DNA of 51,351 bases from Raillietiella orientalis (lineage: Eukaryota), in the NCBI GenBank assembly GCA_036172245.1, contig JAYWIR010000054.1:930001-981351 (forward strand), in the 5' to 3' direction. Positions within the stretch are counted from its first letter, which is position 1, and every line of letters starts with the position of its first letter. Made by a program: the position numbers and the translations under genes. This document shows, one piece after another, positions 1 through 51,351 of this stretch. The notes below the pieces were generated by a model. That model made no database searches. It was not told the origin of the DNA and worked only from the letters and a program-made list of their open reading frames with translations.

Positions 1-1072
1 CCCCCAGAGCGACGTGGCATCTTTCCCGTCTGCGCGGTTGTCTGGGATGGTGGCTTTCCTGAAGCAACCGCGCCCTTTTTCGCGGGACCGCCACTTGAAG
101 ATGCCCCGCCCTTCGCGCCTGATTTCTCCCGTGGCACAACGGGGGATCTTTTCGGCGCGGACGGGGTTGATTGTTGGCGGCTTTTCGCCTGCCTCTTTCT
201 CTTCAGCTCGGCGCACTCTTTCATGCAGTGGCCGAGCTGTTTACAATAGCGGCAGTTGCGTGAAGGGCACGTCCACGGACGGTGGCCCTCGGCACCGCAA
301 ATGCCGCAAGCCGGTCGCTGACCGGCAAATTTAAGGTAGACGATCGCATCGCCCACCTGCAAGTGCGGAGGCATTTGCCTCCTATCCGCCATGGTGACAC
401 GCGCCATGGCAAGTCCGCTGTGGAGAGATGCAATCCTTTTGATCGGATTTTCTGCTCCCCACAGCGCGTGCACCGTGGCGAATGCACTTAGTGCAGCGAC
501 GAACACGCGATCGGGCGTGTCCACCTGGACGGCGGATAATCGGAACACGAACGACTGGTCCATGGCCGACGGGACCACCTCCTTCCCGCGGATATTTAGC
601 GGGGTGCGGAGAAGGCGCTGGACTAGTGATGCCTCTTTGCAGTGCACGTCCCAGTGTCCGAGCGCGTTAACCGGCATGACGGCCAGGAGGTCGTCCTTTC
701 GATCCCCGACGCGCAAAAGCTCGTCCCACAAATTTTCTCCGACCCCGTCGGAGATAGAAGCACTAACCGGATAGCAGAACGCAGGCTTGTAGCCATGGGC
801 TGCATATGCCTGCAGCTCTGCTTCGTCGGGCGGTGCTCCGTTGGCTGCCGCCGCCTTGACGACGGCGGCGAAGCTTCTCGCCGGTGGCGAGACACAAGAA
901 TCAGAGGCGGACCGGACATCTGGAGTAGAATCTCCACTGCCAGTAGTAGCCTTCACATCCATCTTTTGCTGCAGGGGCTCCGTGGACATCCCAGTGGACG
1001 CACTCGGGCACACCACACACAAGAAGACGGAAAGGAATCACGCTCGTGGAGCAACACAGAACACGTCCGTGC
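1..1072 (-). mobile_element. 5' end of non-LTR retrotransposon 'E' (5' UTR + ORF1), runs off the left edge; sits antisense within ORF1 of element A1
   Basis: Minus strand begins with the CGGACGTGTT 5' motif (1060-1069), also seen at other element 5' ends. Sequence from ~1070 matches ORF1 of family A (compare 44285 onward). Confidence 0.85.
3..989 (-). CDS. ORF1 gag-like nucleic-acid-binding protein with two CCHC zinc knuckles (partial, open to the window edge; absent from the ORF track)
   Basis: Manual translation from ATG at 989: MSTEPLQQKM...YAAHGYKPA...VHALW...CGICGAEGHRPWTC..CRYCKQLGHCMKEC, with no stop down to position 3. Homologous to the other ORF1s in the window. Confidence 0.85.
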   Translation of the reverse strand, partial: MSTEPLQQKMDVKATTGSGDSTPDVRSASDSCVSPPARSFAAVVKAAAANGAPPDEAELQAYAAHGYKPAFCYPVSASISDGVGENLWDELLRVGDRKDDLLAVMPVNALGHWDVHCKEASLVQRLLRTPLNIRGKEVVPSAMDQSFVFRLSAVQVDTPDRVFVAALSAFATVHALWGAENPIKRIASLHSGLAMARVTMADRRQMPPHLQVGDAIVYLKFAGQRPACGICGAEGHRPWTCPSRNCRYCKQLGHCMKECAELKRKRQAKSRQQSTPSAPKRSPVVPREKSGAKGGASSSGGPAKKGAVASGKPPSQTTAQTGKMPRRSG

Positions 1073-1629
1073 ACCGTTGTCGTCGAGCGTATTCCCGACC
1101 GCTGCGAAAAAGAACTCGCCGCTACCGTCGACCACCCCTCTGTTGACTCTCTCAACAGCGAGGGGAGCGAGCCGGCGGCGGCGTCCGTCATCAACACCAC
1201 CATCAATGACGTAGCCTTCGCGCGAGCCGCGGAGGAGCTGGAAGCCTCGTTGCAGCCAGAACCCACCATGGCTGGCAAGAATGCCGTAAGGCGTCCGGCC
1301 TCCCCTCAAGAGTACCCACTTCCGACCCCGAGGTGGAGGCCGGAAGCGCAGCCTCCGTTTCCACGGCACCGCGCAAGAAGGCTGGACGTAAGTCCACAAA
1401 GTCAACGAAGCTCGTCTCCCCCGTCGAAGGGGAAGAGATGGCTTCCGCAAGCGAGGGTGCCATCAGCGTGGGAAACTCTCGGGACCCGTCGCCCGAGAGA
1501 ATTCCACGCTCGGACACGGAGGATATGGTGAGGATGGAGGCCGAACAGGTACCCCAGGCGCCTGAAAAGGCCGAAACCCCCATGGACATCCCGCCCGCCT
1601 CAAAAGAGGCGGGCTCCCCCACACCTTAA
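1070..1629 (+). pseudogene. A1 ORF1 C-terminal acidic/Pro-rich tail (frameshift near 1300)
   Basis: ORFs 1046..1531 and 1333..1629 match the A2 ORF1 tail (DVAFARAAEEL, PRKKAGRKS, ETPMDIPP). Confidence 0.8.
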
Positions 1630-1643
1630 TCTTCCCAGCAGTA

Positions 1644-4600
1644 ATGCCGGGAATCTCCTCCCGCCGTCGTCTGCGCATCGCCGTTTAGAACGTGAACGGC
1701 ATGACAGACGCCGGCAGGAGACGAGACATGGCCGCCCTTCTTGAGTCCTACGACCTTGCGCTGCTGCAGGAGATCCACGTGATCTCTGCAGAACAAGCGC
1801 AAGAGATCGAACGGATCTCCGGAGAGCGGCTATGGTACATGTGTGGGAGAGAGAAAAGTTGCGGTGTCGCCTACCTGCTTCGGTCAGCCGTCGAGGCCGC
1901 GGCGCGGGGCGTGCGGTTCGACGATCACGGTCGTGTCGGCCAGCTGACTCTCAGGTGGTCCGACTCGATCGAACTGATCGTCACGAACGTGTACGCACCG
2001 AACGGCAAGGACCTGATGAACAGGAGGGCGAGGAAAGAGTTTTTCCTTGCCCTCAGGCGAGACTGGCTGACCGAAGCAGGCGTGCGGAATGCCCATCTGG
2101 TTGCAGGCGATTTGAACGTTCGCCTGAAACCAGATGGGCAGAATCCCGAGCGTGACCTGGTAAACGAGGTGTGCATGGCGGTGCACACCTGTAATTTGTT
2201 GGTCAGTGCACCAGGGATGGAAGACAGCATTGACCACGTGTTTCTTGACGCGCACCTGTGCCCTCGCGTGGGCAGGCGCGGCAAGTTACCGTGAGAGCTG
2301 TCCGACCATCGCCCGCTAGTCCTCGAGATCCATCCGCGCGACAGGGGCCCCCCCTTGTCAGCGTGGCGTCTCCCAGAGGACTGGCTGAAACTCCCGGATG
2401 CGGCGGAACATCTCCGCACGTTCATACGGAGCTTCAGGCTGCGGACACTCCAGGATTGGGACCACTTCAAGCGGTCAGTCCAGGAGTTCCGCGACCAGTT
2501 CCCTCTGCACCGCCCACCTACGGGTTTTGCGACCGAGGTCCGTAACGAACGAGCCTACCTGCAGGTCCGTCGTTACGCCAGGACCCCCGACATCCGCAGG
2601 CTGGCGGAATACAAAGCGGGAGCCGAGAGGCAAGCCTGGCATTCCGGATCGGCCAGCTTACTGGACGATCAGGGCCAGGAGCACTCGGCACCTGCCCAAA
2701 TCCGCGGCTTGCTGCGGAGTTACAACTCCTCCCTGTATGCCAGGGCGCCTCCGGAGAGGAACGTCTCACGACTCCTGCTTCCGGAAGGTTCCTTAGCGAT
2801 AGTGGAGGAGCAGAGAAAGACCCTCGACGTGCCTTTCACGATGGACGAGATCCTCTCGGCCATCGGAAAGCTCAAGAGGCGAAAGGCTCCAGGGGAGGAC
2901 GGCCTGCACGCGGAGTTTTATCAAACTTTCGCGGCTGAGCTTACCCCCCTGGTACAGCAACTCACCTTGCTGATACGCGAAACAGGTGACGTTCCCGCCT
3001 CGTTTCGTTCGGCAAAGGTGCGGCTCCTCCCTAAGGGAAGATATCTGAGGAGCATGAACAACTGGCGTCCCATCACAATAGTGAATGCGGACGCAAAGTT
3101 GCTGGCTAAGGTTTGGACAGAGCGTCTGGGACGGGTTGCCAATATCTTCATCATCCCGGAACAGACATATGCTGTTCCCAGGCGTAGCATGGAATCGAAC
3201 CTGTTCCACGCTTCCACCTGGCTAGAGCTCCAACATGAAAGGAGCTTGGTGCGCAACCGGAATTCCGGTGCGTGCGCCGGCAAGGGGTTGGATGGTCGGG
3301 TGGGGGAGGGAGCCCTTGCGGTCGCAATCGACTTGCGAAAAGCATTCGAATGCGTCGACCAGAATCTCCTTCTGGAGCTTCTGGAACGCTTGGGCTTCCC
3401 GGCCTCATTAGTGGCCTATCTGCGCTCCTGCTGGCGCGACGCGCTCATCAAGGTTACTTTCAGCGGGCAGACCGTGCACGGCGTGCCGGTGCGGCGTGGG
3501 AACCGGCAGGGAGACAGCCTGATCCCATTGCTCTTCAGTACCTACTTTGAGTTGGTACTGAGAGCGTACAGGGGAACTCTGGCGCACCTGCCGCACGACT
3601 GTGCCGGTACGTCGGCCGTTTCAGCGTACGCGGACGACCTTCTGCTTCTGCTCCCTATGTCCACCCCGGCTTCGGCGGACGAGGAGTTCTTCGACCTGCT
3701 GCATCGGGGAACCGGACTTTCGGTGAACAGGGCGAAGTCGTCCGTGATGCCAGTTGGTGCGGCGTGGACAGGGCAGCAGGACTGGGTCCGTTTGGGGATC
3801 TCCACGGTGGGGTACTTCAAGTACCTTGGTGTGCCGTTGGGGGACTACTCCCCTGCGAAAGCGTGGTCCGGCTGCCTCCAAAAAGTAGAGACGGCGATCG
3901 GCCCGTTCCGAGGCGGCAGGTTTTTCCTGCCTGAACGGGCGGCGGTTTGGAACACTTTCGCATCGCCTCTCCTCCGCCCCCTGCTTTTTGTTTTCCCCAT
4001 CACAGAGAGAATTAAAAAGCGGACAGAGGACGTCCTCAGTATCGCCCTTTGGGGCAACGGGAGGGCCCAGGTCCGCTTAAAGGACTTGTGCGCTCCTCGT
4101 CGGGATGTTGGTGTGGGCCTCCTGACGCTGGAGCGGCTGGAGCTTCAGCTCCAGTTCCGATTGTCGGCACTCGTTCCAGAGTTGTGGTGCACCTGTTGGT
4201 GCGTCCCTGCACGTCTCCTTCTCCAGCAAGTCACCTGCAAGACCGGACTGACGTCGTTTCTTGCACTCCGTCGCCGCGTCAACCGATGCGGACTCCAGCT
4301 ACGGAGGGTGGCTGCGCTGTATCGCAAAAACTCAGGATCGCTCACCTGTCGGCGTTTGAACGGTAGTGCCTGGTTGCAGGAAACCGTTCGAACGTGGGGA
4401 CAGTTCGGCATGCAACGCTCCCAACAGGAACGAAGGTTCCTGTTTGGGGGTAACAGAAGTTGCACGCTTCGCTTGATCCTGGTGGATCCAAAGAAGAGAG
4501 CGTGTGCAGGAAGAACCCCCCTCGCTGCTGCGCTGCCCTCCCTGATGGAAGATCTGGACAGCGATGTTGCGGCGAAGTGGGTTGTTACAGTAACAATCTC

Positions 4601-5225
4601 CGGAAAGGAGAAGAAGATAGGAGAGTGGAAGATGGGCCAGTTAACAGGCGCTGCGACCCCGAGTACGCCCTTCAATGGACTTCTGGGCTGGGGCGCGCTG
4701 CTCGATGTTCCCATTGAACGTTTGAAGTGGCCCTCGGTACTAATGAACACCTCCACCCTCCCCTTAAAATAACAGGAGTCGGCTCTCCTGTTGCAGCACT
4801 GGGGACTCCCCTGCAACGCCCGCCGACACCACTGGACCTGGGGAGCGGTGGATCCCAATTGCGTCAGGTGTGGGGAACGGGAGTCCCTTCCCCACCTGCT
4901 GGGGGATTGTGTTGCCCTTCGGCCCCTTTGGTTCCGCTTTGCCGCGGCCATCGGAATCCCCTGCGGCAACCCTAGGGACGCACTGAAAGCCCTCTTCGTT
5001 GCCGACGCCCTTCGGCCAGCGGCCTCGTTAGCAGCTTTGTGCTGCCTACGCGGGATCGTCACCGCTTGGAGCAAGGCTACGGGAGGACAACGCGACCAGG
5101 TTGCCATCCAGCCAGCCTCCCAGTTTCTGAGGATGGCTTCCCGATGGCCCCACCTGGATCCAGGAATACAGAAGGAGCTTTCCGGCATCCTGCAAAGGAT
5201 GCAACGGCCCCACCAGCAACTGTGA
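1644..5225 (+). pseudogene. A1 ORF2: APE endonuclease - reverse transcriptase - C-terminal Cys/His finger; one frame with three in-frame stops (1686, 2292, 4770)
   Basis: APE motifs (W)NVNG, LLQEIH, NVYAP, AGDLN, IDHVF, SDH. RT motifs KAPGEDG, WRPITIVN, DLRKAFE, RQGDSL, YADD, KYLG. C-terminal CVRCGERESLPHLLGDC. Confidence 0.95.
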
Positions 5226-5444
5226 TTCCTTCCCTTACCCTCCCAACTTTTCTTTTCTTTTTTGTTTTTTTTTTTTGTTTTTCCCCCTTCCACCTGCTGC
5301 GGTGGTGGACCGTACCGGTCTGCGAACCGGTGACCCGGAAGGCTGTGTGTTTCTTCGTGCGTGGCTGGTGCAATGGTCGAGCCACTGCATGTCTTTGTAA
5401 ATGTTTGTTTTATAATAAACGCCTCGGCGAAATCCGGGTGAAAA

Positions 5445-5617
5445 TCAAACGCCTTGCGGAGATCGAACGCGACCGCCAATGCACCCTGCGATTCCTTAGT
5501 CCGAATGCAGCGACGGCTAGCGTCGGCAGCCGGAGATGCGGTTGCCTGGCTATCGTGCGCCACGCAACGTTGGAGCTCGAGCCACGTGCGCTCGAAGAAC
5601 AGGTTCGTCTCCATGGA
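5445..5617 (-). mobile_element. RT fragment of a host element, ending at DLRKAFD where A1 is inserted
   Basis: METNLFFERTWLELQ...GALAVAFDLRKAFD on the minus strand. Confidence 0.85.
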
Positions 5618-5715
5618 CCATCTGCAGTCGCTCGCGGACTGGGACGACTTGAAGAGCTCAGTCCGAGAGTTCTGTGACCAGTTTCCACTCCATCAACTTC
5701 CTCCAGGTTTCGGGG
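5618..5715 (+). mobile_element. APE-RT linker fragment of family F, ending at PPGFG
   Basis: HLQSLADWDDLKSSVREFCDQFPLHQLPPGFG, nearly the same as 35299-35395. Confidence 0.85.
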
Positions 5716-6750
5716 ATGCCACCCGGATACGCTGGTACATTTATCAAAAACATTTCAGCAGTCAATACAGAACGTGGTACAAGGCCCCACTGACGGCCAA
5801 GGAATACCGGAACTGCCGGGACACCGGGACGCAGCCCGGTGTGGCTCTCCTCGGCAGTGGAGGGGGATGGGGAAGGAAAAAAATTAAATTAAAGAGAAAA
5901 ACAAACCACAAAAAAAGATTGGAGGGCCGGGAAGGGATCACAGAAAACCGCTGGGAGGGCCCTTGCTTTGCAGGATGCCTTCTAGTTCCAGGCCGCCACG
6001 ATACCACGAATGCAGCAAAGTGCTGCCAGGGCTGCGGCTGGAATAAGGGCGTTTCGCACGAAGACAAGACTGTAGACACATCCAACATTGCCACCATCCG
6101 GTATTGCAAGGGCCGTTTTAAGACGATACCAAAGAATCCGGACGGCAGAGCATTCAACTAAGAGGTGGGGGAGCGACTCCCGCTCCCCACTCTTGGTACA
6201 CGCAGGATTTACTCTTCCCCGCGTCCAGTGGAAGCAGCGCGCGTTGCAGGGTAGACCTCAATGCAGTCACAGAAGCGTCAATTCGTGCCACTTCAGGGGA
6301 AGAATCCTGGATCCAAGTAAAACCGGGTGCCATTTCAGGTTATTCAATCGAATGCCGAGCAGCTCGCCCTATCTTCTTAATCCACGCGGCTGGAGACTAG
6401 GGGTCGTAGCGTCTGTCAACACTCCCATGGCACAGACGCTCGCCATCTTCTCTCTGCCTGAGATACGGCAGCAGAATTGCTACCTCGGCTTTCGTCTTTC
6501 GTGGAGAGCCCTTTGGAAGAAGGGCATCGCCGTAGCAAGGGGTGTCCCTTCCGCCCACGTGCAACTCGGTGGAAATTCAAGAATTTTACGCGGAGTTCGG
6601 CGGGCGTAAGAGCTGTTCATACGCATTCTTTGGTTGCAGCCAGAGCAAGCCATCCATAAGTTCTTGTGTGTGTGGAATTGCAGCCGTTCGAAGGCAGAAT
6701 TGCCTGAAGTCGCCGCAACACTTTCGACGGGAAGCGTGTGACCCACGTCT
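5716..6750 (-). mobile_element. 5'-truncated family B element (ORF2 C-terminus + 3' UTR)
   Basis: Closely similar to 40986-42000. Carries a Cys/His finger region and a 3' terminal hairpin at 5716-5745. Confidence 0.9.
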
Positions 6751-6759
6751 CTGCAGCCC

Positions 6760-8865
6760 ATAAAGGTGGGGTCATGCCCCAACACAAAATCGGGCCCCAC
6801 CGCCCCGTGAGGGCTTGGAACAAGGTGGCTGTGTCGGCTCCACCCGACGTGGCCGCAGAAGTTGAAGCCTAAATGAAGGAGGGCTACAAAGCTGCCCTCC
6901 TTTATAAGGTAGGAAATCTCCAATCTCCGCTAACTACGCGGAAATTTGGAAACGACATCCGTAGGATGGGAATAACAGACAAGAATAACAGATGGGAATA
7001 ACATTCTGCGCTTCTCGGTACACAGCATCGGGCAGTTCGCGGAGCTCATCTGCGGAAATGGGGCGCTCACGCACAAACTCCTTTGCACTCACATAACTTC
7101 TGAAGGACGCAATTTAATTCCACACACGGTGGATCACTCGATAGAAGTCCACCTAACAGGTACCACTGCACGAATGAGGCAGGAAGCCATCCGCACAGAA
7201 ATCGACAAATTCGCGGAGATATACGCGATGTGGAAGGAGCCCAACTTTTGTTCTTATCGAGATAGGGTGCGGGAGTCCCCTTCACCTTATAGTTGACTGT
7301 CCTGCCCTCCGGATTCTGTGGGATCGTCTCGGAACGGCTTTCGCATCACTCACTCTCGGGCCCCTGCTTTTAGTGTGCCCAACTTCTTCCCAAGTGAGGA
7401 CACGGACAAGGGGCCTCATAAGAACAGCACTCTGGGCAAGCGGATGCCCAGCGTGCGGCTCAAAGGCATGTGCGCTCCACGTAGGGTCGGTGGACTTGAT
7501 TCTCCTGATGTTGAAGCGCATGGAACGGCAGCTCCAAATAAGAAAACTTGCCCTTGTGGCAAAATATTGGACCGCACCCTGGTGGACGCCCACACGAATC
7601 CTCTCCGAGAGGGCAACCGCCTGCTATGGATTGACCTCAATCCTAATAGCCAACGACCGTAATCTAAACCATTGTGGAATTCGGCTACGGGACTTTATTG
7701 CTCTGTTGAGGGACAGACCGTGGATCTCCTGCAGCCCGTGTACTGGACTACCTGGTTTCAGGATTCCGTTTCTGCATGGGCAAAAATCAACGGCTCCAGC
7801 GATGTAGACTTCTCCTTCCTCCGTCGAGGCAGGTTTGCTGGCCACTCACTGCAGATCATTTCCAACCTACGGAAACTGCTGTGGGCTAACTTACCCCCTT
7901 GTCTCCGTGATGCCCTTCCTCAGAGAAACAAGGGATAGACAAGAGAAGCCATCGTGGGAAAAGTCCTGCCTCCTCGGAGGATGGAAAAAACCTATAAAGG
8001 CGTGGAGGTACCGGGAACTAGCGCACGCTGCAACACGGAGTGTCCCGCTTAATGGAATTGTGCACTCAATCGAGCTGCTCGACATGCCTTCGGAGGAAGT
8101 GAAGTGGCCCCCAGCATCTTGGGACAACGGCACCCTCCTTCTGCAGCGGCAGGAGACGGCGTAGCTTCTGCTCCATTGGGGACTTCTTTGCAGAGCACGC
8201 CTCGTACACTCTACCTTAATAAGTTCGAATGCCCACTGTGCTCTGTATCGAAAGGGATACCTTCCCCTGCCTAATTATAGTATGTGTGGTCCTCCGCTAG
8301 ATGTGGGACCGACTTTCGTCGATTCCAAACATTCCCGTGGGCAATCGGAAAAACATTTTTCGGTGCCTACTGATGCGGGACGCCATGCCGTCCGCAGTGT
8401 GTGTCCCAGTACTCTGTTGCATGTGCGGAATTTCGGATAAGTGGACTGCAACCAGGGGAATACGCTGAAGTCGGAATGCCATTCACTGGCAACCATCTCT
8501 TCGGAGAAGGCTTCCCGTTGGCGCCGACTAAGAAAACTTCTGCCGACACTTGTTCGCATCCAAAATCGAATGCAGAGGTCTCTACAGGGCGTACCGTGTT
8601 CCCTCCCCTTCTCTCCCCTCCCAGAAAACATTGTACCACCAAGCGTTTTTTTTTCGTTTTGATTTGTTTTCTGTTTTTACGGCCCCTGGTCCCGTGAAAA
8701 GTACTTTACCGGTCTGCGGCTCAATAAGGACAAGTGCCCCGAGACAGCAGAACATATGTTCTGACTGAAAAATAAAAGTGATCATGACACAAGAAGAAGA
8801 CTTTATTATAAATAATTTCTCCTTGTAAATATTTTAATAATAAAAGTCTTGGCTTACCCGGGAAA
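6760..8865 (+). mobile_element. Degenerate, internally deleted element G (ORF1 5' remnant joined to ORF2 C-terminal half and 3' UTR)
   Basis: YKAALLYKVGNL near 6885; VRLKGMCAPRRVGGL; RMERQLQIR; EVKWPPASW; T-rich UTR near 8645; AATAAA...CCCGGG at 8839-8862. Confidence 0.7.
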
Positions 8866-8869
8866 AAAA

Positions 8870-9294
8870 CCTGGTTGCAGTTGAATCCATGGACAAGGCT
8901 GCAGGGTGGTCTCGCCTTCGTGACGTACTCAAAGCTGACATCGCCGTCATCCTGCGCCCATTTATAGTCTCTTAAAAAGGGCGCACTTCGGTGCCATCTG
9001 TGAGGTCTCATCCAGTCACTATCGCAACCCCGTTCTTTGTTTTGAGTTCACAATGCTGTTACCTATATTCTTGTGCCCTGCTGAGCAATCTCAAGGACCG
9101 TTTTTCAAGCTTCCCCCATTCATTGTTTTCCTTTTGTTTTTGTTTGTTTGTTTTCTCCGACCCACACGTATCTGGAAAATTCTCTTGATTCCTCCGGAGT
9201 CGTCGGTAGGCGCTAGATTCCCAACTGGTTTACTTGATATAATTTTTTCCTTCTCATTACATAAAGTAAACGCCCCGCCGTGAGCGGGTGAGAA
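8870..9294 (+). mobile_element. 3'-end fragment of a further element
   Basis: T-rich tract 9120-9156 and terminal TAAACG-CCCGC-cgtga-GCGGG-TG at 9267-9290. Confidence 0.65.
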
Positions 9295-10400
9295 ATCTCA
9301 TGGACTTCGGTTGCGGTGATCACGTGGATCTTCTGCACGAATGCAGGTTCTAATTTCTGCAGGCTTTGGGCAGTATCTCGTCTGTTGGAATCGTTGTGCA
9401 GCCTGTTAACGTTCCAGGAGGCCACACGGATCCCATAGCGATAGGTGTGTTCACTTGTTATGCCTGGGAACATGGCGGAGCGGCTATCGCCACGTGTAGG
9501 AGAGGGACGCTAGACTGGGTGGCGTTTTGCGTTCCTGCTTTCCCTCCTCCATACGCGGGACGCAGTTGGCACCTTCTTTGCGGCAGATTTCTCCGCACGC
9601 TGTTTTTCAGGTTGTGTGGAGCGCTTTTTCTCGTGCTTTGCGGACGCGATGCGAAGTATTGCGTTTGCGGATTCCCTACGGTTGTGGTCATTGCGCTGCA
9701 TGGTTTGCACTGAACGCTCAGGTGCACCTTCTTGAGGTGGCGCGATGGATTGCAGAATTTACTGTATTTAGGCTTTTTGACATGCGAAAGTTCGACATTT
9801 CCACCAGCGACCGCTATTTTGTGGAAAACTTGCTGCTTTCCCGGGCAGAGATTCGCGCGCATGCAAGGTCCCGTTGTAGTTTCGCATGCTTCACAAACGA
9901 AGAAGGCTAGGAGTACTGCGCATGAACCGCGCCGCGCTGTTTGAATACGGCGCGAAGTTCTGCCCTCTCTATACGCGCTGTGACACCTAATAGCGGACCA
10001 CAATGCTGTGGTGCACCGTAATAGGAAGAAGACTGCGCTTTCCCATGGTAACGGGGGTTTTCAGCATCCGCTGAGCTAAATCTGTCTCTTTGCAGTATAC
10101 TTCCACCAATTTTCACCCTTCGCATGCTCATCGCGCCCAGTTGTTCCTCCGGCACGTTGATAGCAAGCAAAGGCTTCGAAAAGGTGTAAGCACGCTGCGG
10201 AAAAAACAAGTAGCCCATCTTGTAGAGCAACATGTGGTTGAGCTGCCATTCACTTACGCAATGAATTTTGACGCGACTGCAGGTATAGTCGCCGCACCAC
10301 GTCTCTCGAAGCTCAAGATGCCGCGGGGACCGATTCGGTAAACGGCTGTTGCCACCTCCATCGCCTCTGACGACCACGTCGCAGCCTGGCACTCACTAAT
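9295..10400 (-). mobile_element. Degenerate element H: ORF1 remnant and start of the APE domain
   Basis: IRVASWNVN...VQKIHVITATEVHEI (APE). KPKYSKFCNPSRHLKK (decayed zinc knuckle). YKMGYLF. Confidence 0.75.
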
Positions 10401-10950
10401 GGTCCCGTCAGGAGTTCCTGCCTTATCCACAGTCCCACTGAACTCAACGCACTGAAGAAAGGGATCACTGCACCGCGACGGACCAAGAAAACACGTCTAT
10501 TCTGCGAAACCAAAGCGTTCGACTGCATCAAAGAGGAGTACCTCCTGAAGCATTCTGGACTCTCGAGATTCGAGACGGTCTTCCTGTCTTCTCTGCGCTC
10601 TAGTTGGCAATTCGCGATAGTAAACATTTTTTTTAGCGGCACGCGCGTGTACGGTGTGCGGGTTCGTCGTGGCAAAGTGATACACCTAGTGAGCAGGAGG
10701 AATAAGTAGGATGCCCTTCACGTCACCCGCTTCCTGCAGATATCGTCGAGGTAGCTCTGCCTAGAAAGGGACGTGAAGGAGCTCTCCGACATCCTGCAAC
10801 TAAAGCAAAAGCCTCACCCACCACGAAATGTGATCCCTTTCCGTCCCACAAGCTAATCTCGTTTTGGTCAACTTTTATTTTTATTATTTCCTTTTTTATC
10901 TAGTTTTGTTTTATCCATCTTCTTCTTCTTAGGCTCGATAAGCCTCGCTG
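10400..10950 (+). mobile_element. Degenerate ORF2 3' fragment with T-rich UTR
   Basis: GTGAAGGAGCTCTCCGACATCCTGCAA...TGTGATCCCTTTCC matches ORF2 ends of other copies; a T-rich tract follows. Confidence 0.6.
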
Positions 10951-11039
10951 GCTCTCACTTATTTCCACTGTGATAATCAGGATCATCTAGCCATCTGGCT
11001 TCACTGATAGCTCTAAGAGATATAATTGCCTAGGTGCAC

Positions 11040-11710
11040 CCAAGTGCGAAACCATACTCAGGATAAAGAGACCTTAAATAATTTTATTGCTTTACATCTA
11101 TCTTCTGCATGAACAGCAGAACTTTCTACAACAGAATTTCGGGGAGTTGCGTCCCCGAACTGTGTTAAATGCGGAGCGCTGGAATCGCTTCCGCATTTGC
11201 TGTTTGAGTGCGGTGCCCTCCACGAGCTGTGGCAGCGGCTGTCTTCAGCGCTCCTGCACCCTGGACACACCGCACTGGATTGGATGCGCCGTTTCTACAC
11301 GCGTGCCGGACTTTCTCTTGGAGCGGTCGTCGCAATCATCTGCTGCGTCCGCGCCATTGTCAGGGCCCGCCACGTATTGCAGATGCGAGCAGTCCCAACA
11401 TCGGTCCCCGACACCGCAGCCTGCAACCTGCAAATGGCTGCCGGGTGGCCACATCTTGGAGCAGAAGTGAGGACGGAGATCGGCGGCATTCACCGCCGGT
11501 TCTGAGAATAGGAACGGTTAGACTGTATACCCCTGTCCCCGCCCTCCCAACCGATTTATTTATTTATTGTCCCACCCCCTCCCGTTCCGAACTCTCAGTG
11601 TGCCCGGACTGCGTTCCGGGAAATCTACTCCCCATCTTCTGTTCCCCTTGCCTGGGAACACAGTTCCCAGTTGATATTGTAATAAACGTGCCGGCGCAAC
11701 CGGGTAATAA
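11040..11710 (+). mobile_element. 5'-truncated element: Cys/His finger, 3' UTR and terminal hairpin
   Basis: NCVKCGALESLPHLLFECGAL; WPHLGAEVRTEI; AATAAACGTG-CCGG-cgcaa-CCGGGT at 11681-11705. Confidence 0.8.
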
Positions 11711-14700
11711 ACAACAGAATTTCCGCACACCTTAAAAATAAAGCTGCGTTTGTAGCACTGTGCCTAATAAGAGTTATGTTTCGCCCAAGCTGCCGCAGAT
11801 GGAGTGACCATCTGCGCGATCCAGATCTTCGCTTTGAGCGCGCAGGAGTGTGTGGGTTCGGCTACCTCCATAGTCGTGGGCTAAGGGTAAGAGAAGGAAA
11901 AAGCCTCTTATTTTCAAACATCCATCGTTGTGTGCATAGGGGGCCTTGCTACTGCACACTGACTAAGAACGCAAACACGCAGTAGAAAGTCGTCAAAGGT
12001 TGCCATGAGATTGTTTCCATCCCCTTGGGTACACAGAACGATCATCTGATGTTTTTCTGATACATTTGGGCATTTGGCATGGCTTCACCATTCGAGCAAT
12101 CCGAAAATACAAACGGAGCTCGGAATTGGAATGTTCTCACAGAGCACATGGTCAGAGTCACAACGCGGCGGTGTTTCAGGGATAGGCAGAACAAAAACAG
12201 TATTGCTTTCGGTTCAACGTTAGCTGGAAGTCCGAACTGGATCCGCTAAAGAAACTTTTCGAAGGGATCATTGAAGTATCTAGATGTTCCCTTAATGCAG
12301 TTCTGCATTAACGAAGCCTAGTGCATAAGACACCGCAAAGCAGAGTTAATGATCAGGTGTTTCTAGAGCACTGGTATGCCTCTCCGAACGAGCTACAGAG
12401 AGATAGGATACTGACACACGCCTGATGTCGGAAATGCAATCCGTTATAAAAATGAAGACAACATTGATCTCTGTTTTTGCGTACGGTTGTGAAGGAGACA
12501 GAAACCTTTGTAGGTCTTCCGTTTACCCTGTTCTAAAGAAAACTGTAGGTGCAACTTTGGCAGTGTGAAGTCCTTGCAAACGTCTTTAAGGAGCAAAAGC
12601 GCTACTAACTGTGCTGCTCTAGGATGCACATTTGAAGGTAGTGATGATCAGAAGCACGAGAAACGAGGAGACACATGGAGAAATTATCCGTTTTCACCAG
12701 AAAACAACTGAAGAAAGAAACGCTGAGAGACTAATGAATTCTCATCTAATATAAACTTTTATTCCTAAAACGCGAGCATAGCGAGCGCATCTTCCAATAA
12801 ATATGGTTTCGTAGAGAAATAACGCTGCAGCGGAGAATGAAACAAAATCTGTACCACATGATCCAATCTTCTTGCTATTTACTGCCAAAGTTGAAGATCT
12901 CAAAGTACTTGCAGCCAATAATTTTCTTAATGTTTTGTCAGCGAGGAATGACCTCTTGAGGGACTGCTTTTAGGATCCTCACGTGAAAATTTAGGACTCC
13001 AAAGTGGTAACAACTTTTGTAGAATGCAGCCGCTTGTGCAGGGCATTCGTTACTTGTGGATCCACTGCAGCTATGCACTTTACTTAGTAATAGATATCTT
13101 TGCAACTTCAATCCACTTCATCGTTTGAAGTCACTCCCCGTTGTGGCTTAAAAGCTCCCATTCCTTACTCTTTCATCATCTGTTGTGTTCCCCAAGGTGC
13201 GTGATGAAAATTGGAGCGTCAAAATGGACTAAGAGCGTAGGTAATATTTCGGAGCGCACTATTATGTGTTTACCAAATCCATGTAATGACAAAATGGCTC
13301 AACTTTGTTTGCACACAACATGTGAAATTTTGCTTTCTCCGCTACTGCATGCTCATCCTCACGTATCCTTCAATTCCTTTCGTATCCTAAGCAGTTTCGG
13401 TAAGAGGAGACTTTAGAGTCTCCGTACTTCATGTGTTTTCCTTGTTGATTCACTTTCAGAATGATTGGTATAACGTGTCATCCACGTCTCCTCAAGCTCT
13501 ACCCTGTAATTGTCTACAGAAAGTATAATCAACTTACATACTGAAGCACACTCGTATGCCACTTATTCCCATGGTTTTGACTAACGCAACGAGTGACCCA
13601 GAAGACTACTTTGAAAGCACGTATTAATCACAGCTTAGAAAGTCAGTGTAATGATTCAACTTTAATGGAATGATGAATGGGACAAAAACATTTTTGTCCT
13701 CAAGGAAATACACTTGTGATAGAAAGTGCTGTTTGAACCAAATAAGATGGGAATGACGCTATACTCGTGCTCTAAACACAAGGCTGATAGAAAAGGACAG
13801 TGTTCAATGGGATCAGAGAGATGTTAAGGTCATCTGAAAGAAACTTTAAGGTGACTTATTGATCGATGGGAAGGCGATTTAGATGTTCTGAGGAGGTACG
13901 AAAGAGACCTCTTAGTCAGAAATTAATAAAAAGCAGGAGAGCCATCGAGAACATGTCTACAGGTTAACCTGGTTAGAGACGCAATACCATATATCGGAAA
14001 TGCTGAAGGATAATGGGACCAAGAGGTATCGATTTGTTTATTTCTACGGTAGCATTTATGCTATTTTGACACCAGATGTCAGTGTATGAAAGGAAATACA
14101 ACCTGCGCAGCATTCATTTCGGATGCATATCAAGTCGCTCGGGCGAATATCTTGAAAATAGCACTACTCCAGCTACTGCGAAGACATGAATGCACTTGAC
14201 TGATTTTGATTCCAATGGAATGGATTCCAAGGATGCATGGAATGTACGCTGCACAGATCGCGAACTTATCAACAGCAAATGCAAAGCACGCGCTGATCAA
14301 GATGAATTTCATACACCGATTCGACGAGCAGAGAACTTAAAGTGGTGCTGCAGAATATTTAAAACGATGATTCCTAAGACACAGAGAAAGAGCCTAACCG
14401 ACAGAGAGCGAACTAGACTGGAATCTCAATGAACAGATGAACGTTTGTCATGAGAAGGGAAACTCGAACATGCGGTTTCCGTCTGCAAACAGAATGGTCC
14501 TGAACGAACTCGTGGATCCGCTTGTGTGATATATATATTTCTTTGGTGCCTATGTCATGGAACACGAAACTTCTAGATCCGTTTTCATTTTATAGTAAAC
14601 TAGCGGCATTTGTTTGCAATTTCAACAGAACACAGCATTTTCTATCCCTCAATGTAAGGAATATTCATACATATCTATATACATCCTCACTCCTCTTTGG

Positions 14701-16289
14701 ATATTCCAAACGCCATTTCAACTGACACTGCTCTTATGGACGTACCGCAGTCAGGATATTCTCCCAGAGCGTAAAAACAGATTCCGAAATGTAAAAGCGA
14801 AAGCAAGGAGAAACATATCTGATAGAAAAGGACACCAGACAAATGTGAAAGGTTAATCAAGGCATCCCAGGATATGTCAAGCATGTACTAGGATTGACAG
14901 GAATTGAAGTGCCATCAGCGAAAACGACCTTTGCGGAATTTCATATGGCAGTACCATTCTCAAAAGGGAGCATATCAAAAATGATTTTCGTATTAATGTA
15001 TCCTGAAACCAAGGGCAGTGATCTAAATGGTGAATAAAGGAAAAAATAGATCGTGTTCTTCTATCATCATAGAATAAACGATTCGAAGTGCACATTTAAA
15101 TATACATTCAGATTTAAAAGGATGTTCGCAGTGAAGTAAAGAGTTTATTGAAATGAAGACATCATGAGATTCTTCTTTAGAGTGTGGCGAAGTAGAATTC
15201 TGTAGCAAACCCTCTTTTACTTACTAGACTTCCAAGTAAGGTTGAGTGGTTTTTCATGCGAACGACAAGTTTGCAGTGAAGCAAGTGGAATTAAGAGACG
15301 AGAAGACTCTTCCCAACAGGTGTATTGGGAGGGTCTAAAGAGATCTGCTATGTGCATCTGCTTTGTTCTTAATGTACCCATTTTTAAATTGCAAAGCATA
15401 AAGTTAAGTTATTATCAATTAAGCGTGTTGGGATGGGAAACGAATACATCCTTCAGTTTGAAAACTTATGGAATGTTAGGAGAGGTGAGTCTCCCCACCA
15501 TGCGTCTTATACTTACCTATAACGCAGATTCACGCAGAAAATCTCGAGGTGAAATAAAGAAACTCTTTTATTATTCGCAGATGCAAAAGCACAAGGAATC
15601 TATGAGCTCCTCAATCCTTGACGATGACATTCAGTAAGGTGCCTGCTTGCCAGTAACAAGATAACGTGGTTGGTATTCTTCCAGCATTTGGACCGACGAC
15701 GAGTCTGAGAAGAAAAAGTATCAGTTTTATCCCTAAACCTTTGAATATCAAGTATCTGGTACTTTTGAATAGTTCTTCTATCATGGACCCGTTCTCCGGT
15801 TGAAAAAAGTTAAAGAAAAGCCTCAGTTATGAAGCATGCTGTAAATGACACATGCATCAGAAACGAAAAAAAGGGAAAGTTTAAATACCACGGAACATCC
15901 TAACAGAGTTTTTAAAACCTCTCTCATATTCAAAACGAAAATAAAGTCACAAGGTTGCACGATTTAAAAGGCGTCTAAAATCTGTCAACTTTCACATATC
16001 TGCACATTACATATTTCAAAGAACTCCTCAAATTGATTCCATAAAATTACAACGGTTGTGCATCAGCTGAAGGGACACATTAAAAAAGATGCTTTCAATA
16101 ATATTCTTTAAAGCCACAACAAAATTAATAGTTAAGCAAATACTTGAAACGTCATACCTCTGTCTCCTATCAGGGTAAACGAGGTCACAAGTACCATTGA
16201 ATGCTGTCAAAACAAAATTAGCCATCATAGGTTCACGACTTTCTTTGACCTAGAATTATCAATAGTTTTCGAACACTGCAAAAACATGC

Positions 16290-18320
16290 TTACATATAGT
16301 TCCGAATAGCATTGACCTTGACCTAGTCCATGCGAACGACTATTGATAGACAATTCACATGCGGCGTACCTGTTGTCGAAGGTATATTGACATCCTCCAA
16401 CAGGAGGACGCAGACCAATGACGCGTGGCAAAACTTTAAGCCCTACAGAATTAAAGTCTTCCACCAGATAGTCAGAAGTTCCCATTGCCTGGCAAAACAG
16501 GAGTACAACAACCTAAAACGAAAAGCACTACAGTAAATATTTGCATTCAAGTGAGCAAAGGACTGGTAAAATTGCAAAAGTTAAAAGAATCACACAAGAG
16601 TCTTCCTTTTGAAATTTAAGTGCAGCAGCCATACAAAGCTCATCGAAAAGCACCGCAAACGACAGCGCTTGCTCCATTAGCAGCATAAGCTTGCTCCTGT
16701 ACCAGCCTTCGGAAAAACTTTAAGACTCTTTGAAGACCCTAAACACGTAAGATTCAAAAAAACTATACCTTCGCATACATTATCAAGATTTACGCGTGCA
16801 AAATAGCAAGCACTAATGAAAGGAAATCCAAAAAAAAAAAACAAGATATATCCAGGAGAGCAGAAGAAACAACAAAAGCAACGAATCTCTCATAACAAGT
16901 AAATCAGATAGAAAATAAAAAAGGTTCCAAACCACTAGATGATACACTAGTCAGAAATTCTCTAAGGGAAAGTTAAGAAACCGAAAATGCAACGAGAGTA
17001 ACGGATCAAGGGAAAAAATGCAAGTACCACGAATTCATTCAAATGCCAATCAAAGCAGCAGATACATCACTAAGCAACTCTAATAGTCACTAGTCGAACT
17101 AATTGTACCACAACGCGCTGTGTACTATTAAATCAACGATCCAATTGCAAATTGCCAAAAACAGCTTGCATACGAAAGAAGACCTGAAGTCCCACGATGA
17201 ACATCCTTTCAAGAACCAAATACTGCTTACGAAGTTGAACAGAATTGATGACATCCTTTCACTCGAAATGCTAGCCGATCCAGAAGCAGAATGGAGCATC
17301 ACATTGAGAGGAGAACGCTGCTCTGATGGGTTTTATACAGAGTCACTTGCGGTTTCCTATAACACATGATATTCCCTTGCCCCTCCTTCCCCTACGCCGT
17401 TCTCCCAACAAGTGCTGGAATCTCTCTTTCGTGATGCGCAAAACAACGGATGATTTACTTTTTCACAGGACGTTCTCGGCTAACCGAAGGCGGAGAACAT
17501 TTTCGTATTCCAAAGAAAAATAGCCCACATGAGTGTCAACGGAATGTTTCCGAAGAAAGAAGGAAACTAAACGAGTTTACAGCTTAGCATGCGTCTCAAA
17601 GGAGCGGTGAGATGCCCGGACCACTGATAGCTTTCAAGTATGGTAGGAAAGAGGATTGAACGAGGTAGGCGACGTGGGAAAAAGGATTGCGATGAAAGAC
17701 AATATGGAGCAGGCGAGAAACGAGGGCACCGTCACCAAAGGTTGAGATACGGTTCCGATGAACACGTGGAGATCCTGCAGAAGCAAGTAGAATGAGAGCA
17801 GATTTGAGAATAACATGTGCAAGCGCATCAAGATAGGAGCATCCCACCTGCACCATCACAGCAAACGCACCAATGCGAGCAGCCGGCAACTGCAAACAGC
17901 AAAGCGCGTATTGTGGCGCAAAAAGTATCAACGGGCACAATGTGCGAAGGCACAAAATTTGGAAGCGACCTTTGCTTCCGCGATCCCAATCCACTTTATG
18001 GATGTGGCGGCTATTTGTACATTCGGCGCTTACGGAAAAGCTAAGGGGTTCCTTTGGTGGCACAGTCACTTCCAGAAGGAAATAAAACTGTTGCTTGTCT
18101 TTAGAAAACGTGGATGCGTCGCAGAGAACATTTCCATTTCCATCTTCCGAAAGGTATGCAAAAAAAACTCCCTAAGAGGTGATCCTACACAATAATAGGT
18201 ATTTTATTACTAGATCTGTACGTTCTTCTGTGATGATCGCAAAAAGATCTTTGAGACTTTTCTCAGCAATGGTTTGGCTGAAACAGTTCGCAGAAGAGGG
18301 TCGTACGAGGACATTAAACA
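16290..18320. repeat. Left arm of a diverged inverted duplication (partner 22200-24230)
   Basis: 17310-17775 is nearly identical to the reverse complement of 22770-23240; weaker colinear matches lie on both sides. Confidence 0.85.
16294..16488 (-). CDS. Putative exon of an unidentified Cys-containing protein (left paralog)
   Basis: ttttgccag acceptor and gtaagc donor. GGCQYTFDNRYAACELS..GQCYSELY aligns with the exon at 24032-24224. Confidence 0.45.
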
Positions 18321-18533
18321 GTGGTGCAAGAAACATAAAAGAAATCAGTAATTGAAGAACAACGCACTAAAATTATTAAGAGGTGGACAAGAAATCGCAG
18401 CTTGTCAGCTTCGGCTTTTCTCATCCTGTCAAAGATGCTGCAAAATTAGAGCTCGCTGCGAACTATACGGAAGCATTTCATGAGATCTTCGCAAACAGCA
18501 AACATCTCGTCTGTTTTGCAACCCGACTACAGC

Positions 18534-20013
18534 TTTGCCACGAGATCCGTCCTGTAGACACACTAAATTGAATTAAGCTATGGATAAACAGCATGAGAAG
18601 AGCGTTGATCAAATAATTATTACACTGCAAGTTGTCTAGGAAAACCGATTTTCGTTTGAGCTTCTTAAGCATAAGAGGAGAACCATTGCAATGTTACTTA
18701 TGTGAGCCCAGTGCGTCACTGCAATTATTACTCCTCGTTTCCAAGAAATTATAAAAAACCAGCACTTGAACATTTTCCAAAAGTAAGTCACGCTGAAGGT
18801 GCCATTTGCTGATTTGTTTGGCAGATTCGCATGTCTCTGAGCCGCAACTTTGCATTTTGCGTCGCAAGTGTTCGTCCCATCTTTTGAAACAAGCAGCAAT
18901 CAAACCCTGGATTGCGTGTGCTTATGTAAAACTGTGGGGCTGTGAGCATCCTTAAAATAAACGCAATGCTTAGCAGGGACTCCCTTCTTTCTGAAGCATC
19001 TAGCACGTGCCTTCAAATTGAAATAGTTCTTGATTCTGGAAGAGAGGTTCCGCGCAGTTATCACTACATCTGTGAATTGCAGCAAGGTGTCCCTGCTCTT
19101 TCGTGCTCTTCTTACGTAGATGCGCTGTAGCGACTCCGAATACCGCTTCTTTCATGGGATCCAGGATGCTTCAGTGCGGGTGCTAACCACAATACATGCA
19201 AAGACGGCATGACATGCAACAGATGAACTCTGAATCTGAGTAGGAAGCAAACAAGTTGAAAACACTCTTTTTTGAAATTCTTGGCCGAGTGGCTCCATTA
19301 TGAACTTGTTTGCCTCTTACTCTGATTCAAGGATCATCTGTTGCACGCCATGCCATGTTTGCGTGAACTCTGGTTAGAACTCGCGATGTGACGGCCTCCA
19401 TCTCATGAAAGAAGAGTGTCAGCGCATATACGTAAGAACAGCACGCAAGAGCAAGGACACCTTGCTGCACATTCCCACATGCAGTTGTAACTGTGCGGAA
19501 CCTCTCTTCCAGAATCCAGAAGTATTTCACTATGGAGGCACCTGCTAGATGCTTCAGAAAGCAGGGAGTCCCTGCTAAGCATTGCGTTTATTTTAAGGAT
19601 GCTCACAGCCCCACAGTTTTACATAAGCACACGCAATCCAGGGTTTGATTGCTGCTTGTTTCAAAAGATGGGACGAACATTTGCGACGCAAAATGCAAAG
19701 TTGCGGTTAGAGGACATACGAATGCACCAAACAAATTAGCAAATGGCACCTTGAGCTGGACTTACTTTGGAAAATATTCAACTGCTGGTTTTTTATAATT
19801 TCTTGAAAACGAGGAGTAATAATTGCAGTGACGCACTGGGCTTACATGAGTAACATTGCAATGGTTCTCCTCTTATGCTTAAGAAGCTCAAACGAAAATC
19901 GGTTTTCCTAGACAACTTGCACTGTAATAATTATTTGATCAACGCTCTTCTCATGCTGTTTATCCATAGCTTAATTCAATTTAGTGTGTCTACAGGACGG
20001 ATCTCGTGGCAAA
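18534..20013. repeat. Long palindrome: arms 18534-19257 and 19303-20013, ~45-nt loop
   Basis: Direct reverse-complement match. The mirrored ORFs 18478..18672(-)/19875..20111(+) and 18942..19130(+)/19403..19606(-) share long identical starts. Confidence 0.95.
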
Positions 20014-22199
20014 TCGGCATTTGTACAGCAAAACAGCCATTTGTTTGTTGTTTGCGAAGATATCATAACAATCAAAATCATTTCAATGCAGCACCTCGGA
20101 GATCTTGGTGAAGAATAACTAACAAGTGATTATGGCATTTTTGTGTATTACCCTCACAAAATTCAATTAGAATGCTTTTTTGGCGTTTTGTGAAAGAAAA
20201 AGCACGTGAAGTTGAAAGTGCGACATAACTGTCGAATCCAGGTTTTCTCTATATGCGAAATTTCAATTAAGACTGAATGGCGTACCAGTCTCCTCCTGCT
20301 TTGGTCAACTGTTTTTCTTGCTGCAGACTGCTTGCATTCTGGAAACCCTGCAAGTCTGTTTCCGGCCACCGTCTGCAGTTTGCTCGAACCTTCTGGTTGA
20401 TCGAACGTTTTGTTCACTGCTTGCACGAAAATGCCTCTCACGCCTTCCGCAACGCATCCACGATTCTTCATTCAGGTAAAAACAGGAGAACAGTCTATTA
20501 ATGTGATCAACACCAGGGGCCATGGGCATCACGAATAACCTTGTAGAAACAAATCTGTTCGAATCGCACGATTTCAGAGAGAACAATTCGTTAGCTCGAA
20601 AAGAATCGACCTGCGGCCCTTATGTCAGATGGACCAGTCTGCCATTGCATGCAAGCAAATCTTCAGGAGCACTCGAATAGAAAGTGGTATGATGGCTAAG
20701 AAACGAGCATTGCAAAATGGTATTTGCATTTCATCGATGAATCTCGCCAGGTTCTCCGCTGCTTTGATTCAGGATGAGTGGCAATCGGATTACACTCAGT
20801 ACGGAAATAAATAATATCCTTGTACTCGCGTTCGGCACAACAGGGAGATCAACTCTGTCTCTTTCCCTTTGAGGGACCCTGAAGATGCCTAGCATTGTGG
20901 CCATGGGAATATAAGCGAGTGCCGCGGTCAGCAGAAACCTGCCGAGTGTTGTGGCAGTGGTTCTACATCGCATGTTTTGTTGTGCAGATCGAATTCGGAC
21001 TGCTGATCTTTCGAACATGTCCACATTCCTTATATCTCAAAGTATCTAGCAGGAAAAGTAAGTATTATACAAAGCAAACAATGCTTGCGTGTGTGTTTTG
21101 CACGTATCCAATACGTGCTTTCGTCGTGCTTCCCGTGTTGTTCAAAAGGAACCGAACGTTCTTTTACTCGTCCTGTATAAAATTTTTCTAATAGACAGCG
21201 TTGATTTGCGCGGTTAATAAGATACTATAGTTCTTCCAATATTCCAAAGCTAGTGACGGCTATTTGGCTACCAGCTTCACCAGATGATGACCTCTATTAA
21301 ATACCACGCACAGATTCTCTGTACGCTGAGGTGCTCCAAAGAGGAAACCCTGTTCTCGATGCTTTCTCAAGGTTAAAATGCACTTCCTGAGTACTACGTT
21401 CTGGACACAGACAACTTTTTTTACTGTGATTCTTTCGTGGCTACGTAGTAACACAGACAGCCAGAATATGGCTACATAGAATTTACACTGCTACGTTGCA
21501 TTAAGGATGCAGATGTTGAAATGCTGAGCGGTGAGTCTAGCGCTTAAATATTCCCCTTTGCTCTCCTATTTGTAGGAATTCAGCGGAGCAATCGAGATCC
21601 CGTTGCCAGCATTGAAGATCTCCAAGCGGTTGTGCGATAAATGTATGCTCCTTCTCAGATGGAAAATTTCTTCTTCGCGACTGTTGCACTCAGGCAACCC
21701 ATGAAACGCGAATCCAAGTAGTTGATAAGAAATGGTCTGGCAAGGGAATGGAACAGACGAGGCAAAATGGAAACTTTGCGCTTCTGCCTAACGAGTGCTT
21801 TCCTTTTAGTCGTGAGAGTGGAATTTTGACTACGTCCAAGAACTTCTGAAAGGCCACCGGGGGTCTTTTATTTCTCTGCACTAGCAAACAAAAGCTTCTC
21901 GCCTGAGTGATCTCAGTGTTGTGCTCTGCTTGCGAAACCGCTTCTATCAAGAGTACTGAAGATGTCGGAATGATAAACAAGCCATTCTTCCCGAATTGAC
22001 GAATTACTTAGGATGAAATGAATAGATAGGACATGTCACACGGTGAGATGCTCGCGCATAGTACGGAACGAGCACGAATTTGCCAACCTTCTTGAGAGGT
22101 TGAGAAGGACAGCAGGAGGAAACTGCGATCTCTTCCTGATCCTATGATCATGTCAGTACTTTCTCCTTCATTTTTTACTTCTTTTTTATTTCCTCTTCC

Positions 22200-24230
22200 A
22201 TTCTTCAATGTTCTACTACGAAGCTCTTTCTGCCAATTGTTTCGAAGGAACTTTTCCTGAGAAAAGCTTTTAAGAGCTTTCTGCTTTCATCAAAAAGTAA
22301 AAAACCAGTAATAAAATTTGTATTATTGTGTACGATAGTTTTTTGAGGAATTTTTTTCGTATACCACACTAAAGTTGGAATTGAAATTGCCGTCGGCAAT
22401 GGATCCAAGTTTTCTCTTGTGGAGCCGCAGTTTCCTTCCCTTCTGGAAGTTAGTGGGCCACCCAAAGAAACCCTTAGCATGTCCGTCAGCGCCAAATGCA
22501 TAAATAGCTGCCGCCTCCAAGGAGCGCTTTGGGTTGGCAGAATTAAAGTTTCCTTGCAGGTGTTATGCCTTCGCACTCTGTGCCCGCGGTTCTTTTTTCT
22601 ACGCGCTTATAGTACGTGCTTTGCCGTTTGCAGTTGCCGGCTACTCGCAGTGGGGCACTCGCTGTGTTGGTACAGATGGGATACTCCTGCCTTGTTCCGC
22701 TTGCACGCGTTATTCTCGAGTTTGCTACCATTCTACTTGCTTCTGTTCCGATCAACACGTGGACATCCAGATCTCCACGTGTTGATAGGAACCGTATCTC
22801 AACCTTTGGTGACGGTGCCCTCGTTTCTCGCCTGCTCCATATTGTCTCTCATCGCAATCCTTTTTCCCACGTCGCCTACCTTGTTCAATGCTCTTTCCTA
22901 CCATACTTGAAAGCTATCAGTGGTCCAGGCATCTCACCGCTCCTTTGAGACGCATGCTAAGCTGTAAACTCGTTTAGTTTCCTTCTTTCTTCGAAAACAT
23001 TCCGTTGACACTGATGTGGGCTATTTTTCTTTGCAAGGCGAAAATTTTCTCCGCCTTCGGTCAGCCGAGAACGTCCTGGATGTGGAAAAGTAAATTATAT
23101 GTAGTTTTGCGCATCACTAAAGAGAGATTCTAGCACTTGTTGGAAGAACGGCGTAGGGGAAGGAGGGGCAAGGAAATATCATGTGTTGTAGGAAACCGCA
23201 AGTGATTCTGTATAAAACCCATCTGAGCGGCGTTCTACTCTCAATATGCTGCTTCATTCTGAGCCTATTTGGTCTGGTATTTCGAGAGAAAGAATGCTGT
23301 CACTCCTATTCAACATCGTAAGCAGTATTTGGATTTTGAATTGATGTTGTTCGTAGGATTTCAGTTCTTCTTGTGCATGCAAGACTCCTTAGGAAATTTT
23401 CTATTATTAACAGCGCGTTGTGGTCCAATTTTTGTGACAACTAAGTTTAAGAGTTTTTTAGTGATGTAGCTATTGCTTTTATTCGCTCGTGGATGACTCC
23501 GTCATACTTGGATTTTCTCCCATGATTCGTTCCTTCCGTTGAATTGCTGGTTTCTTAATTTCCTCTTTGGGATTTAAGAACAAGTTTGTCATCTTGTGGT
23601 TTTCGACTTCTTTTCTCCATGTTCTTCATTTGTCCTGAGAGATTCGTTCCTCTTCTTTTTTTGCTTTCCTGGATTCAACTTTTTTCTTTTGTTCCTTTTT
23701 ATCAGTTTTGGCTATTTTGCACGCGTTGATCTAGATGCTGAAGGCGAAGGAAGTGTTGTTTGCGGAACTAACGTATTTTGTGTCTCGAAGGAGTCGTGTA
23801 ATCTTTGCGCAGGCTAGTACAGGGGTAAATTTTATATCGGTCTGCACTTCGGGAAGGTTCTGATTTGTGCGCTTTGTCTTCCACCATCAATCACCGCTGC
23901 GCTATTATTATGAAAGAGCATCTTCCGTGTGGATGTTTTCGTTGCTCCAGTCTTTCTACTCATTTTGTATATTCACTGTGATTGTTTTCTGAAGTATTTG
24001 TTTTCTAGGTTACTTCTGTACTAATTTTCAGCTCTGCAATAATTTTTGCAGCTGATCCTGCAAGAAATATCTCTTCAGGAGCAGAAAGAGTGATCACCGA
24101 TTTGCTTGATTTTCGTCAGTTTCAAGGACCTTGTGATTTGTTCTTTGACAAGACGGCCGGAAACTGCCAAGTGTCTTACGGTTCCCTGGTTCGACTGCGT
24201 AGAGCTTGTGATATTAATATTTTCGTGAGT
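22200..24230. repeat. Right arm of the diverged inverted duplication (partner 16290-18320)
   Basis: Identical peptide tails in ORFs 17596..18069(-) and 22616..22948(+), e.g. YLKAISGPGISPLL. Confidence 0.85.
24032..24224 (+). CDS. Putative exon of an unidentified Cys-containing protein (right paralog)
   Basis: ttttcag (or tttgcag at 24051) acceptor and gtgagt donor. GPCDLFFDKTAGNCQVS..RACDINIF. Confidence 0.45.
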
Positions 24231-26719
24231 AAATTACTGCATTCTATCAAACGTTAAATGTATTTCAGGCAACGGGCCCCTTTGAAAGAGAGAACATCCT
24301 TTTCTTTCTTCATGGATTGCCGAATAGCTGCTACCTCCGTTATGCGTCTAGCACGCAGTGGTATGTGTTTCTCTCGTGTGCTTTTTGATAATGATTGTGC
24401 GCATGCTAAACCACAGTATTCTTTGTGTAAATTGCTCTAGATTCTTTTTCTATTTCGGAAGGTTATGTTGATTCGCGAAATATGATGAATGGATGGTTAA
24501 GCATGGATGGGTTCTAAGGAATATGGAAAAGTGTAGGATTTTCCGTTTCTTCAGTAACTTTATTTCTTTGTGGAACGTTCTGTAAGCATCGAACAGTATT
24601 TGCTTTGTGGATTCCCATCTGTTTTTTCCTAAATGTCATACAACATTACGTAGCATTTGCCCTACAGAGATTGGCTTTTATTTCTCGTTCTTTATCTTTT
24701 CAAGGATTATTCTTGAAGTCATTTTGTAATTCAGCGTCTGTTGCGTTTTAGGCTCTCTCCAGGACAGAATGTTGGATCCGTGCCTTGCTCTTTGCACTGC
24801 GACCCACTTCAACAGCCATCAGTTATGGTTGACATAAGAAGCCTATAATTCGGATGGTAATTGCAAACTCTCAATTGCTGAGAATAAAATTTCGAAGTTC
24901 CTTTGTGCAGTTTCTTTTTCCAAGTTCACCAAAAACCTATGAATATGTGTAAGGGTCCTTTAGAAACAGGGATCAGGCATGCTAAAATCTCGTCAGCAGT
25001 GTGTTCTCTTGAGACCACATGAGGCGAGTTCGGTACTTTCCTCCAAATGCTGCACATTTAAAATAAACTCAATGCTTCTCATTTTCTGGAAATATAATTT
25101 GTTTCTTCATCTAAGCATCCACTTTAAATTATGTAACATTCTTTGTGTAGTAAATTTCTTCAAACCCATTGCATTTCTTGATACCAAGGCTTCAAAAATG
25201 CCGGTGCCTTTATTTTATAAAGTTCCAGGTTTGCGATAATAAAGTCCTCGATCATGAATGAGGCTTGCATGAAGAATTCATATCATCAGAATTCTGCAAG
25301 AAGCTTCCATAGAAGCAGATCTTAGATCTGTCATCAACGATAGTGTAAAATGAAGGTTATTTAAACATATCGAAACTTGTTTTTTTGAGAATCTTGTCTG
25401 GGGTGTGCTTTGTTCTTCATCACTGAATCCATGGTCTCTCTCTGTGAACAAAAGTAAAAATCCATCGTAAAAATTCTTTCCTTTGAGTATCATCTATTCA
25501 TTACTTTGGAAGACTTCATGAATTTCTTCGCACATGTACAGGTTGACTTCAACCTCAGTTGAATTTGGATATTCCGCAGTCACTTTGATAGCAATGGCGC
25601 ATTTTAGATATTCGCCGCTGGATAAAAATAATGTGATCCGTGAAACTTATCGATGTGAAAACAAAACTAAATCCATCAATGCTAATGGCCACATTTTCTA
25701 TCTGTGATACGTTTCTTACATCGATCATTTTAATTTCTTGAAAAGTACTTTTTATATTCATTTTATTTCTTTTATTTCTTAGAACTACGATCACCTTATT
25801 TAAAAATAGCTGTTTTCTCTTCCTTTTCATTTTCCAGAGGAACCATATTGGCCTAAACTGCAGGATGACTTCCTGACAAACTATTCTATTCGAGCATTCC
25901 TTAATATAAGACACTTTGTAGAAACAACATCATCCCTTCTTCCTTTATGTACTTGCAAATTTGTAATTTTTTTCTTTCATGCATAACAGTCATCAGTGGT
26001 ACTTACGAATCAAAGAATTCCACAACATCACTCGCAGCATTTTCGGGGATCGCTAAGGGAATCTGTCTGTCAACGAACTCAACCGAATTGGCATGCCAAA
26101 GGAAGACCTCTCCATCGTAACCGTAAGGAACATTGGTTACGTAAAGATGCCTTGCAAGGACGCGGTACTTGTGCTGCCCAGCTTTGAAACCCATTGTCCA
26201 TCCGTGGCTTGAAAATCTCAGTTACGATGAATGATAGTTTGTGATGGACATCACCATCATTAAGGCGGAAATATCTGTCAACGATCTTACGAACGCTTTT
26301 GCGAAATTCCCCACGATACCCACGCTGTAGATTATGCCGTGAATTTTAATAAAGTTCTTGTGCGTCCACAGCGGAGCAGTTAAACCGCCGTCCTCTGCCT
26401 ACGAAGCTACAGATGAAAGACAGTTCAGATGGTTCATCTGTACTGTACCACAGCTAGTTCTCCTGTGGATCGCAGGAAAGCTTCGCGTGTGAGACTAGTG
26501 CGGCGAGGAGGAGCACCCACTCAAGAAATGCGTCTCAGGGAAATTTCATAGCCGCAGGGCGTCTGGGCACAATTTCAGACAGTGTCCTGAACTTGCTAAG
26601 AAAAATAAGCGGTGTATCCTTGCTGCCATGAAAAGATTGAAGAAAAACTCATGTCGCGTGACATCCCGTTCCGAAGGCGCTGTCGTGTACAGGAAAGAGC
26701 TAAACTTCTGGAAAATCCC

Positions 26720-26878
26720 TTGTACCTAGGCAACAACCAAGTGCTGCCGACCCTGTCCGTACAGCAAGCTGGCCGACCAGGATTCCCAAGCTTGCCTTCC
26801 GGCTACCGCTTTGTATTCCGACAGCCTGCGGATGTCGGAGTGGACGTGCTGTACGTGCGCTCCTTCATTTAGGTACCA
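26720..26878 (-). mobile_element. APE-RT linker fragment (A-like) starting at the linker target site
   Basis: DIRRLSEYKAVAGRQAWESWSASLL matches A1 DIRRLAEYKAGAERQAWHSGSASLL. Confidence 0.8.
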
Positions 26879-26879
26879 A

Positions 26880-28831
26880 AAGATTTTTCTGTGTGGTGTG
26901 TCGTTCACGTAGTCGGTGTCCGATGGCTACGATGCCTGAGGACACTGCGATAGATGTAGGTGTGAGTAAGGCTAGTTCGCCCCCACAGCCTGCAGTGTCA
27001 GGGGCACCCGGCCCAGGAACGTCCCCGCCTACGGCGAGGACATGGAGCGACATGGTGGCCGCGAATAGCGCGGAAACCATGGCCGACGAAGCCGCCTACA
27101 GGGACGCCGGTTACAAGCCTTCGCTTGTGTACAAGGTGGATCAATTTTTGATGTGAGCACTGCGCGTGCTTTTACAAAGGCATTACAAAGCATGAACCTA
27201 AAAGTAGATCTTGACGGCTTCTCCGTCCTCAGTGGGGGTTAGGGCGTCGAGGTGGTGTGTAAGGACATCGCCTTGGCACAGCGCTAGATCAATAACTCTC
27301 TGAACGTGGATGGCCGCAAGATATATCCGGTATCCGTAGTCCACCTTAGGGGGATCAGTAACCGCATGAAGCGGTCTGCAGTTAGTAGTAAACTGCGGAA
27401 ATACGGAAAGGTGCACGCGTTTTGGCCGAAATCTACGATTTTTTAGGCCTATAATAACCTTTTTGGGGCCAGGCTGCAGCGTGTGTCACCGTGAGCAAGG
27501 ATGGTGGGCTTCTCCACAACCTAGCGGTCTCGAGAGAATCGGTAGACCTCTGGTACGTAGGTAAACTCCGCTACTGTGGCTACTGCAATGCAGTAGGGTA
27601 CCTGCGAAAAAGGTGCACGAACATTCTGTGCCACTTATGAGAGAAGCTAAGCCACGTTCTCCGGTGCGCCAAAAACTCCCCAACCGGTGCCCCTACCGCC
27701 GAAATGGTTCAGGGAAAACGTCAGAATAAGGTCGTAAGACCTAAGAATACCTTCTTAGGTCTTACGACGGCAGGCCAACAAGAGCAGAAGCCCACAAAAC
27801 TCCCACACAGGAGTCGGAGGAACAAATTACCAAAGACGCAAGAGATGAGGAGCGCTGGAAGCTCGAGAAATCCAAAAAGGCTGAACCAGTAAATAAACTG
27901 GAGAGAAAGATGGAGAAAGTCGCGACCGGCGCAGTCAAAAAGGAAAAGCAGGGTCCCGAAACACTCCTTCAGTGCGCGGCGGCACTGGAACGCCTCGACG
28001 TTCCTGAGACTGCCACCCGGTGCGACGAGTCTTCCCTCGCCGCTTCGGTCGCGCAAGAGGTTCTCGAAGGCGAACCCACTGTTTGCACAGAGGGTGAGCC
28101 GCGCGACGCGCTCGCTGACGGCGAGGACGCAGGGTTCGAGCAGGCGGCGGAGCTCGCGCTCACGCTGGCCGAGAGTGAGAACCCCTCGCGCAAGCCCGTG
28201 CGAAGGCAGCCTCCGGCGAACAACGCTCCACAGGTGAGTGCGATCCGGAGGCCGCAAGCTCATCCTCCGACTCGAAGGCACCTCCCAGGAAGTCGGGACG
28301 CAAGTCCAAAAAGCCGAGGAGGCGCCTGCCATCCACCAGCAAGGAGGAGAACACGGAAGCCGTCGCTAGAGTGGGAATCCCAGAGAGGGATGTAGCACGC
28401 TAGGAAGCCGGAGAACCCGCGACCCAAATGGAGGAGGACGAGCAAGGGGGCGAAGGTCCCCCACATTCATTGAATCTGAACAGTCCGCCCCTAAGGAAGA
28501 GGGCTATCAGGTAAGCGAGACCCCACCTTCGGGCGACCCGCCATACGTGCTGTCTCCCATGAAGGAGGGGGACCAGGTGCTCGACGCACCTGTTCCACCT
28601 CCTCCTAGCGTTCCGCCTCAACAAGTGGCGGACGCCGCAGAGCCGATTTTCCAGGAATAACACCTAGGCTCGCCTGTCGCCGTCGGAATGTCAACGGGTT
28701 GCGCGACGACGGCAACAGACGAGATACGACCGACACTGTGCGTGAGTTCGACCTGGCCCTTCTGCAGGAGATCCACGTGATCACCGCTGCAGACGTCCAG
28801 GAGATCGACACGATCGCAGGGGCTCGGCTGT
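26880..28831 (+). mobile_element. Degenerate element K (C/D-like): 5' UTR, ORF1 from ATG 26923, start of APE
   Basis: MATMPEDTAIDVGV...RTWSDMVAA...YKPSLVYKV; CGYCNAVG knuckle; NVNGLRDDG...LLQEIHVITAADVQEIDTIAGARL. Confidence 0.85.
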
Positions 28832-30780
28832 TTGTCACTCAGGTGCGCCGAGTCCTTTATTAATAAATTATCAAGGAACACTGTTTCCGGACAAAGGGCA
28901 CAGAAGATACGAAGGGGGAGGTATCTCTACACGCAGATCGGTATACCGAAAGTCCAGAACGGGCGGGAGGGTACCACAACTACACATATAAAAAATAAAA
29001 ATGAAAATATGGGGAGAGTAAGGGACAGGGATCTTTGCTGCTGCCGTTCCAGACTTTCAGAACCAGCTATGGATGCCGGCGAACTATCTCCTAACGCCCT
29101 ATGGTAGATGGGCCAACTCGGAAGCGGACGACATGTTCGCGATGGCTATTCCGGTGTGTTAACGAAAAATGGCCAGCTTATCCAACTCTCGGTGTGCCCT
29201 CTCGATGACGCGGGTGTAACAGACTGTTGCGATTACAGTACCTAAAGACAGGCCGCCTGGCGTGAAGAAGCAGCGCATCAAGTCTCATACAATGTCACCC
29301 TGGTGCCGGAAAGCTGAGGCAAGCCTCCGCCACAGTCCTTGGAGGACACCGCAGTCCAGAAGCAAGTGCGGGAGCGTAACCACATTCCCGCACCGCTTAC
29401 AGTTTGGAAAGACAACTCCCACGAAACACGGTTCGTCCGCTGGTTGGAGTGGAAATCCCGATGCACCAGCATGACGAAGTCCTGCTTCCAAGAAAGGGGA
29501 AGCACAGAAGTGCACAAACAGAAGGGAGGGACCACAAGTACTTCGGGGGGCACACTCAAGTGTTCGCTCCACCGAAGGAGTCCCTTTGGGATGTGGCGAA
29601 CCGTGGCGACGTCTGCCAGCTCGCAAGTCCTCCAGCCGGTCATGTGTCGTGTTGATCCTGCGATGGTGCAGGAGACCTCCCATCTCGCCGGTTGGCAGCT
29701 GTCGTCGCTTGCCCTGGGGGCTGACAGCACGACGGCAAGGGGCGTGATGGTCAGGCGAGTCCACTTCTCTTGGCTGTTTCAGACCTTATCCACCCTGCAG
29801 TACGGGGAGAGGTGAGCACAGCGGAGTTCCAGAAGCGAAACATCCTGTTCCTTTGCCAAGCCATGCAACGGTTCCTACCATCAGGCTTCCAAGTTCGCTG
29901 GGCGGCAAGAGATCCATTTCTGGGATGCCAGGAGCCGGTAGACCGCATTCAACGGGAACCCGAAGCTTCTCGTGGCGCGCTTTGTATGCAGCCGGAGCGA
30001 CAGAAGTCCATCGCTGTCGGTGCAGCGCCGCAAGAGGAGGTGCGCTGGAGCAAACCCCGGAGTAAACCAAAGGTTGGCGCACAGGGCCAACATCCGAAGC
30101 TGCACCCACAGCGCGATTCTCTTCAGCGTCAGCATGCGTAAGCCTGCATCCCGACGCGGAACCGCCAAGTTTTTGAGGGGGATCCTGGAATTCGTAGGTG
30201 CATACAGAGCGTTCCTCAACAGGCTGTGCAACTGTTTCTTCGCCGAGTAGAAGAGCAGGCAAACAAAAAGCAGGGGGAGCAAGAGGGGGGCGACGAAGGC
30301 GTTTCGTACCGCGGCCCGCTCCGATTGGAGGAACCTGCCATGGTGGAACGGGCACAGAGCACTCGTAGCCTTCCGAAGGCAGTCCGACCACACTTTCCCT
30401 GGGCTGATGTTTCTCAGCGGAACTCCCTAGTATTGGAAGGAGGAAGCGGTCAGGATCCGCAGGCGGATCCAATCGGACTGCCCCTCCCACGCCGCATTAA
30501 TAGGAACTACAAAGATCTTAGTCCGGTTTACGCTCATGCCCGCTCCATGGCTAATCAGCTCGAAGAAATCCTCGAGATTGGACGCCGGGGTGGTCACGGG
30601 TAAAAGTAGACGCAGGTCGTCAGCATAGGCCGCCACGGAGGGCGTTCCTGGACAAGAGCTCGGCAGATTGGCCAGCTTCAGCCTCTACGCCCTCAGCACC
30701 AACTCAAAGAAGATGCTGAAGAGCAACAAGCTTAAGCTTTCGCCCTGCCTGATGCCCGGCCAAACCGGCACGTTGCAGCA
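28832..30780 (-). mobile_element. 5'-truncated element I (RT C-half to 3' end), inserted antisense in the APE of K
   Basis: GIRQGESLS, AAYADD, PNCKRCGNVVTLPHLLLDC; terminal hairpin at 28836-28861. Confidence 0.85.
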
Positions 30781-31090
30781 GCTGAAAGAGATACAGCATA
30801 ACGCGTAGCGGCTAGGTATGTCCACTGATCCTGGACGATGCGGCCCACCTTTGCCGTGGTCGCACGCGTTTTTGGTGAGCTCCAGCAAGCGTAACCAAAA
30901 GAAGTTTTTGTGAGTGTGGAACTGCGGACGCTGAAGGGCAGAAATGTCTGAAGACGCCGCAGCACCAGCGACGGGCCCAGGTGCGTCGGGAGAGCCCTGG
31001 ACTCTCCAGTGACCGGGGGGAGGGAAGCCGGGAAGAAGACGCGGCGTCCGGAGCCTTTGCGGTGGAAGTCGATTTGCGTAAAGCTTTCGA
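30780..31090 (+). mobile_element. RT fragment of a host element ending at DLRKAFD
   Basis: GAFAVEVDLRKAFD ends at the junction with A3. The left boundary is uncertain. Confidence 0.7.
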
Positions 31091-32570
31091 TTTTCACCCG
31101 GCTTTTAACGGGTCGTTTATTGAAAATAAACTCTATAGTGAAAATATTAATGGCTGTAGCAATGCTCCAGCCACAAGCGAAGAACCACGGAGCCTGCCAA
31201 TTCACCGGTTCCCAGACCGGTACGGTCCACCAAGGCAGCAGGGAAAGGAAAAAAAAAACTAAACAAAAAGAAACAAAGGGTGTGAGGGAACGGAAAGGGA
31301 TCGCTGATGCTGATGGGGCCGCATCATCACTCTCAGGATGCAGGAAAGCTCTTGTTTGATTTGAACATCCAGGTGACTCCATCGCGACGCCCTCCTCAGG
31401 AATTAGGAGGTGCACTGGATGGCATCCTGATTGCTTGGTCCTCCTGTCGCCGTGCTCCATGCGGTGACAATCCCACGAAGGCAGCACAAGGCTGCTATCG
31501 AGGACGCTGGCCGAAGGGCGTCGGCAACGAAGAAGGCTTTTAGGGCGTCCCTGATGTTGCCGCAAGAGATACCGATGGCCGCGGCAAAGCGGAACCAAAG
31601 GGGCCGAAGGGCAACACAATCCACAAGCAGGTGGGGGAGGGACTCCCGTTCCCCACACCTGACGCAATTGGGGTCCACCGCTCCCCAGGTCCAGTAGTGT
31701 CGGCAGGCGTTGCAGGGGAGTCCGCAGTGCTGCAACAGGAGAGCCGACTCCTGTTATTTTAAGGGGAGGGTGGAGGTGTTCATTAGTACCGAGGGCCACT
31801 TCAAACGTTCAATGGGAACGTCGAGCAGCGCGCCCCAGCCCAGAAGTCCATAGGGAGGCGTACTCGGGGTCGCAGCGTCAGTCAGCTGACCCGTCTTCCA
31901 CTCTCCTATTTTCTACTCCTTCCCGGAGATTGTAACTGCAACCTCCCACTTCGCCGCAACATCGCTGTTCAGATCTTCCATCAAGTAGGGCAGCGCAGCA
32001 GCTAGGGGAGTTCTTCCTGCCCACGCTCTCTTCTTTGGATCCTCCAGGATCTTACGGAGCGTGCAACTTCTGTAACCCCCAAACAGGAACCTTCGTTCCT
32101 GTTGGGAGCGTTGCATGCCGAACTGTCCCCACGTGCGAACGGTTTCCTGCAACCAGGCACTACCGTTCGCAAGGCGACAGGTGATTTGTCCAAAGTATCT
32201 TCGTGTCAGCGCAGCCACCCTCCGTAGCTGAAGTCCGCATCGGTTGAAGCGGCGACAAAGTGCAAGAGAGGACGTCAGTCCCGTGATGCTGGTGGGTTGC
32301 TGGAGAATGAGACCTGCAGAAACGCACCAACAGGTGCACCACAACTCCGGAACAAGTGCCAACATTCGGAACGGGAGCTGAAGTTCCAGCCGTTCCAATG
32401 TCAGGACGCCGATTCCACCGTCCCGACGCGGAGCGCACAAGTCCTTTAAGCGGACTCGGGCCCTCCCGTTGTCCCAGAGGGCGATACGGAGGAGGTCTTT
32501 CGTCCGCTTTTTTATCCTCTCTGTGGGGGGGCAAACAAAAAGCAGGTGGCGGAGGAGAGGAGCCCCTCAT
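31091..32570 (-). mobile_element. 5'-truncated family A copy A3
   Basis: MQRSQQERRFLFGG, NCVRCGERESLPHLL; ends CCGGGTGAAAA on the minus strand. Confidence 0.9.
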
Positions 32571-34015
32571 TTCATACGAAAAAGAGCAGCGGGCCTCCTG
32601 AGGAGATTCCTTTGGGGCAAATGGAGGTACCGTGTGAGGCTCAAAGATTTGTGCTCTCCACTTAAGGACGGTGGACTTAAAGTACCTACGCTGGAGCGCA
32701 TGGAAATACAATTAAGGTTTCGGACTCTCGCTTTTGCGGCCGATTTGTGGGACAAGCCGTGGTGCCTTTTACCACACCTCCTGGCCAACGAGCCTGTGGA
32801 TTCGGCGGACTTTTGTCGTTTCTGTTGGCGCGCAACAGCGGAGAAGCCCACAGCGGCTTTTTCCTGCGTCGCATGGACGTTGGTTTACTGGGAAACGCCT
32901 GGATCTCCTGCCTACCAGGGAACTACTCTGCATGGTTGCACGAGTCAGTGTCCACCTGAGTAAAGATCCACGTTCCGGCGGGCACGAAGAACACTTGCCT
33001 GCAAAGGCACGCCTGCTGGAAGCTGCAGGAGATTGTGCAGTCCCAGGATAAGCTAATGTGAGCCCTGATAACACTTCTTGCCCCAGAGCTGCCCTTCCTT
33101 GTAAACGCCAGGGACAGTAGCGAGCAGGGGAGATGGACCGTGTCCTGCACCATAGGCGTCAGGACACAAGCGATAAAGGCGTGGACATCTCGGCAGCTAG
33201 CGGACCCTGCGACACCGAGTGTCCCGCCAAACGGAATTCGACGCTGGGGCGAGCTACTCGGACTATCTCCGGAGGAGATGAAGTGGCCCCCAGCGTCCTG
33301 GAACAGTGCATCCCTACCCCTGAAATGTCAGGATGTGGCGTTGCTTGTGGTACTCTGGGGTTTACCTTTTAAAGCACGCCTGCATCACACCACCCGGGGG
33401 GCTGTGGATCCTAATTGCGACCGGTGCGGGGAAAAAGAAACATTCCTCAACCTCCTTATTTAGTATAGCGCCCTCCACTCTCTCTGGGATCGCCTTGCGT
33501 CGATTTTGGACTTGCGCGGATGCTGCCCGAAGGACGTATTCAGGCGCCTCTTCTATCGTGACTCCTTGTCTCCGTTCGCCTGTGTAGTAGTCCTCTGCTG
33601 CATTCGAGGGATCGTGGCGGCTTGGAACGCCACCAGAAAAAGACGTCAGATAACCGGCAACGCTTTACATTGGACTCGCACTTTCGAGCGAACCGTGTGC
33701 AAGTGGCGCCATTTGGGCGCAGATAGGACGCAGCTTGCTAGGATCCTCAAGAGGATCTAGAGGACCCTTCCGCGCGCGCAGTGATCCCTTCCCTGCCCTT
33801 CCATCCCTAAAACATTTGTTTTCTTCCAGGTTTGAACTTTTTGTTTCTTTTTGTTTTTCTTTATTTCCCATCCCCGCGCATCGGAAGGACCTCTCCGGCA
33901 CGGAGCCGGTAACCAGCAAGCTGTTTTGGAGTGGTAAACCTTCGGGTTCGCCACGCGACATTTTTCTGTAATTTTATTTCCATGAAATAAATGCCCCGGC
34001 ACATCCGGGTGTCAA
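32571..34015 (+). mobile_element. 5'-truncated element J (ORF2 C-terminal third + 3' UTR)
   Basis: RVRLKDLCSPLKDGGL, EMKWPPASW, DPNCDRCGEKE; AATAAA-CCCGG-cacat-CCGGG-TG at 33986-34011. Confidence 0.9.
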
Positions 34016-35395
34016 CAACCCGCCGCCGCGCGAACGCCGACGCCGCAACAAATTCGCGAGCCCAGCGTGAGTAGCGACGACCGGGACTTCAATAAGGAGG
34101 CGGAAGAGTTAGCAGCCATGCTCCAGCAACCTCCCAAGGCCCAGGAGAAGGCCTTGAGGCGTCCGGCTGAGGCGAAAGGACCGGAGACTTCCGAGTCCAA
34201 AGCCGAAGCCGGCAACGCTCCGGCAGTCGCTCTCCCGAAGCGCAAAGCGGGCCGCAAGGTAGGCAACCCGCGGCGCTCCGCACCTCCACCGGCGGAGGAG
34301 GAAATGCGGTCGGACCACGACGACGGGGAGGCGATGTCCGCGAGGTCTCGCTACTCCTCGCCGGAGACGTCCCTGGCCAAGCAGGATCCTCCAACCACCA
34401 CCACAACCACCGACGGACCGCCTCCTTGCGAGCAACAGCCCGTCGCAATGGATACACAACTCCCGCCTGCTGAACAGCAGGCGGAGGACGGTACGCTTAC
34501 ACCATAAACCCACCAACGCGTGGACTCTCCTCCTGCCGGCGACTGCGCGTAATCTGTTGGAACGTCAACGGGTTGCGCGACGACGGCAAGAGGAGAGAAG
34601 TGCCCGCCAGCCTGCGGGACTTTGACCTGGCGCTTCTGCAGGAGACGCACGTGCTCCGCGCAGGGGAGGCCCAGGAAATCGAACGGATCGCAGGCGGGCG
34701 GCTCGTATACCAAAAAGGGAGAGACCGCACCCGCAGTGTGGGTTTCATGCTGAAGCCAGCCGTCGTTATTGCGCTGCGCGACGTACACTTCGACGGGGAA
34801 GGTCAAATCGGGCAGCTTGTTGCCAAGTGGTCCGACGCGATCGACCTCGTCGTGACCAACGTGTACGCGCCCGGCACGAGCCACAGGCGCGGGGAACGCA
34901 GTTGGTTCTTCGAAGGCCTGCGGCGAAATTGGCTGGCCGAAGCAGACATGCGAAACGCGCACCTCATTGCCGGGGAATTTAACGTCTGCCTGCTGGCAGG
35001 TGCGCCCGACATTCGCGCACAGCTGGTCAACGAGATGTGCGCTGCCATGCACGCGCGCAACTTGTTGGCCGGTATCGCCGGGACGGAGACGAGGATCGAA
35101 CACATGTTCCTCGTCAACAACCTGTGTTCGCGGGTGGGAAATCAAGGGGCAATGCCATCCGTACTTTCCGACCATCCCCGGTTCGTGGTAGAAATATACC
35201 CGCGCGGTAGAGGTCCACCCTCCACAGCGTGGAGTTTGCCAGGGGACTGGTTGCGCCTCGCAGGAGCGCAACATCTTTGCTCGTTCCTGCAAGGCTTCCA
35301 TCTGTAGTCGCTCGCGGACTGGGACGACTTGAAGAGCTCAGTTCGCGAGTTCTGCGACCAGTCTCCCCTGAACCGTCTCCCTCCAGGATTCGGCG
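34016..35395 (+). mobile_element. Element F: ORF1 tail (to 34507) and APE domain, interrupted at PPGFG
   Basis: KEAEELAA, WNVNG, LLQETH, NVYAP, AGEFN, SDH motifs. Confidence 0.9.
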
Positions 35396-35602
35396 TTGTC
35401 ACCTGGGTTCGCCCGGGGCGTTTATTATAAACTCCACATGCGTGGTACAAGGCCCCACCACGGCCGTAAACACAGGACCTGTCGAGACACCGATACGCAG
35501 CCCGGCGTGGCACTCCCCTACAGCGAAAGGGGATGAGGGGAAAAAACAAAAAGAAGAATAAAGAAATAAAAAACAAAAAGAAGTTGGAGGGCAGGGAAGG
35601 GA

Positions 35603-38600
35603 TCACTCGTCGCTGTGGGGAGGGCCCATCCGTCGAAAGAAGCCCTCGAGCTGTGTCTGCATATTCCACAGTTGGGGCCATTCGGCAGCTCTTCGCAAGA
35701 AGCGTTGGGCATACGGGATGACATCCCTCGCCTGTGGTCCCACTCCTTCGTTGTTGGCGTCGCTCCATGCCGCCACGATGCCACGCAAGAACCACGAGGC
35801 TGCGATGGCTGCGGCTGGCTGCAGTGCGTCCTTCACGAAGAGGGGCCGAAGAACGTCTCTGAAGGTGCTGTTTGTAGGGAGCTCGAGGGTCGTTCCGAAC
35901 CCTTTCCAAAGGGGTCGGAGGGCAGCACAATCCACAATAAGGTGGGGGAGAGACTCCCGCTCCCCGCACCTGGCACACGCAGGATCCACAGCTCCCCTCG
36001 TCCAGTGGAAGCGGCGCGCGTTGCAGGGTAGACCCCAGTGCAAGAAGAGCAACGCCGACTCTTGCCACATGAGGGGCAGGATCCTGGATTCCTTCATCAC
36101 CGGGGGCCACTCCAGCTCATCCCTGGGGATGGCGAGCAGCTCACTCCTTCTTAATAATCCTCGCGGCTAAACGCTCGGGGTCGTGGCGTCGGCCAGTTCC
36201 CCTGTTGTCCAGCCGCTGATCAACTTCTCGCGTCCCTCGATGCAGCAGGAGACTTGGCACCTTGGCGTCCGGCTGCTGTGAAGTGCCCTCCTCAGGAAGG
36301 GCAGCGCCCTAGCTAGGCAGTTCTTCTCTGCCCATGTGCATCTTGCTGGACTTTCCAGGATATTCAGCAGCGTGCAGCGGGCGTAGGGGCTGAATCGGAG
36401 ACGATTCCACGTTTCGTAGCACCTCTGGTTAACCGCTGCCCACGTTGCAATATTCTCCTCCAGCCAGGCGGGGGAGTTCGCGGGGAAGCAAACCATCCAG
36501 CTGTTCTCCTTGGCCAATGTTGCTATGCGCCCCAGCAGTAGGCCGCATCTACGCATCTTCCGGCCACGGCTCAGAAGAAAAGGCGCGAGTCCATCGCACC
36601 GGGACACACGGCTGGCCAGGAGGAAGGACGGAGTGCACCAAATGGTGTTCCACATCCTCGTTGCGATGGCGAGTGTTCGCCACTGCAGCTGCTTCTCCAC
36701 GCGCTCTAGCGTCAGGAGGCCAAGACGGTCGTCCCGACGCGGAGCGCACAAGTCCTTCAAAGGGACTCGGGGCCTCCCCTTGCCCCAAACGGCGATACGG
36801 AGGAGGTATTTTGTCCCCTTCTTGGATTCCACGGTTGGGGTGCAAACAAAATGCAAGGGGCGGAGGATGGGGGCCGCGAAGGCGTTCCGAACCGCGGCCT
36901 GTTCCGGCAAGTGAACCTTGCCTTCCAGGAACGGGCCGATCGCCGTCTCGACTCTTTAGGGGCAGCTGGACCACGCTTCCGCAGGGGAGTAATAGTCCAA
37001 CGGAACACCAAGGTACTTGAAACACCTCGCCTTACGGATCACCAGACGGACGCAGTCCTACTGCCCTGCCCACGCCGCACCCATTGGCACAACCGAAGTC
37101 TTCGCTCTGTTAACCTGCAGTCCGGTTTCGCGGCTGAGCAGATCGAAGTAGTCTCCGACCGCCTTCGCCGGGGTGGACATTCGCAACAAGAGCAGAAGAT
37201 CGTCGGCGTACGCTGCTACGGCGGGCGTGCCGGGGCACGAGCTCGGCAAGGGGGCCAAAGTCACCCTGTACGCTCTCAGGACCAGCTCAAAGTAGGTGCT
37301 GAAGAGCAGGGGGCTGAGGCTATCTCCCTGCCTTATGCCCCGCCGTTCCGGCACGCCATACACCTGGTGTCCACTGAAAGAAACGGTAATAATCGCATTC
37401 CGACAGCAAGAGCGCAGGTAGGAAATTAGGAAGGGTGGCAAGCCCATGCGATCCAGGAGCTCCAAGAGGAGTTCCTAGTCTACACAGTCGAATGCCTTGT
37501 GGAGATCGACTGCTAGCGCTAAGGCCCTCTTCCCCGCCCGGCGGTCCCTTCCCAGCCCAGCTGGCGGCCCCAATGTGAGGTTGTTGACTTTCCCTATCCC
37601 TTTCTTTTCTCTTCTCTGCAGGTGCACCCATGTGCTTGCGAAGAAGAGGTTGGCATCCATACTTCGCCCGGGAACCGCATAAGACTGCTCCGGGCTAATT
37701 ACGGATTCTGCCACCTGCCCCAAACGCGAAGCTCATAGCTTTGCTATTAACTTCGCGTTTGTATTCACGATCGTGATCGGACCCCAGTTCTTTAAATCCC
37801 TGAGGTCTCCCCCTTTCGGAAGGAGCCTCACTCTGGCTGACCGAAACGAGGCGGGAACATCGCCTTTGTCTCGGATCAGCCTGATCAACTTAAGCAACAG
37901 GGGTGCCAGCTCTTCCGCGAAGCTCTGAAAGAGCTCCGCGAACAAGCCGTCTTCCCCTGGAGCTTTACGCCTCTTGAGCCTTTTGATACCGGCAAGAATT
38001 TCGCCGGTGGTAAAAGGCTCGTCGAGGATTTCAATCTCCTCCTCCCCTATTGCCGGGGCGCCATCCGGAAGCAAGCGCCGAGAGGCGTTTCGATCCGGGG
38101 GCTCCCTGGCGTAGAGGGAGGAATAAAAACTCCGCACGAGATGCCGTACCGACGCCGAGGAAGAATATTCCCGGCCCTGGTCGTCCAGCAAGCTGGCCGA
38201 CTCGGATTGCCAGGCTTGGCGTTCGGACCCCGGGCGGTACTCGGACAGGCGACGGACATTAGGGTTTCTCTCGTACCTACGAGCCTGTAAATAGGCCCGA
38301 TGGTTGCGAGCATCCTCGCCGAATCAGGGGGCAGGTGATCCAGGGGGAACTGCTCACAGAACTCCCGGACCGATTCGTTAAAAAGGTCCCAGTCCTGGAG
38401 ATTCCGGAGCGTGACGCCTCTCAGGTATTCGCGAAGGTGTTCCTTCGCACCTGAGAGTCGCGTCCAGTCCCCCGGCAGACGCCAATCCCTGGATGGCGGA
38501 CCTTTGTCGCGAGGCCGCATCTCGAAAATTAACCGGGAATGGGCCGACAACGTCGACGCAACCCTCCCCCGTTTGCCGACCCGTGAACACAGGTCAGCGT

Positions 38601-39200
38601 CGAGGAAGACGTGGTTGATGCTGCGGACCATTCCCCTCGCACCCGCGAACAAGTTGCGCGCACGCATGGCGGCGCTTAACTCGTTCATCGAGTTCTCTTG
38701 TGTTTCTGGCTCACCTGTTAGCAGACGGAGATTGAAATCTCCCGCTATCATGCGAGCCTTCCGCACGTTCGTGCCCGCCAGCCAGTCGCGCTTCAGGGAT
38801 TTCAGCAGCCTGGTGCGGTGGCTGTATCCCTGTTTACCGCTGGGGGCGTACACATTGGTGACGATCAGTTCGATCGAGTCCGACCAGCTGAGAATCAGCT
38901 GACCGACCCGACCGTCGTGATCGAAGCGCACGCCCTTCACGGCAGCGTCGATGCCCGGCTTCACGAAGAACGCGACCCCGCAGGTGTTGCGGATACGCAT
39001 CGCCAATACAGCCGACCCCCCGCGATCGTCTCGATTTCTCGGGCGTCTGCCGCGGTGATCACGTGGATCTCCTGCAGCAGGGCCAGGTCGAGCTCACGCA
39101 GAGTTTCTGCCGTATCTCGCCTGTTACCGTCGTCGCGCAGCCCGTTGACGTTCTAACAGGCGGCGCGTATACGACGGCGACTGGCGAGCCCAGGTGTTAC
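35603..39200 (-). pseudogene. C ORF2 (APE-RT-Cys/His finger), several stops and frameshifts
   Basis: NVYAP, AGDFN, KAPGEDG, DLHKAFD, RQGDSLSP, YADD and CARCGERESLPHLIVDC spread over ORF pieces. Confidence 0.92.
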
Positions 39201-40878
39201 TCTTGGGGAGATTGCGATGCGGTGTCCACCACCTGTTGTTGCGGGACGCTAGGTGGAGGAGGAAGGTCAGGCGCTGCTTGCACCTGGTCCCCCTCCTCCA
39301 TGGGTAACGGCGCGTCGAGCGGGTCACCCTCAGGTGAGGTCGCGCCTCCCTGCTCACCCTTCTCCATGGGGGTGGCATACTCACCGGCTTCGGAGCGTGG
39401 GAGTTCCTTGTCGGGGATTCCCACGCTACCGCTACCTTCCTGCTTCTCCTCCTCGCTGGTAGAGGGGAGGCTCCTCCTGGGTTTCAGGGACTTGCGTCCC
39501 GACTTCCTGGGGGGTGCCTTCGAGGAGGAGGATGCACTTCCGACCCCCAGGTGCGACTCACCTGTGGGGGCCTTTTTCGCGTGAGCCGGCCTTCGCACGG
39601 CCTTGCGTGAGGGGTTCTCACGCTCCGCCAGCGTGGCCGCGAGCTCCTCCGCCACCTTTACGAATGCGGCGTCCTCTTTGTCGACCGGCGCGTCGCGCGG
39701 CTCACCCTCTGTTTGCACAGAGGGTTCGCCGTCGCGAACTTCGGGCGCGACGGAAACGGCGAGGGGAGGCTCGTCGCCCCGGGTGGCATCATCCGGAACG
39801 ACGAAACGTTGCAGTGCCACCGTGCACTCGCGTACGGTTTCCGAACGCGGCCCGGGTTTTTTGCCTTACCGGCCGGCTTCAATTTTTTCTCCTTTAAAGG
39901 AGCTTTCCTCTCTTTTCTGGCTGCTACAAGTTGCCAGCTCTCTTCACTTTCCGCCTCTTGGAATGGTTTATCCTCAGTCTTTTCTTTTGGAGGTTGAGGA
40001 TCTGGCAGCTTCAGCCAGCCAGCGTCCGCCTTAGGTCTTGTGACCTTTACTGCGCGTTTCCCCTGCGCCTTTTTCGCGGCAGGAGGAACCGGGGTGGGGC
40101 GTTTTGGGCACATACGTCGAACGTGGCGCTTCTCCCTGCACATGTGGCATTGGATGTTAGGACACCTCTTGCGAAGGTGTCCTACGGTATAGCAGTAGCC
40201 GCAATACCGGGGCTTTCCCACGTACCAGAGGTCCACGCTCTCTTGCGCGACCTCCAGCTTGTGGGGAATCCCACAGTCCTTACTCACGGTTACCCGCGCT
40301 GCAGCATTGCCTCCGGAATGGCTATTGAAGCCTTCAAAGATTGTTGGCTTAGACCACAGCGCGTGCACCTCGCCGAACTTCCGAAGTTCTTGTGCTACCG
40401 CAGAGCGAGCCATACGGCTCGTTATTCCAGTGAGATGGACCACCACGGAGCGTTCCATCGTCACCGGCAAGATCTTGCGGCCGTCGACGTTTAACGGGTT
40501 GGTGATTAGAGCCTGAGCCGAGGTGATCTGCTTGCACACCACCTCGACTCGCTGACCTCCGCTGGGAACGGAGAAACCGTCAAGATCTTGTTCTTTTACT
40601 CCGGCGTTTTGCAGCGCTTTCGAAAACGCGCGTGCCGATTTTCCTTCAAATAAGGGGCCTACCTGGTACATTAAGCTGGGCTTGTACCCAGCTGCCCGGT
40701 AAACCGCCATCTTGGCCACGGTTTCCGGGCTCGGCGCGGCCACCATGGCGCTCCAGCTCCTAGACTTATGCGGCGAGGGCGATTCCGGGGCGGACGCCCC
40801 TGATTCTGTAGGCTGTTGGAGTGGGCAAGCCTCCCACACACCTACCTCCATCGTGGTGACCTCAGGCATCGCTGCCAT
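39197..40878 (-). pseudogene. C ORF1 (two CCHC knuckles; frameshift near 39880)
   Basis: MAAMPEVTTMEV...CGYCYTVGHLRKRC..CHMCREKRHVRRMC; tail in ORF 39197..39820. Confidence 0.88.
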
Positions 40879-40985
40879 CGGACACCAACGATGTTCCACA
40901 CGAACACACACAAAGAAAAAGCCGCTTCCTGTCGACTCACTCGGGAGCGAAGGAAAAAGACGTATACTCGCCAAGGGATTCGGCG

Positions 40986-43096
40986 ATGCCACCCAGATAC
41001 GCCAAGACGTTTATTCAAAACATTTCAACAGTCAATACAGAACGTGGTACAAGGACCCACTGACGGCCACGCAATACCGGAACTGCCGGGACACCGGGAC
41101 GCAGCCCGTTGTGGCTCCCCTCGGCATTAAAGGGGGATGAGGGAGAAAACAAAAATAAAATAAAAGAGAAAAACAGACCACAAAAAAAGTTTGGAGGGCC
41201 GCGAAGGGATCACAGAAAACTGCTGGGAGCGCCTATCCTTTGCAGGATGCCTTCTGGTTCCATTTTCAGGTTTCCTAGATTGGGTCATCGGTAGCTCTCT
41301 GCAGGAAGCGAGAAGCATACTCGATGACGTCCTTCACGATGCAGTCTTCATCTTCGGCATCACTCCAGGCCGCATCGATACCACGAATGCAGCAAAGTGC
41401 TGCCAGGGCTGCAGCTGGACTAGGGGCGTCCCGCACGAAGACATGACTGGAGACATATCCAACATTGCCACCATCAGGTATTGCAAGGGCCCTTTTAAGA
41501 CGATACCCAAGAATCCGGACGGCAGGGCATTCAACTAAGAGGTGGGGGAGCGACTCTTGCTCCCCACACTTGGCACACGCAGGATTTACTCTTCCCCGCG
41601 TCCAGTGGTAGCGGCGCGCGTTGCAGGGTAGACCCCAATGCAGCCACAGAAGCGCCGATTCTTGCCACTTCAGGGGAAGAATCCTGGATCCAAGTAGAAC
41701 CGGGGGCCACTTCAGGTCATCCAATCGAATGCCGAGCAGCTGCCCCATCTTCTTAATCCACGCGGCTGGAGACTAGGGGTCGTTGCATCTGTCAACTCTC
41801 CCATGGTCCAGCCGCTCATCATCTTCTCTCTGCCTACGATACGGCAGCAGATTTGCCAATTTGGCTTCCGGCTTCAATGAAGCGTTCTTTGGAGGAAGGG
41901 CATCGTCGTAACAAGGGGTGTGCCTTCCGCCTACGTGCAACTCGGTGGAAATTCAAGAATTTCAAGAAGAGTTCGGCGGGCGTAAAAGCCGACTCGCAGG
42001 CAGTTCATCGGTCTTTGCACCTCTGGTTCTGCTTGGCCCAGGTGCCAGCAGTCTCTTCCAGACAAGTGGAGGAGTAGGCAGGGCCACAAACCATCCAGTC
42101 ATTCTCCTTTGCCAGGGTTGGCATGCGGCCGAGCATTAGACCGCATCTTCGAATCTTCCGGCCAGGGCACAGAAGAAACGATGCGAGTCCTTCGCAGCGG
42201 GACACACGCCTGGCCAGGAGGCGGAACGGAATGCACCAAGCGGTGCTCCACATCTTCGCTGCGATAGCGAGGGTCCGCCATCGCAGCTGGATTTTTTACG
42301 CGCTCCAGCGTGAGGATGCTGAGACCGCCGTCATGATGCGGAACGCACAAGTCCTTCAAAGGGACTCGGGGCCTCCCCTTGCCCAAAAGAGCTATGCGAA
42401 GGAGGTCCTTCGTCCGCTTTTTTGATTCCACGGGGGCGGGGCGAACAAAAAGCAAGGAGCGGAGAATGCGGGCCACGAAGGCGTTCCAAACCGCGGCCCG
42501 TTCCGGCAAGTGGAACTTGCCTTCCAGGAACGGGCTGATCGCCGTCTCGACTTTTTGGAGGCAGCTGGACCACGCTTCCGCAGGGGAGAAGTTCCCTAAC
42601 AACACACCGAGGTACTTGATGCACCTCACCGTGGGGATCCCCAGACGGACCCAGTCATGCTGTCCTGCCCACGACGCTCCAACTGGCAACACTGACGACT
42701 TCGCGCTGTTAACCTGTAATCCGGCACCACGGCTAAGCAGGTCGAAGAAATTTCCGACCGCCTTCGTCGGGGTGGACATAGGTAAGAGGACAGAAGATCG
42801 TCGGCACACGCCGCTACCGATGGCGTGCCGGGGCACGAGCTTGGTAAGGGGGCCAAAGTAACCCTGTACGCTCTCAGCATTAATTCAGCGTAGGTGCTAA
42901 AAAGCAGGGGGCTGAGGCTGTCGCCTTGCCTTCTGCATCGCCTCACCGGCACGCCATACACCTTTTGTCCACTGAAAGTAATCGAGATTGTCGCGTTCCG
43001 CCAGCAAGAGCGCAGGTAGGTAATCAAGGAGGGTGGGAAGCCCATGCGTCCCAGGAGCTCCAAGAGGAGTTCCTGTTCAACACAGTCGACCGCCTT
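40986..43096 (-). mobile_element. Element B, 3' half (RT from D-CVEQELLLELL to the 3' end)
   Basis: RQGDSLSP, CADD, KYLG, CAKCGEQESLPHLLVEC; terminal hairpin at 40990-41015. Confidence 0.9.
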
Positions 43097-43193
43097 TTGC
43101 GCGCTAGGGCGGACGTGTTTTCTCGGTGCTCCTCGTGCCAGGAAGTCTCCCCCAGTGCAAGCGTCGTATGGTTCGGTGGTCGATCAGGCAGCG

Positions 43194-44863
43194 ATGCCTG
43201 AGGCGTCCACCAGGGATAGCCAGGAGGCAGCGGCAACGCCGCCCCCAGAGGCGATGGAGAGCCAGAGGGCAGGGGAAACGTCGCCCCCAGAGGCGATGGA
43301 GGTGAAAGCATCCGCCCCCACAGAATCGGTCTCCGCTGCAGCGCGGGCGTAAAGCGCCGTTGTGTCGGCGCCATCGCCTGCAGCCGCGGCGGAATTGTCG
43401 GCCTATGTGGAGGAGGGGTACAACCCCTCATTGTTCTACAAGGTAGGCAATTTATATTCTTTAGAGAGCGCGCGCGCCTTATGGAAGGGCATGCGCGCTC
43501 TCGGTGTCAAAGAGGAGGAGCTCAGCGCTATGACCATCCGCAGCGGGGGTCAGTACTTTGAGGTCATCTGCAAACATGCAGAGCTGGCCCAACGACTGCT
43601 TAAAACTCCTGTTGTGATGGAGACGCGCAGGCTCCTCCCTACTACGGCGGACCGCAGCATGGTGGTCCACCTGTTAGGCGTAACCGTGCGAATGCGCAAA
43701 GAACAGGTTCGCGCCGCTTTGGAACAGTTCGGAACGGTCCACGCGCAGTGGACGAAAGTAAGTCCTTCTAAGGACTACACGGAGCTGCAGCACGGCCTCA
43801 CTGCTGCGCGCGTGACCGTTCGGGAAGGCTGCACTGTTCCCCACAAACTAGTGGTCGAAGGCGAAACCGTCGACCTCTGGTGTGTCGGGAAGCCGAAATA
43901 CTGTGGCTTCTGCAATACGTCGGGCCACCTCAAAAAGAGGTGTCCCAATGTGCAGTGCCAAGTATGCGGCACAATGGGCCACACGAGGGAGATGTGCCCA
44001 AAAGCAGCAGTGCGGGTGGTTTCCGAAAGAAACCTTAAAAAACGCGCCCGGCTTCTGCAGAAAAGGCTGGCGGCGAAAGCTGCCGCGAAGGCTGTGCCAA
44101 TCGCGCCCAAGACCCAGGCCGCACCCGTGACCCCGGCGACCAACGCCGAAAAAGTTGAGGGAGACGCCCAGGAGACTGGGTGGCAAGTGGCAGCGGACAA
44201 AAAATCAAAGAAGGAGAGGAGGATGGAATAGAAAATCGCCTACCAACAGAAGAAGAAAGAGCAGGGTAGCGCGATAATTAAAAAGTGCAGCGTCGTTGTC
44301 GAACGCGTTCTCGATGTTGCCGAACGCTGCCGGAAAGAACTCGCCGCTACCGACGACCTCCCCTCTGTTGACACAGTCAACAGCGAGGGGAGCGAGCCGG
44401 CGGCGGCGTCCGTCATCGACACCACCATCGATGACGTAGCCTTCGCGCGAGCCGCGGAGGAGCTGGCAGCTTCGTTGCAGCCAGAACCCTCCAAGGCTGG
44501 CAAGAAGGCCGTAAGGCGTCCGGCCTCCCCTCAAGAGTACCCACTTCCGACCCCGAGGTGAAGGCCGGAAGCGCAGCCTCCGTTTCCACGGCACCGCGCA
44601 AGAAGGCTGGACGTAAGTCCACAAAGCCAAGGAAGCTCGATCCCCCCGTCGAAGGAGAAGATATGGCTGCCGCAAGCGAGGGTGCCATGAGCGTGGGAAA
44701 CTCTCCGGACCCGTCGCCCGAGAGACTTCTACGCGCGGACACGGAGGGGATGGAGGGGGTGAAGGAGGAGGAGGCCGAACAGGTGCCTCAGGTGCCTGAG
44801 AAGACCGAAACCCCCATGGACATCCCGCCCGCCTCGCAAGAGGACGGCTCCCCCACACCTTAA
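43194..44863 (+). pseudogene. A2 ORF1 (two CCHC knuckles; stops at 43350 and 44229, frameshift near 44530)
   Basis: CGFCNTSGHLKKRC..CQVCGTMGHTREMC. Confidence 0.88.
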
Positions 44864-44877
44864 TCTTCCCAGCAGTA

Positions 44878-47800
44878 ATGCCGGGAATCTCCTACCGCCG
44901 TCGTCAGCGCATCGCCGTTTGGAACGTGAACGGTATGACAGACGCCGGCAGGAGACGAGACATGGCCGCCCTTCTGGAGTCCTACGACCTTGCGCTGCTG
45001 CAGGAGATCCACGTGATCTCTGCAGAACAAGCGCAAGAGATCGAACGGATCTCCGGATGGCGGCTATGGTACAGGTGTGGGAGACCGAAAAGTTGCGGTG
45101 TCGCCTACCTGCTTCGGCCAGCCGCCGAAGACGCGGCTCGGGGCGTGCAGTTCGACGATCACGGTCGTGTCGGCCAGCTGACTCTCAGGTGGTCCGACTC
45201 GATCGACCTGATCGTCACGAACGTGTACGCACCGAGCGGCAAGGACCTGATGAACAGGAGGGCGAAAAAAGAGTTTTTCCTTGCCCTCCGGCGAGACTGG
45301 CTGACCGAAGCAAGCGTGCGGAATGCCCATCTGGTTGCAGGAGATTTCAACGTTCGCCTGAAACCAGATGAGCAGAATCCCGACCGTGATCTGGTCAACG
45401 AGGTGTGCATGGCGGTGCACACCTGTAATCTGTTGGCTAGTGCACCGGGGATGGAAGACAACATGGACCACGTGTTTCTTGACGAGCACCTGTGCCCTCG
45501 CGTAGGCAGGCGCGGCAAGTAACCGTGCGAGCTGTCCGACAATCGCCCGCTGGTCCTCGAGATCCATTCGCGTGACAGGGGCCCCCCTCGTCAGCGTGGC
45601 GTCTCCCAGGAAACTGTCTGAAGCTCCCGGACGCGGCGGAACATCTCCGCACGTTCATACGGAGCTTCAGGCTGCGGAAACTCCAGGATTGGGACCGCTT
45701 CAAGCGGTCGGTCCAGGAGTTCGGCGACCAGTTCCCTCTGTACCCCCTACCTACGGGTTTTGGGACCGAGGTCCGTAACGAATGAGCCTAAGTGCAGACC
45801 CGTCGTTACGCCAGGACCCCCGACATCCGCAGGCTAACGGAATACAAAGCGGGAGCCGAGAGGCAAGCCTGGCAGTCCGGATCCGCCAGCTTACTGGACG
45901 ATCAAGGCCAGAAGCACTCGGCACCTAACCAAATCCGCGGCCAGCTGCGGAGTTACTACTCCTCCCTGTATGCCAGGGCACCTCCGTAGAGGAACTTCTC
46001 ACGACTCCTGCTTCCGGAAGGCGCTCCAGCGATCGGGGATGAGCAGAGAAAGACCCTCGACGAGCCTTTCACGATGGACGAGATCCTCTCGGCCATCGGA
46101 AAGCTCAAGATGCGAAAGGCTCCAGGGAAGGACGACCTGCCCGCGGAGTTTTATCAAGCTTTCGCGGCTGAGCTAACCCCCCTGGTACAGAAACTTACCA
46201 TGCTCATACACGAAACAGGTGACGTTCCCGCCTCGTTTCGTTCGGCAAAAATGCGTCTCCTAACTAAGGGAGGAGATCTGAGGAGCATGAACAACAGGGG
46301 TCCCATCAAAATTGTGAATGCGGACACCAAGTTGATAGCCAAGATGTGGGCAGAGCGTCTGGGACGGGTTGCCAACATCTTCATCAGCCCTGAACAGACA
46401 TATGCTGTTCCCGGGCGAAGCATGGAGGCGAACCTGTTCCACGCTTCCACCTGGCCAGAGCTCCAACATGAAAGGAGCTTGGTGCGCAGCCGAAATTCCG
46501 TTGCGTGCGCCGGCAAGGGGTTTGATGGTCGGGTGGGGGAGGGAGCCCTTGCGGTCGCAATCTACTTGCGAAGAGCATTCGATTGGGTCGACCAGAATCT
46601 CCTTCTGGAGCTTCTGGAACGCTTGGGCTTCCCGGCCTCCTTAGTGACCTATCTGCGTTCTTGCTGGCGCGACGCGCTCATCAATGTTACTTTCAGAGGG
46701 CAGATCGTGCACGGCGTGCAGGTGCGGCGTGGGATCCGGCAGGGAGACAGCCTGAGCCCCTAGCTCTTCAGTACCTACTTTGAGTTGGTACTAAGAGCAT
46801 ACAGGTGAACTCTTACACACCTGCCGCACTACTGTGCCGGTACGCCGGCCGTTTCCGGATACCCGGACGGCCTTCTGCTGCTGCTCCCTATGTCCAACCC
46901 GGCTGCGGTGGTCGAGGAGTTCTTCGACCTGCTGCATCGGGGAACGGGACTTACGGTGAACAGGGCGAAGTCGTCCGTGATGCCAGTTGGTGCGTCCTGA
47001 GCAGGGCAGCAGGACTGGGTCCGTTTTGGGATCCTCACGGTGAGGTACTTCAAGTTCCTTGGTGTGCCTTTGGGGGACTACTCCCCTGCGGAAGCGTGGT
47101 CCGGCTTCCTCCAAATAGTAAAAACGGCGATGGACCCGTTCCGAGGCGGCAGGTCTTTCCGGCCTGAACGGGCCGCGGTTTGGAACACGTTCTCGCCTCC
47201 TCTCCTCCGCCTTCTGCTTTTCGTTTGCCCCCCCACAGAGAGAATTAAAAAGCGGACAAAGGACCTTCTCCGTATCTCCCTTTGGGGCAACGGGAGGGGC
47301 CCGATTCCGCTTAAAGTACTTGTGGGCTTTTCGTCGGGATGGTGGTCTGGGCCTCCTGACGCTGGAGCGGCTGGAGATTCAGCTCCAGTTCCGATTGTCG
47401 GCACTCGTTCCAGGGTTGTGATGCACCTGCTGGTGCGTCCTTGCACGTCTCCTTCTCCAGCAAGAAACCGGCAAGACGGGACTGACGTCGTTTCTTTCAC
47501 TACGTCGCCGCGTCAACCGATGCGGACTTCAGCTACGGAGGGTGGCTGCGCTGTATCGCAAAAACCCAGGATTGTTCACCTGTCGCCCTTTGAACGGTAG
47601 TGTCTGGTTGCAGGAAACCGTTCGAACGTGGGGACAGTTCGGCATGCAACGCTCCCAACAGGAACGACGTTTTCTGTTTGGGGGTTACAGAAGCTGCACG
47701 CTCCGGGATATCCTGGAGGATCCAAAGTAGAGAGCGTGGGCAGGAAGAACCCCACTCGTTGCTGCGCTGCCCTACTTGATGGAAGATCTGGACAGCGATG

Positions 47801-48459
47801 TTGCGTCGAAGTGGGTGGTTACAGTAACAATCTCCGGAAAGGAGAAGAAGATAGGAGAGTGGAAGATGGGCCAGTTATCAGACGCTGCGACCCCGAGTAT
47901 GCCTCCCAATGGACTTCTGGGCTGGGGCGCGCTGCTGGATGTTCCCATTGAACATTTGAAGTGGCCCCCGGTGCTCATGAACACTTTCGACTTCCCCTTA
48001 AAATGGCAGGAGTCGGCTCTCCTGTTGCAGCACTGGGGACTCCCCTGCAACGCCCGCCGACACCATTGGACCTGGGGAGCGGTGGACCCCAATTGCTTCA
48101 GGTGTGGGGAACGGGAGTCCCTCCCCCACCTGCTAGTGTATTGTGTTGCCCTTCGGCCCCTTTGGTTTCTCTTTGCTGCGGCCATCGAAATCCCCTGCGG
48201 CAACCCCAGAAACGCACTGAAAGCCCTCTTGGTTGCCGACGCCCTTCTGCCCGCGGCCTCGTTAGCAGATTTGAGCAGTCTACGCGGGATCGTCACCGCT
48301 TGGAGCAAGGCTACGGGAGGACAACGCGACCGAGGTGCCATCCAGCCAGCCTCCCAGTTCCTGAGGAGGGCGTCTTGATGGCCCCACCTGGAACCAGGAA
48401 TACAGAAGGAGCTTGCCGGCATCCTGCAAAGAATGCAACGGCCCCACCAGCAACTGTGA
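44878..48459 (+). pseudogene. A2 ORF2 (APE-RT-Cys/His finger), heavily disrupted
   Basis: MPGISYRRRQRIAVWNVNG...; colinear with A1 ORF2; YADD decayed to YPDG. Confidence 0.92.
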
Positions 48460-48676
48460 TCCCTTCCCTTACCCTCCCAACTTTTCTTTTCTTTTTTGTT
48501 TTGTTTTTGTTTTTCCCCCTTCCCCCTGCTGCCGTGGTTGACCGTGCCGGTCTGCGAACCGGTGATCCGGCATGCTCTGTGTTTATTCGTGCGTGGCTGG
48601 AGCAATGGTCCAGCCACCGCACGTCTTTGTAAAAGTTTATTTCACAATAAACGCCCCGGCGAAATCCGGGTGAAAA

Positions 48677-49515
48677 TCGAATGCCTTATGGAGGTCGACT
48701 GCGATCGCTAAGGCCCCCTTCCCCGCATGAGGGTCCCTATTTTGTACCACTGGCGGCCCCGAAGTAGGGTTGCAAATTTTCCCTTTCTCTTCTTTCTTAC
48801 TTCGCTGTGCGTGCATCCATGTGCTCGGGAAGAAGAGGTTGTCCTCCATACTTCGCCCGGGAACAGCGTAAGTCTGCTGCGAGCTAATTACGGAATTGGA
48901 AACCTGCCCCAATCGCGACGCTTACAGCCCGGGAATCAACTTGGCGTACGTGTTCACAATCGTGATCGGACGCCAGTTGCAAAGTTTCCAGAGGTCTCCT
49001 TCTTTCGTGAGGAGCCTCACCCTGGCTGACCGAAACGAGGAAGAAACATCGCCTTCGTCTCTGATTCGCCTTGTCAACTCGAGCACCAGGGAAGTCAGCT
49101 ATTTCGCGAAACTCTAGAAGAACTCCGCGGGCAAACTGTCATCCCCTGGCGCCTTACGCCTCTTGAGCCTTTTGATACCGTCGAGAATTTCACCGGTCGC
49201 GAAAGGCTCATCGAGGCTTTATCTCTCCTCGTCCCCTATCTCCACGGAACCACTCATGAGCAATCGCCGCGAGGCGTCTTGTTCGGGTGGTGTTTTGGCG
49301 TTAAGGAAGGAATAAAAACACCGCACAAGATTCCGTACCGCAGACGGGGACGAACGTTCCCAGCCCAGGTCATCCAGCATGCTGTCTGACCCGGATTGCA
49401 AGGCTTTTCGCTGGGCTCCGGCGCGGTATTAGGCCAGGCGACAGACATTGGGGTTCCTCTCGTGACGACGAGCGTGCAAATACGCGCGTTCGTTGCGAGC
49501 TTCTCCGCCGAATCC
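48677..49515 (-). mobile_element. Element B, middle part (linker GFG to DLHKAFD)
   Basis: GFGGEARNERAYL...KAPGDD...QTYAVPGRSMEDNLFF...GALAIAVDLHKAFD. Confidence 0.9.
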
Positions 49516-49617
49516 CCGCTGTGGAGAGCGGACGTGCTTTTCCTGCGCTATGCCTGCGTGGCAAAGCGAGTGTTTTCTCTTCTTAAGTGATTTGTGCGTG
49601 CACATCGTCGGTGTCCG

Positions 49618-51351
49618 ATGGCAGCGTTGCCAGAGGACACCGCGATGGAAGTAGGCGTGATGGAGGCTTGTTCGTCCCCACAGCCTACTGGATCAGGGGC
49701 ATCCGCCCCTGAATCGTCCCCGGCGACGCCGAGGTCCTGGAGCGCCATGGTGGCCGCGCCTAGCGTGGAAGCCATGGCCGAGATGGAAGCAAACAAGAAA
49801 GCGGGGTATAAACCCTCGCTAGTCTACAAGGTAGGCAACCTTTTCGATGGGAGAACTGCACGCGCCTTTACGAAGGCGCTGCAGGACGCCAATATTTTTG
49901 AAAAAGATCTCGACGGCCTCTGCGTCCTCAGCGGCGGGCAGCGGGTCGAGGTGGTATGCAAGGTTATCACCTTGGCCCGACACCTGATCACCGACCCGCT
50001 GATCGTTGATGGTCGGAAGATCTTGCCGATAACGATGGACCGCTCGGTGGTGGTCCATCTCACTGGGATCTCAAGTCGCATGACGAGGTCAGCGGTTCGA
50101 GAACAGCTTCAAAAGCACGGACAAGTGCACGCGTTGTGGCCGAAGTCCACGATTTTCCAACGCTACAATAGCCTTTTCGGAGGTCAAGCTGCGGCGCGTA
50201 TCACGGTAAAAGAGGGTGGTGCGCTTCCCCATAAGCTGGAGGTCTGCCAAGAAGCGGTGGACCTCTGGTACGTGGGAAAACGCCAATTTTGTGGCTACTG
50301 CAATGCAGTAGGACATCTACGAAAAAGGTGCCCGAACATTGTGTGCCACCTATGCGGCGAAAAGTGTCACGTTCGGCGCGTGTGCCCCAAGCGCCCCACC
50401 CCGGTGCCCCCTGCCGCCAAAAAGGCGCAGGGAAAACGTGGAAAGCTGGTAGAAAGACCAGCTCACGAAAATGGCCGTTCCCAACTGCCAGCCTCCCTTC
50501 CTCCCGTACAGACGTCGGAGGAAATAGCTCCCGTGGACGCGGGAATGGAGGAGGGTTGACAGCTGGTTCAGGCCAGAAGAGAGAAAAAAAAGAAAGTGAT
50601 GATAGAAGAAAATTCGGAAAAGAAAACTGCCGGCAACAAGAAAAAAGCCGCTCCGCTTTCAAAAAAAAAACTCCGCGAATGCTCGGTGGCACTGGAACGC
50701 TTAGCCGTTCCTGCCGAGTCCGCCCGCGGCAATGTTCGCGGAACAGCTGATGCGGACGCGATGAATACTCGCGTGGACGAGCCCAATCTACGTGTAGAGG
50801 GTGAGACGCGAGACTCGCGCGCCGACAGCCAGGACGCCGCGCTCGATAAAGTCGCGGAGGAGCCCGCGGCAACGTTCGGCGTCAACGATGACGCCGCGCT
50901 CGATAAGGTCGCGGAGCAGCCCGCGGCAACGGTCGCCGCTGGCGAAGACGCGGCCTTCGAGAAAGCGGCGGAGGAGCTCGCAGCAACGCTCGCCGAGCGC
51001 GAAACCCCGTCGCGCAAGGGCGTACGCAGGTCGGCTCCGACGAAGAAGGCACCCGCAGGTGAGTGCGACCTGGGGGCCGGTAGCGGATCCTCCTCCTCGG
51101 AGGCACCCCCCAGGAAGTCGGGACGCAAGTCCCAGAAACCCAGGAGGCGCCTCCCCTCCACCAGCGAGGAGGAGAAACCAGAAGGAAGCGGCAGCGTGGG
51201 AATCCCGTAGTGGGAATACCCACGCCCGGAAGCCGTCGAGTCGGCCACCCCCATGGAGGAGGGAGAGCAGGGCGGTGAAGTCCTCCCTGCAGTCGCGAAA
51301 CCTGAGCAGCCCGAACCCATGGAGGAAGGCGACCAGGTAGGCGCGACTCCA
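49618..51351 (+). pseudogene. D ORF1 (two CCHC knuckles; in-frame stops at 50557 and 51208)
   Basis: MAALPEDTAMEV...CGYCNAVGHLRKRC..CHLCGEKCHVRRVC. Confidence 0.88.
50833..50988 (+). repeat. In-frame 57-bp tandem repeat x3 (DAALDKVAEEPAAT-type)
   Basis: Units start at 50833, 50890 and 50947. Confidence 0.9.

Follow-up and report, generated by a model that had tools for sequence, protein, structure and literature searches.

The window, that is, the whole stretch of 51,351 nucleotides (51 kb) analyzed here, is a nest of L1-like LINEs encoding APE and RT. Within two intervals of our map of the window, 1-11.8 kb and 26.6-51.3 kb, each recognizable insertion has another LINE as its host, and this holds as well for the singletons F, R, G, Y, and M, each found at another position. 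The GC content of the nests is ~57 to 62%, versus 37 to 44% in the adjoining stretch. Rfam gave no matches in the window, and the ORFs of the AT-rich spacer gave none in Pfam. The elements, hosts, and sites discussed below are collected in Table 1. Element C is decayed, with in-frame TGA, TAG, and TAA stops and frameshifts, and the left edge of host H1 adjoins the 3' end of element G.

Table 1. Elements, host fragments, and linker sites in the window
Feature	Position	Strand	Evidence or remarks
H0, host fragment (linker, ...FPLHQLPPGFG) with the degenerate target GGTTTCGGGG at its end (5706-5715)	5622..5715	+	
Element E, 3' part, B-like	5716..6615	-	88-89.5% identity to B
Host N, RT side of the linker from NE of RNERAYL	26654..26869	-	10-mer and next 5-11 nt missing
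Element K, C/D-like 5' UTR, ORF1, APE start	26876..28831	+	interrupted at 28831, where it meets the 3' end of element F
H1, host LINE: ORF1 tail and spacer, APE, linker to ...LNRLPPGFG; stops at the insertion site	34017..35395	+	tblastn to A1 APE (50% identity, aa 1-200) and A1 linker (aa 2-60)
Left copy of the 10-bp target/duplication, GGATTCGGCG, host (P)GFG codons	35386..35395	+	first-strand nick predicted after 35395
Element C, full length (5580 bp), ORF1 and ORF2 (APE, RT, putative C-terminal zinc region)	35396..40975	-	
Right copy of C's 10-bp duplication; also target flank of the B 3' end	40976..40985	+	
Element B, 3' part, extending from its 3' terminus to the RT KAFD box interrupted by A2	40986..43099	-	75% identical to positions 3475-5535 of C
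Element A2, A type, 5577 bp, antisense in B's RT	43100..48676	+	flanked by TCGACCGCCTTTTG and TCGAATGCCTTATG
Element B, linker to RT KAFD box; reads GFGGEARNERAYL...	48677..49515	-	stops at its own 10-mer (49506-49515), which holds D
Element D, 5' part (5' UTR and ORF1)	49516..51351	+	5' end adjoins CGCCGAATCC of B
Exact GGATTCGGCG copies	32798, 35386, 40976, 49506	+, +, +, -	exact match scan
C's own linker site, unoccupied	38317..38326	-	TGATTCGGCG, 9/10 bases match, 1-nt deletion shifts the frame
A1 equivalent site, unoccupied	2523..2532	+	GGTTTTGCGA, 5 mismatches
A2 equivalent site, unoccupied	45756-45765		GGTTTTGGGA, 4 mismatches

In ORF2, an APE domain lies N-terminal to the RT (PF03372, E values of 1e-9 in A1 and 2e-12 in A2, both above the cutoff; PF00078 for the RT, 8.4e-17 in A1), and human L1 endonuclease chains in the PDB match the APE of the window (E ~2e-4). 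The matches for a CCHC knuckle in ORF1 (zf-CCHC, E 0.0029) and for a C-terminal zinc-binding region (zf-RVT, E 0.0045) both fall below the Pfam cutoffs; PF13966 is present in distant homologues. A1 and C share 57% identity over 760 residues of the RT, and the APE of A1 is 52 to 59% identical to those of C and H1. Among 31 protein hits, the closest named matches are plant and fish RT proteins (24 to 28% identity), the sole close protein relative found being a metagenome protein with 67% identity to P0001. A 3' hairpin is kept in 8/8 3' ends, and AATAAA lies only ~24 nt upstream of the element end.

Motif scans of the window yielded a census of three 3' ends and three 5' ends in the B/C/D group. 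The 3' ends of E, C, and B (5716, 35396, and 40986) all adjoin a 10-mer of the APE-RT linker, with 2, 0, and 0 mismatches, respectively, at the places given in a preliminary description of this DNA (5706-5715, 35386-35395, and 40976-40985). In element orientation, with a slash at the junction, they read ...GGTGACAA/CGCCGAATCC for C, ...GGTGGCAT/CGCCGAATCC for B, and ...GGTGGCAT/CCCCGAAACC for E, the last corresponding to GGTTTCGGGG at 5706-5715; all are base-exact, and none of the three carries an A-tail. Two of the three 5' ends directly adjoin the exact complement of the 10-mer, in agreement with the junctions proposed earlier for C (40976) and for D into B (49506-49515): CGCCGAATCC/CTTGGCG... 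in C and CGCCGAATCC/CCGCTGT... in D. The perfect duplication previously reported around C is also borne out, with 10 identical bases on the two sides and different bases just beyond them (A versus G).

Five of the six group termini share a single nucleotide position in the APE-RT linker, and in all five host/insert pairs the two run antisense to each other. The sixth terminus is the 5' junction of K (~26870 to 26876), which had been put forward as a degenerate 10-mer junction at ~26875. This part of the preliminary description did not hold: the host has a small deletion here that takes in the 10-mer, and its sequence starts again at the NE codons, 11 to 17 nt past the expected nick; K itself is without ~45 to 50 nt of its 5' UTR. 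The broader claim that the visible host is the FPL..LPPGFG/ARNERAYL linker in the opposite orientation was correct, as each group terminus maps to this linker and is antisense to it.

The exact 10-mer occurs four times in the window, versus a mean of 0.13 in 100 shuffles, none of which reached four, and three of the four copies adjoin termini of the B/C/D group. When up to two mismatches are allowed, the 66 matches found are not enriched over the 55 obtained by chance; therefore, only exact or junction-linked copies count as evidence. Since the remaining exact copy, at 32798, is unoccupied in another context (the ORF2 of another element, with no junction), the 10-mer by itself may be insufficient. 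A cryptic element end next to this copy was considered on account of a B/C-like 3'-UTR motif at ~32759 to 32775 (2 mismatches) and rejected, the motif having the wrong strand and spacing and lying within coding sequence.

The 10-mer is host coding sequence and no part of the element. It codes for the residues (P)GFG in the APE-RT linker; H1 (...LNRLPPGFG) and H0 show it in frame with the APE side, B (GFGGEARNERAYL) shows it in frame with the RT side, and C's own linker carries it uninterrupted, remote from any terminus. Furthermore, occupancy tracks the match to the 10-mer: insertions are present at the sites that have 0, 0, and 2 mismatches, while those of A2 (4 mismatches) and A1 (5 mismatches) and the deletion copy in C are empty. 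At this last site (38317..38326), one contig of the sequencing run X1 has an extra G.

We consider it quite probable that B, C, D, E, and K form one group of L1-like (as judged by architecture) APE-encoding LINEs that insert by target-specific TPRT at the (P)GFG codons of the APE-RT linker in other LINE copies, those of their own group included. The element endonuclease would nick the sense strand of the host immediately 3' of 5'-GGATTCGGCG-3', and the freed 3'-OH would prime cDNA synthesis, which would begin precisely at the 3' terminus of the element RNA. This terminus would carry AAUAAA, a 5-bp hairpin, and a GUG-NNNN tail, and no A-tail would be copied. A second-strand cut 10 bp upstream would then give rise to the 10-bp duplication. 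Since the site is asymmetric, the insert would always be antisense to the host. The duplication would restore the 10-mer on both sides, making repeat insertion possible and yielding the head-to-tail pair B-10mer-C. While the junction positions, the orientation, the duplication, and the host origin of the 10-mer are observed, the places of the nicks are inferred, as is recognition of the sequence by the endonuclease instead of by RNA pairing.

In R1-type elements, read-through templates are described as fixing the junction by pairing, and the linker site might likewise be picked mainly by RNA-DNA pairing, with read-through transcripts ending in CGCCGAAUCC... annealing to a loosely nicked linker and so fixing the junction. 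As every donor copy occupies the linker site, read-through RNA would bear CGCCGAAUCC..., and the AATAAA ~24 nt before the element end would allow transcripts to terminate in the flank; the base-exact 3' junctions and the lack of an A-tail at all three would fit as well. However, C entered a copy of the 10-mer with host sequence on one side only, and its duplication is exact nonetheless. Pairing alone leaves the fixed 10-bp stagger and the empty diverged sites unexplained, and the A type, whose 3' end is very similar, goes elsewhere. We thus find this explanation unlikely as the main determinant of the site, although endonuclease reading and RNA pairing may act jointly.

Less probable still is a merely regional preference, for LINE chromatin or nest DNA, in which nucleotide specificity would play no part and the shared position would be a small-sample effect. 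Almost all insertions in the window, including the singletons F, R, G, Y, and M, are within LINEs, and the K junction is off-site, as such a preference would have it; but five termini at one nucleotide of a 5.6-kb body, in one orientation, correspond to a probability of ~1 in 11,000 per extra event if insertion were random, and the A type is equally precise at its own site (3/3).

We give hardly any credence to the idea that a single ancestral junction was spread by segmental duplication, the repeated flanks then recording one event. H0 and H1 are 85% identical and E and B 88 to 89.5%, so that host and insert are about equally diverged, and H0 plus E may be a duplicate of H1 plus B; for this reason, we count at least three, and at most five, independent events in the 51-kb window, a small sample. 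However, the 3' end of C is only 65% identical to that of E, compared with 85% identity between the hosts H0 and H1, and D lies in a different host family (B), where it forms a 5' junction, which argues for separate events. C, moreover, has both junctions and the duplication, and an X1 contig holds an adjacency absent from the window. Segmental duplication is already contradicted for C and D and could apply only to E versus B. It is just as implausible that the element carries the 10-mer as a direct repeat at its termini, or that the joins are assembly artifacts: the 10 bases are identical at both ends of C, but, contrary to the fixed terminal sequence envisaged as a counterargument in the preliminary description, they are host coding, in frame on either side, and uninterrupted in C's linker, a 10-base repeat is too short for a misjoin, and the separate data set X1 has a similar junction.

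Run X1 contained 0.10 of the sampled window words, with 689 short contigs at ≥80% identity, only 18 of them at ≥99%, and it yielded 32 joints and 459 loose ends, of which 15 and 6, respectively, underlie our readings. Among the joints listed, one contig connects 40988 to 49500 on opposite strands; this adds one junction between a group terminus and the linker site, which may be of either of two types. Another contig runs through an unoccupied linker, and the joints 35355/48986 and 33984/35557, among those listed, are given without interpretation. A search of genome_contigs with the protein alignment produced 113 pattern hits and no relatives, and 28 loci matched the 5'-UTR motif; of the 30 loci gathered in all, none was similar to the window at an E value of 1e-5, and the 5'-UTR loci were dismissed as chance matches in bacterial genomes. 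In viral_contigs, the 3'-UTR motif had no matches, and the protein alignment gave 70 pattern hits and no relatives. A trimmed three-row RT alignment gave at least 595 pattern hits in metagenome_contigs, including at least two distant loci with 26 to 27% identity. For the ORF spanning the H0/E junction (P0032, 235 aa), none of 394 candidates in the protein database scored.

The A group uses another site: its 3' ends (3/3) follow the antisense of the RT DLxKAFD box. In ORF1, C, D, and K are 45 to 67% identical among themselves, versus 40 to 45% to A. Together, the separate landing site and the ORF1 separation fit a partition of target sites among related families; this proposal of the preliminary description is thus supported, with A at the RT KAFD box and B/C/D at the linker. 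An alignment of the APE domains shows variable stretches, and in the B/C/D group only C has a near-complete APE, which is frameshifted.

The nearest known counterparts of the nest are the Zepp LINEs, together with the target-specific LINEs of the R1 and Tx1 clades. Zepp and ZeppL elements form one cluster per chromosome, at centromeres. In the portions of the literature considered, these L1-type LINEs of the green algae Coccomyxa and Chlamydomonas occur in nested clusters that are GC rich relative to their surroundings, as here. The same portions mention neither a target defined to the nucleotide nor a fixed orientation nor sites divided among lineages, such as the window indicates, where a coding motif serves as the site and inserts lie antisense. 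Zepp arrays consist mostly of 5'-truncated 3' ends, according to the part consulted of PMC8226300, unlike the full-length C (5580 bp) and A2 (5577 bp), the full 5' end of D, and the missing A-tails here. No Zepp, Coccomyxa, or Chlamydomonas names appear among the 31 protein hits.

The Tx1L element targets the Tx1D transposon. More generally, elements of the R1 and Tx1 clades occupy defined targets, with R1 in 28S rDNA, TRAS and SART in telomeric repeats, and Keno in U2 genes, and the sections consulted hold that their APE-type endonuclease cuts a multicopy target at one defined sequence, with exact 3' junctions, fixed orientation, and tandem reinsertion, reminiscent of the B/C/D group (PMC4640811, PMC1919474). 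Here, unlike in those clades, the target is the ORF2 of related LINEs, including the group's own, and not an RNA gene, microsatellite, telomere, or DNA transposon. Cnl1 of Cryptococcus similarly builds subtelomeric LINE arrays of its own copies; it prefers G+C-rich regions, with duplications that are absent or 1 to 12 bp and no fixed site in the parts consulted of that report (bioRxiv 10.1101/2021.08.11.455996), in contrast to the fixed site and the fixed 10-bp duplication in the window.

A wider picture can be put forward tentatively, as one that we favor somewhat less than its opposite. A guild of related LINE lineages may use LINE ORF2 as a landing pad, the endonuclease of each acting on a different conserved coding motif: the linker (P)GFG for B/C/D, the RT KAFD box for A, and possibly two N-terminal APE sites for F and R. 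Insertion would always be antisense, each event would disrupt its host, and nests would thereby assemble themselves, perhaps like the centromere-like islands of some algae; lineages could escape by altering their target codons, which the A linkers, with 4 to 5 mismatches, would seem to illustrate.

Known target-specific LINEs insert into RNA genes, simple repeats, telomeres, and, in one case, a DNA transposon. For known LINE nests such as Zepp, the portions of the literature considered describe no landing sequence, whereas here it is a short conserved LINE coding motif, and two related lineages have two different LINE motifs as landing sites. Antisense insertion at one ten-letter spot of LINE coding sequence helps explain how the nest builds up. 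If this were true genome-wide, it would provide a concrete, testable mechanism for the growth of LINE-only islands, as well as a natural pair of close APE endonucleases with different specificities, useful for studies of DNA reading. It would also be a case of transposons competing through mutual inactivation, with target escape visible.

Both GC-rich blocks (1-11.8 kb and 26.6-51.3 kb, ~50-62% GC) are nests of related non-LTR retrotransposons sitting in one another, as seen by self-comparison and protein-level mapping. Each element has an ORF1, in which the CCHC signal is weak; ORF2 carries an APE endonuclease (PF03372, E values of 1e-9 and 2e-12), which matched human L1 endonuclease structures, and a reverse transcriptase (PF00078, E value of 8e-17), with only a weak zf-RVT match. 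The closest database protein is a single metagenome protein at 67% identity, all others reaching at most 28%. The stretch between the blocks (37-44% GC) holds no recognisable genes, and Pfam and Rfam searches of its AT-rich positions 12000-26600 gave zero matches. It contains a 1.8-kb inverted repeat pair (16696-18480 and 22044-23823, 75.5% identity).

Within these nests, five of the six termini of B/C/D-group LINEs (B, C, D, E and K) adjoin a 10-mer, GGATTCGGCG, which lies in the APE-RT linker of host LINEs and reads CGCCGAATCC in element orientation. The exact 10-mer occurs four times in the window against 0.13 expected, a count reached by 0 of 100 shuffles, and three of these copies are junctions claimed in the preliminary description. 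Scans of the window with conserved 3'-UTR and 5'-UTR motifs returned just three 3' ends (E, C and B) and three 5' ends (K, C and D), so that all group termini in the window are covered. Read in element orientation, with a slash at the junction, the 3' ends are ...GGTGACAA/CGCCGAATCC for C, ...GGTGGCAT/CGCCGAATCC for B and ...GGTGGCAT/CCCCGAAACC for E, and the 5' ends are CGCCGAATCC/CTTGGCG for C and CGCCGAATCC/CCGCTGT for D. These five termini lie at the 10-mer, as first described, and exactly 10 identical bases stand on either side of C, confirming its 10-bp duplication; the inserts run opposite to the host linker in 5/5 host/insert pairs. The 5' end of K, which had been placed at a degenerate 10-mer, is different: the host 10-mer is absent, host sequence restarts 11-17 nt past the expected nick, and K lacks ~45-50 nt of the 5' UTR present in C and D. 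Since target-primed reverse transcription (TPRT) commonly yields a truncated 5' end and a small target deletion, the K junction is compatible with the linker site without proving insertion there.

Elements and host pieces around the linker-site insertions, with readable 3' ends and A-type junctions
Feature	Coordinates	Strand	Description
H1	~34017-35395	+	host LINE, extends through APE as far as ...LNRLPPGFG
C	35396-40975	-	full-length, 5580 bp
B	40986-43099 + 48677-49515	-	split by A2
A2	43100-48676	+	A-type, 5577 bp
D	49516 to window end	+	5' part of element
H0	5622-5715	+	linker fragment of host, 94 bp
E	5716-6615	-	B-like element, 3' part
N	26654-26869	-	host fragment, begins at NE of RNERAYL
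K	26876-28831	+	C/D-like 5' UTR and ORF1
Readable 3' ends	5444, 48676, 31091(-), 40986(-), 5716(-), 35396(-), 28832(-), 34016
A-type 3' junctions	5414-5467, 48646-48699, 31068-31121(-)		A1, A2, A3 (3' ends 5444, 48676, 31091); end in ...CCGGGTGAAAA; three different hosts (X, B, G2)

The 10-mer belongs to the host sequence. In H1 and H0 it closes ...FCDQ(S/F)PL..LPPGFG in frame and encodes (P)GFG; in B it opens GFGGEARNERAYL, again in frame. That it might instead be a fixed part of the element termini is contradicted by the uninterrupted motif in the ORF2 of C itself (TGATTCGGCG, with a 1-base deletion) and, in diverged form, in A1 (GGTTTTGCGA) and A2 (GGTTTTGGGA). The ORF2 of C (35702-38407, minus strand) keeps a single frame for ~900 codons with TGA, TAG and TAA stops in frame; because all three occur, a variant genetic code was rejected in favor of decay.

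The public sequencing run X1 holds 689 related contigs at ≥80% likeness, 18 of them at ≥99%. Among the joints listed, position 40988 is linked by one contig to 49500, on opposite strands. Two readings fit: in one, a C-like 5' end and the 10-mer lead into a B/C-like host on its RT side; in the other, the linker 10-mer lies between a B-like 3' end and a D-like 5' end. Under both options a group terminus stands at the linker site in an arrangement absent from the window, and the join counts as one extra, ambiguous junction. A second X1 contig spans an empty linker without a break (...AGATTCGGCG), and two others carry an empty A2 site. Between window and X1 contigs, transitions outnumber each transversion class ~2:1 over 32000-51351. 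Searches for relatives in genome, viral and metagenome contig collections and in the protein database gave nothing useful among the matches listed.

How many events do these junctions represent? H0 is 85% identical to H1 over 94 bp and E is 88-89.5% identical to B; therefore, judging from these identities, H0 and E may be an old duplicate of H1 and B. The 3' ends of C and E share just 65% identity, D sits in another host family (B), and both C junctions are present, which together make three independent events the minimum (B or E; C; D), with K possibly a fourth. If sites were drawn at random from a 5.6-kb body with two orientations, the odds would be ~1 in 11,000 for each further coincidence. 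Seven linker copies lie in the window: the occupied ones are H1 (no mismatches, occupied twice), B (no mismatches) and H0 (two mismatches), the site of N is deleted, and the empty ones are C's own copy (9/10 bases, with the deletion) and the A-type copies, with 4 and 5 mismatches. Recognition of the site probably reaches beyond the 10-mer, because an exact copy outside linker context, in the C-terminal region of G ORF2 (32798-32807), stays empty. The protein alignment to A1 is interrupted where this copy lies (aa 625/631). B looks like an older insert than C, as two other elements have inserted into it and its stop density per residue is higher; if so, C used a 10-mer copy with host context on the APE side only, which points to determinants 5' of the nick.

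The best explanation for these data is target-specific TPRT by the B/C/D group. The host sense strand would be nicked directly after GGATTCGGCG, the 3'-OH priming cDNA synthesis from a precise RNA 3' end, and a nick in the other strand 10 bp upstream would generate the 10-bp duplication; since this rebuilds the site on both sides, a head-to-tail pair such as B-10mer-C would become possible. None of the eight readable 3' ends, including all three of the group, has an A-tail, and all eight show AATAAA, a 5-bp hairpin (CCCGG/CCGGG type) and GTG plus 4-5 nt. The hairpin alignment includes one compensatory C-G to U-A change and several G-U wobble changes, and the conserved structure, probably a recognition element, fits an RT that selects its own 3' end. 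The main rival, which may instead act as a helper mechanism, is RNA-DNA pairing at the site; it would be contributed by read-through transcripts that still include the old flank.

A-type elements occupy a site other than the linker. In 3/3 cases the sequence beyond their 3' end is the RT box DL(R/H)KAFD in antisense, with AARGCNTTYGA on the host sense strand ahead of the nick, and A2 is flanked by an imperfect 14-bp duplication (TCGACCGCCTTTTG / TCGAATGCCTTATG). ORF1 identities are 60-67% for C-D, 45-58% for C-K, 56-61% for D-K and 40-45% for A2 against C and D, and an exact 5'-UTR motif is common to C, D and K only in the window; these sequence comparisons thus support two related groups with two target sites. 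The A-type ("first target") site and the linker site have an ATTCG core in common.

Other 3' ends within LINE bodies are one case each, and we draw no inference on specificity from them: F at 28832 (28810-28870), antisense in K APE after ...IAGARLF; R at ~9296 (9262-9330), antisense in another element's APE after ...ATEVHEI; and G at 34016 (33986-34040), in sense orientation in the H1 ORF1-ORF2 spacer. X, the host of A1 (5444-5623, minus strand), is 5'-truncated within RT and joins H0 via a 7-nt overlap, CCATCTG (5617-5623), 94 bp upstream of the linker site, which looks like a microhomology 5' junction; were the 3' end of X, which falls beyond the window, at the same linker site, a 94-bp duplication would result. 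A3 (minus) and G (plus), of different families, meet head to head at 32566-32574, cut at near-equal RT positions (aa 536 and 553). M and M2, of a further family, have similar 5' UTRs (6641-6700 and 30870-30940; ...GTGTGGAA(T/C)TGC...GGCAGAA(T/A)TG(C/T)CTGAAG) and start at non-homologous points within E and F. The 5' end of Y (minus) adjoins A1 at 1068-1076 in the A1 ORF1-ORF2 spacer, so that A1 lacks its first ~1185 nt in the window; Y ORF1 is 27-31% identical to those of A2, C and D.

The full-text literature searched, which did not extend to subscription papers, Repbase Reports or the 1997 Zepp paper, holds no account of LINEs that target coding motifs in fellow LINEs; an earlier description is possible. 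The excerpted accounts of Zepp and of ZeppL (2025 preprint) give no defined target sequence, and reported target-specific families, as excerpted, fall for the most part within early-branching, Tx1 and R1 groups and target RNA genes and repeats (PMC4640811). The elements described here are like target-specific APE LINEs in behavior, rather than by clade placement with R1, Tx1 or Zepp, and their target is the LINE body itself. The linker-site junctions are confirmed, once the readings of K, of E/H0 and of the 32798 copy are corrected. At the scale of the 51-kb window, their interpretation as target sites is supported, as is the proposal that related families partition such sites, the A-type at the KAFD box and the B/C/D group at the linker.

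Follow-up and report, generated by a model that had tools for sequence, protein, structure and literature searches.

Recurrent antisense insertion of L1-like retrotransposons at short ORF2 sites of related copies in a nested cluster of Raillietiella orientalis

The window, the whole stretch of 51,351 nucleotides of Raillietiella orientalis DNA analysed here (assembly GCA_036172245.1, contig JAYWIR010000054.1, positions 930,001 to 981,351), contains two LINE clusters, at 1-11.7 kb and 26.4-51.3 kb, which according to the element map consist of almost nothing but L1-like copies (Table 1). The LINE portions have a GC content of ~0.55-0.62, compared with 0.39-0.44 in the spacer. Copy C, 5580 bp in length, served as the reference for element positions. 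The data come from this single window of 51 kb and from a public run (X1) that matches it weakly, and the number of events per site is small (4, 4, 2, 1, 1 and 1). Among 31 open frames from the spacer and ORF1 no Pfam family was detected, and a search for relatives of a 191-aa spacer ORF found none.

Table 1. Retrotransposon copies, fragments and target-site duplications in the window, with positions counted from its first nucleotide.
Feature	Position	Strand	Description
E, divergent element, 5' part (ORF1)	1..1068	-	5' end adjoins A1 at ~position 1186 of A2
A1, A-lineage copy	1069..5444	+	91% identical to A2; 825-aa open ORF2 piece; 3' end at KAFD site of (-) host
RT fragment, host of A1	5445..5617	-	66% identity with B in the corresponding stretch
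F-like fragment	5604..5715	+	terminates in GFG site GGTTTCGGGG (5706-5715)
B-like 3' part	5716..6615	-	sits at GFG site of F-like fragment
K, divergent element	6810..9294	+	pieces at reference 215-652 and ~4050-5457; 3' end (tail GAGAA) antisense in M at 'EEI' site
M, A-like element, 5' part	9295..10511	-	5' end adjoins KAFD site of Q; fourth KAFD event
Q, host of M	10512..11715	+	opens with AAAGCGTTCGA (K-A-F-D); 3' end adjoins non-LINE DNA
P, C/B/D-like element, 5' part	26839..28831	+	reference ~1-1968; 5' end adjoins (-) A-like fragment 26654-26838
N, 3' part	28832..30772	-	reference 5580 to 3621; antisense in P, ~25 nt downstream of EEI site
H, A-lineage 3' part	31091..32563	-	83% identical to A2; 3' end at KAFD site of (+) host fragment 31029-31090
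G, divergent element, 3' part	32574..34016	+	3' end adjoins F on the same strand
F, partial L1-like copy	34017..35395	+	reference ~1241-2659; ORF1 end, APE, linker up to GFG site; placed by blastn and tblastx against reference copies
Target-site duplication, left copy GGATTCGGCG, 10 bp	35386..35395	.	reads G-F-G in APE frame of F
C, full-length element, 5580 bp	35396..40975	-	3' hairpin, ORF1, degenerate ORF2
Target-site duplication, right copy GGATTCGGCG	40976..40985	.	B 3' end immediately next
B, 3' part	40986..43096	-	reference 5580 to 3475; terminates in left A2 duplication copy (43086-43096)
A2, full-length A-lineage element, 5580 bp	43097..48676	+	antisense in B at RT motif KAFD
B, middle part	48677..49515	-	reference 3488 to 2651; opens with right duplication copy TCGAATGCCTT (48677-48687), closes with GFG site CGCCGAATCC (49506-49515)
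D, first 1836 bp of C/B-lineage element	49516..51351	+	antisense at GFG site of B; continues past window end

Pfam matches to Exo_endo_phos, RVT_1, zf-RVT and zf-CCHC follow one another in the expected order and on alternating strands. Exo_endo_phos scores above its cut-off of 24.5 bits in both A2 (47.3 bits) and F (27.1 bits; 34474-35304), and RVT_1 reaches 22-25 bits on fragments, below its cut-off of 29.6 bits. For the ORF2 of A1 the best solved match is human L1 ORF2p (E 2e-33; R2 proteins, 1e-10 to 3e-12), with the KAFE/KAFD motif aligned with ...IDAEKAFDKI... of L1. Judged by an ORF2 in which APE precedes RT, the elements are L1-like, and the two full insertions, C and A2, are flanked by target-site duplications. 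ORF2 is not intact in any element of the window, and its longest open stretch is that of A1 (825 aa); ORF1 persists as a 450-aa open frame in C (39661-41010) and a 322-aa open frame in D, where it is accompanied by the 5' UTR and a 57-bp tandem repeat. An atlas look-up with the ORF1 of C returned CCHC and ZCCHC3-like clusters at 0.93-0.94, which is a lead only, as the recognition value lies below the stated threshold. The nearest database proteins, almost all unnamed, comprise one at 67% identity and others at no more than 30%. In metagenomes, a scan by protein yielded 26 matching stretches without a relative among them, and a scan for the 3'-end pattern gave 27 loci, none with a blastn match to the elements and with only scattered low-identity noise in tblastx.

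The termini are well defined. Both C and A2 are full-length, D, M and P open with the usual 5' motif of the family, and E, whose start lies only ~3 nt before that motif, may be short of ~10 nt. A 5-bp hairpin occurs at all ten 3' ends, with compensatory changes in two of the five pairs, and is followed by 4-12 nt (e.g., GTGAAAA or GTGACAA). A poly(A) tail is absent at each of these ten ends; the hairpin therefore probably serves as the recognition signal for the RT.

In the right-hand nest, F hosts two minus-strand copies, C and B, at a single site. The duplication around C is perfect (10/10 bp identical), and because the 3' end of B directly follows its right copy, C and B constitute a tandem double insertion. 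A further GFG site, inside C itself (38317-38326), carries one mismatch and is unoccupied. The duplication flanking A2 is 11 bp long (TCGACCGCCTT and TCGAATGCCTT), with nine positions identical and two mismatched, while D begins right after CGCCGAATCC; C, B and D are mutually 70-78% identical. The original prediction had placed C and B in F, then A2 in B at KAFD and D in B at GFG, and at the left edge of the window a minus-strand host hit by A1 on the plus strand, with A1 hit in turn by E on the minus strand. Every named junction was recovered, exactly where it had been placed or no more than a few bases away, and the junctions and duplications uphold the proposed order on the right, as the arrangement of E, A1 and the RT fragment does at the left edge.

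Related copies were recovered from run X1 (0.08 of sampled words), in which 267 contigs match at ≥90% (17 at ≥99%, 84 at 95-99% and 166 at 90-95%). One contig joins 43085 to 48677 and omits 43086-48676, a stretch of 5591 bp that corresponds exactly to A2 and one duplication copy (5580 + 11), and represents the empty site in a related copy. As these contigs derive from related copies and not from this locus, they neither confirm nor refute the assembly of the window. The locus is highly repetitive and X1 provides copies that are mostly 90-99% similar instead of reads from the source sample, conditions under which repeats of the same family might have been misjoined to create false strand switches. 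Nonetheless, the switches fall exactly at complete termini, with the 5' motif or the 3' hairpin and target duplications, and the same kinds of junction occur in contigs of X1, and misassembly is the most remote of the explanations considered.

The left cluster repeats these junction types with other copies. With its host only 66% identical to B, the insertion of A1 is independent of that of A2. Across the B-like junction, the F-like fragment is 84.5% identical to F and the B-like part 88.6% identical to B, and this junction may have arisen by segmental duplication of the one between B and F, in which case three independent events remain at the GFG site. The 26-34 kb segment contains deletions and rearranged pieces. 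The idea that H, G and K were truncated at a common 5' point was dropped, with protein alignment placing the three at ~4080, 4128 and ≤4047 of A2, respectively, and N and K, ~25 nt apart, do not share a site.

Three positions within the elements were targeted more than once. The KAFD site, in an RT motif, received four insertions (A1, A2, H and M) at a nucleotide-identical position and in a fixed antisense orientation; its consensus, AA(A/G)GCNTT(C/T)GA, is that used by the A lineage. The GFG site, in the linker that separates APE from RT, accounts for three to four events (C, B, D and the B-like part), and the EEI site, early in the APE, for two, K in the window and a loose end from X1 at 45041 with an identical tail and flank position. 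Independent copies at the same base and in the same relative orientation, the mark of a sequence-specific LINE, are thus found at KAFD, GFG and EEI alike. The exact 10-mer GGATTCGGCG occurs four times against 0.12 expected, three of the four at junctions. Among copies spanning the respective positions, KAFD is occupied in four of seven and GFG in three of six, the latter by four inserts; two A-lineage copies differ at the GFG site and both are empty there. A tree of 10 elements, built on their last 850 nt, groups A1, A2 and H together (support 100/100), and likewise C, B and the B-like part (96/96). Each lineage goes with its own site, C/B/D with GGATTCGGCG, A with KAFD and K-type elements with the early APE. 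E, N and P are antisense singletons at other positions, and only the recurrent sites attest strict site specificity.

Repeated junctions of this kind could also go back to just one or two original junctions that segmental duplication or gene conversion then multiplied. The 91% identity of A1 and A2 fits such an origin, as does the likeness of both sides of the B-like junction to their counterparts. It is contradicted by the hosts of A1, A2 and H, which lie on different strands and are only 61-69% identical to one another beyond the junction, by the divergence of C, B and D, which marks them as distinct copies at one site, and by the perfect duplication that C possesses of its own, such that duplication of junctions is a highly improbable source of the recurrence. 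Within the window itself, junctions, duplications, repeated use of the sites and the correspondence of lineage with site are all demonstrated.

Over the whole window, 12 of 13 LINE-to-LINE junctions are antisense (one-sided binomial ~0.002, by hand arithmetic). The sole same-strand junction, where the 3' end of G at 34016 meets F at 34017, has no explanation, and the claim that every nesting step flips strand holds for all junctions but this one. Moreover, the alternation is not a property of stacks as such but follows from target sites in the elements' own ORF2, with the strand flipping at each nesting level because those sites are nucleotide-precise and orientation-fixed. The growth of such clusters by self-targeting, also part of the original prediction, is supported by the recurrent sites inside the elements' own ORF2; overall, the nested arrangement is confirmed and the interpretation placed on it is partly supported. 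The further suggestion, that sense and antisense transcripts from such clusters could feed small-RNA silencing, is speculative.

Under the proposed mechanism, each sub-lineage would insert by target-primed reverse transcription (TPRT) at its own short sequence within the ORF2 of its relatives, and the strand nicked and used for priming would in every recurrent case be the sense strand of the host element. The new copy would consequently lie antisense to its host with a 10-11-bp duplication at its flanks, and nesting depth would set the strand, producing the alternating pattern. We infer that, as for R1, TRAS and Tx1, specificity would reside in the endonuclease. Pairing between the 3' tail and the target was rejected as its source, with ≤1 nt of complementarity to the primer strand at both KAFD and GFG. 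Taken as a whole, we regard it as highly probable that the window holds a genuine nested cluster of L1-like (APE and RT) non-LTR retrotransposons, a GC-rich family with several sub-lineages, formed by lineage-specific and site-specific TPRT into the ORF2 of relatives.

Recurrent and singleton sites together amount to at least six distinct positions, all of them antisense, which endonuclease specificity alone does not predict; this suggests an added cause, either survivorship or a homology-guided choice of strand. For the first, nested copies in sense orientation would arise as well and be lost or become invisible through recombination with the direct-repeat flanks of the host, leaving the antisense nests. 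Such losses would account for antisense orientation at all of the different sites, and the deletions and rearranged pieces at 26-34 kb are in keeping with them, yet as an explanation of the cluster survivorship is very unlikely: it gives no account of identical insertion bases and the same duplication in independent hosts, and lineages that are 57-65% identical are too divergent for efficient homologous recombination.

For the second, sense RNA of the element would form an R-loop-like structure by pairing with a relative's template DNA strand; the displaced sense strand would be nicked and prime synthesis, with the nick preference of the lineage setting only the exact base. The antisense orientation of the three singletons along with the recurrent sites (at least six positions, 12 of 13 junctions) is what this would produce, every target is a homologous element, and with so little complementarity, pairing of the tail does not account for the targeting. 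Against it, host and insert often share only 57-65% DNA identity, poor for RNA:DNA pairing, junctions exact to the nucleotide at both ends, with duplications fixed at 10-11 bp, typify sequence-specific APE elements, and homology-guided capture is not known from LINEs. As a rival to site-specific TPRT it is distinctly unlikely, and it is unlikely, too, that the antisense rule reflects homology-guided capture, through which LINEs of this family would find and disable relatives while the endonuclease fixed only the exact base. With or without homology guidance, the distribution of sites suggests that the LINE lineages form a guild dividing conserved ORF2 coding motifs as niches, just as several lineages of R elements divide different sites of one multicopy target, the rDNA.

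Sequence-specific APE-type LINEs include R1, TRAS/SART and the Tx1 group (Tx1L in the Tx1D transposon; Keno, Mutsu). The elements described here resemble R1, TRAS/SART and Tx1 in nucleotide-exact insertion, fixed orientation, short constant duplications and many full-length copies, but they insert into the coding sequence of their own LINE family, with a conserved RT motif among the targets, rather than into an RNA gene, telomere, microsatellite or DNA transposon. With host and insert being relatives, the outcome is a strand-alternating nest, unlike in those systems. McGurk and Barbash reportedly described, in 2018, transposable elements inserted twice in tandem at a single site, as a route to satellite DNA. 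The head-to-tail arrangement of C and B at one 10-bp site, with one duplication copy between them, is alike, though here it results incidentally from site specificity within another LINE and is no satellite route.

A close parallel for clustering is Zepp/ZeppL, L1 LINEs of the green algae Coccomyxa and Chlamydomonas, which also target their own copies and form GC-rich nested clusters. Zepp has a GC content of 61% against 53% for the genome (PMC8226300, PMC3446292), its nesting takes the form of tandem arrays of mostly 5'-truncated 3' ends (PMC8226300), and both Zepp and L1-1_CR have poly(A) ends (PMC3747384, table 3). Insertion into existing copies, giving nested clusters, is found here as well; poly(A) ends and tandem arrays of mostly 5'-truncated 3' ends are not, and the present elements instead have a 3' hairpin without poly(A), many full-length copies, fixed internal ORF2 sites and antisense orientation. 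The cluster is thus one of Zepp-like self-targeting, Zepp being compared by description only, built by R1/Tx1-like site specificity. Stringent-type L1 LINEs, as portrayed by Ohshima 2012/2013 (PMC3747384), possess a conserved 3' stem-loop; they share with the present elements a hairpin conserved at the 3' end, compensatory changes within it and independence from poly(A), but differ in sequence and organism, and any tie between the hairpin and target choice would be hypothetical. In the portions of full-text literature covered, a body that leaves Repbase reports and subscription journals aside, no description of antisense, site-specific LINE-into-LINE targeting was found.

Nicking and retrotransposition assays could start from the 10-11-bp targets and the full-length copies of 5580 bp, which also permit a genome-wide census of site use. 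Site-specific insertion into relatives would provide a simple mechanism for the growth of LINE-only clusters, of a type that in some green algae marks centromeres, and strand alternation would record the order of insertions deterministically. The elements would home to short conserved sequences in their relatives, one of which is an RT motif that is hard for the target to mutate away, and in doing so would spare host genes and kill competing copies.

The 51,351-bp window is GC-rich (~0.50-0.62) at 1-11.7 kb and 26.4-51.3 kb, and between these two blocks lies a 15-kb spacer with a GC of 0.39-0.44. Stop-to-stop frames from the GC-rich blocks matched the Pfam families Exo_endo_phos, RVT_1, zf-RVT, and zf-CCHC on alternating strands, and no Pfam family was found for 31 frames from the spacer and ORF1-like regions. 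The longest open ORF2 piece (825 aa) belongs to A1 (letters denote LINE copies or pieces); among solved proteins the best matches are human L1 ORF2p (E 2e-33), with R2 proteins far behind (1e-10 to 3e-12), and sequence databases hold one close relative (67% identity), the rest being ≤30% identical. By these matches, the elements are L1-like LINEs with an APE-type endonuclease, from a poorly sampled family. The spacer (11716-26450) contains a 1.8-kb inverted repeat (16696-18480 / 22044-23823, 75.5% identical) with ~190-aa open frames mirrored in its two arms; neither has a Pfam match and one of the two has no database relatives. This repeat may be an unrelated transposon.

Comparisons within the window and against its two complete copies, C and A2, used as references, gave the order of nesting. 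The original reconstruction, that F was interrupted by C and B, and B in turn by A2 and D, was borne out at every junction it named, as the pieces, the duplications at C and A2, and the left-edge order of A1 and E were all located. Exact copies of GGATTCGGCG lie on both sides of C (35386-35395 and 40976-40985) and the 3' end of B directly adjoins the second, so that C and B represent a tandem double insertion at one site of F. D begins immediately past the same 10-mer in B, at GFG, a site in the linker between APE and the reverse transcriptase (RT). As B is a minus-strand element, the 10-mer appears there as CGCCGAATCC on the plus strand. An 11-bp duplication, TCGACCGCCTT / TCGAATGCCTT, brackets A2 at the K-A-F-D codons of B. 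A1 has its 3' end at KAFD in a minus-strand RT fragment (5445-5617), and the 5' end of E(-) interrupts A1 at a point matching ~position 1186 of A2.

Elements and pieces placed in the nested order or at the KAFD site (reference positions refer to the complete copies)
Element	Position	Strand	Description
A1	1069-5444	+	91% identity to A2
M	9295-10511	-	5' end at KAFD 11-mer of Q(+)
H	31091-32563	-	KAFD insertion, plus-strand host
F	34017-35395	+	reference positions ~1241-2659
C	35396-40975	-	complete, 5580 bp
B, 3' part	40986-43096	-	reference positions 5580 to 3475
A2	43097-48676	+	complete, 5580 bp
B, middle part	48677-49515	-	reference positions 3488 to 2651
D	49516-51351	+	reference positions 1-1836, continues past window end

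With 3' ends identified through a common motif (ATAAAYG, then a 5-bp hairpin, then GGGTG with several bases more) and 5' ends through GGACGTGYTTT, insertion points in the window repeat to the exact base across copies. A1, A2, and H share the KAFD junction ...GGGTGAAAA | TC(G/A)AA.GC(C/T)TT, and KAFD/KAFE aligns with ...IDAEKAFDKI... of human L1 ORF2p, identifying the target as a conserved RT motif. The four KAFD hosts are only 61-69% identical, indicating separate insertions. At GFG the inserts are C, B, D, and, at 5716, a B-like copy; the junction of this last copy has flanks 84.5% and 88.6% identical to those of B in F and may be a duplicate of that junction, leaving at least three GFG events. 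A third site early in APE, EEI, is occupied by K(+) (3' end ~9294), and E, N, and P are single antisense events at three additional positions. At all of these sites the primer end lies on the host sense strand, hence the inserts are antisense. Across the whole window, 12 of 13 LINE-to-LINE junctions are antisense, the exception being the 3' end of G(+) at 34016 next to F(+) at 34017, which may reflect a rearrangement or else a tandem insertion whose target site is not visible. H(-) and G(+), from different lineages, stand head-to-head at 32563-32574 with nearly equal ORF2 cut points (~4080 and ~4128 of A2), and between 26.4 and 34 kb more host segments are missing beside antisense inserts (e.g., N in P).

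Based on a map of the copies covering each site, KAFD is occupied in four of seven copies and GFG in three of six; the empty GFG copies are C (one mismatch) and two A-lineage copies that differ at the site. The exact GFG 10-mer occurs four times (0.12 expected). The fourth GGATTCGGCG (32798-32807) is in sense orientation at a non-homologous position of the G ORF2 and is unoccupied, such that either the 10-mer alone is insufficient as a target or this occurrence is due to chance. A maximum-likelihood tree, built from the terminal 850 nt of the ten elements whose 3' ends are visible, grouped the KAFD users (A1, A2, and H; support 100/100) and the GFG users (C, B, and the B-like copy; 96/96), paired N with Q, and left K, on a long branch, and G alone. 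The tree agrees with lineage-specific target choice without proving it, the copies being few and kin sharing labels.

All ten 3' ends examined lack poly(A) and carry a hairpin, in which two of five pairs have changed on both sides with pairing kept. Copies with visible 5' ends share GGACGTGYTTT (43111, 49530, 26842, 10488(-), and 1058(-)). In most copies this motif lies ~14 nt from the end of the element, in E ~3 nt, and it may signal a start site or an internal promoter. Tandem repeats occur in the 5' portions of D (50816-51003, 57 bp x 3.3, 3' of the open ORF1 frame) and A2 (43214-43301, 42 bp x 2.1, close to its start).

Two scans of metagenomes returned no relatives. Among public sequencing runs, one (X1, with 0.08 of the sampled words) but no RNA run was listed as sharing sequence with the window; X1 contains copies 90-99% similar to the window families. 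One X1 contig joins 43085 to 48677, missing 5591 bp, the summed length of A2 (5580) and a single copy of its duplication (11). It represents a related copy whose KAFD site is empty, though its shorter side is only 36 letters. A second EEI insertion is an element visible only as a loose end at 45041 in X1 contigs, which matches K in its GAGAA tail and flank position. As X1 contains related copies and not this locus, it gives no ruling on misassembly. Differences between X1 copies and 34016-51351 are mainly transitions (A>G 106, T>C 106, C>T 61, and G>A 71).

The endonucleases of R1, TRAS, and Tx1 recognise short target sequences in one orientation, and APE LINEs that are specific for both site and orientation are well known. 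The best-supported mechanism for the window is similar: target-primed reverse transcription by several lineages, whose endonucleases would each recognise short sequences within related ORF2s in one orientation only, making strand alternation automatic. Pairing between tail and target was rejected as the cause of targeting, with 3' tails matching the primer strand by at most one base. Endonuclease specificity alone does not explain why inserts at six or more different sites all lie antisense; in addition, sense-oriented nests may be lost by recombination, or homology may guide the choice of the nicked strand.

Zepp and ZeppL of green algae likewise form self-targeting nested L1 clusters, but these are described as having poly(A) tails and as arrays in which truncated 3' ends follow one another in tandem (PMC8226300, PMC3446292, PMC3747384), in contrast to the hairpin 3' ends and many full-length copies found here. 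A 3' hairpin without poly(A) resembles the 'stringent' 3'-end recognition reported for some L1-clade LINEs (PMC3747384). Nested self-targeting and site specificity are each known separately; in a literature search whose coverage lay outside the original Zepp papers, no description was found of their combination, in which several sibling lineages each have a nucleotide-exact antisense target in the coding sequence of their own family, many copies are full length, and the 3' end is a hairpin. That convergent transcripts from such a cluster feed small-RNA silencing, as originally proposed, is speculation.

Follow-up and report, generated by a model that had tools for sequence, protein, structure and literature searches.

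Organisation of the locus

The window, that is, the whole 51,351-nt stretch of DNA analysed here, is very probably an island of related non-LTR (LINE) retrotransposons carrying ORF1, an APE endonuclease and a reverse transcriptase (RT), which have transposed into one another at defined nucleotides. Nesting extends throughout two parts of the window, 1-11 kb and 26.6-51.3 kb, and a self-comparison revealed no LTR-like repeats; the GC content is about 60% in the island and about 40% in the adjoining DNA. Hallmarks of LINEs are present, namely an 11-bp duplication around the element A3 and variable 5' truncation, with A1, A2 and B3 truncated at different points. The main features are listed in Table 1.

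Table 1. Retrotransposon copies, host fragments and target sites in the window
Feature	Position	Strand	Remarks
A1, family A copy without ORF1	1069..5444	+	91.5% identical to A3
A1 APE	1692-2291	+	
A1 open RT frame	2355-4772	+	805 codons
Family A's own motif, uninterrupted	3339..3349	+	AAAGCATTCGA; inside A1
H1, RT fragment, residues ~270-332	5445..5620	-	ends in AAGGCGTTTGA against A1 tail
H3, host of B3	~5622-5715	+	
B3, 5'-truncated family B copy	5716..6615	-	3' end against GGTTTCGGGG (5706-5715) of H3
F, divergent element (5' UTR, ORF1, start of APE)	9297..10511	-	5' end adjoins KAFD 11-mer at 10511/10512
Host of F, RT residues 329-383	10512..10676	+	AAAGCGTTCGA then CTGCATC...; encodes KAFDCIKEEYLLK
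H2, RT fragment (..AFAVEVDLRKAFD)	30960..31090	+	ends in AAAGCTTTCGA against A2 tail
A2, 5'-truncated family A copy	31091..32562	-	3' 1.5 kb only; 83% identical to A3
D, host of B1 (APE and ORF2 residues up to P-P-G-F)	34522..35395	+	ends in GGATTCGGCG at 35386-35395
B1, full-length family B element, 5580 bp	35396..40975	-	KAFD site 37488-37498 uninterrupted; 3' end against GGATTCGGCG of D
Copy of GGATTCGGCG	40976..40985	+	between B1 5' end and B2 3' end
B2 3' part, RT residue ~333 to element 3' end	40986..43096	-	host of A3; 75.4% identical to B1 over 2072 nt
Left copy of 11-bp target-site duplication, TCGACCGCCTT	43086..43096	-	host strand AAGGCGGTCGA, then CTGTGTTGAACAG = D-C-V-E-Q
A3, full-length family A element, 5580 bp	43097..48676	+	reading frames broken
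A3 ORF1	43362-44231	+	weak CCHC match
A3 APE	44926-45525	+	
A3 RT	45591-48003	+	
Right copy of target-site duplication, TCGAATGCCTT	48677..48687	-	host strand AAGGCATTCGA (K-A-F-D)
B2 5' part, RT residues ~57-332	48677..49515	-	host of A3; 77.2% identical to B1 over 838 nt
E, B-like element running off the window	49516..51351	+	5' end against GGATTCGGCG of B2 (49506-49515, minus strand)

Profile matches to the Exo_endo_phos and RVT_1 domains were found in A1 and A3 (PF03372, E-values of 1e-9 and 2e-12; PF00078, 8e-17; all three above the curated cut-offs), and ORF1 matched zf-CCHC weakly (18.1 bits, below the cut-off of 20.8). Compared with solved structures, the RT matched human LINE-1 ORF2p best (E-value of 2e-33), with R2 proteins at 3e-12 or weaker; the APE query returned L1 endonuclease chains, and none of its 51 matches was named as an R1 or TRAS endonuclease. 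The domain set of the database relatives comprises APE, RVT_1 and zf-RVT, and the nearest clusters bear names that point to no clade. The elements are accordingly placed, on predicted proteins, in the L1 group, an affinity of similarity to solved structures and database relatives rather than of phylogeny. No intact ORF2 was seen among the elements of the window.

The family A copies share a common 3' terminus, represented in A3 by AATAAACGCCCCGGCGAAATCCGGGTGAAAA, with AATAAA about 20 nt before the end and a conserved hairpin-capable stretch also just before it. Pairwise identity over the last 150 nt is 88.7% (133/150) for A1 and A3, and 78.2% (115/147) and 76.5% (114/149) in the other two comparisons. 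The host fragments adjoining A1 and A2, H1 (about 175 nt) and H2 (about 130 nt), each run only a short way before the next junction.

Target sites of families A and B

All three 3' ends of family A adjoin, in antisense, the 11-mer AARGCNTTYGA, which encodes the K-A-F-D motif of RT, in three different host elements. The junctions read ...CCGGGTGAAAA/TCAAACGCCTT for A1 (5444/5445), ...CCGGGTGAAAA/TCGAATGCCTT for A3 (48676/48677) and, on the minus strand, ...CCGGGTGAAAA/TCGAAAGCTTT for A2 (31091/31090), the motif on the host strand at A1, A3 and A2 being AAGGCGTTTGA, AAGGCATTCGA and AAAGCTTTCGA, respectively. The preceding host codons are of the type A-x-x-x-D-L-(R/H), as in ALAVAFDLR-KAFD of H1 and AFAVEVDLR-KAFD of H2. 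The junction sequences thus bear out the sequence-only reading, which had placed the three ends at one and the same antisense position.

The 11-mer occurs six times in the window against 0.99 expected, and a count of six was reached in none of 100 shuffles. All six copies fall at the same RT motif, and four of them are junctions: the A tail, reverse-complemented, comes directly after three of them, and one (10512-10522) stands directly after the reverse-complemented 5' end of another element. The two uninterrupted copies, at 3339-3349 and 37488-37498, are those that had been pointed out before as empty sites. In a MAFFT alignment, the broken and intact KAFD sites all occupy the same columns. 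The fourth junction belongs to the divergent element F, whose ORF1 is 28-30% identical to that of family A, the corresponding value for family B being 42%; since F is less like A in ORF1 than B is, the choice of target does not simply follow family resemblance.

The hosts were also said to differ strongly, and they do: the first 150 nt of the flanks of A1 and A3 are 57.2% identical (83/145), compared with 88.7% for the adjoining element ends and about 91% within the elements, and the flank of A3 is 74.0% identical (111/150) to the empty site in B1. The downstream sequence is not identical among the copies; the three host flanks are different sequences.

The insertion of A3 splits its B-family host exactly at KAFD, and the host is colinear with an intact relative. 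The match of B1 to the right flank of A3 begins exactly at 48677 and that to the other half of B2 stops at 43099; projected onto the intact B1, both halves cover 37488-37501. The 11-bp duplication at 43086-43096 and 48677-48687, whose copies differ by two adjacent mismatches, and the resumption of the host frame beyond it were both found as previously described. In an outside DNA run (X1), two contigs join 43085 to 48677, skipping 5591 nt, i.e., the 5580-nt element plus 11 nt, and represent the uninterrupted form of the host. A further contig of this run joins 43096 to 48182 with six extra letters and shows an A copy, truncated at its 5' end, in this position of the host, recorded in this single run at a low depth of 2.7 and with 27 letters on its short side. 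A metagenome scan returned chance matches only.

A second family, B, behaves like A at another motif. Its target, GGWTTCGGSG, supplies the G-F codons of P-P-x-G-F, a motif located between the endonuclease and the RT. The window contains five copies against 0.51 expected: a B tail comes directly after three of them, one follows the head of E, and the fifth lies elsewhere without interruption. Insertion at this target accounts for three 3' ends and a single 5' end. The B tails end in ...GGGTGGCAT, the breakpoints are colinear in the alignment, and the duplication is about 10 bp long; B1 and B2 form a head-to-tail tandem across a duplicated target.

All 12 termini adjoining a recognisable coding fragment in the window, corresponding to 11 events, are antisense to it (seven tails, of A1, A2, A3, B1, B3, J and M, and five heads, of A3, F, E, K and G), and a same-strand fragment was found next to none of the 12. 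The two shared sites do not serve all elements of the nest: K has its 5' end some 18 codons beyond the B motif, and the ends of J and M fall within the APE, at separate positions nine codons apart. The flank of the C tail (34017-34521) carries no assignment. The phenomenon is wider than the sequence-only reading had proposed, comprising a second family, a second motif and nesting that is antisense throughout the window.

Origin of the junctions and proposed mechanism

The evidence is a small sample of four KAFD junctions and four family B junctions from one window, together with one low-depth contig of a single outside run. Probably, family A and F use the 11-mer AARGCNTTYGA in the RT of their relatives, and B and E use GGWTTCGGSG, as sequence-specific APE-type LINEs of the L1 group that target the coding motifs of their siblings. 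The core of the earlier proposal, namely that family A enters the KAFD codons of its relatives in antisense and with sequence specificity, splitting their RT, is supported by the flanks, the target-site duplication, the fourth junction and the X1 contigs.

The same contigs, which contain the uninterrupted host, argue against the view that the "host" sequence is a part of the element, or that a single ancestral junction was copied by segmental duplication. In BLAST, the alignments of A1/A3 and of A2 do run on past the tail by about 40 nt; however, stricter scoring ends the A3/A1 match exactly at 5444, the residual likeness over these 40 nt is that of a conserved RT coding block also present in the uninterrupted sites, identity of A1 and A3 drops from 88.7% to 57.2% on leaving the element, and a B element with a target-site duplication lies on both sides of A3. 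This explanation is largely refuted and very improbable. Still harder to credit is an absence of any sequence specificity, with a preference for, or survival in, LINE-rich heterochromatin and coincidentally shared positions: the window is indeed a GC-rich transposon island beside DNA of much lower GC content, but four A/F junctions at one nucleotide and four B junctions at another, in a single orientation, in elements of about 5.6 kb, would all have to be fortuitous.

It could also be supposed that only A3 is a primary insertion, and that H1 and H2 were carried from earlier source loci by 3' transduction. Both fragments are short and end at further junctions, and the other host halves are absent at the 5' junctions of A1 and A2; on the other hand, truncated hosts are expected where the hosts are themselves truncated insertions, and H1, H2 and the B2 flank differ in sequence from one another, so that even transduced pieces would record three separate KAFD insertions. 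We regard this scenario as rather improbable. More weight, though still on the unlikely side, can be given to real junctions whose specificity arises mainly from base-pairing, with read-through A transcripts carrying UCGAANGCCUU from a resident site annealing to the nicked target. Every A copy seen sits in the motif, and any read-through RNA would thus be complementary to the primer strand AAGGCNTTCGA-3'; moreover, in other LINEs integration at a specific target can be reinforced when element and target are transcribed together, according to the available part of a published account (PMC4494074). Against this, the position of AATAAA about 20 nt before the tail end suggests that most transcripts would stop at the terminus of the element, and a nick at the exact position is required in any case.

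For sequence-specific insertion by the elements themselves, the junctions imply a nick in the host sense strand directly after ...TTYGA and a second, staggered nick 11 bp away, which generates the 11-bp target-site duplication; the family A or F element is always antisense to the host RT, which is split. The free 3' OH would then serve as primer for reverse transcription, which would start where the A RNA ends (...CCGGGUGAAAA, directly behind AAUAAA and the hairpin-capable stretch). The element's own APE is the putative source of specificity, and annealing of read-through RNA with the complementary UCGAANGCCUU could be of help. Because each new copy brings fresh ORF2 sequence, targets are renewed and the island grows by nesting. 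The base after the motif of A1 itself is A (K-A-F-E), and it is C in all three targets with a known downstream base.

Going further, one could tentatively hypothesise a guild of LINE lineages living only inside one another, in which each endonuclease has evolved for a different conserved block of ORF2 codons. A and F would cut at KAFD in the RT, B and E at P-P-x-G-F, and J and M perhaps at sites in the APE, the element always coming to lie in antisense. The target would be maintained by the victims' need for a working enzyme, each insertion would kill a competitor, and the island would grow autonomously, much like the putative centromeric clusters of Zepp type. On this hypothesis, an altered base at the cleavage position could shield family A from itself, since A or T comes after its own motif.

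If true, a LINE aimed at the codons of a catalytic motif in other LINEs would represent a strategy of its own. Such a target is not easily mutated away without damage to the victim's reverse transcriptase, and each insertion, harmless to the host genome and lethal for the competing element, supplies new targets. A nucleotide-level mechanism would thereby be offered for self-nesting LINE islands, including those clusters of Zepp that are believed to mark centromeres in green algae. Further consequences would be APE endonucleases whose specificities of 10-11 bp evolved naturally, and a tractable case of competition between transposons.

Comparison with known target-specific LINEs

The literature search found target-specific LINEs and the self-nesting Zepp, and no case in which the RT codons of another LINE serve as the target. 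The targets listed in the part of a review available to us are rDNA, snRNA and tRNA genes, spliced-leader exons, microsatellites, telomeres and a DNA transposon (PMC4640811). With the rDNA elements R1 and R2 and the telomeric SART and TRAS, the elements described here share, as far as the available accounts go, a strict target, a fixed orientation, tandems at regenerated targets and a possible involvement of read-through RNA in precise priming (PMC4494074); those LINEs, however, target multicopy genes or repeats of the host, and the ones studied here target other retrotransposons.

New copies of the L1-type LINEs Zepp (Chlorella, Coccomyxa) and ZeppL (Chlamydomonas) likewise form clusters of nested copies in GC-rich transposon islands, those of Zepp landing in existing copies; in Coccomyxa the GC content is reported as 53% for the genome and 61% for Zepp (PMC3446292, PMC8226300 and PMC9940879 for the clusters; PMC3446292 for the GC values; all as excerpted). 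Unlike here, the consulted portions of these three papers describe no nucleotide-level target or orientation rule, and they depict Zepp arrays as consisting mostly of the 3' ends of a single family, whereas several families interlock at defined codons in the window.

Parallels are also provided by the Tx1 clade, in which, in the sections available, Tx1 targets the DNA transposon Tx1D, Keno targets U2 snRNA genes, and Kibi and Koshi target microsatellites (PMC4494074, PMC4640811). So far as these sections describe them, its members belong to the L1 group, encode an APE-type endonuclease and hit multicopy sequence with single-nucleotide precision; the RT found here, closest to L1 ORF2p among solved structures, would correspond to the L1-group placement. 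Their ORF1 has zinc-knuckle features, the CCHC match here lying below its cut-off (18.1 against 20.8 bits), and Tx1 itself already targets another transposon. Sequence-specific insertion is common in that clade, though not strictly defining. In contrast to the Tx1 clade, to which the present elements are linked by L1-group affinity only, the target here is a conserved protein-coding motif of sibling LINEs, entered in antisense, and this one locus contains at least two families that differ in which motif of the same ORF2 they enter.

Family A junctions at the KAFD codons of other retrotransposons

The 3' ends of all three copies of family A in the window (A1, the 5'-truncated A2 and the full copy A3) abut, in antisense orientation, the K-A-F-D codons of the RT of another element, as the sequence-only reading had claimed. 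The family A tail ends ...CCGGGTGAAAA; the three copies read ...AATAAACGCC(C/T)CGGCGAAATCCGGGTGAAAA, with a diverged version in A2, and are directly followed by TCAAACGCCTT at 5445 (A1), TCGAATGCCTT at 48677 (A3) and, on the other strand, TCGAAAGCTTT from 31090 downwards (A2). On the host strand, the flanks of A1, A3 and A2 read AAGGCGTTTGA, AAGGCATTCGA and AAAGCTTTCGA, each encoding K-A-F-D, and the preceding host codons are of the type A-x-x-x-D-L-(R/H), with ..GALAVAFDLRKAFD in H1, the host beside A1, and ..GAFAVEVDLRKAFD in H2, the host beside A2. The motif AARGCNTTYGA occurs six times in the window versus 0.99 expected, a number reached in 0 of 100 shuffles; all six occurrences are located in the same RT motif, and four of them are insertion junctions. 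The uninterrupted sites reported previously at 3339–3349 (in A1 itself) and 37488–37498 (in the intact family B copy B1) are correct.

Duplication of a single junction is contradicted by the distribution of identity around the breakpoints. A1 and A3 align over 4363 nt at 91.5% identity, and this alignment stops exactly at 5444/48676. Within the elements, identity over the final 150 nt is 88.7% (A1–A3), 78.2% (A1–A2) and 76.5% (A3–A2), whereas in the first 150 nt of flank the A1–A3 value drops to 57.2%, in line with the earlier proposal that the three hosts differ; over the same length, the A3 flank shares 74.0% identity with B1 at its uninterrupted site. When all sites, broken and intact, were aligned with MAFFT, the A2 flank included, every breakpoint fell in the same columns. 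A looser BLAST search extended about 40 nt beyond the A tails; this overrun is the conserved coding sequence preceding KAFD, common to the intact sites too.

Both junctions are present for A3 (43097–48676, 5580 bp), which splits its family B host, B2. On the right, B1 is matched by 48677–49514 (77.2%), the first matching base being exactly 48677, and on the left by 41043–43099 (75.4%); the two host matches overlap on B1 at 37488–37501. A duplicated 11-mer surrounds A3, TCGACCGCCTT (43086–43096) and TCGAATGCCTT (48677–48687), with two adjacent mismatches, and past the element the host-strand frame resumes as D-C-V-E-Q-E-L-L-L-E; both features had been noted before any database search. B2 carries two insertions, A3 at KAFD and the B-like element E at P-P-x-G-F.

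Related sequence outside the window came from a sole public DNA run, X1 (contigs; 9% of sampled words), of which 252 contigs were placed on 42900–48900 at ≥85% likeness. At least two of them join 43085 straight to 48677, omitting 5591 nt, the sum of the element (5580 nt) and one 11-nt copy of the duplication, and represent the uninterrupted form of the host. At least one contig joins 43096 to 48182 via six extra letters (depth 2.7, 27 letters on the shorter side) and represents a 5'-truncated A copy at the same host position. Since X1 is a single run and the latter joint is thin, these contigs are regarded as supporting evidence, not proof. An 18-nt sequence from the A tail, scanned against metagenomes, yielded 43 loci, none of which was similar to A3 or B1 by blastn (0/43), and they were rejected as chance matches. 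The evidence base comprises one 51-kb window and one run of short contigs.

A fourth KAFD junction was found at 10511/10512, where the 5' end of the divergent minus-strand element F meets AAAGCGTTCGA and then CTGCATC... on the plus strand, encoding KAFDCIKEEYLLK. The head of F (...AGACGTGTTTTCTTGG) resembles that of A3 (...GGACGTGTTTTCTCGG), and the geometry is that of the A3 5' junction. The ORF1 of F is only 28–30% identical to that of A3, less than the ORF1 of B1 is (42%). With junctions at most occurrences of the motif and such distant ORF1 sequences, two rather different lineages use the KAFD site.

A second target and the orientation of nesting

The tails of family B end ...GGGTGGCAT (...GGTGACAA in B1) and are followed by CGCCGAATCC or CCCCGAAACC, the host strand being GGATTCGGCG or GGTTTCGGGG. 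The target corresponds to the codons for G and F within a P-P-x-G-F motif that follows the APE by about 58 residues. Five occurrences of GGWTTCGGSG were found in the window versus 0.51 expected, and five were reached in 0 of 100 shuffles. Broken and intact family B sites are colinear in the alignment. The plus-strand hosts D (beside B1) and H3 (beside B3) agree, by eye, at roughly 80% of 76 aligned positions, and the inserted B1 and B3 are 66.8–76.5% identical in BLAST pieces; the hosts being more alike than the elements within them argues against a duplicated junction here as well. The copy of the motif in element C lies where the frame is broken, between RT residues ~625 and 631.

Coordinates of the family B target motif, parts of element F and the shared 5' head block
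Feature	Position	Strand	Context
GGWTTCGGSG	5706–5715		then B3 tail
GGWTTCGGSG	35386–35395		then B1 tail
GGWTTCGGSG	40976–40985		between B1 5' end and B2 tail; head-to-tail tandem across regenerated target
GGWTTCGGSG	49506–49515	-	in B2; preceded by 5' end of B-like E
GGWTTCGGSG, exact GGATTCGGCG	32798–32807	+	uninterrupted, in element C, outside P-P-x-G-F context
F ORF1	9561–10239		
F APE start	~9297–9410		
Shared 5' head block	43097–43130		
Shared 5' head block	10480–10511	-	
Shared 5' head block	49516–49550		
Shared 5' head block	40940–40975	-	
Shared 5' head block	1040–1068	-	

At every terminus adjoining a recognisable coding fragment (12 termini, 11 events), the neighbour lies on the opposite strand. 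Seven of these are antisense tails (A1, A2, A3, B1, B3 and the further elements J at ~28834 and M at 9296) and five are antisense heads (A3, F, E, K at ~26836 and G at 1068). Left out of the count were the B2 tail and the B1 head, which meet across a target copy, the C tail at 34016, whose flank has no assignment, the A2 head, which abuts the head of C, and the approximate H1/H3 and H2/J boundaries.

The two defined sites do not cover all nesting in the window. M (plus strand, 9296/9297) ends antisense in a host APE after ..EVHEI, and J (minus strand, ~28833/28834) does so after ..IAGARL; a single third site shared by both was rejected, since the end positions are nine codons apart. The ends of J and M may be additional family-specific targets, each seen once only. 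The 5' end of K, about 18 codons beyond the B motif, was not counted as a family B event, and no duplication flanking K was found. At 32562–32574, the heads of A2 (minus strand, from RT residue ~536) and C (plus strand, from ~553) abut at almost identical ORF2 positions, a join which may represent deletion of target sequence accompanying a truncated insertion. K (26.8–28.8 kb), H2 and C (32.6–34.0 kb) could be parts of one plus-strand element that suffered deletions where the truncated J and A2 inserted.

The 51,351 bases of the window contain no N. The GC content is about 55–64% at 1–11 kb and 26.6–51.3 kb, both crowded with related retroelement fragments, and about 34–46% in the middle part, 12–26 kb, which is free of them, resulting in a sharp contrast between the LINE island (1–11000, 26600–51351) and the intervening DNA (12000–26000). 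This AT-rich, LINE-free middle carries an inverted pair of ~1.8 kb segments (16696–18480 and 22044–23823; 75.5% identical) with similar ORFs of 191 and 187 codons, which matched no Pfam family. Just beyond the nested island, 11113–11505 (plus strand) has a weak zf-RVT match (E 0.014, under the cut-off) and resembles the zinc-binding C terminus of another L1-type ORF2.

Element type and proposed mechanism of integration

Two Pfam families are matched by the open frames of A1 and A3, endonuclease/exonuclease/phosphatase (E 1e-9 and 2e-12) and RVT_1 (E 8e-17); a zinc-knuckle match in A3 ORF1 is under the cut-off. The solved structure nearest to the RT is that of human LINE-1 ORF2p (E 2e-33), with R2 proteins at 3e-12 or weaker, and the APE query matches L1 endonuclease chains and cellular AP endonucleases. 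This combination of APE and RT domains, the ORF2p-nearest RT and the L1 endonuclease matches identify the elements, by homology, as APE-type LINEs of the L1 group. In protein searches the closest database protein, P0001, from a metagenome contig, is 67% identical, has an uninterrupted RT and reads KAFDC, and all other relatives are ≤28% identical; neither the names of the clusters nor the protein atlas pointed to a clade or taxon. Reading frames are broken in all copies seen. A3 and B1 (35396–40975), the targets of which differ, are both exactly 5580 bp from junction to junction, with ORF2 ~68% identical. The 5' heads of divergent families have a short block in common, GGACGTG and then a run rich in T, and this block may be a shared promoter element or transcription start.

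As follows from the junctions, the priming strand is the host sense strand, ending ...AARGCNTTYGA-3' for family A or ...GGWTTCGGSG-3' for family B, the nick stagger is 11 bp for A and ~10 bp for B, and the orientation is fixed. The specific nick would be made by the element's own APE, as in other target-specific APE LINEs, and reverse transcription would begin at the last A of ...GGGUGAAAA. An AAUAAA ~20 nt upstream and a conserved CCCGG-loop-CCGGG stretch could participate in 3' end formation or recognition. A 3'-terminal hairpin with a 5-bp stem is predicted in seven tails; compensatory changes were found in 0 of the 5 pairs of this stem, and the hairpin was not accepted as an established structure. 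Alternatively or additionally, the primer could pair with read-through RNA that carries the target complement; according to PMC4494074, target-specific integration can gain in strength from co-transcription with the target. The base after the motif is C in the three targets with a known downstream base (B1, B2 and the host of F), and after family A's own motif it is A in A1 (KAFE) and T in A3; this difference may matter, the numbers being too small to claim self-avoidance by family A.

Comparison with known target-specific and nested LINEs

APE-type specific elements are assigned to the Tx1 and R1 clades (PMC4640811), and the described targets are the DNA transposon Tx1D for Tx1, U2 for Keno, and microsatellites for Kibi and Koshi (PMC4494074). 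In green algae, Zepp and ZeppL occur as clusters in which copies are nested (PMC3446292, PMC8226300, PMC9940879); however, the sections describing them give neither a nucleotide target nor an orientation rule, while families A and B display both. For the Cnl1 arrays of Cryptococcus, the relevant text describes a GC-rich preference and variable duplications but not an RT-codon target. No description of a LINE targeting the RT coding motif of other LINEs was found in open-access full text. Therefore, the elements described here are classed among target-specific APE LINEs, as ones whose target is other transposons.
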